Of a stretch of DNA of 39,452 nucleotides, positions 1-39,452 are shown one piece after another. Position 1 is the first letter of the stretch. Each line of letters begins with the position of its first letter. This DNA comes from Candidatus Magasanikiibacteriota bacterium. GTDB lineage: Bacteria > Patescibacteriota > Patescibacteriia > Magasanikbacterales > GWA2-37-8. The translations under genes and the position numbers were made by a program. Below the pieces are notes generated by a model. That model had not been told where the DNA came from. It made no database searches and saw only the letters and a list, made by a program, of their open reading frames with translations. The stretch covers positions 1 to 39,452 of the forward strand of contig JAVHOZ010000058.1 in the NCBI GenBank assembly GCA_036170335.1, written 5' to 3'.

Positions 1-470
1 AAATAAATTAAAATTATTATTTGCATTCTTGTCATGTATACCATTGGTAAAATTTATTCCTTCTTGTTTGCCATCAACATAAAATTTTCCTTTTCTAGGA
101 TCACTATTATCAACTGTCACCGCTACAAAATGCCAATCGAAATCATTGTTATTAAAAATAGACCTCGTATTTGACTGTGAAAGAGCCCACCCAGAACCAA
201 ACAACAAATCATTTGCTGTTAAAGATGCTGTAGAAAGAAACTTTAAATTAACTATTTTTCCAGCGTCTTTTTTAATAAAGAAACTAAAATCCCTTTTGCC
301 TGTTGTGCCAGCATTGGTATCGTCTGCTTTGGTTATTATCGGATAAATTCCATCTACTGCTGTAGATTCAATCTTGATCCAAGTGGCAAATGTTATTTCA
401 TTTAAATTAAAACTCTGATTACTGTCGATTGTAAAATAATTAGAAGTACCATTAAAATACATTGCTTGTT
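1..470 (-). other. LamG / concanavalin-A-like lectin domain (Laminin_G_3-like), cut by the window edge
   Basis: Hand translation reads AMYFNGTSNYFTIDSNQSFNLNEITFATWIKIES...DWHFVAVTVDNSDPRKGKFYVDGKQ. This matches the LamG_3 pattern: F.G...Y..V......L......T..AW.K, then W.HVA.T.D, then LY.DG. Confidence 0.6.
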
Positions 471-3400
471 TTTTGCTGGCATCTGCTGATGTTGTGGTAG
501 CTGAACAGCCTGCACTTGCATTACCAGTACAATAAGCCTTCAAATCAGTAGAAGTAGCAAAATTTGGGATAGAAGATGTAGGATATTTTACCCACACATC
601 ATCAAATTTGTAGTAAACAATAGCCGATTGATTTTGCCATCGACATTGCTTGCAAATTCTCTGACCATTGGCACTGCCGATACTACATGTTTGGTTGCCA
701 TCACACTCTTCACCAAAATCAGATTGCACAAAACCATCTCCACAATAAGGTCCGGATTTTTGACAATCAAAAGAACAAGAATTATCAGCCGACAAACCAT
801 ATTTTTGCTTGTTAATAGCTAAGGTAATACATTTGCCTTGTTGACTTTGCCAAAGAGATGAATTTTTACAATCAACGTCTGTTAAACAAACTCTATTATC
901 ATTAACACCCCCCACACACCAACCATTATAATCTAGTGCTATATCACATACCTCATAAGTGGAGGAAACTATTTTGTTTCCACAAAATTCCTTCGCCAGG
1001 CCAGTGCAAGCACCATTGCAATGATTATATTTTCCATTGTTCAAAATTCCATCATCACACTTTTCTCCAATTTCAACTTTGCCGTTGCCACAATTGGCAA
1101 ATATACTACAAGTGGTAGTAACTGGGGTAGCTGACCATGTACAATCATTGGCACAAATAGTACCTTGTACCACAAAATTATTACAAGTAGATTGATTATT
1201 CCACACTACCGTACCTGGTGGATCACACTGCTCCCCTTTGTTCAAATTTATTTTTCCATCACCACATGTTCCCTGATTGATGGTAGTGATTTCATTTTTT
1301 TGATTACAAATACCATTTTGATCTATAAAATTAAAATGTTCTGGATTTTTTATCAAATCCTTAACCAGACTATCAAAATTAGTAATTACCAGCCCTGAAT
1401 CTTCCAAACGCAATTTTACCAAATAATCAGAAGCACTTTCGCCAGTGGAAGTGGCAATATAACGATAAGCCAAAGAATCATTGGCACAGGCAAAACTATA
1501 ACGCTTATCATCCGTACTCCAGCCGGTATTGGGATCGTGTAACACACAGGTTTCGGGTGGCACTAATTTTGAACAATCAGCATCACTGACACAAAATTTA
1601 CCAGTAGAAGACACGCAAGTGCCAGCAATACCAAGTTTGTTTATTGGATCAGCTGGAATAATACCACCAGTCGCATTTCCGAGTTTTGACCACGAAGGCC
1701 AAGTACTCACAGTCTGTCCAGACAAATAGGTACCTTCCTTGAGGTCGGGATAAGTACTTTGGTGGTTATTGTAATAACTAAACAGACTGTTATCGATACT
1801 ACCCATATCTTGAAGACGCGAGAAATTCCTCATTAATTTATCTTTTTGCGCTGAACATACTTCACCATTGCTACAATCAAAATCCGAAACACACTGATCG
1901 GTATCCCCTGGATTATTCATGTCTTTGCCACAATAACCATAGTTAGTTAGATTGATATTGAATTTCAAATTTTTTAATAAACTATCAAACACTTTCTTGG
2001 TTTCTGGATCGGCATTATCGCTAATGCTGAATAAATAAATATTGGTAAATAAATTACCATTTGGAATATTGTCAAAATTAAAAGCGCCAACATAAATATT
2101 ACTACCAACAGCTATCGCTTTATTACCATCAATCGGTGGCAAATCTTGAAAACCTTTTTCTGCAAATACATCATCCAGCCAATCACTTGGGGTTAGATGT
2201 TTTGGATTGGCGAGTACCTGGATACCAATCGCATCATTATTTTTATCGTTGGTAAATAAGAAGCGTTTAAAAGCTTTGCTATCTTGAAAAACATTACTAA
2301 TATTGCCAACACATTTTTGTTTAGTTTTAGATACATTTAGATCAGCTTCACCTCCATAACATACCACATTATTATGATTGCTTAACCAATTCATATAATC
2401 GGGCGAACCGGAACTAGGACAAGTCCATGCAGGGCAATATGCTGGTTGATTTTTACTATCTAAATAATATACAATTCCGTTTGGATCAGAATAACCACAT
2501 TTCATTGTATAATCATTAACATTATAAAATACCTTACCATTGCCAGCTGAAAATTGATTAACGTCTTTACAATCAGCGTCAATATCACAAGCATCATTAG
2601 TCAAATCACACACCCCAACACTTTTGACCTGCGCTTCACTTATTTGAACCGCTGGACGCAAATATGGCAGATCGTCTATCACACCAGTGTCACCATTGTC
2701 GGCACAATAATAAGTGCTAAAATTATAATATCCTTTGCCAACATTCGCAGGCGGTATGGCGGTATTGTTAAAGACATTGTCAGTCAAATTAAAACCATCA
2801 TTATTACCTATCTTATCCTCATAAGGAAAAATAATAGCCGGCTCAATTTGCCCAAGAACGAGCACTTCTTTTGGTGGCCAAGGATTCTCACACAAAAATA
2901 CGATGATGTGTGATTTACCAGTGCCGACTATACCCGTTTGATTGGTATATAAATTTTCAGTAATTACCGCTGACGCATGGACATCCACTTCCCCATTGTT
3001 ATTTTGTGGAATAACTACATTAATGAACAAAGAAGTGCTCGATATCAAAACATATGGGCTACTTTTTGGACCCCATTGATACTCCCAACCATAACCCTTC
3101 ACTGGTTGAATCATCTGACCAGAAGCAGCCACACCTTTGGCCACCAAAAAAACATTCTCATCAAGTTTAGAAAAATAATGTTGATCAGGGTCGATCATCA
3201 CTTTCTCGATTTCACAAATTTTGTCTCCCGTCTTAAATTTCCAATTAATTGCTTTGCCATCTGGCTTGCTTTCAATGCTTACACCCTGAACATTTTTAAT
3301 TCCTTTTTTCAAAATTACCACATAATCGGTTGACACAGCCAATGGATTTACCAAACCAAACAAAACTTTCGATCCACCTTTGTTATCTGGTACCACCTGC

Positions 3401-6400
3401 ACCTGACCAAGATCAGCTCCAGCGCACCAAGCATTTGCACTCACTTCATGACCAAACAAATTTTTTATCGCGATAATTATTTTGTTCCAAATATTTTTAT
3501 ACCATGGTAAAGAAGAATCAAATGGATCTAAAAATGAAATAGTACTACTCACATCTTCCAAACCACCGGTACAAGCGGAGGCGGCACTGCGAGCAATAAT
3601 AAAATTACCCGGTAGTGTAGCAGGATCAATCACACTATCAAAATCTGCTTCAATATAGGTATTGATACAAACATTTGTGGTATATTTGGCCGGGATAGTA
3701 CTAGTGTTACCAGGATAAACACCAGTTAATTTTGTTTTAAAATAACAACAAGAATTACCACCAACTCCAATATCTTTGTTTCCGGAATAAGCATTCTGAC
3801 ACTCTTCGTCGGTTTTATAGCCACACAATACTTTATATATACCAACTCCACTAATACCGGCCGCTGTACCTGTGATATCACTTACTTGCGCTGGGATGGT
3901 TGTACTAACTACGTTTTTAACTGAACCAGCCTGTCCGATAGCCAAAACCCAAGGGTCAACCAAAAGTCCACCAAGCGAATCTTTGTGCCAGAGATTGGTT
4001 AAATATTTATCAGTTTCACAATCAGCATCTTCGCCAATACCAGCTTTCCCATCACCACAAACTGATGGATCAGAATATAACAAAGAAGAACCAATATGTT
4101 GTAAGTTATCATTACAACCTTCTGCATCAACAGCACATTTTACACCATTGGTAACATCTGGTTTTGTTTTATCTATTTTCAAACAACGATCATTACACTC
4201 AGAAGCAACTTTGCCATCAGGCAAATCACAACCTACATCTTCATCTGGGCTTTGTACTCCATCACCACACTGACTATAAGCTTGACTACAGAAAAAATTA
4301 TAATCTTTTTGGTCAAAACCTCCATAAGCCGGATTGGCAGGGAGATTATTGTCAAAACACCATTTGGAAGATAATCTTGTACCAAAATGTAAACACTGCT
4401 CTGAACAATACATTGACGAAGTAGATACATTTTGATCAGCCGATACCCCTAAGTCACAATCTTCTCCCATTCCAATCATACTATTACCACAAATCGAAGC
4501 GCTAACTTCTTTGGCGGCAGTTTGCATTTTTGATCCAGTGTGCAAACATATATTACTACAACCAACACCGCTTTTTAGATCCTTAGGATCACACGCCTCA
4601 CCTTTTTTATTATCTACTGTGCCATCGCCGCAAGTGTTTTTATCCAAATTGCCCAAAAATTTACAGCTCAAACCACAACCGGTGGTTTTACTAGGACCGT
4701 CACAATCCTCACCCGCTTCTATTTTTCCATTGCCACAAATTGGATAGGCTGCAATTTTTGCCCCAGCTGGCACCGTACTGCCTTTTAAAATACAGTTAGC
4801 GGTACAATATGCACCCGATCCTTTGGTTATAAACGGTTTTACTTTGGCTATAAATTTATCATCAGAAGAAGTCCAATTCCAATTTTGAGTCCAAGGATTC
4901 AATTTTTGTCCAGTTTTACTACAAGCATCCGGAGCCGCATATGGCTGAGATTGAAACACTGCTAAATCTTTTAATTTTGAGGCAATAAATATCTTTGGCA
5001 CAACATCAATATGATCTACTTTACAAGCTTCCTTTTTGGTTCTAAATCTCCAAGTGAATACTTTGTTATATGGTTTGGAAAAAGTATCAAAATCTGTTGA
5101 GTTGGCCGCTGACCATAGCTGATCAATACTGTTTTTAGCAGGGGGTGTACTAGAGGCTGATAAAGTTACTTGATACAACTTATTTGGTAGCAGACCAGCA
5201 TCTGAACCATAGTTAGCAATCTGTAAAATTGTATTACCGGACACCTTATCATCAAATTTAATATTTGGTAGTTTGATAGGTTGACTAGTACTCAAACAAT
5301 TTTCATCATTACACTGTACCAACTTTATAGCTGGAGAATCTGGTCCAATATTATGATTAGACATCGTGACATTAAACTTGGCGCCGATAGCCGCATTGGT
5401 ACAAGCTTCCAAACAATTTGGCCAATAATCTACTACGTCCGGATTGGACAGATCAACTGTCAATGGACTACTGCCTGTTTTACTCACTTTAGGAACAGTA
5501 GATGTAGAAGCAGTGGCTTTTACATCTACACTTTCATTTGGCACTCCTATCCCGACAGTATTACCCAAAGTATTTACTTGAGTACTGATTTTATTATCTA
5601 CACCGTTGATAGTTACATATGGTTTTAAAGGATTTGGAGGATTTTTATTATCCACAATCCATTTCCAATCAAAACCAGATACATCCATCATTATACAATA
5701 TTGATCACTTAGACCGTTGCCTTTATAATAAACATCAAAAACATCTCCACCAACCGAATGATAACGCATTGGAGACTCTAATAATTTTGCCCAAAATTCA
5801 TAAGGAGTAACTACTACCTGTTTCAAAGCACAATCGCCTTTTCCAGTTTTAAAAGAAAAACAATAAGCAGTATCCGCGCCACATGGATTCGTGGCCATTA
5901 ATTTTAATATTTGCCCTTTATTGGCTGGAGCGGCAATACTGTCTGTCAAAACCACTTGATAAGTTGTACTAGCAGACCATTTTCCCGCATCAGATTTGAT
6001 AGACAAAGATTGTTGTAAATTCTGAGCCTGATTGAGACTAACGGGATTTAATTTAAAACTATCGTTAGTCAAAGTGATTTTTTGTGGTTTTTGACATACA
6101 CCTTTGATATCTATGCTATCACAAGAATTAACCAGCACAGTTTTGTTATTCACAGTCACAGGATTCAATTCAGAACTAAATTCAATAGTCACTAAAGCTG
6201 TTTGACAAACTTTGTCAGCATCATTTTTGCCAAGTATATTCCATTTGGTAGATGGAGACGGTGTCGGAATTTTTATTCCAGACTCAGTTTGCGCGTCACA
6301 ACGCTCTACAACTTGTGGTGGTGGAATAATGTCTTTGGTAGAAAACATCCAGACAAAACCACTATTTTTAAATTCTCCAATACACAAATTTTCTTTTGGT

Positions 6401-9081
6401 TTGCAAGCTCCCAATTCTGCTCCAGTGGTACAACATTTCAAACTAGCATCGGTACAGGTATTATTATTCTTTGTACAATCAGACGCTGAAAATAACATAC
6501 CGTTACTTTGTTTTTTATCCGTTGAACGATAGGCATAAGCCAAACCGGAAATAATATCTTTGCTGTTTGGAGTAGTGGTAACTGTTTTATCATCGATAAT
6601 AGAAACATTAGCACTAATTAATGTGTTAGTAATATCATCGGACTTTCCACCAAGTTTCCAAAAATAAAAACTGGTTACTTTATCTAAATACTCACCGGAG
6701 ACAGTTACAAATTTACCAACTGCAAATGGCACCGGACCAGACACTGGTGAAATTCCACAAATCCCCGGACTAGGATCACCGACATTTACCGTGACTGATT
6801 TGTCGTTGTCTAAAACACTATTTAGTTCATTGACTACATTATACACTTGAATAGTATATTTTTTGTTTGTATTGGCCAATCCAACTGGAACTTTTACTAC
6901 GATTTGATTGTCTTTCCAAAATGAATCTTTGCAGGCAACTGGAAAAACCAAATCACCAATTACATTCTCAGCATTTAAAATACCGATCGGTTTGAACCAC
7001 ACCACCCCCTGTTTTTCACCAAAATTTTTACCGGTGATAGTGAGATAATCACCAATAGTAGTTGTGGCTGGAGAGGAAATACTCGTTATAAACGGGGCAT
7101 CAGGATTTGATCCAGAAACTTGAAACAAAACTGTGTTGCTAAACTGACCATTGTTAGTTACCTTCACTCCGTAATCACCATTACCCAAAGTAACCGGCAC
7201 TACCGACGAAATCAGAGTATCGGCCCATCCCACTGCTCCACCAACGATTTTTGCTTTGGTATTATCACCAAAAATTACAGAACTCTTAACTATATCATAA
7301 GCACCAAAATTTTTACCTTTTACCGAAAATTTTGTACCAACTGATCCTTGATTTGGAGCCAAACCACAAATACCCGGATGAGAAATGTTGGATAAAACAA
7401 AATTTGGCACTTTTTTAAAACCATCACCGGTAGTATCAAAATATTTAACATTAAAATTGTCCAGACCAACCGCTTTTGTATTAAATACTGCTATTTTACT
7501 ACCATCAATCACACCATCTGGAACCAAGACAATAATCTGATTATCACTCCAATTATTAAAACCTGGGCCGCAATCTGCCACTTGTGCCTCTACCCAATCG
7601 GCTAGTACTTTTATATCAGGATTTTTAACCTTAGCAAAATAAACATGACCTTTGTTGGTACCAAAATTCTTGCCAACAACAGAAACAAAATCTCCAATTG
7701 CGGCGCTGGCTGGAGAAAAATCAGAAATATAAGTTTTGTCCACACAAATACCTTCTAGATCGTTAATATCTTTCTTTTGACAAAAACCACTAGCACAATC
7801 GGCATCTTTGGCACATTTGTCACCAGAACATATACCACATTCTCCACCACAATCAACAAACTTTTCACCTAGATTTTGATCTAAAACTTTATTAAAACAG
7901 TGTTCCGGTTTCAGGTTGGCGACAGAATTGTCCTCACCACTGTTGGCTGCAAAGTCCAACCCTATAGCTTTTAAAGAGTGGTCACCAATATTTAATTTAT
8001 TAGTTGGCCAAATAATTGTCGCCGTGCCGGATTTTTGACATTCAGTAAAATTTTTGTAAGTATCAACTAAAATATCATCGGCGTTCAAAATTAGATTTTG
8101 CAAACCACCATCATCAGTAAAATTGATTTTTACACTAATATCACTTCCTTGTTTCAAATCTACATCAGATATTTTTGGATATAAAATACTAATGGTAGGA
8201 TTCTTTCTATCTACCCCTTCACCGGTAATAAAAGTAACATCTGAACATTTACCAGTACTAAATAAACAATTTAAATCTTTACCATCAACACTTTTAATCC
8301 CCCCACTATTTTTTATTTTTATTTTATAGGTAGTAGTCGCGTCAAAACAATCTTTGCCAACATCTGGTGCCGGACAAGCTCCATTGGTAGGTTTGAAATA
8401 GGCAACTTTGTGCAAATTTGTCTGCCACGACCAATCACCTACTACCGGCACAGAAGTTAAAGCATTTTCTACTATAATATTATCTTTTAGAGTACTTACA
8501 TCCACATCCATATTGAACACTATCACTGGTGCCACATTTCGGATACAAACATTACCAGCAACTGGCGGTTGAATAATCTTAAATTTACCATCACAACTAC
8601 CATATGGACATGGTGGCACGACACAAGCTGGGCAATCTCCACCACAACTAGCTCCACCGGCATCTTTTTGAATCTTACACAGGGCATCACTGCTAACCGT
8701 TGTCGCCTCCACCAATTTATTCATTACAAAACTCACAATCGCATAAGATGACAAAACAATGACCAAACCAATCGTCGCATTAATTAATATTTTTTTAGCT
8801 GAGCCGACTTTTTCGTCATCACCACCAGCAGTCATCCAAAGGTAACCGGCATATAGCATCAAACCCAAAGCTACTATCCCTAGTAATTCCAAAGCTGCTC
8901 TGATAATTTTGGCAACGATAGTACGAATATCACCACTAGGCAAACCAGTTGCGGCCACTTCCTTCAGACCAACATCTAGAGATGTTTGAGCCTGAACCAA
9001 ATTATTAAATAACAAAAATCCAGTTACAAAAAATAACGAAAAAATTAAGAACAAAAATAATTTTTTATTTATAAATTTCAT
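1..9081 (-). CDS. giant secreted, membrane-anchored surface protein, 3'-partial (at least 3027 codons; C-terminus lies beyond window position 1)
   Basis: ATG at 9081-9079 overlaps the TGA of the upstream ORF (ATGA). Plus-strand triplets phased from position 1 contain no TTA/CTA/TCA in any block I hand-checked (1-660, 4981-5040, 7621-7740, 8701-9081). No stop-delimited minus-strand ORF in this frame appears in the track, as expected for an ORF that never reaches a stop inside the window. Hand translation starts MKFINKKLFLFLIFSLFFVTGFLLFNNLVQAQTSLDVGLKEVAATGLPSGDIRTIVAKIIRAALELLGIVALGLMLYAGYLWMTAGGDDEK and reaches DWHFVAVTVDNSDPRKGKFYVDGKQEGINFTNG at the window edge. Confidence 0.9.
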   Translation of the reverse strand, partial: MKFINKKLFLFLIFSLFFVTGFLLFNNLVQAQTSLDVGLKEVAATGLPSGDIRTIVAKIIRAALELLGIVALGLMLYAGYLWMTAGGDDEKVGSAKKILINATIGLVIVLSSYAIVSFVMNKLVEATTVSSDALCKIQKDAGGASCGGDCPACVVPPCPYGSCDGKFKIIQPPVAGNVCIRNVAPVIVFNMDVDVSTLKDNIIVENALTSVPVVGDWSWQTNLHKVAYFKPTNGACPAPDVGKDCFDATTTYKIKIKNSGGIKSVDGKDLNCLFSTGKCSDVTFITGEGVDRKNPTISILYPKISDVDLKQGSDISVKINFTDDGGLQNLILNADDILVDTYKNFTECQKSGTATIIWPTNKLNIGDHSLKAIGLDFAANSGEDNSVANLKPEHCFNKVLDQNLGEKFVDCGGECGICSGDKCAKDADCASGFCQKKDINDLEGICVDKTYISDFSPASAAIGDFVSVVGKNFGTNKGHVYFAKVKNPDIKVLADWVEAQVADCGPGFNNWSDNQIIVLVPDGVIDGSKIAVFNTKAVGLDNFNVKYFDTTGDGFKKVPNFVLSNISHPGICGLAPNQGSVGTKFSVKGKNFGAYDIVKSSVIFGDNTKAKIVGGAVGWADTLISSVVPVTLGNGDYGVKVTNNGQFSNTVLFQVSGSNPDAPFITSISSPATTTIGDYLTITGKNFGEKQGVVWFKPIGILNAENVIGDLVFPVACKDSFWKDNQIVVKVPVGLANTNKKYTIQVYNVVNELNSVLDNDKSVTVNVGDPSPGICGISPVSGPVPFAVGKFVTVSGEYLDKVTSFYFWKLGGKSDDITNTLISANVSIIDDKTVTTTPNSKDIISGLAYAYRSTDKKQSNGMLFSASDCTKNNNTCTDASLKCCTTGAELGACKPKENLCIGEFKNSGFVWMFSTKDIIPPPQVVERCDAQTESGIKIPTPSPSTKWNILGKNDADKVCQTALVTIEFSSELNPVTVNNKTVLVNSCDSIDIKGVCQKPQKITLTNDSFKLNPVSLNQAQNLQQSLSIKSDAGKWSASTTYQVVLTDSIAAPANKGQILKLMATNPCGADTAYCFSFKTGKGDCALKQVVVTPYEFWAKLLESPMRYHSVGGDVFDVYYKGNGLSDQYCIMMDVSGFDWKWIVDNKNPPNPLKPYVTINGVDNKISTQVNTLGNTVGIGVPNESVDVKATASTSTVPKVSKTGSSPLTVDLSNPDVVDYWPNCLEACTNAAIGAKFNVTMSNHNIGPDSPAIKLVQCNDENCLSTSQPIKLPNIKFDDKVSGNTILQIANYGSDAGLLPNKLYQVTLSASSTPPAKNSIDQLWSAANSTDFDTFSKPYNKVFTWRFRTKKEACKVDHIDVVPKIFIASKLKDLAVFQSQPYAAPDACSKTGQKLNPWTQNWNWTSSDDKFIAKVKPFITKGSGAYCTANCILKGSTVPAGAKIAAYPICGNGKIEAGEDCDGPSKTTGCGLSCKFLGNLDKNTCGDGTVDNKKGEACDPKDLKSGVGCSNICLHTGSKMQTAAKEVSASICGNSMIGMGEDCDLGVSADQNVSTSSMYCSEQCLHFGTRLSSKWCFDNNLPANPAYGGFDQKDYNFFCSQAYSQCGDGVQSPDEDVGCDLPDGKVASECNDRCLKIDKTKPDVTNGVKCAVDAEGCNDNLQHIGSSLLYSDPSVCGDGKAGIGEDADCETDKYLTNLWHKDSLGGLLVDPWVLAIGQAGSVKNVVSTTIPAQVSDITGTAAGISGVGIYKVLCGYKTDEECQNAYSGNKDIGVGGNSCCYFKTKLTGVYPGNTSTIPAKYTTNVCINTYIEADFDSVIDPATLPGNFIIARSAASACTGGLEDVSSTISFLDPFDSSLPWYKNIWNKIIIAIKNLFGHEVSANAWCAGADLGQVQVVPDNKGGSKVLFGLVNPLAVSTDYVVILKKGIKNVQGVSIESKPDGKAINWKFKTGDKICEIEKVMIDPDQHYFSKLDENVFLVAKGVAASGQMIQPVKGYGWEYQWGPKSSPYVLISSTSLFINVVIPQNNNGEVDVHASAVITENLYTNQTGIVGTGKSHIIVFLCENPWPPKEVLVLGQIEPAIIFPYEDKIGNNDGFNLTDNVFNNTAIPPANVGKGYYNFSTYYCADNGDTGVIDDLPYLRPAVQISEAQVKSVGVCDLTNDACDIDADCKDVNQFSAGNGKVFYNVNDYTMKCGYSDPNGIVYYLDSKNQPAYCPAWTCPSSGSPDYMNWLSNHNNVVCYGGEADLNVSKTKQKCVGNISNVFQDSKAFKRFLFTNDKNNDAIGIQVLANPKHLTPSDWLDDVFAEKGFQDLPPIDGNKAIAVGSNIYVGAFNFDNIPNGNLFTNIYLFSISDNADPETKKVFDSLLKNLKFNINLTNYGYCGKDMNNPGDTDQCVSDFDCSNGEVCSAQKDKLMRNFSRLQDMGSIDNSLFSYYNNHQSTYPDLKEGTYLSGQTVSTWPSWSKLGNATGGIIPADPINKLGIAGTCVSSTGKFCVSDADCSKLVPPETCVLHDPNTGWSTDDKRYSFACANDSLAYRYIATSTGESASDYLVKLRLEDSGLVITNFDSLVKDLIKNPEHFNFIDQNGICNQKNEITTINQGTCGDGKINLNKGEQCDPPGTVVWNNQSTCNNFVVQGTICANDCTWSATPVTTTCSIFANCGNGKVEIGEKCDDGILNNGKYNHCNGACTGLAKEFCGNKIVSSTYEVCDIALDYNGWCVGGVNDNRVCLTDVDCKNSSLWQSQQGKCITLAINKQKYGLSADNSCSFDCQKSGPYCGDGFVQSDFGEECDGNQTCSIGSANGQRICKQCRWQNQSAIVYYKFDDVWVKYPTSSIPNFATSTDLKAYCTGNASAGCSATTTSADASKKQAMYFNGTSNYFTIDSNQSFNLNEITFATWIKIESTAVDGIYPIITKADDTNAGTTGKRDFSFFIKKDAGKIVNLKFLSTASLTANDLLFGSGWALSQSNTRSIFNNNDFDWHFVAVTVDNSDPRKGKFYVDGKQEGINFTNGIHDKNANNNFNLF
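700..1275 (-). repeat. second cluster of three CG[DN]G...GE.CD cysteine-rich repeats
   Basis: Translated motifs are TCGDGKINLNKGEQCDPPG, NCGNGKVEIGEKCDDG and YCGDGFVQSDFGEECDGN. Confidence 0.6.
4018..4740 (-). repeat. cluster of five Cys-rich CG[DN]G...GE.CD repeats (DUF4215 / Myxococcus cysteine-rich-repeat-like)
   Basis: Translated motifs are ICGNGKIEAGEDCDGP, TCGDGTVDNKKGEACDP, ICGNSMIGMGEDCDLG, QCGDGVQSPDEDVGCDL and VCGDGKAGIGEDADCE. Confidence 0.6.
6540..7750 (-). repeat. four tandem IPT/TIG-like Ig-fold repeats inside the giant protein
   Basis: Hand translation gives four modules: YISDFSPASAAIGDFVSVVGKNFGTNKGHVYF, ICGLAPNQGSVGTKFSVKGKNFG, ITSISSPATTTIGDYLTITGKNFGEKQGVVWF and ICGISPVSGPVPFAVGKFVTVSGEYL. 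They follow the I.SISP..G..G..VTI.G.NFG...V.F pattern of IPT/TIG domains. Confidence 0.55.
8710..9081 (-). other. N-terminal module of the giant protein: signal peptide (VQA/QT) plus VirB2/TrbC-like (T4SS-pilin-like) two-helix membrane hairpin
   Basis: Two hydrophobic helices (LELLGIVALGLMLYAGYLW and ILINATIGLVIVLSSYAIVSFV) flank a short charged loop (MTAGGDDEKVGSAKK). From memory, this is the pattern of TrbC/VirB2 and Pfam T4SS_pilin proteins. It is near-identical in layout to the N-terminus of the neighbouring 693-aa ORF. Confidence 0.6.
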
Positions 9082-11159
9082 GGTAACGGATTATTTGCTT
9101 TAATATCAACAAAACAATTTTCTATTCCATCTTTGGCAGTAGTAACCTTTCCATTGCAACAAAATTCACTGCCTATCTTATTTTCAACACCACAACAATT
9201 CATTTTTAATAAAGGATCAGACAAATCACAAACTTTTGAATCTAATTTTTCTTTTGATACCAAATCCTTTGGCCCCACACCCGGATAAAAACAGTTAAAA
9301 TGCGCATCCTCCACACTGGAACTAACTATCGGAATATACATTTGTTTTTTATCATCCAAAAATGGACCATGGAGGATGTCGAAAGTCTGATAATCCATAT
9401 GTACAAAAGGAACTTTCCATAACGAATCACCAACAGGAACTGGATATTCTTCTATACTTATAAAATAAGCAGACTCACCTCGCATACGTTTACTAAAATA
9501 CAAACTTAGTTTGGCGTCTTTTGGCACATTTTGACCATTTACTCCCGGAGTGATAGTCATTATATATGGAGAAACAGCATCGATTGCATCTTTTATTTGA
9601 AAATTCCAAAAATAATTATCCGGCTCTTTCCATTTGTCAAAAACCGGCAAAGTGGTAGTAGCGGTTTGAGCTTTTCCATCCGGTTGACCATCTAGCTTCA
9701 CACTGTTTCCATCCAAGGCATTTCCAGACATATCGGCTATTCCACTAAACGGGATACTTTCAAAAGTGTTTGGCAAAGTTTTGGCAGCTTCTAATAACAT
9801 CTGATAATTATCAAACAAATGTTTTTCAGCATCAGCTTGGCAGTTGGCACCCGGTTTGTCACAGACAGGCAAACAATAAATCGGATAACCACAAGCATTT
9901 TTGCCACACTCTTTGCTCGGAGTAAATTCTAATGTCTGATAATTATTTATTAAGCTAAAACTTCCAATCGGTACAGTACTGCTTGGAGCATCAGAAAATA
10001 TTTTATTTCCAGTTAAAGCATAATAAGTTTTGGCTCCAAAAGCGGTAGCACCAAAAACACCTTGCACACCGGAAGGATCCATCGGCTCGCTAAAAGAAAT
10101 TTGGATTACTGAATTTTTGTATTCAACCTTATCCTTGCCTGGGAACACATCAACCACATGTGGAGGTGCGGTATCCAATAATGTACTACAAGTAAACTGC
10201 CAAATGTATAAAGGAGGGTTTTGATTTTGAAAAATTGAAGGATTGTTGTTGGTAACATCATCAGCTAAAATACCACTTCCCAAATGCACAATATAAGATA
10301 CTAAATCACTGGTATTTCCCAAATAACCACCTTCACCGTCGGTGATTGGTTTTAATACAATCGTATAAACTCCGGTAATATTATTTACTGTACTAGTAGC
10401 AGCAGTAATAATCAACGCTTTGATAGATTGACCATTGTCCGCTTGAGAAACATTGATAAATTTATCTGATAATTTACCAAGTGTTGAGGTGACATGATCA
10501 CAATTATTAAACCAATTAAAATTGGCCTTATCGGTATTTATGCAATCGCCAAAGGTGCCATTACCGTTGAAATCATCGACAAAGCTGGACAATAAAATAG
10601 GTTTGGCAAAAGTAATGACGATCTTGGTATTGCGTGGTACATCTTTCTGGTTGCGAGCGGGATAATGATCTTTGATGACCTTTCCCAACGCACCACTACC
10701 AGAAAAATTTTGCGCACCCGGGGCATAGACAGCAGAATTGGTACCACCGCCATCTCCCACTCCCAATATTTTCATAATATATGAAACAATACTAAAAGCA
10801 CTCAAAATAATCGCCAAACCAATGGTCGCATTGCGGAGAATATTTTTGGCTTGAGTGATCTGTTCGTCATTGCCACCGGCTGTCATCCAAAGATAACCGG
10901 CATATAACATCAAACAAACCACAACAATCCCAAGCAAACCAAGCGCACCGCGAATAATGCGAGCAATAATCAAACGAATATCAATAGAGGCCAAACCTAA
11001 CGGTTGTTCAACAACTTTTAAACCCTGCAACACTTGACCGTTTGGATCAGCTACGCTTTGAGCAGAAGCGGTCTGAAAAACAAAAAAAACCGCTACTAAG
11101 ATAAGCCCTAGTATAGTAGCGGTTTTTAAAAATCTATTTTTTGATAACCATTGAAGCAT
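9078..11159 (-). CDS. secreted pilin-module-anchored surface protein with SbsA/Big_5-like Ig domains and a Cys-rich C-terminus; paralog of the giant protein N-terminus
   Basis: 693-aa ORF with signal peptide (ASA/QS). It then reads IDIRLIIARIIRGALGLLGIVVVCLMLYAGYLWMTAGGNDEQITQAKNILRNATIGLAIILSAFSIVSYIM, which aligns residue-for-residue with the giant ORF N-terminus. PHVVDVFPGKDKVEYKNSVIQISFSEPMDPSGV and ITPGVNGQNVPKDAKLSLYFSKRM look like Big_5 starts. The TGA overlaps the downstream ATG. Confidence 0.8.
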   Translation of the reverse strand: MLQWLSKNRFLKTATILGLILVAVFFVFQTASAQSVADPNGQVLQGLKVVEQPLGLASIDIRLIIARIIRGALGLLGIVVVCLMLYAGYLWMTAGGNDEQITQAKNILRNATIGLAIILSAFSIVSYIMKILGVGDGGGTNSAVYAPGAQNFSGSGALGKVIKDHYPARNQKDVPRNTKIVITFAKPILLSSFVDDFNGNGTFGDCINTDKANFNWFNNCDHVTSTLGKLSDKFINVSQADNGQSIKALIITAATSTVNNITGVYTIVLKPITDGEGGYLGNTSDLVSYIVHLGSGILADDVTNNNPSIFQNQNPPLYIWQFTCSTLLDTAPPHVVDVFPGKDKVEYKNSVIQISFSEPMDPSGVQGVFGATAFGAKTYYALTGNKIFSDAPSSTVPIGSFSLINNYQTLEFTPSKECGKNACGYPIYCLPVCDKPGANCQADAEKHLFDNYQMLLEAAKTLPNTFESIPFSGIADMSGNALDGNSVKLDGQPDGKAQTATTTLPVFDKWKEPDNYFWNFQIKDAIDAVSPYIMTITPGVNGQNVPKDAKLSLYFSKRMRGESAYFISIEEYPVPVGDSLWKVPFVHMDYQTFDILHGPFLDDKKQMYIPIVSSSVEDAHFNCFYPGVGPKDLVSKEKLDSKVCDLSDPLLKMNCCGVENKIGSEFCCNGKVTTAKDGIENCFVDIKANNPLP
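10761..11159 (-). other. signal peptide plus VirB2/TrbC-like pilin module of the 693-aa protein
   Basis: Same two-helix hairpin with a GG(N/D)DE loop as at 8710..9081. Confidence 0.6.
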
Positions 11160-11180
11160 GGGACAATGGACACAAAATAA

Positions 11181-11417
11181 TTAAAACTTTTTTCTGGTAT
11201 CTTCTGGCAAACGGCCAATCTTTTTGAGATATTCCATTTTGCCGGCTACTTTAAGACTGTGCAACGCACTTTTTTTAGTCATGTTGCGACTCTTATCTTT
11301 TTCGTGATATCTAATTTTTTTAACCTGTAAAATCTTACCGGATTGTTGCCAACGTTTTTTGACGCGGCGCATATAAGATTCAAAAGATTCATTTTTTCGA
11401 CGTTTTATCTCAGACAC
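11181..11417 (-). CDS. rpsU: 30S ribosomal protein S21
   Basis: 78 aa and very basic. ESFESYMRRVKKRWQQSGKILQVKKIRYHEKDKSRNMTKKSAL fits the S21 pattern (E.FE.ALRRFKR...G.....RR..YEKP...RK.K). GTG start preceded by GGAGGTGA. Confidence 0.75.
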   Translation of the reverse strand: MSEIKRRKNESFESYMRRVKKRWQQSGKILQVKKIRYHEKDKSRNMTKKSALHSLKVAGKMEYLKKIGRLPEDTRKKF

Positions 11418-11485
11418 ATTAATTCACCTCCGTTACAAATTATTAATTAAAAAGCAATAAAATTGCTGAACCTATTATATACCAA

Positions 11486-12916
11486 TTATTTCTTATCGTC
11501 AAATTTTCCTAGTTTCCTTTTTAACACTGGAATCAACTTTTTTTGATCCACAATTTCTTGGATACCAGACTCCATATCCCGAATAATAGCCGTACCATCC
11601 TGGACTTCTTTTTGACCAATAATCACCGCGAAAGGTACTTTCAGATTATCCGCTAACTCTAATTGAGTTTTCAAAGAAGTTTTGCACAAATTAAAAGCAA
11701 TTTTGACTCCACCAAACCTCAACTCATCAATAATTTTCAAAGTGATCCGTCGGGCTTCGTCGCCCAATTGAGCTACAAACGCTTCCGTTGGTACTTTTTT
11801 TATTTCCAGATGATGTTTTTCGTTGTATTGTTTTAAGGCCAAGACACTTCGTTCCAATCCTAGTGCCACCCCCACTGCCGGAGTAGGTCGTCCACCCATT
11901 TCTTCTACCAACAAGTCATAGCGTCCACCGCCACCCAAAGCACTTTGAGCGCTTATTTCTGCATCGGCTACATACACTTCAAACACGGTGTGTGTATAAT
12001 AATTCAGTCCACGCACCAAAGTCGAATCGAGTTGATAAGGAATACTTAATTCATCCAAATATTCCAAAACTTTCATAAAATGATTTTTTGATTCCACCCC
12101 CAACCAGTTGATAATTTGTGGAGCATCTTCTTTGACACTTTGACAGCGTTCTTCTTTACAGTCCAATAAACGCATCGGATTTTTCACCAAACGATTGCGA
12201 CATTCTTCACAAAGATAAGAGCGTTTACTGCGATAATAATTTACCAATTCTATTTTGTAAGTCGCACGCTCGGCAGGGGTACCCAAACTATTGATATGTA
12301 TCTCAACTGGCAAACCTAAATCTTTATAAAAATTAAAAGCAATCAAAATCATCTCCGCATCAGCTGATGGATCAGCGTGACCGAAAGTCTCAAAACCTAC
12401 TTGATGAAATTGACGATAGCGACCGGCTTGAGGACGATCATGTCTAAACATTGGAGCAAAATACCATAATTTTACCGGCTGAGGCATATTCCACATACCG
12501 TGCATAATATAGGCACGCACTGCGGCCGCGGTCAGCTCCGGACGCATACAAACTTTGACACCATCTTTGTCTTCAAAAACATACATTTCTTTGTCTACTA
12601 CATCTGTACCCTTGCCAAGTGAACGAACAAACAAACCAATTTCTTCTAGAATTGGAGTTTCTAAACGACCAAATTGAAAATGTGAGGCCAAATTACTGGC
12701 GTTTTGATACATTGGTTTCCAGTATTTTTCATCCTTTGGCAATATATCATGCATGCCACGCAAAAGATTGTAAGTTTTTTTACCACGTTCAGAGGCTGAA
12801 GTATCTTTTTCTTGTTTTCCAGCAGGTGTGGCTTTGGAAGTTTTTTCTTTAACGGATTTTACTATTTTTTTTACTTCCACTTTTTTTGGCATCACTTTTT
12901 TTTCTTTTTTTGACAT
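11486..12916 (-). CDS. hisS: histidine--tRNA ligase with a Lys-rich N-terminal extension
   Basis: LRGMHDILP (the GM.D.LP motif), RPELTAAAVR, FAPMFRHDRPQAGRYRQFHQ and GGGGRYD are class II HisRS motifs. I trimmed the start to ATG 12916 (MSKKEKK) because the track's longer start overlaps lepB. Confidence 0.9.
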   Translation of the reverse strand: MSKKEKKVMPKKVEVKKIVKSVKEKTSKATPAGKQEKDTSASERGKKTYNLLRGMHDILPKDEKYWKPMYQNASNLASHFQFGRLETPILEEIGLFVRSLGKGTDVVDKEMYVFEDKDGVKVCMRPELTAAAVRAYIMHGMWNMPQPVKLWYFAPMFRHDRPQAGRYRQFHQVGFETFGHADPSADAEMILIAFNFYKDLGLPVEIHINSLGTPAERATYKIELVNYYRSKRSYLCEECRNRLVKNPMRLLDCKEERCQSVKEDAPQIINWLGVESKNHFMKVLEYLDELSIPYQLDSTLVRGLNYYTHTVFEVYVADAEISAQSALGGGGRYDLLVEEMGGRPTPAVGVALGLERSVLALKQYNEKHHLEIKKVPTEAFVAQLGDEARRITLKIIDELRFGGVKIAFNLCKTSLKTQLELADNLKVPFAVIIGQKEVQDGTAIIRDMESGIQEIVDQKKLIPVLKRKLGKFDDKK

Positions 12917-12923
12917 ATTTTTT

Positions 12924-13529
12924 TTAATAAGTAGGAGTTTCAAAAACTTGAATACGATCAAGAGGCCAACCGCGCAGCCAAGTACGTCCAACGATAAAAT
13001 TTTCATCAACCGGACCAAACCGACGGGAGTCAAAACTATTCTGACGATTATCCCCCATCATAAAATATTGATTGTTGCTAAGTGAAAGAATTTTTTCTCC
13101 TTCAGTGACAACATCAGAGGGTATATAATTTTCTTTTACAACAAATCCTTCCGGGTAAGCATCATTATAAATAGTAACTACCCCTTCAGAAACTTTTACT
13201 CTTTCCCCCGGCAAACCAATAACACGTTTCAAAAAATATTCTTTTGGATTGTTGGGGTAACGAAATACTACCACATCACCACGTTTTGGTTCGTGCAAAC
13301 GATAGTTCAATTCATCAATAATTAAATATTCATGATCCTTATAATTTGGTTCCATTGACGCACCTTTGACATAAAACGGTTTAAATAAAAAATAACGCAC
13401 TAAGGCAATGGTAATACCGGCCAAAACAGCGACTTTTATGAATTCCAGCAACGCCAAACCGGCGCCAGCCATATAGCGTTTTAAGTAGCTTAACGTTACC
13501 GACCAAAATTGATTTTTTTGTTCAGACAT
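12924..13529 (-). CDS. lepB: signal peptidase I
   Basis: N-terminal TM helix, then GASMEPN (catalytic Ser box), GDVVVF, KRVIGLPGE and GDNRQNSFDSR. Confidence 0.9.
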   Translation of the reverse strand: MSEQKNQFWSVTLSYLKRYMAGAGLALLEFIKVAVLAGITIALVRYFLFKPFYVKGASMEPNYKDHEYLIIDELNYRLHEPKRGDVVVFRYPNNPKEYFLKRVIGLPGERVKVSEGVVTIYNDAYPEGFVVKENYIPSDVVTEGEKILSLSNNQYFMMGDNRQNSFDSRRFGPVDENFIVGRTWLRGWPLDRIQVFETPTY

Positions 13530-13551
13530 AATTTATTTTTTGTTAGCTGTT

Positions 13552-13580
13552 ATAATACTATATTTTTTTACTTTTGGCAA
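13552..13580 (-). promoter_or_regulatory. sigma70-like promoter for lepB-hisS (TTGCCA-17-TATTAT)
   Basis: Minus-strand TTGCCA at 13580-13575 and TATTAT at 13557-13552, with a 17-nt spacer. It sits just downstream of the tRNA terminator. Confidence 0.45.
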
Positions 13581-13584
13581 ATTT

Positions 13585-13611
13585 AAAAATCCCGAAATAA
13601 ACGGGATTTTG
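13585..13611 (-). terminator. rho-independent terminator after tRNA-Tyr
   Basis: AAAATCCCG(13586-13594)/CGGGATTTT(13602-13610) hairpin, followed on the minus strand by a U-run. Confidence 0.6.
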
Positions 13612-13877
13612 TGGGCAGAGAAGGATTCGAACCTTCGAAGGCGGAGCCAACAGATTTCACTTATCCATAAGTTTCCTTACAGCATGGACTATATCTTTAC
13701 CCGCGAAGGGTACTCTGGTATCTAGTCTCTACGGCGCTCCCCGAACATTTCGGAGTTCCCACGGTATTAGCATCTCCCAGAGCCTTCACCGTTATCCCAG
13801 AGAGTTCATCCTGGAGTTTCCCCCAAGAGCTGCAATTGTTCACAGTCTGTCCCATTTAACCACTTTGGTATCTGCCC
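13612..13877 (-). tRNA. tRNA-Tyr(GUA), type II (long variable arm), interrupted by a 184-nt group I intron; CCA not encoded
   Basis: The joined exons give GGGCAGA TA CCA AAGTGGTTAAA TGG G ACAGA CTGTAAA TCTGT TGGCTCCGCCTTC GAAGG TTCGAAT CCTTC TCTGCCC A (82 nt). This has the same segment lengths as E. coli tRNA-Tyr (from memory), and shares AGACTGTAAATCTG and CTTCGAAGGTTCGAATCCTTC with it. Discriminator is A73. Confidence 0.9.
13658..13841 (-). ncRNA. group I intron (IC3-like, ORF-less) in the tRNA-Tyr anticodon loop between U35 and A36
   Basis: The 5' exon ends in U, and exon CUGU pairs with intron GCAG (P1, U-G wobble at the splice site). The intron ends in G. Core elements are GTAGAGACTAGA (J6/7-P7, identical to the Azoarcus intron as I recall it), a TACCC-TTCGC-GGGTA hairpin (P8), GGGTAAAGATATAGTCC (compare Anabaena GGGUAAAGAGAGAGUCC), and P7 GACTA/TAGTC complementarity. 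Confidence 0.85.
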
Positions 13878-13882
13878 AATTG

Positions 13883-14206
13883 TTATATTTTTAAAAAACT
13901 TTTTGCTAAATTAATATTTTTTTCTTGTTTATTTTTCGACGCTGTTAGTCGTAAATTAATACAGCTTTTATTGATATGTTTAACCGGTATATAATAAATA
14001 TTTTTTGAAATAATATCTACTGCCGCCAAAATTTCAAAATCTTTCTTTGAATAATTTATTACATCCCAATTATTAGACGACCGACAATTAATGATCATCA
14101 CACCATTCTTGGGTACAACGGTTTTAACTTGCACCCTTTTCATCTTACCGTTTTTTTCGATTATCAAATCATATTGAGTGTTTTCGCTAATCGGAAACGA
14201 AACCAT
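13883..14206 (-). CDS. PD-(D/E)xK homing-endonuclease-like protein (I-Ssp6803I / PDDEXK_5-like). The ATG-initiated part is given here; the family N-terminus continues upstream to 14275 across an in-frame TGA
   Basis: 107-aa ORF reading VSFPISENTQYDLIIEKNGKMKRVQVKT...DFEILAAVDIISKNIYYIPV. This fits the recalled family pattern (YDLI..(n)..R/KVQVKT, then ...YIIP). Upstream and in the same frame is MHTKIKGDIGELLVAADLLEKG-TGA-MVSFP (14275..14207), which matches the family N-terminal helix KGD..E..V...L...G. Confidence 0.65.
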   Translation of the reverse strand: MVSFPISENTQYDLIIEKNGKMKRVQVKTVVPKNGVMIINCRSSNNWDVINYSKKDFEILAAVDIISKNIYYIPVKHINKSCINLRLTASKNKQEKNINLAKSFLKI

Positions 14207-14290
14207 TCATCCTTTTTCTAAAAGATCTGCGGCTACTAACAATTCCCCTATGTCCCCCTTAATTTTAGTATGCATAACTTGTAAAAAAAG

Positions 14291-14363
14291 AGCCGGGAAC
14301 AGGACTCGAACCTGCGACCCGCACTTTACAAAAGTGCTGCTCTACCAACTGAGCTAACCCGGC
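14291..14363 (-). tRNA. tRNA-Thr(UGU)
   Basis: GCCGGGT TA GCTC AGTTGGTA GAGC A GCACT TTTGTAA AGTGC GGGTC GCAGG TTCGAGT CCTGT TCCCGGC T. 73-nt cloverleaf with one U-U mismatch at 7:66. Confidence 0.9.
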
Positions 14364-14380
14364 ATATATAATATACCCAG

Positions 14381-14453
14381 AGCCGTTATCGGGAATCGAA
14401 CCCGAGACCTTTTCCTTACCATGGAAATGCTCTACCAACTGAGCTACAACGGC
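14381..14453 (-). tRNA. tRNA-Thr(GGU)
   Basis: GCCGTTG TA GCTC AGTTGGTA GAGC A TTTCC ATGGTAA GGAAA AGGTC TCGGG TTCGATT CCCGA TAACGGC T. 73-nt cloverleaf. Confidence 0.9.
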
Positions 14454-14458
14454 GTTAT

Positions 14459-15358
14459 TTATATTTTATCAATACGACCCTTGAAATCAGCTAGCTTTGA
14501 ATTTTCCGGATTTACTAAACGTAAATTTTGGTAAGCTTGGGTGGCCAATTTATTATCTTGACATAGTATAGCAGTTTCTATCAGTAAGTCAAGATACTTT
14601 GGATTTTGTGGTTCGAGTTCTACCGCCTGTAAAATAGCCTCTTTGGCTACCAACGGTTGACTTACTTTCAAAAGCAATTCCGCTAGATGAGCAAAGCGTG
14701 GCGACAGTGAATCGTTGGCCACCACTGCACGTTGATAGTACTCTATTGCTTCATCGATATTATTTTGCGCCTCAGCCATTTCCGCCAACCGCACCATAAC
14801 CGCGTCATTTTCCGGTTCCAACTGCAACAAAAACATAAAAGTCTGTTTGGCCTCTTCGGTAGAATTTTTCTTAATGTACACTTCAGCTAAACCACGATAA
14901 GCCGACGCCGCTTTTACATTCATTTTAATAGCAGAGATAAAAGCGTGTTCAGCTTGATCTAAATTGTCCAATTGTAAGTTTTGTTCACCTTCTTGTATTA
15001 AACTATTTAGCTTGTTTTCTTTTTCTTCTACCGTCAACAAACTTTGTTCAGCTTTAGTTTTAACCATTTCTTCGTGATGAATCAAACGTTCAATCTTGCC
15101 AACATATATCCTAAACTTCAACTGGAACCGGCGCCATATTTTGTCTATAGGGCGCAATTTTGCACCAAGTTTGGCGCGTGTTTCCTTAGTGTGAGTTTCA
15201 ATTCTTTTGGTAATAATCTCATATTTTTTGCGTGAAGTTTTTTCCTGTGGCAAACTATCCACATCCAAATTGGATAGCTGTGGGGTTTTTTTCCAAATAA
15301 CAAAAACAATTACCCCAAGACAAACCAGCACTACTAATAAAAACAGGATATTAAACAT
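14459..15358 (-). CDS. membrane-anchored tetratricopeptide (TPR) repeat protein
   Basis: N-terminal TM helix (FNILFLLVVLVCLGVIVFVIW), then TPR-like helical repeats (AEHAFISAIKMNVKAASAYRGLAEVYIK..., IDEAIEYYQRAVVAND...). Start trimmed to ATG 15358 to avoid overlap with tpiA. Confidence 0.7.
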   Translation of the reverse strand: MFNILFLLVVLVCLGVIVFVIWKKTPQLSNLDVDSLPQEKTSRKKYEIITKRIETHTKETRAKLGAKLRPIDKIWRRFQLKFRIYVGKIERLIHHEEMVKTKAEQSLLTVEEKENKLNSLIQEGEQNLQLDNLDQAEHAFISAIKMNVKAASAYRGLAEVYIKKNSTEEAKQTFMFLLQLEPENDAVMVRLAEMAEAQNNIDEAIEYYQRAVVANDSLSPRFAHLAELLLKVSQPLVAKEAILQAVELEPQNPKYLDLLIETAILCQDNKLATQAYQNLRLVNPENSKLADFKGRIDKI

Positions 15359-15363
15359 ATGAT

Positions 15364-16122
15364 TTAGCTGGCATTTTGCACAATTTGTAGCCAACTGTCA
15401 AGCTTGGCAGAGGCACCACCAACCAAAACACCGCTAATATTGGGCTGTTTCATGAATTCTTTAATATTACCGCCATTGACACTGCCGCCATATAATATTA
15501 CAACTTCGGTTTCTTTGACCAAACTTTCTGCCATCTTTCCTATCATTGCGCACATTTTTTCCGCTTCAATCGGATCACAATGATTACCGGTACCTATCGC
15601 CCACACCGGTTCATAAGCAATAAACAATTTTGATTTTGGTTTCCATTTTAAATTATCCAGTGCTGCCCGTAATTGAATTTCTACCACATCTTTGGCTTTG
15701 TCCGCTTTTCTTTCTTTAGTTGTTTCGCCTACACACAATACTGGCACCAAACCAACTGATAAAACTGCTTCCAATTTTTGATGCACTTCATGATTAGTTT
15801 CACCAAACAAATGTCGGCGTTCAGAATGTCCCACTAGAGTAAATTTCGCGCCGGCATTTTTATACATTATTGCTGAATTTTCTCCGGTAAATCCACCTCT
15901 ATCTTCAAAATGAACATTTTGTGCGCCGCTGGCAATTCCGACATCGGTTAAAACTTGCGCAACCGGATAAAAAGAAAGAGCACTAGGAAAAATTACCATT
16001 TTTATTTTCTTGGCAAAATCCGGAGATGCCAAAGCCAAAGCATTCGCCAAGATATTACTTTCATCATAATCCAAATACATCTTCCAGTTCGCAAACAGGT
16101 AAACTTTTTTGGATGTAGACAT
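15364..16122 (-). CDS. tpiA: triosephosphate isomerase
   Basis: ANWKMY, VGHSERR, AYEPVWAIGTG and LYGGSV motifs. Confidence 0.93.
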   Translation of the reverse strand: MSTSKKVYLFANWKMYLDYDESNILANALALASPDFAKKIKMVIFPSALSFYPVAQVLTDVGIASGAQNVHFEDRGGFTGENSAIMYKNAGAKFTLVGHSERRHLFGETNHEVHQKLEAVLSVGLVPVLCVGETTKERKADKAKDVVEIQLRAALDNLKWKPKSKLFIAYEPVWAIGTGNHCDPIEAEKMCAMIGKMAESLVKETEVVILYGGSVNGGNIKEFMKQPNISGVLVGGASAKLDSWLQIVQNAS

Positions 16123-16127
16123 ATAAT

Positions 16128-17417
16128 TTATTTAAATAAATTAACTATTTGGTCTTTTTTAACATTACCAATTACCGCCACATGCACCTGCGACCAATCA
16201 AAAATCTTTTTTGCCAATCGTTGTACGTCTTTGACAGTTACGGTTTTTATTTTTTGCAACACTTGTTCGTAAGTCAAAATTTTGTCCATCATCCAAAACT
16301 GTTTGGCAAACCATTCGGCTTGCGCGCTACAATCTTCCATATGTAAAGTTGTACGACCGGAAATATTGGACTTGGCATCTTTGAGTTCTTTTTCTGTCAC
16401 TGCAGTATCACAAATTTTTTGTAATTCTTCCTTGATAACTTTCACCGCTTCAGCCAATCTTGATGGATCAAGTCCGGCCTGAATGTATGAAGTGCCAACA
16501 TCGCGAAAATTACTAGAACCGGTACGCACCATATAAGCCAAACCACGTTTCTCACGCACCTCCACGAATAATCTGGAACTCATACCGCCTCCCAAAATAT
16601 TTAACAACACCGACATCGCATAGCGATCAGGGTGATTGAGATGCAAACCGGGAAAACCCATTATCACATGCGATTGATCAAGTGGTTTTTCTTTGACCAT
16701 TACCCGCTGCGCCAAAGTTTTTTTCTGGGTTGGCCAAACAAATTTCTCAAAATTATTTTTCCGAATGGTCGCCTTGGATTTATTTTTGGCTGAATCGGCA
16801 CTCAGAAAATGTTGCAAATGTTGTTTTAATTTTTTATCAACATTGCCGGCAACTACCAACACCATATTATCGGTTTTATAAGCGGCTTGATAGTAGTTGA
16901 ATAATTCCTCGCGCGTAATTCCGCGGACAGTTTCGGCACTTCCACCTTCATCCCAACCAAGCGGACAATCACCAAATAACACATTGTCATACAATAGACC
17001 AATTCCCATAGTTGGATTGTCTTCATACATTCGTAACTCTTCCACAATCACCCCTTTTTCTTTTTCAATTTCAGCCGCCTCCATTTTAGAATTAAAAATC
17101 ATATCCGCAATCAGATCAAAGGCAATCGCCTGTTTGGCACTATCTATCTTTACATAATAACCGGTATAATCTTTGCTGGTAAAAGCATTGTAATCCGCTC
17201 CGGAAGCATCCAAAATCCGAGAAATCACCTGAGCATTTGGGCGTTTCTGCGTGCCTTTAAACATCATATGTTCCACAAAATGCGATACACCGGAAATCTT
17301 TTTGTGTTCATAACGCGATCCAACCGGCACGAGCACCAACACCGTCGTCGCCTTGATACCTTTGAGTGGCACGGTGATCAGCGTCATTTTATTTTTTAAT
17401 TTGGAAATTTTATACAT
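16128..17417 (-). CDS. M16 (pitrilysin/insulinase) family zinc peptidase
   Basis: Inverted zinc motif HFVEHMMFKGT (HxxEH); 429 aa with the two-domain M16 length. Confidence 0.85.
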   Translation of the reverse strand: MYKISKLKNKMTLITVPLKGIKATTVLVLVPVGSRYEHKKISGVSHFVEHMMFKGTQKRPNAQVISRILDASGADYNAFTSKDYTGYYVKIDSAKQAIAFDLIADMIFNSKMEAAEIEKEKGVIVEELRMYEDNPTMGIGLLYDNVLFGDCPLGWDEGGSAETVRGITREELFNYYQAAYKTDNMVLVVAGNVDKKLKQHLQHFLSADSAKNKSKATIRKNNFEKFVWPTQKKTLAQRVMVKEKPLDQSHVIMGFPGLHLNHPDRYAMSVLLNILGGGMSSRLFVEVREKRGLAYMVRTGSSNFRDVGTSYIQAGLDPSRLAEAVKVIKEELQKICDTAVTEKELKDAKSNISGRTTLHMEDCSAQAEWFAKQFWMMDKILTYEQVLQKIKTVTVKDVQRLAKKIFDWSQVHVAVIGNVKKDQIVNLFK

Positions 17418-17443
17418 AAATTAATATTTGGATCTTTTCTTAA

Positions 17444-18811
17444 TTAAAATTTACTAGTCAGATAATTTTTTAATTCCGTAATATCAATTCTTTCTTGAAC
17501 CATCGTATCACGATCACGCACGGTAACTTTTTTATCAACCAACGAATCAAAATCTACGGTCACACAATATGGCGTACCGATTTCATCTTGACGACGATAA
17601 CGTTTGCCAATACTTTGAGTTTCATCATAATCCACACTAAAGTTTTTACGCAGATCAGTGGCTAAATCTCGGGCTACACTCGACAATTCTTCTTTTTTGG
17701 ATAACGGTAAAATAGCTACTTGAATAGGCGCAAGATGTTTTGGAAATTTCATCACGATTCTTGCCTCAGTTTCGCCATCCTTCGCGGTCGGCGCTTCTTC
17801 TTCGGTGTAAGCTTCGAGCAACGACACTAACAACATGCGATCAATCCCAAAAGTTGGTTCAATTACATGTGGTAGAAACTTTTCGTTAGTTTCCGGATCG
17901 GTATAATGCAAATCCTGACCACTCACTTTTTCATGACGAAACAAATCAAAATCAGTACGATAAGCGATGCCGTGCAATTCTTTTACCCCAAATGGATATT
18001 TGTATTCAATATCAACAGTGCGTTTACTGTAATGCGCGCGTTCACCGTCCTCAATCTCATGCCAAACCAAATTGTCCATATCTATTTGCATGATATCTTT
18101 CCACCAGCGTTTTATTTCACCAAGCCACATCTCAAAAACTTTCTCCCAATCTTTGGGATTGATAAAATATTCAAATTCACCGATCTCAAATTCACGGGTA
18201 CGAAAAATAAAATTTCCTGGAGTAATTTCATTGCGGAAACATTTTCCGATTTGAGCAATACCAAATGGTAAACGACGACGAGTCGCATTCAAAATATTTT
18301 TAAAGTTTACGAACATACCCCCAGCAGTTTCTGGACGCAAATATGCGGTGGTCGCTGTATCTTCATTAGTACCCAAAAAAGTTTTAAACATTAAATTAAA
18401 ACTTTTTGGATCGGTCAACTCACCGTCACACTCCGGACAACGCACTTCACTAATAGTTTTTGGTTGACCTTTGTCATATTCCGGTTTCAAACTCGCTGCT
18501 TCGAGTAAATGATCAGTACGAAAACGATGATGACATTTTTTACATTCAACTAATTCATCACTAAAATTTTGTAGATGCCCGGACGCCTCCCAAACTTTTG
18601 GGTTCATAATTATGGCGCTATCGATTGGCACCATATCCGCGCGTTCTTGCACAAAAAATTTCCACCAAGCTTTTTTAATATTTTGCTTGAGCAAATGTCC
18701 CAAAGGTCCGTAATCCCAACTATTGGCCAAACCACCGTAGATCTCACTTCCCGGAAAAATAATTCCTCTCCGCTTGCACAACGAAACCACCTTTTCTAAA
18801 TCTTTAGGCAT
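17444..18811 (-). CDS. glyQS: glycine--tRNA ligase (dimeric class II form)
   Basis: The N-terminus LCKRRGIIFPGSEIYGGLANSWDYGPLG, plus FRNEITPGNFIFRTREFE and a C-terminal anticodon-binding domain, are typical GlyQS. Confidence 0.92.
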   Translation of the reverse strand: MPKDLEKVVSLCKRRGIIFPGSEIYGGLANSWDYGPLGHLLKQNIKKAWWKFFVQERADMVPIDSAIIMNPKVWEASGHLQNFSDELVECKKCHHRFRTDHLLEAASLKPEYDKGQPKTISEVRCPECDGELTDPKSFNLMFKTFLGTNEDTATTAYLRPETAGGMFVNFKNILNATRRRLPFGIAQIGKCFRNEITPGNFIFRTREFEIGEFEYFINPKDWEKVFEMWLGEIKRWWKDIMQIDMDNLVWHEIEDGERAHYSKRTVDIEYKYPFGVKELHGIAYRTDFDLFRHEKVSGQDLHYTDPETNEKFLPHVIEPTFGIDRMLLVSLLEAYTEEEAPTAKDGETEARIVMKFPKHLAPIQVAILPLSKKEELSSVARDLATDLRKNFSVDYDETQSIGKRYRRQDEIGTPYCVTVDFDSLVDKKVTVRDRDTMVQERIDITELKNYLTSKF

Positions 18812-18813
18812 AC

Positions 18814-19362
18814 TTAAATAATATTAATTTCAGTTTCTTTATTTTCTCCAATACTTTTAATTTTGTCGTTATATTCCTTCACTTCTTTTTCCAAATCTTC
18901 GAATAATTTAAACTTTTCATCTTCACTGATTGATTTGGCTTCCTCTTCACCTTCGACTAGTTCGCGTACTTCTTGACGCACTTTACGCAACGACACTCGT
19001 GCTCCTTCCAATTTTTCGTGCAACACTTTGGTCAATTCACGACGACGTTCGGTAGTCAGATCCGGTAAAATCACTCGGATCAAACGACCATCATTTACCG
19101 GATTAACCCCAATGCCGGAATCACGAATCCCTTTTTCAATCGCTCCTAAAACTGCTTTATCCCACGGTTCAATATTTACTGTTTTAGCATCGGCTATCGA
19201 TATCGAGGCTAGCGCTTTGAGCGCCTGATAAGTACCATAAGCTGCAATAGAGATATCCTCAACCATCGCCACCGACGCTCGTCCGGTACGCAAACCAACA
19301 ATATCTTTTTTCAGAAACTCCAACACCTTTTCAAAATCCTCTTTAAAATCACTAATTTGCAT
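18814..19362 (-). CDS. frr: ribosome recycling factor
   Basis: 182 aa, with LRTGRASVAMVEDI, VNPVNDGRLIRVILPDLTEERR and RKVRQE. Confidence 0.92.
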   Translation of the reverse strand: MQISDFKEDFEKVLEFLKKDIVGLRTGRASVAMVEDISIAAYGTYQALKALASISIADAKTVNIEPWDKAVLGAIEKGIRDSGIGVNPVNDGRLIRVILPDLTTERRRELTKVLHEKLEGARVSLRKVRQEVRELVEGEEEAKSISEDEKFKLFEDLEKEVKEYNDKIKSIGENKETEINII

Positions 19363-19374
19363 ATAGAAAATTTA

Positions 19375-20460
19375 TTAATCTAAAATAGAAAAGCCCATCG
19401 ACACTATATTATCTTTGACCGAATTTATCAAAATATTCACCGGAATAGTGTTGGTCGGAAGTTTTTTAGTTACCCAATTTTTACCACCGTCGGTAGTTTT
19501 GTAAAATGTGGAACGCACATGCACATTACTATCTCCCAAAATAGTGCCAGTATAATACATTTCATTCTGATTTTTGGCGTTGATCTCAAAAGCATAAATA
19601 TTAACACTGCCTGGTGGTGTAATTAATTTCAAATCTGTCCAAGTAGTGCCGGCATCATCTGATCGTAGAATACCGTATTTTGAAACCCAAAATAAACTAT
19701 CTTTTTTACCCGGATTCAAAGTCAATCGATAAAATTTATTAGCATCGGCAAAAGCGTCCAAACCAGCTGACATATTTTTCCAAGTCAAACCGGAATCATC
19801 GGAACGATAGATGCCATTGGTATAGCCGGCAGCATAAACTCTTCCCGGATTGAATTGATCGGCTGTTAAATATTGCAATTGAAAATCAAAACGTTGAGTC
19901 ACACGCCAACTGGCACCCAAATTATTACTTACTAAAATATCTCCGCCTAGCTCAGCCGCATAAATAGTGTTGCTAGCCCCAAAATCGACAGACAAGGCAA
20001 CCACTCTTTGATCAGGGCGTTCTTCAGAATATACATTTGTCCAAGTACGCAAACAATCATCGGTTTTGAAAATATGTTGCCCATCACTAACAAAAACATT
20101 ACATTTATTTTTTGGATTCACCGCTAAGCCATAAATAAATTTACCGGCCATCGCTGGCGCAACTTGCCAACTCACACCATTATCATAACTATAGTACAAA
20201 CCTTGACCACGAGTGGCCAGATAAATAGCATTGGGGTCGCTTGGATCGGTATGTAGACGATATGTTTTGATACCAGCAATACTTTTTACACCAGTCACCG
20301 TTGGTAAAGCTACAATTTGTTTCCAGGTTTCCCCTTTGTCACTAGACTGATACATACCCATCGGGCCTTGATCGGAAGACGCCCCAAATTGCAAACAACC
20401 GGCGCCAGTGGTTAATAAACCAACTATTAGTGTCAACAATAACAATGGTATTTTTTTCAT
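19375..20460 (-). CDS. BNR/Asp-box repeat beta-propeller lipoprotein (Ycf48/sialidase-like fold)
   Basis: Lipoprotein-like signal (LLTTGAGC). Five S.D.G.(T/S)W Asp-boxes: SSDKGETW, SYDNGVSW, SDDSGLTW, SDDAGTTW and TTDGGKNW. Confidence 0.75.
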   Translation of the reverse strand: MKKIPLLLLTLIVGLLTTGAGCLQFGASSDQGPMGMYQSSDKGETWKQIVALPTVTGVKSIAGIKTYRLHTDPSDPNAIYLATRGQGLYYSYDNGVSWQVAPAMAGKFIYGLAVNPKNKCNVFVSDGQHIFKTDDCLRTWTNVYSEERPDQRVVALSVDFGASNTIYAAELGGDILVSNNLGASWRVTQRFDFQLQYLTADQFNPGRVYAAGYTNGIYRSDDSGLTWKNMSAGLDAFADANKFYRLTLNPGKKDSLFWVSKYGILRSDDAGTTWTDLKLITPPGSVNIYAFEINAKNQNEMYYTGTILGDSNVHVRSTFYKTTDGGKNWVTKKLPTNTIPVNILINSVKDNIVSMGFSILD

Positions 20461-20499
20461 AAACTATATTAAGTTAAATTGAAATTTTATAAATATTTT

Positions 20500-21396
20500 T
20501 TAAAATGTTGTCAAAAATTGTTCAATCGCCAAACGCGGATTGACATTGGCCGATAATAAGTTTTTTATATTTTTCAGATCATCAATAATAATACGATATC
20601 GGTCGTCAACTGTTTTTTCAGCCAACATTTTTTCTCGCCACAACATTATCCAAAAATCCAGAATCGGATCCAATTTTTCTTTGGTTTTTACCAAACCGCC
20701 TTTTTCACTCAAAACATCTTCCATTGCCTGCCAACGCTCATGTATCGGAGCGGTGATAATTTTTTGCCAACGAGTTTTTTCTTTTAGACAACCGGCAAAT
20801 AAATCAAAATCTTGACATAACTCTATTGCTCTACCCGGTCGCCCCCAGGATAATTCGACAATTGCTTTGGTGTCAGCAATATCGCTGACCGAAGTGATTA
20901 TTTTTTCAATCTCTATGTCTGATACTGGCGTAAATTGAAACACCTGACAACGCGAACGAATAGTCGGTAACAACAGCGCGTCATTTTCCGTTAATAAAAA
21001 AATAATACTTTTGGCTGGCGGTTCTTCGATAATTTTTAAAAGGGCATTGCCGGATTCTTCATTGAGCAGTTCCGCCTCGTCAATAATAGCAATTTTATAA
21101 CCATTCAACCAAGAACGATTATAAAATTTTTCTCGCAATTCACGTGACTGTTCCACAGAAATTTCTTTTTTCTTTTTTTCGGTTTTTTCATCCACCAGAC
21201 GCTCTACATAATAATAGTCCGGATTGAACTTTAATTTGGCTATTTCAACATTTAAAATCCGACTAGCCAAAATATTAGCAAAGGTGCGTTTGCCAACTTG
21301 TGACGCACCGACAAAACAATAAGCTTGACCAAGCTTGTTATTTTGCACGGCTAAATCAAAAAAAGAGGTTATGTGCGGTTGACCTATAAACTGCAT
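20500..21396 (-). CDS. holB: DNA polymerase III subunit delta'
   Basis: AAA+ clamp-loader motifs: YCFVGASQVGKRTFA (P-loop-like), IIDEAELL, and SRCQVFQF (the SRC motif). Confidence 0.85.
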   Translation of the reverse strand: MQFIGQPHITSFFDLAVQNNKLGQAYCFVGASQVGKRTFANILASRILNVEIAKLKFNPDYYYVERLVDEKTEKKKKEISVEQSRELREKFYNRSWLNGYKIAIIDEAELLNEESGNALLKIIEEPPAKSIIFLLTENDALLLPTIRSRCQVFQFTPVSDIEIEKIITSVSDIADTKAIVELSWGRPGRAIELCQDFDLFAGCLKEKTRWQKIITAPIHERWQAMEDVLSEKGGLVKTKEKLDPILDFWIMLWREKMLAEKTVDDRYRIIIDDLKNIKNLLSANVNPRLAIEQFLTTF

Positions 21397-21439
21397 AAAG
21401 TTAATAATAGTGTAACAAAAGATTATATTTTTGGCAACC

Positions 21440-21476
21440 TGCTAAAATACAAAACCCACGTTTATTCGAGGGTTTT
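21440..21476 (-). terminator. probable rho-independent terminator after the 768-aa gene
   Basis: AAAACCC(21451-57)/GGGTTTT(21470-76) stem with an extended CCCACG/CGAGGG pairing. The minus strand continues TTTTGTATTTT. Confidence 0.45.
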
Positions 21477-21523
21477 GCTAAATTTAATATTTTTTACTAT
21501 TTTGAATAATCTAAGGCCACAAT

Positions 21524-23830
21524 TCAAGACTGAACACCTTTTTGTGCTTCTGATATGTCATTAATTAATGATTGAAATACTCCATTTATTTTTGGGGATG
21601 CATTTATAAAGTTAAAAGCATCTTTAGCTTGTTTTAACAATACTCGACCAGCCTTACCTGGATTTTTGCTTGCTTTATACAACAAATCAGTTAATTCAAT
21701 TTCCTTTTGTGTCATATTAGGAGTGTCAGCACTAAATTTTTCTATCTTCTGTGAAATTTCATCTAGTGACGGCGTCCCTTCTTTCGGGGTTGCCGGTTTT
21801 TCTCTATTTTTTGCAATCTGAAGTTCGTCTATAAAAGATTGGAAAACTTTACGTTTTGAATTGCTAGTATAATTTAGCAATAAAAACTTAGTTTTAGCAT
21901 CTTCCAACAAACTAATCCCTTTTGCTCCTTTAGTTCGACTTGCTTCGTATAATTTTTGAGTCAAACTAGCTTCTTTTTCATTAAAATCTCCATTATGTTC
22001 ACCATTGTATTGCTCAATCTGCTCAGATAGCTCTCCGGATGTATATTCTTTTTTGGGTGCAGTTTCTGCCGAAGCAACCAAGGGGGCAACAACAGCTTCT
22101 GCAACTGGCACAACAGCTTCACCTCCACCAACATTAACAGATGCAATTTCTACACCCTCTTTACCTTTTGCTCCTGGTTTTTTTAATTTGTATTTGCCTG
22201 GCACTAGAGCGATTGTATCTGACTCTGGTTCACTCGCCCCACCATCAAGCAGTGACGCTGCTGGCATTTCAGAAGTATTGATAGCCTCTGTAAATCCATT
22301 TGGCGCATCCGATATTCCTTCTGACATACCAGACATACCACCTCTTCCAAAATCAGATATTACACCACTTTTGTTTAATTTAATGGTACTACCAGCTTGC
22401 GGTTGATCTTCATTCACCCTACCACCAACCTCACCAACTGAAGAAGCAAAAGTTAGTCCAGCCATTGCCGCCATTATTACTCTTGCATACTTATTAAATC
22501 GACTAGATCCTGGACTTAAATTACCAGACTTTACATTTTTATTTAAATCTCTCGCTTCATCAGCAACTGCTTTTAATGTTTCTATATCAGAATTCGCGCC
22601 AGCTTGTTGTAATAAATCAGCTGCGCTTGCTTCTAAATTTTCTGCCATTCCAGCCAATTCTTTTTCTAAATCTCTTATTTGCTCCGCTATTTTTTTTCTT
22701 TCCTTACCACCAAACCACAAAGAAGTTTTTGTAGACCGATTCTTTAATAGTTCAATTTTCCCTTCTATCTCACTAATTTTTAGTAAATTTTCTGGAATTT
22801 CAGGAGGTACATCTATTTCTGCCCCAACATCATTAACATTGGCTTGTTCTTGAACATTCATTTTTGAGACTATCTCATCATATTTTGTGCGAGCTGTTTT
22901 TAGCATGAAAATAAATTGTACTAGTGCCTTTTCATCTTTATTGTTAAAAGTACTTCTCTTAGTATCAAATAAATTATGAACAGATTTTAGAAAATTTTGA
23001 TCCTTTAACAATAAACTAGCAAAAACTTCGTCGCTGCCAACATACTTTTTTACCGCATCATTAAAATGAACTACTCTATCTCCATTACCTTTCTCTTCGT
23101 CTTTATCCAATTCTTTTGAGAAAAATGTTCGGATCATGTCTGTGCCATTCTTTGTTTCAAATGACTCAACCGCATCTGTTGGTAATTCGTCAAAATTTTC
23201 GTCACCAATTCCAACCGTCAAATTATCTAGGGCATCAATTTGAACTTCAACCACATGAGATTCACCTTGTAAGTCAGCAATTTTAGCTTCCAATGCCGGT
23301 TGTACACCAACTTGTTGTTCATGTTCGCCTAATCTCCCAATTTCTGTTGTTGCATTGTTGTTTTGTCTTGATAATTCATTTCTCGCTCTTTTAGCATTTG
23401 AGACTTCAGATATTTTTTTGGCAACAACCTTCCATTTTTCAAACAACTCGTCTGATACTTTTTCTCCACGTGCTTCAACTTGTTCAATTTGTGCTTGGAT
23501 CTCGCTTTCTTTTTTATTCAAAAGATCCAATTGATTTTCATTAAAAGCTAATATCCATGCTTTATAAGTATCTGAGTTTTTGTCAAACTTAAGAGCTTTC
23601 ACCTCAGCTTCGCTCTTTCCTTCTTTTTTAGCCTGTTTCCTTTTTTCTCGCAACTCTTGATTGATTTTATCAAACAATTGCTCGGCAGTGAGGTTGTCTG
23701 TACCATTCTCATCAATCTCGGCTCCAACTATATCCTTGTGAGCACCTTGTTCTACTTTGTTGTCTCCAGCGGGATCATATTCTCCTGCAGGTGCGTGCGC
23801 TGGAGCAGAATTAAAATTTTTTCTTGACAT
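21524..23830 (-). CDS. hypothetical 768-aa protein: acidic coiled-coil N-terminal half, one central hydrophobic helix, and a C-terminal tandem duplication
   Basis: Long ORF with no motif I recognise. Hydrophobic segment VIMAAMAGLTFASSV. Two homologous modules of about 86-90 aa at the C-terminus (21527..22054). Confidence 0.7.
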   Translation of the reverse strand: MSRKNFNSAPAHAPAGEYDPAGDNKVEQGAHKDIVGAEIDENGTDNLTAEQLFDKINQELREKRKQAKKEGKSEAEVKALKFDKNSDTYKAWILAFNENQLDLLNKKESEIQAQIEQVEARGEKVSDELFEKWKVVAKKISEVSNAKRARNELSRQNNNATTEIGRLGEHEQQVGVQPALEAKIADLQGESHVVEVQIDALDNLTVGIGDENFDELPTDAVESFETKNGTDMIRTFFSKELDKDEEKGNGDRVVHFNDAVKKYVGSDEVFASLLLKDQNFLKSVHNLFDTKRSTFNNKDEKALVQFIFMLKTARTKYDEIVSKMNVQEQANVNDVGAEIDVPPEIPENLLKISEIEGKIELLKNRSTKTSLWFGGKERKKIAEQIRDLEKELAGMAENLEASAADLLQQAGANSDIETLKAVADEARDLNKNVKSGNLSPGSSRFNKYARVIMAAMAGLTFASSVGEVGGRVNEDQPQAGSTIKLNKSGVISDFGRGGMSGMSEGISDAPNGFTEAINTSEMPAASLLDGGASEPESDTIALVPGKYKLKKPGAKGKEGVEIASVNVGGGEAVVPVAEAVVAPLVASAETAPKKEYTSGELSEQIEQYNGEHNGDFNEKEASLTQKLYEASRTKGAKGISLLEDAKTKFLLLNYTSNSKRKVFQSFIDELQIAKNREKPATPKEGTPSLDEISQKIEKFSADTPNMTQKEIELTDLLYKASKNPGKAGRVLLKQAKDAFNFINASPKINGVFQSLINDISEAQKGVQS

Positions 23831-23873
23831 ATTATCAAAATTTATTTTTATAATATAATATTAAACCAACTTC

Positions 23874-23902
23874 AATATAGCACATTTTTACATAATCGTC
23901 AA
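23874..23902 (-). promoter_or_regulatory. sigma70-like promoter for the 768-aa gene (TTGACG-17-TATATT, with TGn)
   Basis: Minus-strand TTGACG at 23902-23897 and TATATT at 23879-23874, with a 17-nt spacer ending in TGC. Confidence 0.45.
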
Positions 23903-23922
23903 AAGTTTTGCACATCCCTTTA

Positions 23923-23951
23923 TTGACCAAAGACTAGAAATATGCTATCAT
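23923..23951 (+). promoter_or_regulatory. sigma70-like promoter for the GC-rich orphan ORF (TTGACC-17-TATCAT, with TGn)
   Basis: TTGACC at 23923-28 and TATCAT at 23946-51, with a 17-nt spacer ending in TGC. Confidence 0.45.
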
Positions 23952-23998
23952 ATTCTGTTTTGTCGAGATCGATTCAAACCCGATCCAAGGAGGACAAA

Positions 23999-24463
23999 AT
24001 GACCGCTAACCACGCGCGGCTGATATTCGTTCACCACTTGGTAACGAACTTTTACGACAATGGCCAACATGACTCCGCCAGGAATGTCCTGGAAAAGTAT
24101 GGAGGCAGAGATTTTCTAGAGGAGGTGGATAATCAGGTGGAGGACGAGGTGACCAAAAATATGTTGGCCAACTTGTCCTTTGTCTGGTGGCGCGTATCCG
24201 GAGATACTGACGCTCGTGATCGGGCGCTCACTATCTGGACAGCGATGACCAGCCAAGGTGGCGAACTGGGGTTGCATGCAGCTAACATGCTAGGCTACAT
24301 AGCCCTGGCAAACGCCGCCACACCAAAGACAGAAATCCGCGAACGGATTGTGCAGTTGCACATCATTCGCCAACAACCACACACCGATGTTGAACGCGCC
24401 GACCGCATGGCGGACTTGGCGCAAAAACTCGGCGAACAATTTTGGAGGTGCAAAAAAGAATAG
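23999..24463 (+). CDS. orphan 154-aa helical cytoplasmic protein on a GC-rich island
   Basis: AAGGAGG (23987-93) lies 5 nt before the ATG at 23999. Codons end mostly in G/C, unlike neighbouring genes. No recognisable family. Confidence 0.6.
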   Translation: MTANHARLIFVHHLVTNFYDNGQHDSARNVLEKYGGRDFLEEVDNQVEDEVTKNMLANLSFVWWRVSGDTDARDRALTIWTAMTSQGGELGLHAANMLGYIALANAATPKTEIRERIVQLHIIRQQPHTDVERADRMADLAQKLGEQFWRCKKE

Positions 24464-24496
24464 TGGAGGGCATTAGGCGCTCCATGCACCTCCCCT

Positions 24497-24531
24497 CCCA
24501 ATAAATTCAAGAGAGAGCTGAATTTATTGGG
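24497..24531. repeat. perfect 13-bp inverted repeat (CCCAATAAATTCA ... TGAATTTATTGGG) at the 3' edge of GC-rich island 1
   Basis: Arms at 24497-24509 and 24519-24531 with a 9-nt loop. Read directly from the sequence. Confidence 0.6.
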
Positions 24532-24549
24532 TTAAAAAATCCCCGATTA

Positions 24550-25701
24550 TTATCGAGGATTTTTTATTATTTCCCAAGTCAGTCTAGCAGTATTGTGCCA
24601 AGAATATTTTTTTACTTCTTCAAAACCAAATTTTATTTTTTGCTGACGAAGATTTTTATCTTTTAATAAAATAATAATTTTTTCTGAGATATCTTTTACA
24701 CTTTTTGAATCTACATACTCCACCGCTTCTTTGCCAATTTCTTCCAAAGCATTTCCACTACTCACTATCACCGGCACACCCATCGCCATCGCCTCCAAAA
24801 CCGGAATCCCAAACCCCTCATACAAAGATGGAAACACAAAAACCTGCGCATTTTTCAAAATTTGTAACAACTCTTCTGGTTGCACAAAACCAAGCAAAAT
24901 AATATCTTTTTTATATACACTGCGATCAATCACCTGTTGTATTTCTTCAAAACCACAACCTTGTTTACCAACCAAAATTAATTTTAAATCTAGAAACTGT
25001 TTTTTTACCAAATCAAATGCTTCCACAATTCTCTTGGTATTCTTTTTTTCCTCAAGTCGACCAATCGATAATATGTATTGACCATATTTATTTCCTCCTG
25101 CTGGTTTTTCTAAATTATATTTTTTTGAATCGTAGGCCAATGGGACTACTTTTATTTTATTTGCAAGGGGTTCCTCCACTCGCTTTGCTCGGTCGAAATG
25201 ACAGCGTGGATTCCCGTTTTCACGGGAATGACAATAAAATTTCAATAATTCTTTTTTATTAAATTCAGTTGATGTCAAAATTATTTTAGATTTTTTCGCA
25301 ATCAAACGATTCATCCATTTTAAATATTGCCGACCAAAAAATCTATAGGCCGACGGATATGCTTCAAACGCACTATCATGCACCATCACCATCGAATTTT
25401 TTGGTGCCAAAAATGGTAATAACTGACCTGGAGAAAAATAAACATCCGGCGGATTTTTCCAAAGCTCAAACGCCAAGCGAAATTGACTCCACATTTTTTT
25501 CAAAGGCCAATTTAAAATTTTTACTTCCCAATTTTTTGGCAATATTGCCAACTCCGGCAACAATTTTTTATTAGAATACAAAACCACCTTCGTATCCGAA
25601 GGTATTATTTTTTTTAATTCCTGAATAACCTGCCAACAATATTCCTCCACTCCCGTACGCTGAACCTTGTTAGCGTGAGAACAATCAATTCCAATCAACA
25701 T
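24550..25701 (-). CDS. GT4-family glycosyltransferase carrying an in-frame palindromic-repeat insertion
   Basis: C-terminal PSLYEGFGIPVLEAMAMGVPVIVS is the GT4 (E.FG....EAMA.G.P) signature. The segment CHSRENGNPRCHFDRAKRVEEP is encoded by copies of the window's 26-nt repeat. Confidence 0.85.
   Translation of the reverse strand: MLIGIDCSHANKVQRTGVEEYCWQVIQELKKIIPSDTKVVLYSNKKLLPELAILPKNWEVKILNWPLKKMWSQFRLAFELWKNPPDVYFSPGQLLPFLAPKNSMVMVHDSAFEAYPSAYRFFGRQYLKWMNRLIAKKSKIILTSTEFNKKELLKFYCHSRENGNPRCHFDRAKRVEEPLANKIKVVPLAYDSKKYNLEKPAGGNKYGQYILSIGRLEEKKNTKRIVEAFDLVKKQFLDLKLILVGKQGCGFEEIQQVIDRSVYKKDIILLGFVQPEELLQILKNAQVFVFPSLYEGFGIPVLEAMAMGVPVIVSSGNALEEIGKEAVEYVDSKSVKDISEKIIILLKDKNLRQQKIKFGFEEVKKYSWHNTARLTWEIIKNPR
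25173..25233. repeat. two tandem units (one degenerate) of the GTCATTCCCGCGAAAGCGGGAATC repeat family, inside the GT4 CDS
   Basis: GGATTCCCGTTTTCACGGGAATGACA at 25208-25233. It is preceded by the degenerate CCACTCGCTTTGCTCGGTCGAAATGACAG. Confidence 0.7.
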
Positions 25702-25720
25702 AAAAAAATAAATAATTAGA

Positions 25721-25854
25721 AGACAAGTAGGGGAAAATATTGGTTTTTAAACCGCCACGGAACTCCAGCCTCACAGCTGGAGTGAGTGAGAGTGCAGTTT
25801 TGTCAAAACAAAACCGACACGTGTTTAAAAATTAATATTTTCTCCCACTTGTCT
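25721..25854. repeat. 134-nt element with 32-bp imperfect terminal inverted repeats and a structured 70-nt core (MITE-like or structured RNA)
   Basis: AGACAAGTAGGGGAAAATATTGGTTTTTAAAC (25721-52) matches the reverse complement of 25823-54 at 28 of 32 positions. The core contains the ACTCCAGC/GCTGGAGT and GTTTTG/CAAAAC hairpins. Confidence 0.6.
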
Positions 25855-25885
25855 GAAAAATACGTATCCGAAAAAAAAGAAGAAA

Positions 25886-26893
25886 CTATTTAGTCGCCAA
25901 AATACTACGCTTATAACTATCCAAATTATCCAACGCAATCCCCGTCCCCTTGGCCACACACAACAACGGCTCTTCCGCCAAATAAGTCGGCACCCCAGTC
26001 GCTTGCGCCACCAGCTCGGTCAAATTGCGTAACATCGAAGAACCACCAGACATTATGATACCCTTATCCATCACATCCGCTGACAATTCCGGTGGAGTAT
26101 CATAGAAAACTCTTTTTATCGAATCAATCAAAATACCCAGTTCATGTTGCAAAGCCTCCGTAGTATCATCCGAAGTTACGGTAATAATACGCGGCAAACC
26201 ATGTACCATGTCTCGTCCTTTGACTTCCATGAACAACGGCTTATCCATAAACATCGCCGAACCAACGGTAATTTTTATTTCCTCTGAAGTGCGTTCTCCA
26301 ATTGCCAAATTATATTTTTGACGAATGTGTTCCATGATAGCTTTGTCGAATTTTGTGCCACCAACCCGAGTTGATCCACTCGAAACAATTCCACCCAAAG
26401 AAATCACGGCAATCTCCGCAGTCCCGCCACCAATATCTATGATCATATGACCGGAAGCCGCCCCAATCGGGATATCCGCTCCGATAGCCGCTACAATCGG
26501 TTCTTTGATAATATAAGCCGCTCGCGCCCCAGCTGCGATCGTCGCGTCAATTACCGCACGTCTTTCGGTCGAGGTAATACCAGCCGGTACCGCCACCATC
26601 ACTTCCGGTCGAAACAAACGCGCTCCGCCCAAAGCTTTATTGATAAAATAGCGCAACATTGCCTCTGTGATCTGATAATTTGCAATCACTCCATCTTTGA
26701 GTGGACGTTCAGCAATAATAGTGTCAGGAGTTCTCCCTAACATATCTTTAGCTTCCAACCCAACCGCCAGGACTTTGCCGTCGGCTTTGGATATTGCCAC
26801 TACGCTTGGTTCATTCAAAACAATCCCTTTTTTAGGCACATATACCAAAACATTTGTCGTCCCCAGATCAATTCCTATTTTCTTGATAAACAT
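25886..26893 (-). CDS. mreB: rod-shape-determining actin homolog MreB
   Basis: IGIDLGTTNVLVY, VVAVPAGITSTERRAV, IIDIGGGTAEIAVISLGG and GIIMSGGSSMLRNL. Confidence 0.93.
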   Translation of the reverse strand: MFIKKIGIDLGTTNVLVYVPKKGIVLNEPSVVAISKADGKVLAVGLEAKDMLGRTPDTIIAERPLKDGVIANYQITEAMLRYFINKALGGARLFRPEVMVAVPAGITSTERRAVIDATIAAGARAAYIIKEPIVAAIGADIPIGAASGHMIIDIGGGTAEIAVISLGGIVSSGSTRVGGTKFDKAIMEHIRQKYNLAIGERTSEEIKITVGSAMFMDKPLFMEVKGRDMVHGLPRIITVTSDDTTEALQHELGILIDSIKRVFYDTPPELSADVMDKGIIMSGGSSMLRNLTELVAQATGVPTYLAEEPLLCVAKGTGIALDNLDSYKRSILATK

Positions 26894-26894
26894 A

Positions 26895-28331
26895 TTATTT
26901 CCCTATTATTACCTTAAATTCCCTATCCTCCTTTAAATCAGTCGACAAATCATAACGACTATCACCATATTTATCTGGATTTTCTCCAGGAGTGGCCGCT
27001 GATAATTTTTTACCAAAATCCAACTCCAAAGTCAATTTAACACCATTTGTGCCAATTTGTTTTTGGGTTAATAAATTATATTCTCCGTTATCGATAGCCG
27101 TGACAATATTTTCCGGTAAATAATATTGAAAACTCAATTCAGCTGTACGACCAGGCTCAACAGCGATAAAACCACCAAACCACTGACGGCCATTTTCTAC
27201 ACCTTGATCAACCACTCCCGGTTTGGTAGATTTTTCCGATTCCATAGTTCCTGATGCCCTGATCAATTTACTACCAACCGGCACATACACTCGAGCATAA
27301 TCGCGATAGCGTGAAGTACGCCAATCAAACTTACCCTGATGAATAAATTTAATTTTGGCGGTAGCTACAAATTTGTCGGTAGTAGTTGGAATAATAGTGT
27401 AAGTTAGTTCACGTTTTAAAACCGCATCAGTTTTTAAAGAACCAAGATTGGCATCCGCCCACAACAAATAATCACCGACAGTAGATTTCATTTTTCCCGC
27501 CCAATCTTTACTAATAAAAATATTTTGTTCATCATTATCTTGCGCAAAAAATACTACTTGTTTTTCTTTTAGTAAACGCTGTGATAAATCATAATATTTT
27601 TGCCATTTGATAAATACGTCAAAACGCAAATTGTCCAACAAAGAATAAGCCAAATCACGCAACATGTTTTTGCGCTGTACAAACTCGATTCCTTTTGACT
27701 TGTATCCATACTCCACTTCGTATTCCAATTTTTCGGTAAAATTTGCCGCGTTAAATTCTTCTCCATTAATTTTAATGGGGCCGTGAATTTTTAATATTTC
27801 TTCAATGACCGATGGAGTAAAACCAATCACCGCATCAATGTTGGGAATTTCTCCCAAACCTCCTTGTTTCAAAAATAATTCGGCTGATTTTTGTGATGAA
27901 ACGGCAAAATCTGGCGACCAATTGCTATCTCTAAAATACCATCTGGCTACTTTTAGATATTTTGTGATTGGATCCGGTGCGACTGATTCAAAATCTTTTT
28001 TGCCGGTATTGTCTATAATCTCCGTACCTTCTACTTTTAGTAAATGCGGCGTGCCTTTGTCCATTTGTAGTAGAGCATAGGCACCAATAAAACCACCACC
28101 GGGACGCAACTCAGTATTGTTTAAAAATAATATTAAATAAGTGCGCGGTTTTTCAAAACCCAAAACGGTTTGTAACAAATTTTTTTCAACTGGATTGGTT
28201 GTGAACTGATTGGAAACTTCCTTGACCACTGCTTTTTGCAAATTACCGGAACGAATAGACCAATAACCAAAACCAGCTACACCAATTATGAGCAAAAATA
28301 TTGTCACTAATATTATTTTAAAAATTTTCAT
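26895..28331 (-). CDS. DUF4012 domain membrane-anchored protein
   Basis: N-terminal TM helix, then NNTELRPGGGFIGAYALL. This resembles the DUF4012 core (N.AE.R.tGGfiGsy) as I recall it. The ATG overlaps the TGA of the upstream GT2 gene. Confidence 0.65.
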   Translation of the reverse strand: MKIFKIILVTIFLLIIGVAGFGYWSIRSGNLQKAVVKEVSNQFTTNPVEKNLLQTVLGFEKPRTYLILFLNNTELRPGGGFIGAYALLQMDKGTPHLLKVEGTEIIDNTGKKDFESVAPDPITKYLKVARWYFRDSNWSPDFAVSSQKSAELFLKQGGLGEIPNIDAVIGFTPSVIEEILKIHGPIKINGEEFNAANFTEKLEYEVEYGYKSKGIEFVQRKNMLRDLAYSLLDNLRFDVFIKWQKYYDLSQRLLKEKQVVFFAQDNDEQNIFISKDWAGKMKSTVGDYLLWADANLGSLKTDAVLKRELTYTIIPTTTDKFVATAKIKFIHQGKFDWRTSRYRDYARVYVPVGSKLIRASGTMESEKSTKPGVVDQGVENGRQWFGGFIAVEPGRTAELSFQYYLPENIVTAIDNGEYNLLTQKQIGTNGVKLTLELDFGKKLSAATPGENPDKYGDSRYDLSTDLKEDREFKVIIGK

Positions 28332-29815
28332 ATGGCTCTTTTTTTAGCTGAAACATTAAAACCAAGATACTTTCCAAACATCAAATGAGTGACAGCATCA
28401 ATACATGGCGCTGAAGAAAATATAATAAGGGAAACCGGCACTAATACCCATTGCAACAACATAAACAAATATTTATATTTTGGATGACTATCGGGACGTG
28501 GTGGCAAAATTAACATACTGATAATTGCGGAGAAAATCAAACCAAGGGTTGCAATACTCATCAAATTTTCTAATACATGTGGAGTGTTAAAAAACAAAGC
28601 ACTTTGACGAACTTCGTTACTGGCTACCCACAATGGCAAACGCCCCAAAACTGTCAAAAGTATGGCCACTACCGCCCAGCTCCATTTGCCCTCCCATTCA
28701 TGAAATAAAATTGAAGTTTTTTTCCACCAACTTATCTCCGGATGTTTTTTAAATTGCCACAATAGATACGGAATATTTTCTGTACCCCAAGCCCAACGCC
28801 GTTGTTGTAAATACAAATTTTTTAAACTTTTAAATAAACTTTCGTCACGCACTGTATCCATCGATACTGGGATATAAAGAGGAGTCACGGTGTAGTCACC
28901 ACCATAGTGCAACCAACATTGAAAAAATATTCGTGAATCTTCACTCACAATATCTTTGGCATGACCGCCACTTTCTAGTGCCGCCTGCAAACTCATACTA
29001 TGCGAGGAAAAAGTCACCAAACTATCCAACCGTGCTAGAGAAAATAACATCCAAAAACTGGTACCAAAAGCCATCACCCGTAATATCGACGGCGACTCCC
29101 ACATGTTATTGTTATACAAAGTAATTGGTTGAAAGGAACTACGCTCCGGATGTGGATGCAAACAATACATATAATTGAGGTGAGCAAAATACTGAGGATG
29201 GACCACCGTATCAACGTCAAACACCGAAATTATAACATTGCGATAATTCCATTGACGAACATCGACATACTTTTTAAATTCCAATTCGGCGTTATGAATA
29301 TTTGATCCTTTGCCTGGAATTTCATCAAGCAAATTATCCGGATGAGTATAATACAAAATATCCGCAAATTTACCACTGAAATTTGCTTTTACTTTTGCCT
29401 GTACTTTGTCCCAATTGGCCTGACGACGCGCTTCTCCTGAGATAACCACATACAATCGACTGGCCGGATAACTGGAATTTAAAAATGCCTGCAGTGTCCC
29501 TGCGACCACTTCATAACTTTCATTGGCCAGAGGTAAAAATACTACATTTTTTTTAGTTTCCCAGTTGGAAAATTCAGTTTTTAATTTGGATAGCCAATCG
29601 GTTTTGATAGCTTTGCGAAATCTAGTCCAAGACAAAATAAGATAAAAAGAAAAATATACCACCCGCAACACCCAATAAACATCAAAAATAATAATGGCGT
29701 AAATAATTATCAGCGGATAAAAAAAAGATAACAAAACACCGGCTATCAATGTAAACCAAATCGATAAACCAGGTAAAATTTCATAAAACCGATAACGTTG
29801 ATAATCTGATAACAT
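28328..29815 (-). CDS. multi-pass membrane GT2-family processive glycosyltransferase (cellulose/chitin-synthase-like)
   Basis: FDVDTV (D.D) and LQQRRWAWG (the QxxRW motif) lie between N- and C-terminal TM helix clusters. Start trimmed to ATG 29815 (MLSDYQRY). Confidence 0.75.
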   Translation of the reverse strand: MLSDYQRYRFYEILPGLSIWFTLIAGVLLSFFYPLIIIYAIIIFDVYWVLRVVYFSFYLILSWTRFRKAIKTDWLSKLKTEFSNWETKKNVVFLPLANESYEVVAGTLQAFLNSSYPASRLYVVISGEARRQANWDKVQAKVKANFSGKFADILYYTHPDNLLDEIPGKGSNIHNAELEFKKYVDVRQWNYRNVIISVFDVDTVVHPQYFAHLNYMYCLHPHPERSSFQPITLYNNNMWESPSILRVMAFGTSFWMLFSLARLDSLVTFSSHSMSLQAALESGGHAKDIVSEDSRIFFQCWLHYGGDYTVTPLYIPVSMDTVRDESLFKSLKNLYLQQRRWAWGTENIPYLLWQFKKHPEISWWKKTSILFHEWEGKWSWAVVAILLTVLGRLPLWVASNEVRQSALFFNTPHVLENLMSIATLGLIFSAIISMLILPPRPDSHPKYKYLFMLLQWVLVPVSLIIFSSAPCIDAVTHLMFGKYLGFNVSAKKRAI

Positions 29816-29819
29816 GTCA

Positions 29820-30191
29820 CTAATTTTTACTGCCACCAATATTAGCCGGAGCGCTATATTGAGCGCTGGCATATTGCCCTATTGGTGACGCTTGAATATC
29901 TTTGATTAAATTTTTATACCAATCTTCAACTGCTAAAACTGGAATTTGCAACGCATACGACAAGGTGTTAACTACAGTGACCGCAATTCGAGTGGCGGTA
30001 AATTTTCCTTTTCCAACTACCACTGCCAAACCGCGTAAATCAGAAAGTTGTCTACCTTCGTTCGATAATAATTGATCAACAGACACCAACAGATCACTAT
30101 CTTTTCCAAATTCACGTTGAGTCCATTTGGTATCCAAACAATAATGAAAAAGGATTTTGTCGTTAGACGAATTATCAATCAGTAAATACAT
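29820..30191 (-). CDS. tsaB: half-size TsaB/YeaZ-like protein (N-terminal domain only)
   Basis: MYLLIDNSSN...LRGLAVVVGKGKFTATRIAVTVVNTLSYALQIPVLAV follows the TsaB pattern (ILAIDTS...L..IAV..GPGSFTGLRIG....GL..A..IP). It is only 123 aa. Confidence 0.5.
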   Translation of the reverse strand: MYLLIDNSSNDKILFHYCLDTKWTQREFGKDSDLLVSVDQLLSNEGRQLSDLRGLAVVVGKGKFTATRIAVTVVNTLSYALQIPVLAVEDWYKNLIKDIQASPIGQYASAQYSAPANIGGSKN

Positions 30192-30198
30192 AAAAGCT

Positions 30199-30795
30199 TT
30201 AGCCTAATTTTAATTCATCTACTGCAAAAATATGTTTGGCTTCAAAAATAGAGTATAGAAAACGATCACCAATTTCACGTCTTTCAGAAAATTCTTTTTC
30301 GTCTAAAATAGTATAACGAACAGCATGGTTTAAAAACTTTTCAAAATCACGAATTACCTTGGCTACTGCTATCGCTTTGATATCACCAACAAATAAAATA
30401 TCCGTTCCAACATCTGTTGTGTTAGTAAAAAATCCAGTCAAAATCATCACTTTTATGTCCCCAGCTCGCTTCTTTAACAAATCAACAAAATTACGTTCCT
30501 CCAAAAGTTGAGTTTTTTCTAACAACGCACCCAATTCTTCATGAAGAAAAAATCCGGTATTTATTTTATAATATTTTGATCTTTCCGTACCGGCCTCTTC
30601 TTCTTTGGATTGCCCATATTCTATTTGTTTTATAATGCCCATTTCTTCCAGATTGGCGAGTTCCCGACGAACGGCATTTAATTGAATTTCAATAGTTCTA
30701 GAAAGTTCGCGCACAAAATAAGCTCGCTCTTGATTTCCATAAAACAAACGCAAAAGTTTTATTCTTGTTATTGAACCAAAAAGGTGTTCAAGCAT
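30199..30795 (-). CDS. winged-helix (ArsR/MarR-like) transcriptional regulator
   Basis: The N-terminus ITRIKLLRLFYGNQERAYFVRELSRTIEIQLNAVRRELANLEEMGII is a wHTH. Confidence 0.65.
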   Translation of the reverse strand: MLEHLFGSITRIKLLRLFYGNQERAYFVRELSRTIEIQLNAVRRELANLEEMGIIKQIEYGQSKEEEAGTERSKYYKINTGFFLHEELGALLEKTQLLEERNFVDLLKKRAGDIKVMILTGFFTNTTDVGTDILFVGDIKAIAVAKVIRDFEKFLNHAVRYTILDEKEFSERREIGDRFLYSIFEAKHIFAVDELKLG

Positions 30796-30896
30796 AATTA
30801 CATTTTTTTCAATTTTAAATAGACCAAAAAACGCACTTTCTTTCTCTTGATATTTATTAGACTTATGACAATAAATATAGTATACTACAGGCGTTT

Positions 30897-33164
30897 ATGG
30901 ATTACAAGCTACAATTACACGAGTTTTTTATCGAAGGAGGCAACCGGGAAAAATCCCATGTGCTACTTCATATTACCGAACCCTCCAATGAAAAAGAACG
31001 ACAAAAGGGCTATTTTTTTGCTGTTTGTGAATTGAATAACACCACCACCAAAGATATCGTCAAATTACAAAACATTGTCGATGAAATTGAATCTCGCTAT
31101 TACGAAGCACCGCAAAACATCAACGAAAACTCCTTAGAAACAGTTTTAAAAAATATTAACCGAGAAAACAAACCAGCCACTGATGAACAAGTTCAAAAAC
31201 ACTGTGTCATTGGGGTAGTAAAAGATCAAGCAGTGATCTTCTCATTTTGTGGTCACCCCAAAATGTTACTTTTTTATAAAGCCAAAGATGAATTATATAA
31301 ACAAATAGATTTAATTTCTGACAATCAAGACGAAACCAATGAACAACTTTTTTCTCAAATTGTCGAAGGAAAAATTACACCCAATGATTTCTTGTTTATT
31401 GGCACACCAAAACTCAACGAATACTTTAACGACGACCGTTTACAAAAAATCATTACTACCCACCCATCCAGCCAAAGCGCCCAACATATTGAGCGTGTAC
31501 TATCCGATATCCGCAATGAATTTTCGTTTGGGGGTATGATAATTCATTTAAACGAGGACAAAGCATCCATAACAACTGAAAAGAAAAGACACCCACTATT
31601 GAAAGGTGGATCCATCAAATCATTACACAATTTATTCGCTACTGAAAAAAATACCGCCAGTACCATGTCGCCATCGTTATTTCCCAATATAAACGATCGA
31701 ATAAAAACTGCTTTTCGAAAAGAACAAGGCGAAGAAGTGATAAAAGAAGAAAATAATACAACACCGACAGTACCGGCTGAAATTAATTCTGCCCATCTCA
31801 GACAATATCGCGCCAAACCACCAATTCCACAAAAAACCGACCGTTACAAACAAATTTTAAACACTGTTTTAAACACAACTATAACATGGCTCAAGTATGG
31901 TGCCAATTTTATCTGGTTATTTATTTTAATATTTTTTCGTTTATTGATAAACATCGGCCATTTTATATCACTATTGTTTTTGGTTATCACCAACTACAAA
32001 AATCGTCGACGCAATATTTTAGACAACTGGTCTGGACAATGGCGCAATTTTAAATTGAGCATAAAAAACTTACCAAAAACTACCAAAATATTATTTGTTA
32101 TAAGCATTCTAATACTGATTATCTTTGTTTCCAGTATTTTTTATATTCGGACAAATCAAATACGATTAACACAAGAAAAACAGTCTCAGGAAATTATTAG
32201 AAATATTATCGCCCACAAAGATGCCGCCGAAAGTTCAGCTATATACCGAGATGATTCCACAACATTGAGCGAAACCCAGACGGTAAAAAATTTGATTTCT
32301 CAACTGGACTGCAAAAAATACAAAAAAGAATGCGACGAATTTAATCGCCAAATGGATACAGTGCTTTCACAGATTCGCAAAGAAATAATAGCTACACCGG
32401 ATTTGATTTTTGATTGGAGCAAACAAACTATAAATTTATCTCGCATGGCCAAAATTAATAATCAAATTTTGGTTTTACCAACCAATTCGTCAACTATTAC
32501 CATCTATAATTTACTAACCAAACAATCAAAATTATTAACTACCAATCTAAATAATTTCAACGACATTGCTGTACCAAAAGAAAATGATTACGCTGCAATT
32601 TTATCTGACAATAAAACCGTTACTCTTTATGACCCAACCAATTATTCCATAAAAACCGCTGACATCTCTTACCCCAAAAATGATATCAAAATTAACGATC
32701 TTATAGTTTACAATCGCCGTCTGTATAGTTTGGACACTACTAATAACCAAATCTACAAACATGAAAATATAAAAAACGGTTTTGGTCCGGGCAAAGAATG
32801 GATAAAAGATGTCTCAGTTAATATTAAAGACGGTTCTTCGTTCACTACTGATGGCGATATGTTTGTCAGTAAAACCGACGGATCAGTCGAAAAATTAACT
32901 GCCGGCAACAAACAACCATTTGAAATTTTAGGATTAGATCCAGCTTTAAAAACCGGTAGCCAAATTTGGACTTACACCGACAAACAATATATATATTTAC
33001 TGGATAATACCGGCAAACGTCTAATAATTTTACAGAAAGACGGCCACCTAAAAAATCAAATCACCGCCAAAGAATGGAAAAATCCAAGTGGCATGATTAT
33101 TGACGAACAAAATAAAACTGCCTATATTTTAGACAGTAATAAACTTTATCAAATCAACCTCTAA
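30897..33164 (+). CDS. hypothetical 755-aa membrane protein: cytoplasmic N-domain, three TM helices, and a beta-rich repeat-like C-domain
   Basis: Long ORF on the minority strand. TM segments around WLKYGANFIWLFILIFF, GHFISLLFLVI and ILFVISILILIIFVSSIFYI. No confident family assignment. Confidence 0.7.
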   Translation: MDYKLQLHEFFIEGGNREKSHVLLHITEPSNEKERQKGYFFAVCELNNTTTKDIVKLQNIVDEIESRYYEAPQNINENSLETVLKNINRENKPATDEQVQKHCVIGVVKDQAVIFSFCGHPKMLLFYKAKDELYKQIDLISDNQDETNEQLFSQIVEGKITPNDFLFIGTPKLNEYFNDDRLQKIITTHPSSQSAQHIERVLSDIRNEFSFGGMIIHLNEDKASITTEKKRHPLLKGGSIKSLHNLFATEKNTASTMSPSLFPNINDRIKTAFRKEQGEEVIKEENNTTPTVPAEINSAHLRQYRAKPPIPQKTDRYKQILNTVLNTTITWLKYGANFIWLFILIFFRLLINIGHFISLLFLVITNYKNRRRNILDNWSGQWRNFKLSIKNLPKTTKILFVISILILIIFVSSIFYIRTNQIRLTQEKQSQEIIRNIIAHKDAAESSAIYRDDSTTLSETQTVKNLISQLDCKKYKKECDEFNRQMDTVLSQIRKEIIATPDLIFDWSKQTINLSRMAKINNQILVLPTNSSTITIYNLLTKQSKLLTTNLNNFNDIAVPKENDYAAILSDNKTVTLYDPTNYSIKTADISYPKNDIKINDLIVYNRRLYSLDTTNNQIYKHENIKNGFGPGKEWIKDVSVNIKDGSSFTTDGDMFVSKTDGSVEKLTAGNKQPFEILGLDPALKTGSQIWTYTDKQYIYLLDNTGKRLIILQKDGHLKNQITAKEWKNPSGMIIDEQNKTAYILDSNKLYQINL

Positions 33165-33201
33165 ATAAAAACACAGTAAATTTACTGATTTTTGTCAATA
33201 A

Positions 33202-33233
33202 AAAATCCCCCAAAAAATATATCGGGGGATTTT
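33202..33233. terminator. bidirectional rho-independent terminator between the convergent 755-aa gene and rplL
   Basis: AAAATCCCCC(33202-11)/GGGGGATTTT(33224-33) stem, flanked by A-runs and T-runs. Confidence 0.6.
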
Positions 33234-33247
33234 ATTTTTGAAAACTA

Positions 33248-33646
33248 TTATTTCAAAGTTACTTTACCACCAGCTGCTTCGATGGCCTTCTTCATCACTT
33301 CGGCTTCTTCTTTCTTTAGACCTTCTTTGATCATTTTAGGAGCAGCATCTACCAAAGCTTTGGCATCTGCTAGACCTAAACCAGTCAAATCTTTGACCGC
33401 TTTGATCACATTGATCTTGTTTGCTCCAAAATCAGTTAATTCAACGTTGAATTCTGTTTTTTCTTCAACAGCGGCGGCGGCTGGAGCGGCAGCAGCCATC
33501 ATCATAGCTGGAGCAGCAGCGGAAACACCAAATTTTTCTTCCAATACTTTTACTAATTCGGCCAAATCTAAAACGGACATTTTTTCTACTTGTTCCACCA
33601 AAGTCTTAAACTTCTCAGGAACAGTTACGATTTTTTCTTCTGACAT
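33248..33646 (-). CDS. rplL: 50S ribosomal protein L7/L12
   Basis: Ala-rich hinge ([20 protein letters not shown]) and C-terminal domain [24 protein letters not shown]...[10 protein letters not shown]. Confidence 0.95.
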
Positions 33647-33662
33647 AAGTTTATAAGGTTAA

Positions 33663-34181
33663 TTAAGCTTTTGCTTCTTTAATATTATTAAGAACATTTA
33701 CTAAACCGCGCAAATTGCCGGCAAGCACATTGACAAAGCCAGAGATTGGCGCATTGAGAGTACCAACCAATTGACCGAGTAATTGTTGTTTGCTTGGCAA
33801 GCTGGCCAAATTCATCACCGCTGCAGTATTGATAAATTTACCTTCGAGCACACCACCGTAAACACTTACGGATTCGTGAGTTTTAGCAAATTCACTAACA
33901 ATTTTAGCAGCCGAAATTTCATCCGGACCAGACAAGGTAACGATACCGCCGATGAAAGCTTTTGGATCGGCAGTTACACCTAAATCCTCAAACACTCTTT
34001 TTACCAAAGTTTTTTTGGCTACTTGCACCTGAACTTTTTCTGCTCTAGCTTGTTTGCGTAAAGCTTCAAAATCCAATACCTTTAAACCAGTAAAATTGGC
34101 AAAAACAGCGCCTTTACTTTCTTTCAAACCACCAGTCAAAGACTCAATAGTTTGTATTTTTTGTTGTCTTGTTTTTGGCAT
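33663..34181 (-). CDS. rplJ: 50S ribosomal protein L10
   Basis: 172 aa, immediately upstream of rplL. Contains FTGLKVLDFEALRKQARAEKVQVQVAKKTL. Confidence 0.9.
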   Translation of the reverse strand: MPKTRQQKIQTIESLTGGLKESKGAVFANFTGLKVLDFEALRKQARAEKVQVQVAKKTLVKRVFEDLGVTADPKAFIGGIVTLSGPDEISAAKIVSEFAKTHESVSVYGGVLEGKFINTAAVMNLASLPSKQQLLGQLVGTLNAPISGFVNVLAGNLRGLVNVLNNIKEAKA

Positions 34182-34246
34182 AATCTTTTAACAAAAAAAT
34201 CTGTGTTTCCACAGACAAATTATACAGTACAAATCGACTCTTACCT

Positions 34247-34271
34247 TGTCATTCCCGCGAAAGTGGGAATC
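34247..34271. repeat. single unit of the GTCATTCCCGCGAAAGCGGGAATC repeat family in the rplJ 5' leader
   Basis: TGTCATTCCCGCGAAAGTGGGAATCT. The stem ATTCCCGC/GTGGGAAT closes a GAAA loop. Confidence 0.7.
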
Positions 34272-34333
34272 TAAGCATTTTGTACCTCGGCAGGTAATTA
34301 AGGCTTGCGCCTCCTGCTATCTATGGTGCGGAT

Positions 34334-34362
34334 ATGATAATGGATTAGGAAAGTTTTGTCAA
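34334..34362 (-). promoter_or_regulatory. sigma70-like promoter of the rplJ-rplL operon (TTGACA-17-TATCAT), followed by a leader of about 150 nt
   Basis: Minus-strand TTGACA at 34362-57 and TATCAT at 34339-34, with a 17-nt spacer. The leader (34182-34330) is structured and could be an L10-leader autoregulatory element, but I did not verify this. Confidence 0.5.
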
Positions 34363-34430
34363 TAGCGACAAATATATGAACTTTAAAATAAATTATTTAT
34401 CTAATTTTAGCCAAAATAACATCAGTACCA

Positions 34431-34460
34431 TTGACAATTTTGAGGTTTATATGATAAATT
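34431..34460 (+). promoter_or_regulatory. sigma70-like promoter for the ORF of GC-rich island 2 (TTGACA, then TGaTAAATT)
   Basis: TTGACA at 34431-36, with an extended -10-like TGATAAAT at 34452-59. Confidence 0.4.
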
Positions 34461-34554
34461 ATTTTGTTGCCCAGCAACATCGTTCGTTCTTTAACATGCT
34501 TTTGGTTTGCCATCGCCAAGACTCCTCATCGAGAGGGTTTGCACAGGTACTATT

Positions 34555-34824
34555 ATGCTCCCGTTTCTCGGAATTATCATGGCGGCTTCGGTGGTCTGGT
34601 TGGTGATTGGGGCAATCATCTCCGGCTACTACGAAAACAAAATCGGCTTCTTGGAAGCCAAGATCAAGGACATCACGATCACGCATGAAGAGCGCCTCAA
34701 ACAAGCGGAACGCATGCTGATCTACGCTCGCAGGGTCATCGACAACCGGTGGTTCTTCAACAACGGGCAGGCAACCCAATGGTTTGTCAACTACTGCGAT
34801 CGCTACGACCCTGCGCGAAAATAG
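34555..34824 (+). CDS. orphan 89-aa single-pass membrane protein on a GC-rich island (ends at TAG, with coding-like sequence continuing in frame)
   Basis: MLPFLGIIMAASVVWLVIGAIISGYY is a TM helix, followed by a soluble tail. Strong G/C third-position bias. I prefer the ATG at 34555 over the track's TTG at 34507. Confidence 0.5.
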   Translation: MLPFLGIIMAASVVWLVIGAIISGYYENKIGFLEAKIKDITITHEERLKQAERMLIYARRVIDNRWFFNNGQATQWFVNYCDRYDPARK

Positions 34825-35012
34825 AAGAACACCGCCGAGCTCCAGACCTACCTCGTGACCAAGCGGCCCGAGCTGCGCAAATACATGAAGAAGGAGTGAC
34901 GACATCAACTTCTACCCGCAAGGGATGGGTAGACGACTTTTGCAAGATCGTCCCTACTCGTTTTCATCATAATTTATTTGTGATAAAAACGAGGACGATC
35001 TTGTTTAAAATG

Positions 35013-35042
35013 AAAATACTCGATTGATTTCGAGTATTTTTT
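35013..35042. terminator. bidirectional rho-independent terminator between island 2 and the convergent coiled-coil gene
   Basis: ATACTCGA(35016-23)/TCGAGTAT(35030-37) stem, flanked by AAAA and TTTTTT. Confidence 0.6.
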
Positions 35043-35073
35043 GTTTGTTAATTATTATTTTATAACGCATTTC

Positions 35074-35493
35074 TTACACCGCCAACTGCGCAAACGGCTC
35101 CATACCCATCACTTTATTTTTATCCTCCGGTGTAAATACTTTTTTATCAGCTAATATTTCTACCACAGTTTTTACTTTCGTATCTTCTTTACGCAACAAA
35201 ATCATCATATCCCCGCGCTGTTCCGCCATTTTTCTATCCAAATAATCTTTGGTGACCATTTGAGACTTAATCGAACCAATTTCACCTTCAACTCCATCAA
35301 GACTGTCTTCAAGCTTATCAAACCTTTCTTCAGTTTTGGTAGCAAAAATATTTACCGCTTCAGCCAAATCATTTACTGTTTCTGATAAAGTATTTACCTT
35401 TTTTGATAAAGTATTTACCTTTTCTGATAAAGTATTTACCGATGACAGGACGTCATTTAAAGTTGTTTTCTTATTGTTATTTTGTTCCCCCAT
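35074..35493 (-). CDS. hypothetical coiled-coil protein with heptad tandem repeats
   Basis: 139-aa ORF. VNTLSEK/VNTLSKK/VNTLSET is encoded by three 21-bp tandem repeats at 35381-35443. Confidence 0.65.
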   Translation of the reverse strand: MGEQNNNKKTTLNDVLSSVNTLSEKVNTLSKKVNTLSETVNDLAEAVNIFATKTEERFDKLEDSLDGVEGEIGSIKSQMVTKDYLDRKMAEQRGDMMILLRKEDTKVKTVVEILADKKVFTPEDKNKVMGMEPFAQLAV

Positions 35494-35569
35494 ATATTTA
35501 TAAATTAAATACTAACTTAGTATAACAAAATAAAAAATACTTGGCAAATATAGTTAAAAAATGAAGATT

Positions 35570-36268
35570 TTAGCTAATTATTGTCCCAATAATTTTTTCC
35601 TCCCTTTTCAGTACCTTCGCCAAATCTTTTAAATTACTTCCGTTCATCACCACCACTTTTAAACCAAGCTTTTCTGCCTCTTTGCTGGCAATTGGATCAA
35701 ACGGGGCGTTAGCTCCTGGCACCCATTTATTACCAACAATTTTTCGAAATTCTTTCCAACTAATATTTTCTATTTTTTTGGCATCGGTAAATTTATTTGG
35801 ATCTTTATCATAAACATATTCAATATTGGACAAATTTATTACTGTCTTGGCACCATATCTTTTTGCAAGTAGAACGGCATCATAATCGGTAGAATGCCCA
35901 GGCTTCCAGCCACCAGAAAACAACAAAGCTTTTGTCCATTTTATTTTATCATTTTCTGTTTTTACAATTTCATTTTGCGCCAATTTTCCAAACAAAACTT
36001 TCATAAAATTGGCATTGAAATGGGTAGTATAAATGCCAATCCAATCCAAATCAGAAAATTTTTCTACTCCGACTGATCTGGCTGCTGCTTGATATTCACG
36101 ACACACTCGCCCGCCGCCACAAACTATCACAAAACGATAGCCGTTTTTTATATTTTTTATAACAAACGCTTTAAAATTTTTCAAAAACTCTAAGTCAAAA
36201 CCATTTGTTCCGTTAATCAGCGAACCTCCCAGTGACAACACTACTATTTGTTCTTTTTTCTTAGCCAT
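35570..36268 (-). CDS. pyrH: UMP kinase (archaeal-type, about 230 aa)
   Basis: Amino-acid-kinase fold: VLSLGGSLI, VIVCGGGRVCREYQAAAR and GWKPGHSTDYDAVLLA. Confidence 0.8.
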   Translation of the reverse strand: MAKKKEQIVVLSLGGSLINGTNGFDLEFLKNFKAFVIKNIKNGYRFVIVCGGGRVCREYQAAARSVGVEKFSDLDWIGIYTTHFNANFMKVLFGKLAQNEIVKTENDKIKWTKALLFSGGWKPGHSTDYDAVLLAKRYGAKTVINLSNIEYVYDKDPNKFTDAKKIENISWKEFRKIVGNKWVPGANAPFDPIASKEAEKLGLKVVVMNGSNLKDLAKVLKREEKIIGTIIS

Positions 36269-36270
36269 AA

Positions 36271-36609
36271 TTATTTGTTAAATATCCCATTTAAAACCCA
36301 GCTCACAATCGACATCGTCAACGCTCCCCAGAAAGCTGGCCAAAATCCATCGACCCCAAAACCTTTTACAATCGTAGCTGCCAACCAAAATAAAAATGCA
36401 TTAATAATCAGAGTAAATAAACCTAGAGTTAAAATATTTACCGGCAAAGTTAAAATAATTAAAACCGGCTTAATCAACGAATTAATAAGACCCAAAACCA
36501 AAGCGGCAATCAAAGCGGTATAAAAACTCTGCACTTTTATACCCGGCACAAAATAAGTAACCAACATCAATGAAACCGCACTTATTAACCAACGTAAAAG
36601 TATAGACAT
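36271..36609 (-). CDS. DUF360 / phage-holin-4_2 family small membrane protein
   Basis: 112 aa with four TM helices. Contains ALIAALVLGLINSLIKPVLIILTLPVNILTLGLFTLIINA. Confidence 0.7.
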   Translation of the reverse strand: MSILLRWLISAVSLMLVTYFVPGIKVQSFYTALIAALVLGLINSLIKPVLIILTLPVNILTLGLFTLIINAFLFWLAATIVKGFGVDGFWPAFWGALTMSIVSWVLNGIFNK

Positions 36610-36610
36610 A

Positions 36611-36802
36611 TCATCGTTTTAATTCTTTAATTTTATTTTCCATTTTATCTAAATAACCTTTTAGATCTTTGACAATTTCCGATCCCTCTTCAAATTTTTT
36701 TATTCCGTCTTCCAAATCTATTTCTTCCTTTTCAAACCATTTCACAATTTTTTGTAATTCCTGATAAGATTTGGCAAAATTAAATTTTTTATCAACAGCC
36801 AT
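36611..36802 (-). CDS. xseB: exodeoxyribonuclease VII small subunit
   Basis: 63-aa helical protein (FAKSYQELQKIVKWFEKEEIDLEDGIKKFEEG) directly after xseA. Start trimmed to ATG 36802. Confidence 0.8.
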   Translation of the reverse strand: MAVDKKFNFAKSYQELQKIVKWFEKEEIDLEDGIKKFEEGSEIVKDLKGYLDKMENKIKELKR

Positions 36803-36803
36803 A

Positions 36804-37994
36804 TTATAATAATTTAGTTTGTTTACTTTTAGATTTTGACACTTCAGCCACAATACTTCCTTGACCAAATTCTATCATGATTTCATCCCCCATGTCCACT
36901 TGTTTGGCACCGCGCACTATCGCTCCTTTTAGGTTACGAACGATACTGTACCCTCTTTGTAAAACTCTTTTTGGATCAATATTTTTAAACAACCTCTCCG
37001 CCGACAACACAAACTCTCGGCGTTTAGACAAAGCAGTCTGTAAAATCAGTTGTAAATGTTTAAAATTTTCCATCAAATTACGACACTTTTGTAAAGGCGT
37101 TTCTAATACTGAAGAAATAGTATAAAAATATTGTTCGACACTACGACGTTGTTTGGTGATTTTATGACTAAGTGTATTAAAAAGATGTTCAATCGAAAAA
37201 TCTAAACTTGAGACAAAATCATGTTTGTCCGGCACAACTATTTCCGCCGCATTGGATGGAGTTGACGCCCGCACATCCGCCGCAAAATCCGCTAATGATT
37301 CATCACGCTCGTGACCTACTCCACATACGACTGGAATTTTAGCCCCATATACTGAACGCACTACCGCTTCACTATTAAACGCCGCCAAATCTTCGAGCGA
37401 TCCACCACCACGAATTAAAACCAACACTTCACAGTCAGTTTCATGTGAATTAAAAAAATCAAACGCTTCTGTAATTTCGGTTATCGCCTGCTCACCTTGT
37501 ACCGCCACATTCAACAAGTTAATTTCCACTCCCGCCCAACGATTATTTAAAATCCTTACAAAATCTCCAAAGGCGGCGCTATCACGTGAAGCAATCACTC
37601 CAATTTTTGCTGGCAATTCTGGTAATTTTCTTTTTCGATCCAAAGAAAATAACCCTTCTTCTTCCAGTTTCTTTTTCAAAAGTAAATAGGCTTTTTTGAG
37701 ACTACCTTCACCTACCAATTCCACTTTTTGCACCGTCACACTAAACCGACCACTCTTGTCATGCACTTTGGGATAACCCAACACTCGTATTTTCATCCCA
37801 TCTTCGAGCGGTTGAGTTAAATTAAAAACAGTAGCAAAACAATTTACTACTGCCTTGTCGTCTTTGAGATCAAAAAATATCCATTTACCTTGAGATATTT
37901 TGTATTGTGACACTTCCCCTTCAATAATAAATTCTCCGGCAATAATTCCGTTTACCTGTTCGATAAATTCTGAAACGGACAATATTGGTAACAT
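36804..37994 (-). CDS. xseA: exodeoxyribonuclease VII large subunit
   Basis: N-terminal OB fold (GEVSQYKISQGKWIFFDLKD), then IGVIASRDSAAFGDF, LIRGGGSLEDLAAFN and GHERD. Confidence 0.9.
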   Translation of the reverse strand: MLPILSVSEFIEQVNGIIAGEFIIEGEVSQYKISQGKWIFFDLKDDKAVVNCFATVFNLTQPLEDGMKIRVLGYPKVHDKSGRFSVTVQKVELVGEGSLKKAYLLLKKKLEEEGLFSLDRKRKLPELPAKIGVIASRDSAAFGDFVRILNNRWAGVEINLLNVAVQGEQAITEITEAFDFFNSHETDCEVLVLIRGGGSLEDLAAFNSEAVVRSVYGAKIPVVCGVGHERDESLADFAADVRASTPSNAAEIVVPDKHDFVSSLDFSIEHLFNTLSHKITKQRRSVEQYFYTISSVLETPLQKCRNLMENFKHLQLILQTALSKRREFVLSAERLFKNIDPKRVLQRGYSIVRNLKGAIVRGAKQVDMGDEIMIEFGQGSIVAEVSKSKSKQTKLL

Positions 37995-37996
37995 AA

Positions 37997-38599
37997 TTAA
38001 CCAATCAATAACCTTACTAAAATATCAATAATCGGACGAATAAAATCAAACAAATAAAACATAAAAATCAACAAAATAATGAAACCATAACGATCCAAAA
38101 ATGCCCTTACCTGATAGGCTGAAGGTGGCAACACGGCATACAAAATCTTTGAACCATCCAGCGGTGGAATTGGCAATAAATTAAAAACCATCAAAGTAAT
38201 ATTGGCCATCACAATAATTGCAAAAAATGGCGCGAATAAACTAGTTGAAAACATTCTAACTAATAGACCAAAACAAGCAGCCAATAAAAAATTGGCCAAT
38301 GGCCCAGCTACACCCACCAATGCCGGACCCCATTTTTGATCTTTTAAATTATAGGGATTAAACGGTACAGGCTTGGCATAGGCAAACATAAAACGTCCAC
38401 CCGTAAGCAAAAACAAACCTATCGGCATAATGATAGTTCCCCATTTATCAATATGAGCACGCGGATCAATCGTGAGCCGACCAGCATATTTGGCGGTAGG
38501 ATCACCAAGTTGATAGGCCATCCAACCGTGTGCATATTCATGAATAATGGCCGAAGGTATGATAACAATAAAATAAAATAACAAAGATACAAAATCCAT
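37997..38599 (-). CDS. M50 site-2 protease family membrane metalloprotease
   Basis: IHEYAHG (HExxH) in TM1, a downstream NLLPIPPLDG motif, and multiple TM helices. Confidence 0.85.
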   Translation of the reverse strand: MDFVSLLFYFIVIIPSAIIHEYAHGWMAYQLGDPTAKYAGRLTIDPRAHIDKWGTIIMPIGLFLLTGGRFMFAYAKPVPFNPYNLKDQKWGPALVGVAGPLANFLLAACFGLLVRMFSTSLFAPFFAIIVMANITLMVFNLLPIPPLDGSKILYAVLPPSAYQVRAFLDRYGFIILLIFMFYLFDFIRPIIDILVRLLIG

Positions 38600-38622
38600 A
38601 CAGCTCTAAATTAGGCTTTCTA

Positions 38623-38651
38623 TTGACAAAAGGCTGATTATTTAATATAAT
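38623..38651 (+). promoter_or_regulatory. consensus sigma70 promoter (TTGACA-17-TATAAT) for rpmB
   Basis: TTGACA at 38623-28 and TATAAT at 38646-51, with exactly 17 nt between. It lies 44 nt upstream of the rpmB ATG. Confidence 0.65.
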
Positions 38652-38694
38652 TTCATCATCAATTATATCCTAATACCTTTAAATAATCAATCTT

Positions 38695-38868
38695 ATGAGT
38701 AAATCTTGTACAGTTTGTGGTAAAAAAAGTGTCCGTGCCAACCATGTCAGTCATAGTAAACGCCGTGTTCCACGTCGTCAACACCCAAATCTTCAACCTC
38801 TTTTGGTAGGAACTGAAAAAGTAAAGGCCTGTTCATCTTGCCGTCGCACCGCCTCTAAAAAATCCTAA
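38695..38868 (+). CDS. rpmB: 50S ribosomal protein L28 (57 aa; below the ORF-track length cutoff)
   Basis: Hand translation is MSKSCTVCGKKSVRANHVSHSKRRVPRRQHPNLQPLLVGTEKVKACSSCRRTASKKS. It matches the L28 pattern (C.V.GK....GN.VSHS..(K/R)..R...PNLQ). Confidence 0.8.
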   Translation: MSKSCTVCGKKSVRANHVSHSKRRVPRRQHPNLQPLLVGTEKVKACSSCRRTASKKS

Positions 38869-38877
38869 ACAACCACG

Positions 38878-39237
38878 ATGAAAAAAGTTTTCCCATTCAT
38901 TATCACTATTGTCATTGTTATTTTTGCTATTTGGTTAGTTTTTTTGCCAAGCAAAGTTTCTAGTATTCCAAAAGAGTCTATTTTATTTGTTGGTGAAGGT
39001 TGTCCACATTGCAAAATAGTTGAAGATTTTATCTCAGCCAATGGTGTAGATAAAAAAGTTCAATTCAGCACCAAAGAAGTTTGGCACGACCAAGACAACG
39101 CTTTATTAATGACCAAAATCTGGAATCAATGTGGTTTGAATACTCAGACAGGCATGGGAGTGCCGTTGTACTGGGATGGCATTAGTTGCTACAGTGGACA
39201 GGAAGAAATAATAAATTACTTCAAAACCAAAATATAA
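38878..39237 (+). CDS. membrane-anchored thioredoxin/glutaredoxin-fold protein (CPHC active site)
   Basis: N-terminal TM helix, then LFVGEGCPHCKIVEDF (CxxC), and a later VPLYWDG (cis-Pro-like). Confidence 0.7.
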   Translation: MKKVFPFIITIVIVIFAIWLVFLPSKVSSIPKESILFVGEGCPHCKIVEDFISANGVDKKVQFSTKEVWHDQDNALLMTKIWNQCGLNTQTGMGVPLYWDGISCYSGQEEIINYFKTKI

Positions 39238-39244
39238 TCTTCTC

Positions 39245-39306
39245 CTGTCATTCCCGCGAAAGCGGGAATCCAAAAAAATAGATTCCCGTTTGCACAGGAA
39301 TGACAG
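39245..39306. repeat. inverted pair of units of the GTCATTCCCGCGAAAGCGGGAATC repeat family
   Basis: CTGTCATTCCCGCGAAAGCGGGAATCC (39245-71) and the reverse complement of 39281-39306 (CTGTCATTCCTGTGCAAACGGGAATC) are separated by AAAAAAATA. Confidence 0.75.
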
Positions 39307-39308
39307 TT

Positions 39309-39338
39309 AAAAAACCCTCGAATCATCGAGGGTTTTAA
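39309..39338. terminator. bidirectional rho-independent terminator
   Basis: AAAACCCTCGA(39311-21)/TCGAGGGTTTT(39326-36) stem with a 4-nt loop. Confidence 0.65.
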
Positions 39339-39452
39339 GTTTCCGGTTAAGGGTTTAATGTCCCTAACTTGTAGGGTGGTTGACCGCACGTTTACCCCAC
39401 AGGATAAACAAATATTGGCCATCCAACATTAAAAAATTGTAGAACATTTTTT

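Follow-up and report, generated by a model that had tools for sequence, protein, structure and literature searches.

A tRNA-Tyr(GUA) gene of Patescibacteria, very probably interrupted in its anticodon by a compact group I intron

Background

What separates the two halves of a bacterial tRNA-Tyr gene that lie 184 nt apart, can the interruption be removed precisely, and how did it come to be there? These questions are raised by a locus in the window, i.e. the whole stretch of 39,452 nt analysed here, for which an earlier note had proposed a tRNA-Tyr(GUA) gene cut between positions 35 and 36 by a compact group I intron. The note had also placed tRNA-Tyr outside the classical hosts of such introns, in agreement with the literature: a 2014 tRNA review, a 2014 review of bacterial group I introns and the tRNAscan-SE 2.0 paper name only tRNA-Leu, tRNA-fMet, tRNA-Ile2 and tRNA-Arg, or only cyanobacteria and proteobacteria. 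For circularised genomes of the CPR, tRNA sets have been found to be complete only once tRNAs with group I introns are counted (PMC8172020). In the searchable full-text literature, including that on CPR, Patescibacteria and Saccharibacteria, we found no description of a group I intron in a bacterial tRNA-Tyr, and the family in tRNA-Tyr of Patescibacteria reported below is apparently undescribed.

Results

The interrupted gene and its spliced product

The gene and its neighbours comprise the following features:

14565..14592, minus strand: candidate promoter (TTGACT, 16 nt, TG-TATACT; 10/12 consensus match), in the 3' end of a TPR gene, upstream of the tRNA cluster
14381..14453, minus strand: tRNA-Thr(GGU), first in the tRNA cluster (tRNA scans)
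14291..14363, minus strand: tRNA-Thr(UGU); the endonuclease frame begins 15 nt downstream
14207..14275, minus strand: severed N-terminal part of the endonuclease frame, with ATG at 14273-14275, MHTKIKGDIGELLVAADLLEKG
13883..14206, minus strand: free-standing 107-codon ORF, PD-(D/E)XK endonuclease of the I-Ssp6803I family (PF11645), with its stop 5 nt before tRNA-Tyr
13612-13877, minus strand: split tRNA-Tyr(GUA) gene, interrupted between U35 and A36
13877-13842, minus strand: 5' exon of tRNA-Tyr, 36 nt, positions 1-35 (acceptor, D arm, 5' anticodon stem, C32 U33 G34 U35), ending ...CUGU (sequence; ARAGORN on the spliced form)
13841-13658, minus strand: group I intron, 184 nt, no ORF, first bases GAACAAUUGCAG, last bases ...AAGUG (RF00028, 61-sequence alignment, RNAalifold, pair counts)
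13657-13612, minus strand: 3' exon of tRNA-Tyr, 46 nt, first bases AAAUCUGU, A36 onward (3' anticodon stem, long variable arm, T arm, acceptor, discriminator A73; CCA not encoded) (sequence, ARAGORN, intron-less alleles)
13586..13610, minus strand: terminator-like hairpin AAAAUCCCG...CGGGAUUUU, then a U-rich tail UAAAUUU, directly 3' of tRNA-Tyr (sequence)

The terminator-like hairpin gave a weak match to the rimP leader in the Rfam search and is absent from the list of the consensus terminator scan. The hexamers of the candidate promoter are also visible in two related metagenome contigs, L122 and L123.

When the exons are joined in silico, they form an 82-nt type II tRNA with the exon-exon join GGGACAGACTGTAAATCTGTTGG, which ARAGORN calls tRNA-Tyr(GUA), and which has the anticodon GUA, the long variable arm, the G1-C72 pair and the A73 by which a bacterial tRNA-Tyr is recognized. 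Plain ARAGORN, run without intron handling, calls no tRNA at the unspliced locus, and an Rfam scan of the whole window with default filters returned no intron match there; the two blanks are due to intron-blindness and to the filters, respectively, and are not evidence of absence. No second tRNA-Tyr gene was found within the 39,452-nt window.

A covariance search with RF00028 (Intron_gpI), which the earlier note had named as a check, was carried out on positions 13550-13950 with laxer filters. It matched the full model (1-253) at 13665-13868 on the minus strand with 50.3 bits and E = 5e-12, above the gathering score of 50 but borderline with respect to it, and the P3-P8 core is foldable. The core pattern AGACTARA..AGATATAGTC..GAAAT has a single occurrence in the window, and 0/100 dinucleotide shuffles contain it. 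The minimum-energy fold of the intron alone gives P2-P6, P8 and P9, with an unremarkable folding-energy z-score of -1.6. The sequence features listed earlier are all present at their coordinates on the minus strand, and the proposal of a compact group I intron that splits a tRNA-Tyr(GUA) at 35/36 is borne out by the coordinates, the RF00028 match and the tyrosine call after splicing. Judged by these features and by the comparisons given below, the locus is very likely a functional tRNA-Tyr(GUA) gene of Magasanikbacteria-type Patescibacteria (CPR), in which U35 is separated from A36 by a group I intron of 184 nt that contains no ORF and has the architecture of tRNA introns of the Azoarcus kind.

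Helix map of the intron

Helices were assigned from the alignment described in the next section, to which the counts of compensatory pairs refer:

13830..13845, minus strand: P1 hairpin; C32-U35 and intron G+1 (13845-13841) paired with UGCAG (13834-13830), with U35•G at the 5' splice site
13809..13828, minus strand: P2, 8 bp, GAAA tetraloop 13817-13820; 8/8 pairs with compensatory changes
13797..13802, minus strand: P3 5' strand CUCUGG, partner 13713-13718; 4/6 pairs compensatory, 100% of cells paired
13733..13792, minus strand: P4-P5-P6 domain, with P4 at 13787-13792/13761-13766, a shortened P5 hairpin at 13770-13783 and P6/P6a at 13733-13760
13713..13727, minus strand: P7 5' strand GACUA (13723-13727), J7/3, and P3 3' strand CCAGAG (13713-13718)
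13698..13712, minus strand: P8 hairpin, 5 bp, 5-nt loop; 4/5 pairs compensatory
within 13658..13697, minus strand: J8/7 (AAGAUA) and P7 3' strand UAGUC (13687-13691)
13684-13685 with 13659-13660, minus strand: P9.0, covarying
13665-13682, minus strand: P9, 7 bp, GAAA loop; 6/7 pairs compensatory
13658, minus strand: terminal G (omega-G)

The conserved group I core, i.e. the P3-P8 and P4-P6 domains and the P3/P7 pseudoknot, is present in the family to which the window intron belongs, and P7 is part of the block that is most strongly conserved in the RF00028 alignment. The helix map and the alignment define a small architecture, with a single P2 carrying a GNRA loop, a P9 carrying a GAAA loop and no large peripheral domains; from its resemblance to the Azoarcus intron it is tentatively placed in subgroup IC3. 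The loops of P2 and P9, both GAAA, probably make tertiary contacts with P8 and P5. As judged from the sequence, the UU at 13835-13834 can pair with A36 and A37 of the second exon, a putative P10 of only 2 bp (AA/UU).

A family of tRNA-Tyr introns and its covariation

A genome scan revealed at least 60 further tRNA-Tyr genes interrupted at the same site by introns of 182-237 nt, nearly all of them in Patescibacteria. In at least 60 other genomes CTGT precedes and AAAT follows the intron at the same place, and the spliced product is called tRNA-Tyr by ARAGORN in 57. The earlier note had named no other intron at this position of tRNA-Tyr. It was right in that tRNA-Tyr lies outside the classical hosts, but the intron is no isolated case, as at least 60 other species-level genomes carry it in their tRNA-Tyr.

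The alignment of the family comprises 61 sequences (the window and 60 species-level genomes), all of which have G1, A73 and the long variable arm. In one member (L086) the 3' exon is degenerate. The proposed pairs are formed in 97.5% of the cells of the alignment, as compared to 32-42% when the partners are slid, and compensatory, two-sided changes are seen in 32/57 pairs, with P3, P4, P5, P6 and P8 all included. The covariation score is 0.42, against 0.05-0.11 in controls, and the observed values were reached by 0/500 shuffles. RNAalifold applied to a plain MAFFT alignment yields the anticodon stem, P1, P2, P3, P4, P5, P6, P8, P9 and P9.0. The anticodon stem is paired in 100% of cells, and three of its five pairs covary with the host tRNA. 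As P7 is constant in 61/61 sequences and much of the core likewise, these parts provide no covariation evidence. In the window copy no helix is broken, and none of the core positions that are constant throughout the family has changed. P1 (CUGU/GCAG with U•G), P7 (GACUA/UAGUC), P8 (UACCC/GGGUA) and the terminal G, as originally drawn, are each supported by the comparison with the 60 homologues.

The genome matches listed for the pattern include another 59. As candidate tRNA introns they were rejected, since brute-force splicing followed by ARAGORN gave a junction-spanning tRNA in only three of them (L054, L089, L110). Of the 18 that were compared with Rfam, 7 proved to be located in 23S rRNA genes, and most of these 7 contain intron matches. 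Two cyanobacterial matches (L116, L117), considered as tRNA-Leu comparators, turned out not to be tRNA introns.

The splice junction and the tRNA-Ser(UGA) reading

ARAGORN with the option -i calls the locus a tRNA-Ser(tga) with a 184-nt intron, and gives many of its homologues the same serine reading. In that reading, which the earlier note had not considered, the gene would encode tRNA-Ser(UGA) and the intron would separate U33 from U34, being shifted upstream by 2 nt (exon ending in CU, intron ending in ...AAG, second exon beginning with UGAAA). This junction looks acceptable because GUGAA is repeated at both junctions, and it also fits a U before the 5' site and a G at the end of the intron. 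However, no guide sequence pairs with ...GACU, whereas the CUGU/GCAG helix with the splice-site U•G is constant in 61/61 sequences and fixes the 5' site; in addition, covariation is seen in the next pair, which joins intron +1 to the base 5' of GCAG (AU 29, CG 14, GU 14, GC 3). The 3' site is fixed by the covariation of P9.0, a Y-R pair just before the terminal G (CG 26, UA 20, UG 12, AU 3), which sets that G at 13658. In relatives whose intron ends in ...AUG before AAAU, the alternative intron would finish in A. Moreover, the discriminator is A73 in 61/61 sequences, an identity element of tRNA-Tyr and not of tRNA-Ser. Finally, uninterrupted alleles read CUGUAAAUC and agree with the tyrosine junction in 82/82 positions. 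P1, P9.0, the terminal G of the relatives, A73 and the intron-less allele thus reveal the tRNA-Ser(UGA) call as an artefact, to which we give practically no credence, and the gene is treated below as tRNA-Tyr(GUA).

Compactness and the integrity of the ribozyme

The Azoarcus intron comprises about 205 nt and its P5 carries an 11-nt GAAA receptor for the GAAA loop L9. The 184-nt window intron is shorter than that, as the earlier note had also pointed out; the smallest member of the tRNA-Tyr family among the matches listed, L065 from Saccharibacteria, is shorter still (182 nt). The window copy falls below the median length of the family mainly because P5 and P8 are short: the P5 segment comprises 19 nt (family median 28) and the P3'-P8 segment 20 nt (family median 26). 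A receptor motif of the 11-nt type (SCUAAR...YAUGS) in P5 is kept by 33/61 family sequences and is absent from the clade of the window, where P5 reads GCUCUGGGAGAUGC in the window copy. Thus, one stabilising contact may be lost in this clade, and a cofactor may be needed for splicing.

This reduction bears on the possibility that the intron is a decayed or protein-dependent ribozyme, either a pseudogene backed by another tRNA-Tyr or an element that depends for its splicing on a cofactor acting in trans, for instance a maturase or an RNA chaperone. The loss of the P5 receptor motif, the minimal P5 and P8, the borderline Rfam score and the degenerate 3' exon of at least one family member (L086) all point in this direction. 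On the other hand, the helices are intact and the family-invariant core positions are all kept in the window, and the exons, which do not differ from those of intact genes, show no trace of the decay expected of a pseudogene. Seven members of the short clade (184-190 nt), from different genomes, retain the fold, and the compensatory changes in their P2 and P9 imply continued selection on the structure. We therefore regard decay or protein dependence as improbable, and favour an intact compact ribozyme.

Intron-less relatives

The spliced tRNA was compared with uninterrupted tRNA-Tyr genes in related metagenome contigs, and found to be identical at 82/82 positions in two of them (L120, L122), at 81/82 in L123 and at 80/82 in L121. 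The four intron-less alleles occur in syntenic contexts, with spacers of 7-20 nt between tRNA-Thr(UGU) and tRNA-Tyr. The flanking genes of the window are 85-88% identical to those of the intron-less L123, as compared to 77-79% for the intron-bearing L062. The intron is therefore optional among close relatives, which implies its recent gain or loss. Across the family, exon and intron divergence are moderately correlated (Spearman 0.37), which is compatible with mixed vertical and horizontal descent. A phage origin was considered and rejected: 21 IMG/VR contigs match the core pattern, with a single candidate CTGT...AAAT junction, the spliced product of which is not called a tRNA.

The upstream endonuclease gene and the question of homing

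The tRNA-Tyr intron is without an endonuclease of its own, and the PD-(D/E)XK ORF, which the earlier note had not mentioned, lies outside it, upstream of the tRNA. The ORF matches PF11645 with E = 2.9e-19 and 69.9 bits (cut-off 26.1) over profile positions 25-135 of 138, and is 89% identical to an intact 130-aa protein of L062, named 'group I intron-associated PD-(D/E)XK endonuclease' by NCBI, which matches the same profile over its full length with 96 bits. The frame contains an in-frame TGA at 14207-14209 in place of TGG (Trp23) in L062. As TGA terminates 3/23 long ORFs of the window, it is a stop codon in the source organism, and the endonuclease gene of the window is predicted to be inactivated by this nonsense codon.

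One explanation of this arrangement is that the intron and the endonuclease gene form a single mobile unit (collaborative homing), in which the enzyme would cut intron-less tRNA-Tyr at the insertion site, the intron would protect the host copy and both would be copied jointly. It would account for the stop of the ORF 5 nt before the intron-bearing tRNA-Tyr and for the family of the enzyme: it includes I-Ssp6803I, the endonuclease of a tRNA-fMet intron, which cuts an anticodon stem-loop, and the best PDB match of the ORF, a weak one, is 2OST (E = 0.37). It would also fit the 91% identity between the window and L062 in the segment from tRNA-Thr(UGU) to tRNA-Tyr, as compared to 77-79% in the flanks, and a homology that ends exactly at the 3' end of tRNA-Tyr. 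Further, the endonuclease gene is missing beside all four intron-less alleles, and at least five unrelated kinds of ORF fill the slot between tRNA-Thr(UGU) and tRNA-Tyr beside intron-bearing tRNA-Tyr.

When homologues of the endonuclease were sampled regardless of the presence of the intron, however, the association weakened. They always follow tRNA-Thr(UGU), and tRNA-Tyr is intron-less in 3/7 distinct contexts, so the prediction that the endonuclease occurs only beside intron-containing alleles fails for the PD-(D/E)XK family of the window. In L126-L128 the homologue adjoins an intron-less tRNA-Tyr, and in L124/L125 and L129 it is flanked by tRNA-Thr(UGU) and tRNA-Thr(GGU), while the tRNA-Tyr, found at another place in the cluster, is intron-less. 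Its constant neighbour is thus tRNA-Thr(UGU), the allele of which is 100% identical between the window and L062 and 79% identical to that of closer relatives, a difference of 21%; the anticodon stem is GCACU/AGUGC in the linked allele and ACGGU/ACCGU in the common one. The premature stop in the window copy also speaks against a working pair. Collaborative homing by this enzyme consequently seems rather unlikely. The PD-(D/E)XK gene appears to be tied primarily to tRNA-Thr(UGU) and not to the intron, which it may at most have moved by co-conversion.

A 200-aa HTH protein as the usual neighbour

The nuclease-type ORFs found in the slot between tRNA-Thr(UGU) and tRNA-Tyr are of four kinds: PD-(D/E)XK (PF11645), NUMOD3/PD-(D/E)XK-like, HNH and LAGLIDADG. 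The fifth kind is a family of 200-aa helix-turn-helix (HTH) proteins without a Pfam match, comprising 1134 sequence clusters. Its gene occupies the slot in most other intron-bearing genomes, tightly linked to the intron; it is found beside intron-bearing tRNA-Tyr in 8/8 independently sampled clusters, and here the prediction of collaborative homing holds.

The motif LMLYYGEG suggested that the 200-aa ORF might be related to LAGLIDADG enzymes. A profile search of the PDB returned matches to the N-terminal HTH only, and hhalign gave nothing against I-CreI (an approximate sequence) and a probability of 47% against the LAGLIDADG ORF from L098. The AlphaFold model is confident (pLDDT 92.8) and had no PDB match at E <= 1e-3. 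Its BFVD matches are weak, several of them being phage endonucleases or LAGLIDADG proteins.

The 8/8 linkage would suit a splicing cofactor as well as an endonuclease, and in this respect it adds to the case for protein dependence discussed above; against it, the window keeps the intron though no copy of the 200-aa gene was found in it. We tentatively suggest, as a possibility that we hold to be less probable than not, that a mobile element made up of two parts has spread through Patescibacteria, the tRNA-Tyr intron being one part and the 200-aa HTH protein encoded directly upstream its usual partner. The protein would then be either an intron-specific maturase or a free-standing homing endonuclease of a new family, and the window would represent a variant, in which the partner has been replaced by a now-decayed PD-(D/E)XK gene. 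Separately, and with the same reservation, the 182-190-nt clade might comprise the smallest natural self-splicing group I ribozymes, devoid of the P5 tetraloop receptor.

Discussion

Comparison with known systems

A close counterpart is the tRNA-Ile2 intron of Azoarcus, which is likewise ORF-less, resides in the anticodon loop of a bacterial tRNA, forms P1 from loop bases ending in a U•G pair, belongs to the RF00028 family, and has a single P2 capped by a GNRA loop and a P9 capped by a GAAA loop, while extensions of the P2.1/P9.1 type are missing. Presumably the two introns also share the core strings GUAGAGACUAGA and are much alike in the J8/7-P7 segment. They differ in the host tRNA (Tyr, not Ile2), in the lineage (Patescibacteria, not Betaproteobacteria), in the site of insertion, which in the window follows the second anticodon base (35/36) and in Azoarcus the third, and in size, the window copy being about 20 nt shorter and without the 11-nt P5 receptor.

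Cyanobacterial tRNA-Leu introns are also group I introns of the anticodon loop that leave the anticodon stem in place beneath P1, but the window intron differs from them in tRNA, position and phylum. Sporadic presence and absence among related genomes has been described for tRNA group I introns (PMC4033280; Paquin 1997 and Rudi & Jakobsen, as cited in PMC5733544).

The tRNA-fMet intron of Synechocystis PCC 6803 with I-Ssp6803I (2OST) resembles the window in combining a PF11645 endonuclease with an intron-bearing tRNA gene, whereas in the window the endonuclease gene is free-standing upstream of the tRNA, truncated by a stop, and of a family whose genes come after tRNA-Thr(UGU) also in clusters with an uninterrupted tRNA-Tyr. 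Precedents for free-standing enzymes come from phages: T4 MobE, which mediates trans-homing of the I-TevIII intron, T4 SegB in a tRNA gene cluster, and collaborative homing in Aeh1 and in a cyanophage (PMC2790892, PMC2330249, PMC3984707). As in these systems, a gene lies beside an ORF-less intron or in a tRNA cluster, and the flanking tRNA-Thr(UGU) allele appears to have been co-transferred; unlike them, the window is part of a cellular genome, and no member of the intron family was found in the IMG/VR contigs.

Proposed splicing pathway

Based on the standard chemistry of group I introns, the following pathway can be proposed. The tRNA-Thr(GGU), tRNA-Thr(UGU), endonuclease ORF and tRNA-Tyr would be transcribed together. 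In the precursor, the anticodon stem would remain paired, while C32-U35 and the first intron base would join the guide UGCAG to form P1, with U35•G at the 5' site, on top of a fold composed of P1-P2, P3-P8, P4-P6, P7 and P9. Free guanosine held in P7 would attack after U35; the terminal G (13658), placed by the 2-bp P9.0, would then take over the guanosine site, and the 3'-OH of U35 would attack after this G, linking U35 to A36 with the possible assistance of the 2-bp P10 (AA/UU). The 7-nt anticodon loop CUGUAAA would thereby be restored.

Conclusions

The range of bacterial tRNA group I introns is widened here to tRNA-Tyr, to a new position (35/36), and to an entire phylum, where such introns are frequent. 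Because ARAGORN and Rfam with their defaults miss the gene, many genomes of Patescibacteria will seem to be without tRNA-Tyr, which distorts completeness estimates and tRNA censuses. As one gene per tRNA is usual in such organisms, all decoding of tyrosine would hinge on an RNA-catalysed step. If active, the short clade of 182-190 nt would provide smaller natural scaffolds than the Azoarcus ribozyme used in studies of folding and of the origin of life. Finally, the spacer between tRNA-Thr(UGU) and tRNA-Tyr, with its several unrelated nuclease genes, offers a natural system in which free-standing endonucleases meet ORF-less introns in cells.

Detection of the split tRNA-Tyr gene

The two halves of a tRNA-Tyr gene, exon 1 (13877-13842, minus strand; GGGCAGAUACCAAAGUGGUUAAAUGGGACAGACUGU) and exon 2 (13657-13612, minus strand; AAAUCUGUUGGCUCCGCCUUCGAAGGUUCGAAUCCUUCUCUGCCCA), are separated by 184 nt. 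The earlier note had suggested a tRNA call on the in-silico spliced sequence, and ARAGORN recognizes the joined exons as tRNA-Tyr(GUA) with a long variable arm. A search of the locus with the Rfam group I intron model RF00028, suggested there as well, gave a full-model match to 13665-13868 (minus strand; 50.3 bits, E = 5e-12; curated cut-off 50 bits) when the 401-nt region 13550-13950 was scanned with laxer filters. In the whole-window Rfam gathering scan with default filters the match was unreported, and ARAGORN without intron handling found no tRNA at the locus, only two upstream tRNA-Thr genes. A core pattern of conserved strings has a single occurrence in the window and none in 100 shuffles. 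The split tRNA-Tyr is genuine and chance resemblance is excluded; on the RF00028 match and the ARAGORN call, the original assignment of a tRNA-Tyr(GUA) split by a 184-nt group I intron stands, and we consider it nearly certain that the intron is real.

The intron family and its taxonomic spread

A scan of 185,579 species-representative genomes with the pattern AGACTARA-N(10-40)-AGATATAGTC-N(15-45)-GAAAT returned at least 119 loci. Among the matches listed, at least 60 have the arrangement CTGT/intron/AAAT with flanks that form a 5-bp anticodon stem (identified by script), so that the intron is no one-off but recurs at the same site of tRNA-Tyr; in 57/60 of them ARAGORN identifies the spliced product as tRNA-Tyr(GUA). 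Intron length among these matches is 182-237 nt (median 201), and 184 nt is thus not the lower limit of the family; the window intron is 17 nt below the median.

Nearly all of these hosts, among the matches listed, are Patescibacteria MAGs, including Magasanik-, Moranii-, Sacchari-, Peri-, Doudna-, Yanofsky-, Lipton- and Lloydbacteria and others. The introns closest to that of the window, again among the matches listed, are those of the related loci L085 (96%), L094 and L062 (both 94.6%) and L056 (92%); the labelled ones are Magasanikbacteria, which places the window in that group. Exons diverge widely between lineages, with G1, A73 and the long variable arm constant, and exon divergence correlates moderately with intron divergence (Spearman 0.37).

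Several individual records deserve mention. Nine loci with the tRNA-Tyr intron (L008, L022, L057, L070, L085, L098, L103, L105 and L113) are titled 'uncultured Gammaproteobacteria bacterium'; several such records share the Thr(GGU)-Thr(UGU)-ORF-Tyr layout of Patescibacteria tRNA clusters, and the labels are probably wrong. In L086, a Patescibacteria MAG, the intron is present, the 3' exon has no recognizable T arm and ARAGORN gives no tRNA; this may be a decayed copy. Another MAG labelled Gammaproteobacteria (L089, ~7168-7452, plus strand) carries a tRNA with a CAU anticodon that is split by a group I intron of ~214 nt (RF00028, 59.6 bits). An Omnitrophota MAG (L053, 4849-6404) has six RF00028 matches above the gathering score, head to tail in 1.6 kb, and a Sediminibacterium locus (L003) has two strong ones, at 1965-2265 and 4032-4308.

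Secondary structure of the intron

Precursor segments of the 61 members (the window intron and 60 relatives) were aligned by plain MAFFT and folded by RNAalifold without prior input. The consensus comprised the anticodon stem, P1, P2, P3, P4, P5, P6/P6a, P8 and P9, with a short helix immediately preceding the end of the intron; it was edited before counting by adding the invariant P7 pseudoknot and dropping the terminal-G pair. The window intron has the following elements:

Elements of the window intron (all on the minus strand)
13845-13841 with 13834-13830: P1
13828-13821 with 13816-13809: P2, loop GAAA
13802-13797 with 13718-13713: P3
13792-13787 with 13766-13761: P4
13783-13770: P5, minimal hairpin
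13760-13733: P6/P6a
13727-13723 with 13691-13687: P7, invariant, pseudoknot
13712-13698: P8
13685-13684 with 13660-13659: P9.0
13682-13665: P9, loop GAAA
13658: terminal G

The P1, P7 and P8 helices and the terminal G are thus where the earlier note had put them, P1 and P8 having been recovered by RNAalifold as well. Across the 61 members, standard pairs occupy 97.5% of cells in the proposed structure, compared with 32-42% when the 3' partners are slid by 1-3 columns; pairs changed on both sides number 32/57 (11-17 in the slid controls), the covariation score is 0.42 (0.05-0.11 when slid), and none of 500 shuffles attains the observed values. The minimum-energy fold of the window intron alone recovers most helices, with an unremarkable folding-energy z-score of -1.6. 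Its shortness is mostly due to P5 (19 nt; median 28) and the P3'-P8 segment (20 nt; median 26). An 11-nt-type GAAA receptor motif (SCUAAR...YAUGS) is found in P5 of 33/61 members and is absent from P5 of the window intron and its nearest relatives (184-190 nt).

The splice junction and predicted splicing

Since GUGAA occurs at both tRNA-Tyr junctions, a junction 2 nt upstream likewise places U ahead of the 5' site and ends the intron in G, and it is this one, yielding a tRNA-Ser(UGA), that ARAGORN reports in intron mode. All 61 members have the same CUGU/GCAG sequence, in which U35•G lies at the splice site (the search filter imposed CUGU only), and covariation links the first base of the intron to the one 5' of GCAG. 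P9.0 is formed by the dinucleotide preceding the terminal G and the dinucleotide following P7, with covariation of its outer pair (CG 26, UA 20, UG 12, AU 3). The U•G pair and P9.0 together fix both splice sites at the positions first assigned, between U35 and A36. A metagenome scan for an uninterrupted version of the window tRNA found four contigs (L120-L123), whose genes match the spliced product at 82/82 (two contigs), 81/82 and 80/82 positions. The tRNA-Ser(UGA) junction is rejected on P1, the P9.0 covariation and these uninterrupted alleles; moreover, in members ending in ...AUG/AAAU it would make the intron end in A.

The window intron retains the canonical splicing features, namely the U•G splice-site pair, guide sequence, P3/P7 pseudoknot, P9.0 and terminal G, and its J6/7, J8/7 and P7 strings are conserved. 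From this complete set two transesterifications are expected: free guanosine would initiate splicing, and U35 would be joined to A36. Judging from these sequence features, the intron very probably splices in vivo. Circularised CPR genomes have been reported to possess full tRNA sets only when group I intron-bearing tRNAs are counted (PMC8172020); that work does not name tRNA-Tyr, and its statement fits such introns interrupting genes that are the only ones for their amino acid.

The upstream endonuclease gene

The space between tRNA-Thr(UGU) (14291-14363, minus strand) and tRNA-Tyr is occupied by an ORF (13883-14206) with a match to PF11645 of the PD-(D/E)XK family (E = 2.9e-19). Its best solved relative is 2OST, a weak match; 2OST is I-Ssp6803I, the endonuclease of a tRNA-fMet intron. 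The frame extends upstream to an ATG at 14275 and is interrupted by a TGA at 14207-14209. The L062 homologue, named 'group I intron-associated PD-(D/E)XK endonuclease' by NCBI, is intact (130 aa, 89% identical) and has TGG in place of the TGA. As TGA serves as a normal stop in the window genome, the window gene is a nonsense mutant or, at best, encodes an N-terminally truncated protein.

When homologues were sampled without regard to the intron, seven distinct contexts were found, and the gene always begins ~15-26 nt past tRNA-Thr(UGU):

Contexts of the endonuclease gene
L126-L128: followed by uninterrupted tRNA-Tyr
L124/L125 and L129: followed by tRNA-Thr(GGU), with uninterrupted tRNA-Tyr upstream
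L130, L062, L115 and the window: intron present

The intron is thus present in 4/7 contexts. A strict link, with the endonuclease as the homing enzyme of the intron, is contradicted by these contexts, and mobilization of the intron by its neighbour appears unlikely. The window and L062 have fully identical (100%) tRNA-Thr(UGU) alleles although their flanking genes reach just 77-79%; in relatives closer in their flanks (L123 and L094 were compared) the allele is 79% identical and its anticodon stem differs. The pattern suggests that a free-standing homing endonuclease has co-converted a flanking marker. An xCACU/AGUGx anticodon stem is found in 5/6 endonuclease-linked Thr(UGU) alleles and in about 5/47 elsewhere. 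In our reading, the window endonuclease gene is linked to tRNA-Thr(UGU) as a free-standing gene of homing type, and at most the intron could have been carried along by co-conversion, by analogy with T4 MobE and the I-TevIII intron, a precedent for such a ride (PMC2790892).

Other ORFs upstream of the interrupted tRNA-Tyr

An ORF occupies the Thr(UGU)-Tyr slot in 41/61 intron-bearing loci:

ORF types in the slot of related loci
34 loci: ~200-aa family, N-terminal HTH and a LMLYYGEGAKTG...FANSD...RFYLYCF domain, no Pfam match
3 loci: PF11645
2 loci: NUMOD3/zinc-finger with PD-(D/E)XK-like domain
1 locus: HNH (phrog_1271, E = 4e-18)
1 locus: canonical LAGLIDADG (E = 7e-14)

The 200-aa family (e.g. 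L094 ~216-830, minus strand; L056; L105; L131:1501-2109; L137:1501-2109) comprises 1134 clusters at E <= 1e-10, and eight clusters that were drawn independently of the intron all have an intron-containing tRNA-Tyr within a few bases downstream. The family has no Pfam domain, and its conserved domain is alpha/beta. A confident AlphaFold model (pLDDT 92.8) has no match in the PDB at E <= 1e-3; its matches in BFVD are weak, several of them to phage endonuclease or LAGLIDADG proteins, and hhalign against a true LAGLIDADG ORF gives 47% probability. Such a protein may be an endonuclease, a maturase or a regulator.

The HNH ORF of L065 and the PD-(D/E)XK-like ORFs of L024 and L039 have an N-terminal module in common (M-x-YGFY-x-S..YK..QS, cysteine pairs, a weak NUMOD3 match) and differ in their nuclease ends, so that a single DNA-binding head seems to have been combined with two catalytic tails.

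Presence and absence among close relatives

All four uninterrupted alleles share the gene neighbourhood of the window locus (TPR gene, tRNA-Thr(GGU), tRNA-Thr(UGU), tRNA-Tyr), with Thr(UGU)-Tyr spacers of 7-20 nt. Flank identity to the window is 88% (TIM) and 85% (TPR) in L123, which has neither the intron nor the upstream ORF, and 79% and 77% in L062, which has both; this contrast indicates that the intron was gained or lost among close relatives.

Similarity between the window and L062 ends exactly at the tRNA-Tyr 3' end (window 13611, L062:2956), which is a synteny breakpoint: signal peptidase and HisRS genes follow in the window, and tRNA-Trp ~1 kb on in L062. Downstream of tRNA-Tyr, an L33 gene is found in L120-L123, L126 and L131, in most with tRNA-Trp too. 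Elsewhere in the window, a single ORF of at least 3030 codons (1-9090, minus strand) with a signal-peptide-like N-terminus runs off the window start and looks like a giant surface protein; it adjoins a T4SS-pilin/Big_5 protein gene (9078-11159). An ordinary ribosomal protein L10 leader (34185-34344, minus strand; RF00557, 56.8 bits) precedes the L10 gene (33663-34181).

Relation to known tRNA introns

In the reviews and tool papers covered, the bacterial tRNAs named as group I intron hosts are only Leu(UAA), fMet, Ile2(CAU) and Arg, all from cyanobacteria or proteobacteria, in agreement with the earlier placement of tRNA-Tyr outside the classical hosts. The literature on introns in CPR bacteria deals with rRNA genes, the word 'tRNA' being nowhere in the text of PMC11270868, and CPR tRNAs with introns are mentioned as an aside by at least one group (PMC8172020). 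A bacterial tRNA-Tyr group I intron is undescribed in the full-text literature searched, which leaves many subscription papers outside and amounts to absence of evidence; the sequences of the family are already public. The window intron is an unusually small member of a large family, and the tRNA-Tyr intron extends a well-known kind of element to another host, position and phylum, all of them new. Because plain ARAGORN and the default Rfam scan miss both the tRNA and the intron, the genomes that carry it appear to lack tRNA-Tyr under routine annotation.

Follow-up and report, generated by a model that had tools for sequence, protein, structure and literature searches.

Which gene separates tRNA-Thr(UGU) from a split tRNA-Tyr in Candidatus Magasanikiibacteriota bacterium, how did it come to stand beside an intron that has no reading frame of its own, and what does the in-frame TGA near its start mean? 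We addressed these questions in a stretch of 39,452 nt (contig JAVHOZ010000058.1, positions 1 to 39,452 of the forward strand; referred to as the window), in which all features of the locus lie on the reverse strand.

The gene in question stands free and belongs to the I-Ssp6803I / PF11645 family of PD-(D/E)XK homing endonucleases. Two ORFs in the identical frame, one of 22 codons (14207–14275) and one coding for 107 aa (13883–14206; annotated in public data as protein P0002), are divided by a single TGA (14207–14209) with an ATG immediately behind it; with the TGA counted as codon 23 they form a nuclease gene of 130 codons at 13883–14275. Codons 1–22 (MHTKIKGDIGELLVAADLLEKG; 14210–14275) comprise the invariant residues K4, K6 and G7 as well as the core N-terminal helix, and codons 24–130 with the TAA stop (13883–14206) contain the motif residues D36, Q49 and K51. 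With tryptophan at the TGA, the 130-codon translation matches the Pfam profile PF11645 (PDDEXK_5) with 100.3 bits (E = 1.2e-28; cut-off 26.1 bits) over profile positions 1–135 of 138, which bears out the family assignment of an earlier note made on this DNA from its letters alone. The 107-aa ORF by itself reaches 69.9 bits. As the 22 upstream codons add about 30 bits, and on their own match profile positions 1–22 (E = 0.022), they are part of the family's N-terminus, and the N-terminal helix is indeed found upstream of the TGA, where the same note had placed it; neither of the outcomes by which that note would have been refuted was observed. NCBIfam holds no specific model for the nuclease. 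In the PDB the sequence matches I-Ssp6803I (2OST; E = 6e-7), a tryptophan of which aligns with the TGA position; YD36...VQ49VK51 is aligned to YDL...VQVKS, so that the catalytic motif residues (D, then Q/E-x-K) correspond. In an alignment of 36 sequences, D36 and Q49 never vary and K51 hardly does. For the fold we used the AlphaFold model of P0001, a 91%-identical homolog, instead of the window's own sequence (pLDDT 85.7); its top Foldseek match is again 2OST (TM 0.73–0.75, E = 1.4e-9). In this model the core N-terminal helix spans residues 9–20, and model and conservation together suggest that this helix and K4, K6 and G7 are important. Within the family, 58 of 77 loci have a free-standing copy at most 120 nt from a tRNA gene and 8 of 77 have one inside a predicted split tRNA. 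Relatives of the nuclease are also found inside tRNA introns and in phages. Introns in tRNA-Thr(GGU), and ORF-containing ones in tRNA-Arg and tRNA-Lys, went undetected by Rfam and are predicted from split tRNAs only.

The gene is embedded in a tRNA operon with the order tRNA-Thr(GGU), tRNA-Thr(UGU), endonuclease, intron-bearing tRNA-Tyr, hairpin. The 3' end of the TPR gene contains a promoter-like site (TTGACT-16-TG-TATACT; 14565–14592), some 110 nt ahead of the tRNA cluster, with 10 of 12 consensus positions and an extended -10 element; from this consensus match it is a possible operon promoter, in a region that holds 8 such sites compared to 4.4 ± 2.4 in shuffled sequences. The tRNA-Thr(GGU) gene (14380–14453) is a resident allele, differing at two positions from that of L079, the nearest relative without the endonuclease gene, and at 10 of 74 from that of L001, the closest relative carrying it. 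The tRNA-Thr(UGU) gene (14290–14363) is an endonuclease-linked allele: it has the anticodon stem-loop GCACU UUUGUAA AGUGC (C30:G40), lacks an encoded CCA and is 100% identical to the copy in L001, whereas the tRNA-Thr(UGU) of relatives without the nuclease is very different (ACGGU...ACCGU stem, G30:C40). A 14-nt spacer (TTTTTTTACAAGTT; 14276–14289) with no Shine-Dalgarno-like motif connects this tRNA to the nuclease ATG, and the nuclease ORF ends 5 nt before tRNA-Tyr and 41 nt before the intron. Directly after tRNA-Tyr, the sequence and a hairpin alignment reveal the hairpin AAAATCCCG-TTTATTT-CGGGATTTT (13586–13610), the likely terminator of the operon, which a strict terminator scan did not call; promoter and terminator scans of the region returned nothing statistically distinctive. 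The nuclease is probably co-transcribed with the tRNAs, and tRNA processing would free its mRNA.

The downstream tRNA gene (13611–13877, 267 positions) consists of a 36-nt 5' exon ending at U35 of the anticodon (13842–13877), a group I intron of 184 nt between anticodon positions 35 and 36 (13658–13841), and a 47-nt 3' exon with a long variable arm and discriminator A73 (13611–13657); it is a tRNA-Tyr(GUA). A local-region search identified the intron with Rfam model RF00028 (50.3 bits, E = 4.6e-12), and it was missed by a scan of the whole window at the gathering threshold. Alignment with intron-less relatives fixes its boundaries (5' exon ending in GACTGT, intron ending in G, 3' exon beginning with AAATCTG), the P1 pairing CUGU/GCAG is conserved, and compensatory changes occur in 19 of 52 predicted pairs among nine related introns. 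Owing to a 2-nt ambiguity of the splice point, ARAGORN takes the split gene for tRNA-Ser(UGA); this label is ruled out by the intron-less alleles, which read CTGTAAA (anticodon GUA), by the P1 pairing, which puts the splice after U35, and by the discriminator A. Standard tRNA finders miss the tRNA-Tyr in these genomes. The nuclease of the window is annotated as a truncated 107-aa protein. The intron contains no ORF, and the nuclease, situated between tRNA-Thr(UGU) and tRNA-Tyr, is free-standing outside it, just as the first reading of the sequence had described.

To what extent intron and nuclease belong together can be seen from eight syntenic Magasanikbacteria genomes, the window included. 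Four of them (L079, L081, L083, L091) have neither ORF nor intron: at these empty sites tRNA-Thr(UGU) is followed by a spacer of 14–29 nt and an intron-less tRNA-Tyr, next to a TPR protein 80–88% identical to that of the window. The other four possess the intron together with an upstream ORF, which is the nuclease in the window and L001 and an unrelated 202-aa protein in L084 and L086. Over the 2.96-kb flanking block of M16, TIM and TPR genes, the window is nearest to the empty-site genome L079 (87.4% nucleotide identity) and furthest from L001 (77.9%), the very genome with which it has in common the endonuclease (86.3% nucleotide identity), the tRNA-Thr(UGU) allele and a tRNA-Tyr gene that is 96% identical, intron included. 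Between L001 and L084, only about 3 of 267 positions distinguish the intron-bearing tRNA-Tyr genes, against a flank identity of 78%. Since the distribution of the cassette disagrees with the phylogeny of the flanking genes, the cassette appears to move horizontally among relatives. Two features look like linked flanking alleles and are consistent with co-conversion: the tRNA-Thr(UGU) allele shared by the window and L001 and, in L008, a foreign stretch of 31 nt left over from the 3' end of a tRNA-Thr, which lies between the resident tRNA-Thr and the ORF.

In the wider clade the picture is centred on the upstream tRNA. The ORF starts 6–69 nt after tRNA-Thr(UGU) in 24 of 25 relatives (44–90% identity), and at nine loci (L005, L010–L012, L014–L016, L018, L021) the tRNA-Tyr that it adjoins downstream is intron-less. 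Position 30:40 of tRNA-Thr is C30:G40 in 20 of 24 linked loci and G30:C40 in 9 of 10 unlinked ones; this association, like the four-of-four versus none-of-four pattern of the syntenic genomes, is inflated by phylogenetic non-independence. Judged by co-occurrence, the constant partner of the nuclease in these wider relatives is tRNA-Thr(UGU) with its distinctive anticodon stem, rather than the intron.

The explanation that we favour, and hold to be probable, is that of a free-standing PF11645 homing endonuclease in a mobile cassette which has very recently been stopped by the TGA, unless that TGA is a consensus error. The nuclease would introduce a site-specific double-strand break into a tRNA-gene sequence of cassette-less alleles, and recombinational repair would then copy the cassette in, by intronless or trans homing, with the intron carried along. 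Co-distribution suggests two candidate targets. The first is the anticodon stem-loop of tRNA-Thr(UGU), which contains the palindrome GGTTTTGTAAACC in cassette-less alleles; endonuclease-linked tRNA-Thr alleles almost always have the compensatory variant ..CTTTTGTAAAG.. in its place. The second is the insertion site of the intron in tRNA-Tyr, in which case the intron would confer immunity.

A stricter version builds on the second target alone and has the nuclease cut intron-less tRNA-Tyr at the intron-insertion site, so that the ORF-less intron shields its carrier and both spread together. Such collaborative homing, a pathway established in phages (PMC3984707), was the analogy drawn in the earlier note, and locally it is supported: the intron is found among the eight syntenic genomes only where an ORF stands just upstream, and both are absent from the four empty sites. 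The intron lacks an ORF and yet is clearly mobile, as the copies of L001 and L084 are about 99% identical in spite of their diverged flanks. Moreover, the tRNA-Tyr anticodon stem-loop of the empty-site genomes L079, L081 and L083 is the same as that of the joined exons of the window and would thus be a valid target, and the founder of the I-Ssp6803I-type family cuts the anticodon region of a tRNA (PMC3384342). Across the wider clade, however, the analogy is weakened. There the nuclease lies directly upstream of intron-less tRNA-Tyr at the nine loci named above, the intron-less tRNA-Tyr of L003, L005 and L006 has the stem-loop of the intron-bearing L007, and tRNA-Thr(UGU) precedes the nuclease whatever stands downstream. 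In addition, the strictest partner of the intron is the 202-aa ORF (6 of 6 loci) rather than the nuclease. We consider strict collaborative homing less likely than the favoured explanation.

For the 202-aa ORF itself, a LAGLIDADG identity suspected from the motif LYYGEGAK is not supported by Pfam, PDB or hhalign comparison: it has no Pfam match, no sequence or fold match in the PDB at E ≤ 1e-3, only weak matches in a viral fold library (E 0.005–0.03) and no significant hhalign match to I-CreI. As a tentative idea, the stretch that separates tRNA-Thr(UGU) from tRNA-Tyr in CPR bacteria might serve as a chromosomal landing pad, at which two unrelated kinds of free-standing gene, the nuclease and an uncharacterised 202-aa helix-turn-helix protein family, alternate. 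If this were true, collaborative homing would be seen in a cellular genome for the first time, and a further family of homing endonucleases as well as a bacterial group I intron in tRNA-Tyr would be newly described, with the window copy as a snapshot of the first step of decay.

Whether the window copy does decay depends on codon 23. The closest relative (P0001 in L001; 91% identical, same gene order) reads GGG TGG ATG where the window reads GGA TGA ATG, and residue 23 is W in 32, Y in 2 and I in 1 of 35 homologs; a TGG-to-TGA transition at a position where an aromatic residue is expected, as anticipated from the sequence, is therefore the probable event. Compared with P0001/L001, the nuclease has a dN/dS of 0.054 (dS 0.84), within the range of the neighbouring housekeeping genes (0.046–0.10). 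Every other invariant residue is kept, and the gene has a single stop, no second lesion and no frameshift. Relaxed selection and multiple lesions, the hallmarks of a decaying pseudogene, were thus not found here; the stop is either very recent or a consensus error, and as a pseudogene the nuclease gene would have to be very young. The host reads TGA as stop under the standard code. All 29 long ORFs of the window are uninterrupted under table 11 and include 125 TGG codons, three of them stop at TGA, in one case within an ATGA shared with the following ORF, and neighbouring proteins equal their orthologs in length; with these ORFs intact and TGA in use as stop, an alternative code with UGA as sense codon (codes 4 or 25) is ruled out. 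As written, the gene would be translated into a peptide of 22 residues and, at best, a shortened 107-aa protein without the core N-terminal helix, and a reinitiation product devoid of helix 9–20 and the invariant K4, K6 and G7 is, going by the model, unlikely to be active. Of the three fates of the TGA that had been suggested at the outset, decay is thus the best supported, in a very recent form, whereas recoding is not supported and reinitiation would give a product that is probably inactive. Consensus error apart, the window would hold a freshly inactivated copy, or one strongly down-tuned via the natural leakiness of UGA, at the onset of the usual decay of homing endonucleases.

The exception just made deserves to be weighed: the TGA may have arisen in sequencing or assembly, or as the consensus of a mixed population, and be absent from an organism whose gene is intact and active. 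This would account for a sole lesion in a gene with so low a dN/dS and all other invariant residues in place, and only one assembly was found for this population. An exact look-up of the 107-aa product for further alleles of the population found nothing, and a 27-nt degenerate DNA pattern spanning the TGA matched only the L001 contig in the metagenome collection. On the other hand, substitution errors are rare in an assembled consensus, and the relative L024 has an independent in-frame stop (TAG at codon 12). At several distant loci the match to the query protein is only partial; together with the TAG of L024 this indicates that inactivation is common in the PF11645-type family. We regard an error as unlikely. 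On its own the TGA is nothing unusual: a recent nonsense mutation in a mobile gene, or else an error.

Could the gene instead have lost its selfish character and become, in the tRNA operons of CPR bacteria, a vertically inherited and domesticated nuclease that serves its host, for example in defence or in maintenance of the tRNA locus, with the TGA marking a loss of function in one lineage? The synteny of TIM, TPR, tRNAs and nuclease extends over 11 loci, down to 33% TIM identity, and pairwise identities of nuclease and TIM are correlated (Mantel r 0.82, p = 2e-4); both observations are also compatible with a gene that is useful to the host and has long been inherited vertically, and so count against the homing explanation. 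The same is true of the finding that the nuclease is better conserved than TIM in 95% of locus pairs, which is unusual for a purely selfish gene. Its dN/dS at the level of neighbouring housekeeping genes and the intact state of 24 of 26 close copies point in the same direction. However, half of the closest syntenic genomes (4 of 8) do without the nuclease and have clean empty sites, and its distribution conflicts with the phylogeny of the flanks. L003 and L006 are 82% identical in TIM and only 68% in the nuclease, and both the foreign tRNA remnant in L008 and the relatives inside tRNA introns and in phages speak for mobility. Domestication is, in our assessment, improbable. Least of all do we expect that UGA is decoded or usefully bypassed, be it by a reassigned code, by programmed readthrough or by reinitiation at the adjacent AUG to an active 107-aa protein: near-cognate reading of the leaky UGA by tRNA-Trp would restore the ancestral residue, and the UGA directly followed by AUG, with AAGGA just upstream, could allow termination-reinitiation at GGAUGAAUG, but the 29 ORFs contain no other in-frame TGA and use it as stop, the ATGA overlap included, the TGA is conserved in none of 35 homologs and hence is not a programmed feature, and the 107-aa product lacks helix 9–20, K4, K6 and G7.

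Taking the mobile homing endonuclease as the favoured reading, we compared the locus with known systems. I-Ssp6803I (PDB 2OST), from the tRNA-fMet group I intron of Synechocystis, resembles the window gene in family, predicted fold, D...QxK motif, size (~130–150 aa) and association with a tRNA gene that has a group I intron in its anticodon loop. Endonucleases of this type have been described as intron-encoded and mostly cyanobacterial (PMC3384342), as is I-Ssp6803I; in contrast, the nuclease of the window is encoded in a spacer that separates two tRNA genes rather than within the intron, which interrupts tRNA-Tyr between anticodon positions 35 and 36 and is ORF-less; the host belongs to the CPR bacteria, not to the cyanobacteria, and this copy has a premature TGA. 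The same fold is found free-standing in a tRNA operon of ultra-small groundwater bacteria, beside an intron without an endonuclease of its own, an arrangement that has been proposed as an intermediate in the origin of mobile introns and so far is documented in phages only. F-CphI with the cyanophage psbA intron is one phage example, and the DNA polymerase intron of a T7-like phage is another (PMC3984707). The co-distribution of endonuclease and intron among close relatives recalls psbA/F-CphI-type pairs; here, however, a PD-(D/E)XK endonuclease is involved, the setting is a tRNA operon of a bacterial chromosome instead of a protein-coding gene in a phage, and many relatives have no intron beside the nuclease. 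The free-standing Seg and Mob endonucleases of phages, e.g. T4 SegB, spread by intronless homing, and mobE drives trans homing of a neighbouring intron (PMC2988022, PMC2790892). Like them, the window gene is inserted between conserved genes (for SegB, within the tRNA gene cluster of T4), is present in some relatives and missing from others, and has linked flanking alleles, represented here by tRNA-Thr(UGU) and the L008 remnant; it differs in that the nuclease is PD-(D/E)XK rather than GIY-YIG or HNH and the genome is cellular rather than that of a phage. The near-identical loci, some of them empty and others with the intron plus either the nuclease or a different ORF, make it possible to examine directly which tRNA gene is cut and how an ORF-less intron spreads.

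The gene between tRNA-Thr(UGU) and tRNA-Tyr (window 13883-14275, minus strand) comprises a 107-aa ORF (13883..14206, minus) and, upstream in the same frame, 22 further codons (14210..14275, minus), the two parts being separated by a lone TGA (14207-14209, minus) with an ATG immediately behind it. Reading the TGA as W for the hmmscan check proposed in the earlier note, we found that the 130-residue translation matches PF11645 (PDDEXK_5) with 100.3 bits (E=1.2e-28; profile positions 1-135 of 138), compared with 69.9 bits for the 107-aa ORF by itself. The 22 N-terminal residues align to profile positions 1-22, and K4, K6 and G7, N-terminal to the TGA, are invariant in the alignment with 35 database homologs. 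A direct match to the solved structure of I-Ssp6803I (2OST; E=6e-7) sets its Trp opposite the TGA, and 2OST is also the best Foldseek match (TM 0.73-0.75) of the AlphaFold model (pLDDT 85.7) of P0001, the closest relative. In this model residues 9-20 form the N-terminal helix and W23 opens the first strand. In family and fold the window nuclease is a relative of I-Ssp6803I, so that the PD-(D/E)XK homing-endonuclease assignment was right, and the upstream codons lie inside the conserved N-terminus of the family, not outside it.

The earlier note had considered decay, recoding and reinitiation as explanations of the stop. The genetic code of the window is standard: under table 11 no in-frame stop breaks any of its 29 long ORFs, in which TGG is used as a codon 125 times, and TGA terminates three of them (one as ATGA overlapping the next ORF). 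Of the 35 homologs, 32 have W at codon 23, two have Y and one has I, and none carries TGA there; therefore it is not a programmed feature, and UGA recoding is not supported. Leaky UGA decoding by tRNA-Trp would restore the ancestral Trp at low level. In PD-(D/E)XK enzymes in general the first helix belongs to the core fold; a product reinitiated at the ATG would lack this helix and is thus unlikely to be an active form. The proposed single transition (TGG to TGA) is borne out by the closest relative: at the site of GGA TGA ATG in the window, the P0001 gene has GGG TGG ATG. P0001 (130 aa, 91% identity; named "group I intron-associated PD-(D/E)XK endonuclease" at NCBI) comes from a Magasanikbacteria contig with the same arrangement. 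Its gene differs from that of the window at 54 of 393 nt (dS 0.84, dN 0.045), and the dN/dS of 0.054 is on par with the neighbouring genes (aminoacyl-tRNA synthetase 0.047, M16 peptidase 0.055, TPR protein 0.046, TIM 0.10). A search for a second lesion in the nuclease gave none, and all other invariant residues are kept; the nonsense change must therefore be very young, or not real. The collections searched contained no second assembly of the window's population. Taken by itself, the stop is nothing unusual: either an error or an inactivation of very recent date. In another relative (L024:208-591) the frame is interrupted as well, by TAG at codon 12, a position that is L or M in homologs.

More interesting than the stop is its context: a patchy cassette at a fixed site of the tRNA operon, with an ORF-less, evidently mobile intron and a second, uncharacterised ORF family alternating with the nuclease. 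The nuclease starts 14 nt past tRNA-Thr(UGU) (14290-14363) and ends 5 nt short of the split tRNA, which carries a group I intron (Rfam 50.3 bits, E=4.6e-12, local scan) at 13658-13841; a six-way locus alignment fixes its insertion point in the anticodon (GUA), after U35 and before A36. Compensatory changes in 19 of 52 predicted pairs among nine related introns point to a functional intron RNA. In the literature searched, neither a group I intron in a bacterial tRNA-Tyr nor a free-standing endonuclease in a tRNA operon of CPR bacteria was described; one paper (PMC8172020) remarks in passing on group I introns in tRNAs of some of its circularised genomes, a set including CPR. In the acceptor stem of the window's nuclease-linked tRNA-Thr(UGU) the Rfam alignment flags a non-standard pair; this tRNA gene does not encode CCA, whereas the resident allele of relatives does. 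Inserts of ~180-205 nt also split tRNA-Thr(GGU) genes after U36 (L006:2898-3152, L018:3678-3956, L022:1858-2108, L087:3413-3673, L089:2994-3246); they look like another lineage of group I introns, with the core ...ATACAGTCTAA..., and Rfam RF00028 was silent on those scanned (L006, L018, L022 and L087) at E<=0.001 or E<=0.01. On the 3' side of the window tRNA-Tyr (13530-13610) the L33, DUF1189 and PIF1 helicase synteny of relatives breaks, with lepB and hisS instead, and a large serine recombinase gene directly follows tRNA-Tyr in another locus (L084:5086-6555); this side of the tRNA cluster thus has the look of a hotspot for rearrangement or integration. Elsewhere in the window, the minus strand of 1-9090 is a single open reading frame of more than 3030 codons, a giant gene that extends beyond the contig start, and a ribosomal protein L10 leader of ordinary kind (Rfam RF00557, 56.8 bits; 34185-34344, minus) precedes the rplJ region.

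Syntenic genomes were located via the adjacent TPR protein and their loci compared. Four of them (L079, L081, L083, L091; TPR protein 80-88% identical) have the order tRNA-Thr(GGU), tRNA-Thr(UGU), a 14-29 nt spacer, intron-less tRNA-Tyr and L33, with neither ORF nor intron. In two others (L084, L086) that spacer is occupied by an unrelated 202-aa ORF, and tRNA-Tyr carries the same intron. The window and L001, the P0001 locus, have in common the intron, the PD-(D/E)XK gene and an allele of tRNA-Thr(UGU) distinct from the others. Over the 2.96-kb M16-TIM-TPR flank block the window is nearest to the empty site L079 (87.4% nt) and most distant from L001 (77.9%); window and L001 are 86.3% identical in the nuclease gene (nt), 100% in the tRNA-Thr allele and 96% in the intron-bearing tRNA-Tyr gene, which is ~99% identical between L001 and L084. 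In a further locus (L008:1002-1070) a 31-nt copy of a foreign tRNA-Thr 3' end (GGTCCTCGGTCCGAATCCGAGAGGTGGCTCC) separates the resident tRNA-Thr(UGU) from the nuclease ORF and looks like a recombination footprint; the 5' end of the downstream tRNA-Tyr (CCAGGGGTGGC) is likewise present twice. Flank incongruence, clean empty sites and the L008 remnant are as expected from horizontal spread by homologous recombination (homing), and the intron, though ORF-less, evidently moves. The correlation of nuclease and TIM pairwise identities across 11 syntenic loci (Mantel r=0.82, p=2e-4), with the nuclease better conserved than TIM in 95% of pairs, fits strong purifying selection and transfers mainly among relatives; it also keeps a domesticated nuclease alive as an alternative. 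The pair L003/L006, with 82% identity in TIM but 68% in the nuclease, shows at least one replacement.

In genomes of species representatives a scan found 76 further loci, all searched with ARAGORN, introns allowed. With the window counted (77 loci), the ORF is inside a tRNA predicted to be split in 8 cases, most of them Arg-UCU, and in 58 it is free-standing with a tRNA gene no more than 120 nt away; relatives at ~33% identity occur in about 70 phage records. The family overall is tied to tRNA genes. In 24 of 25 relatives with 44-90% identity (several CPR phyla, Omnitrophota, Saganbacteria) the ORF starts 6-69 nt past tRNA-Thr(UGU). The gene that follows varies: intron-bearing tRNA-Tyr (window, L001, L007, L019), intron-less tRNA-Tyr (L005, L010-L012, L014-L016, L018, L021), tRNA-Thr(GGU) (L003, L004, L006) or, in several other loci, none close by. 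The constant partner of this clade is tRNA-Thr(UGU), not the intron. A contig labelled Bathyarchaeia (L063:2309-2867) has a PF11645-like ORF fragment in a tRNA-Lys(CUU) gene predicted to be split by an insert of 480 nt, in which Rfam found no group I intron; since a 2014 review knew no group I introns in archaea, this is either mis-binning or another kind of intron.

Regarding the target, the tRNA-Thr(UGU) gene itself would offer a palindromic stem-loop, with immunity through a compensatory swap: the anticodon stem-loop is NNNCU-UUUGUAA-AGNNN (C30:G40) in 20 of 24 nuclease-linked alleles but ..GGU-UUUGUAA-ACC.. (G30:C40) in 9 of 10 alleles without nuclease, an association inflated by shared ancestry. 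L024, with the nuclease broken by TAG, is one of the four C30:G40 exceptions, its upstream tRNA-Thr(UGU) being among the few with a G30:C40 stem. Within the Magasanikbacteria group the contrast does not reflect host phylogeny, because the window differs from its nearest relative L079. Such a target would parallel I-Ssp6803I, which has a 23-bp pseudo-palindromic target (PMC3384342) and, according to the title of Bonocora & Shub (2001), specificity for the tRNA-fMet anticodon region. The collaborative arrangement to which the earlier note likened this locus would have the tRNA-Tyr intron site as target. In its favour, the intron accompanies an upstream ORF in 4/4 genomes of the 8-genome group and is found in 0/4 others (again inflated by shared ancestry); against it, the nuclease adjoins an intron-less tRNA-Tyr in nine wider relatives, and the Tyr anticodon stem-loop of L003, L005 and L006 equals that of the intron-bearing L007. 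The arguments for either tRNA are correlative.

The 202-aa ORF family (L084:4138-4746; L086, L087 and L088, each 2501-3109; L089:2001-2594; L090:2001-2609) alternates with the PD-(D/E)XK nuclease at the same spacer. In all six loci it lies 60-90 nt past tRNA-Thr(UGU) and ends 5-15 nt before a tRNA-Tyr with group I intron; in five of them a TGGTATAAT-type motif, similar to an extended -10, lies upstream of the ORF. Every source-named one of its ~200 matches belongs to CPR or unclassified bacteria. The protein (AlphaFold pLDDT 92.8) has an N-terminal HTH and a conserved C-terminal domain without a match in Pfam, PDB or fold search, and the family is a candidate for a new free-standing homing endonuclease. 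Distant homologs (~30% identity) share a locus with a PD-(D/E)XK gene in L018:3157-3654 and L019:4160-4663; in L018 the homolog stops 24 nt ahead of an intron-bearing tRNA-Thr(GGU), and the PD-(D/E)XK gene stands beside an intron-less tRNA-Tyr.

Taken together, the window nuclease has family and fold in common with the archetype I-Ssp6803I but, unlike it, is not intron-encoded and has a broken frame. The way it behaves in the genome is like that of free-standing phage endonucleases, with parallels in the intronless homing of SegB (T4 tRNA cluster), the trans homing of an adjacent intron by mobE, and the collaborative endonuclease/intron pairs of phages (reviewed in PMC3984707).
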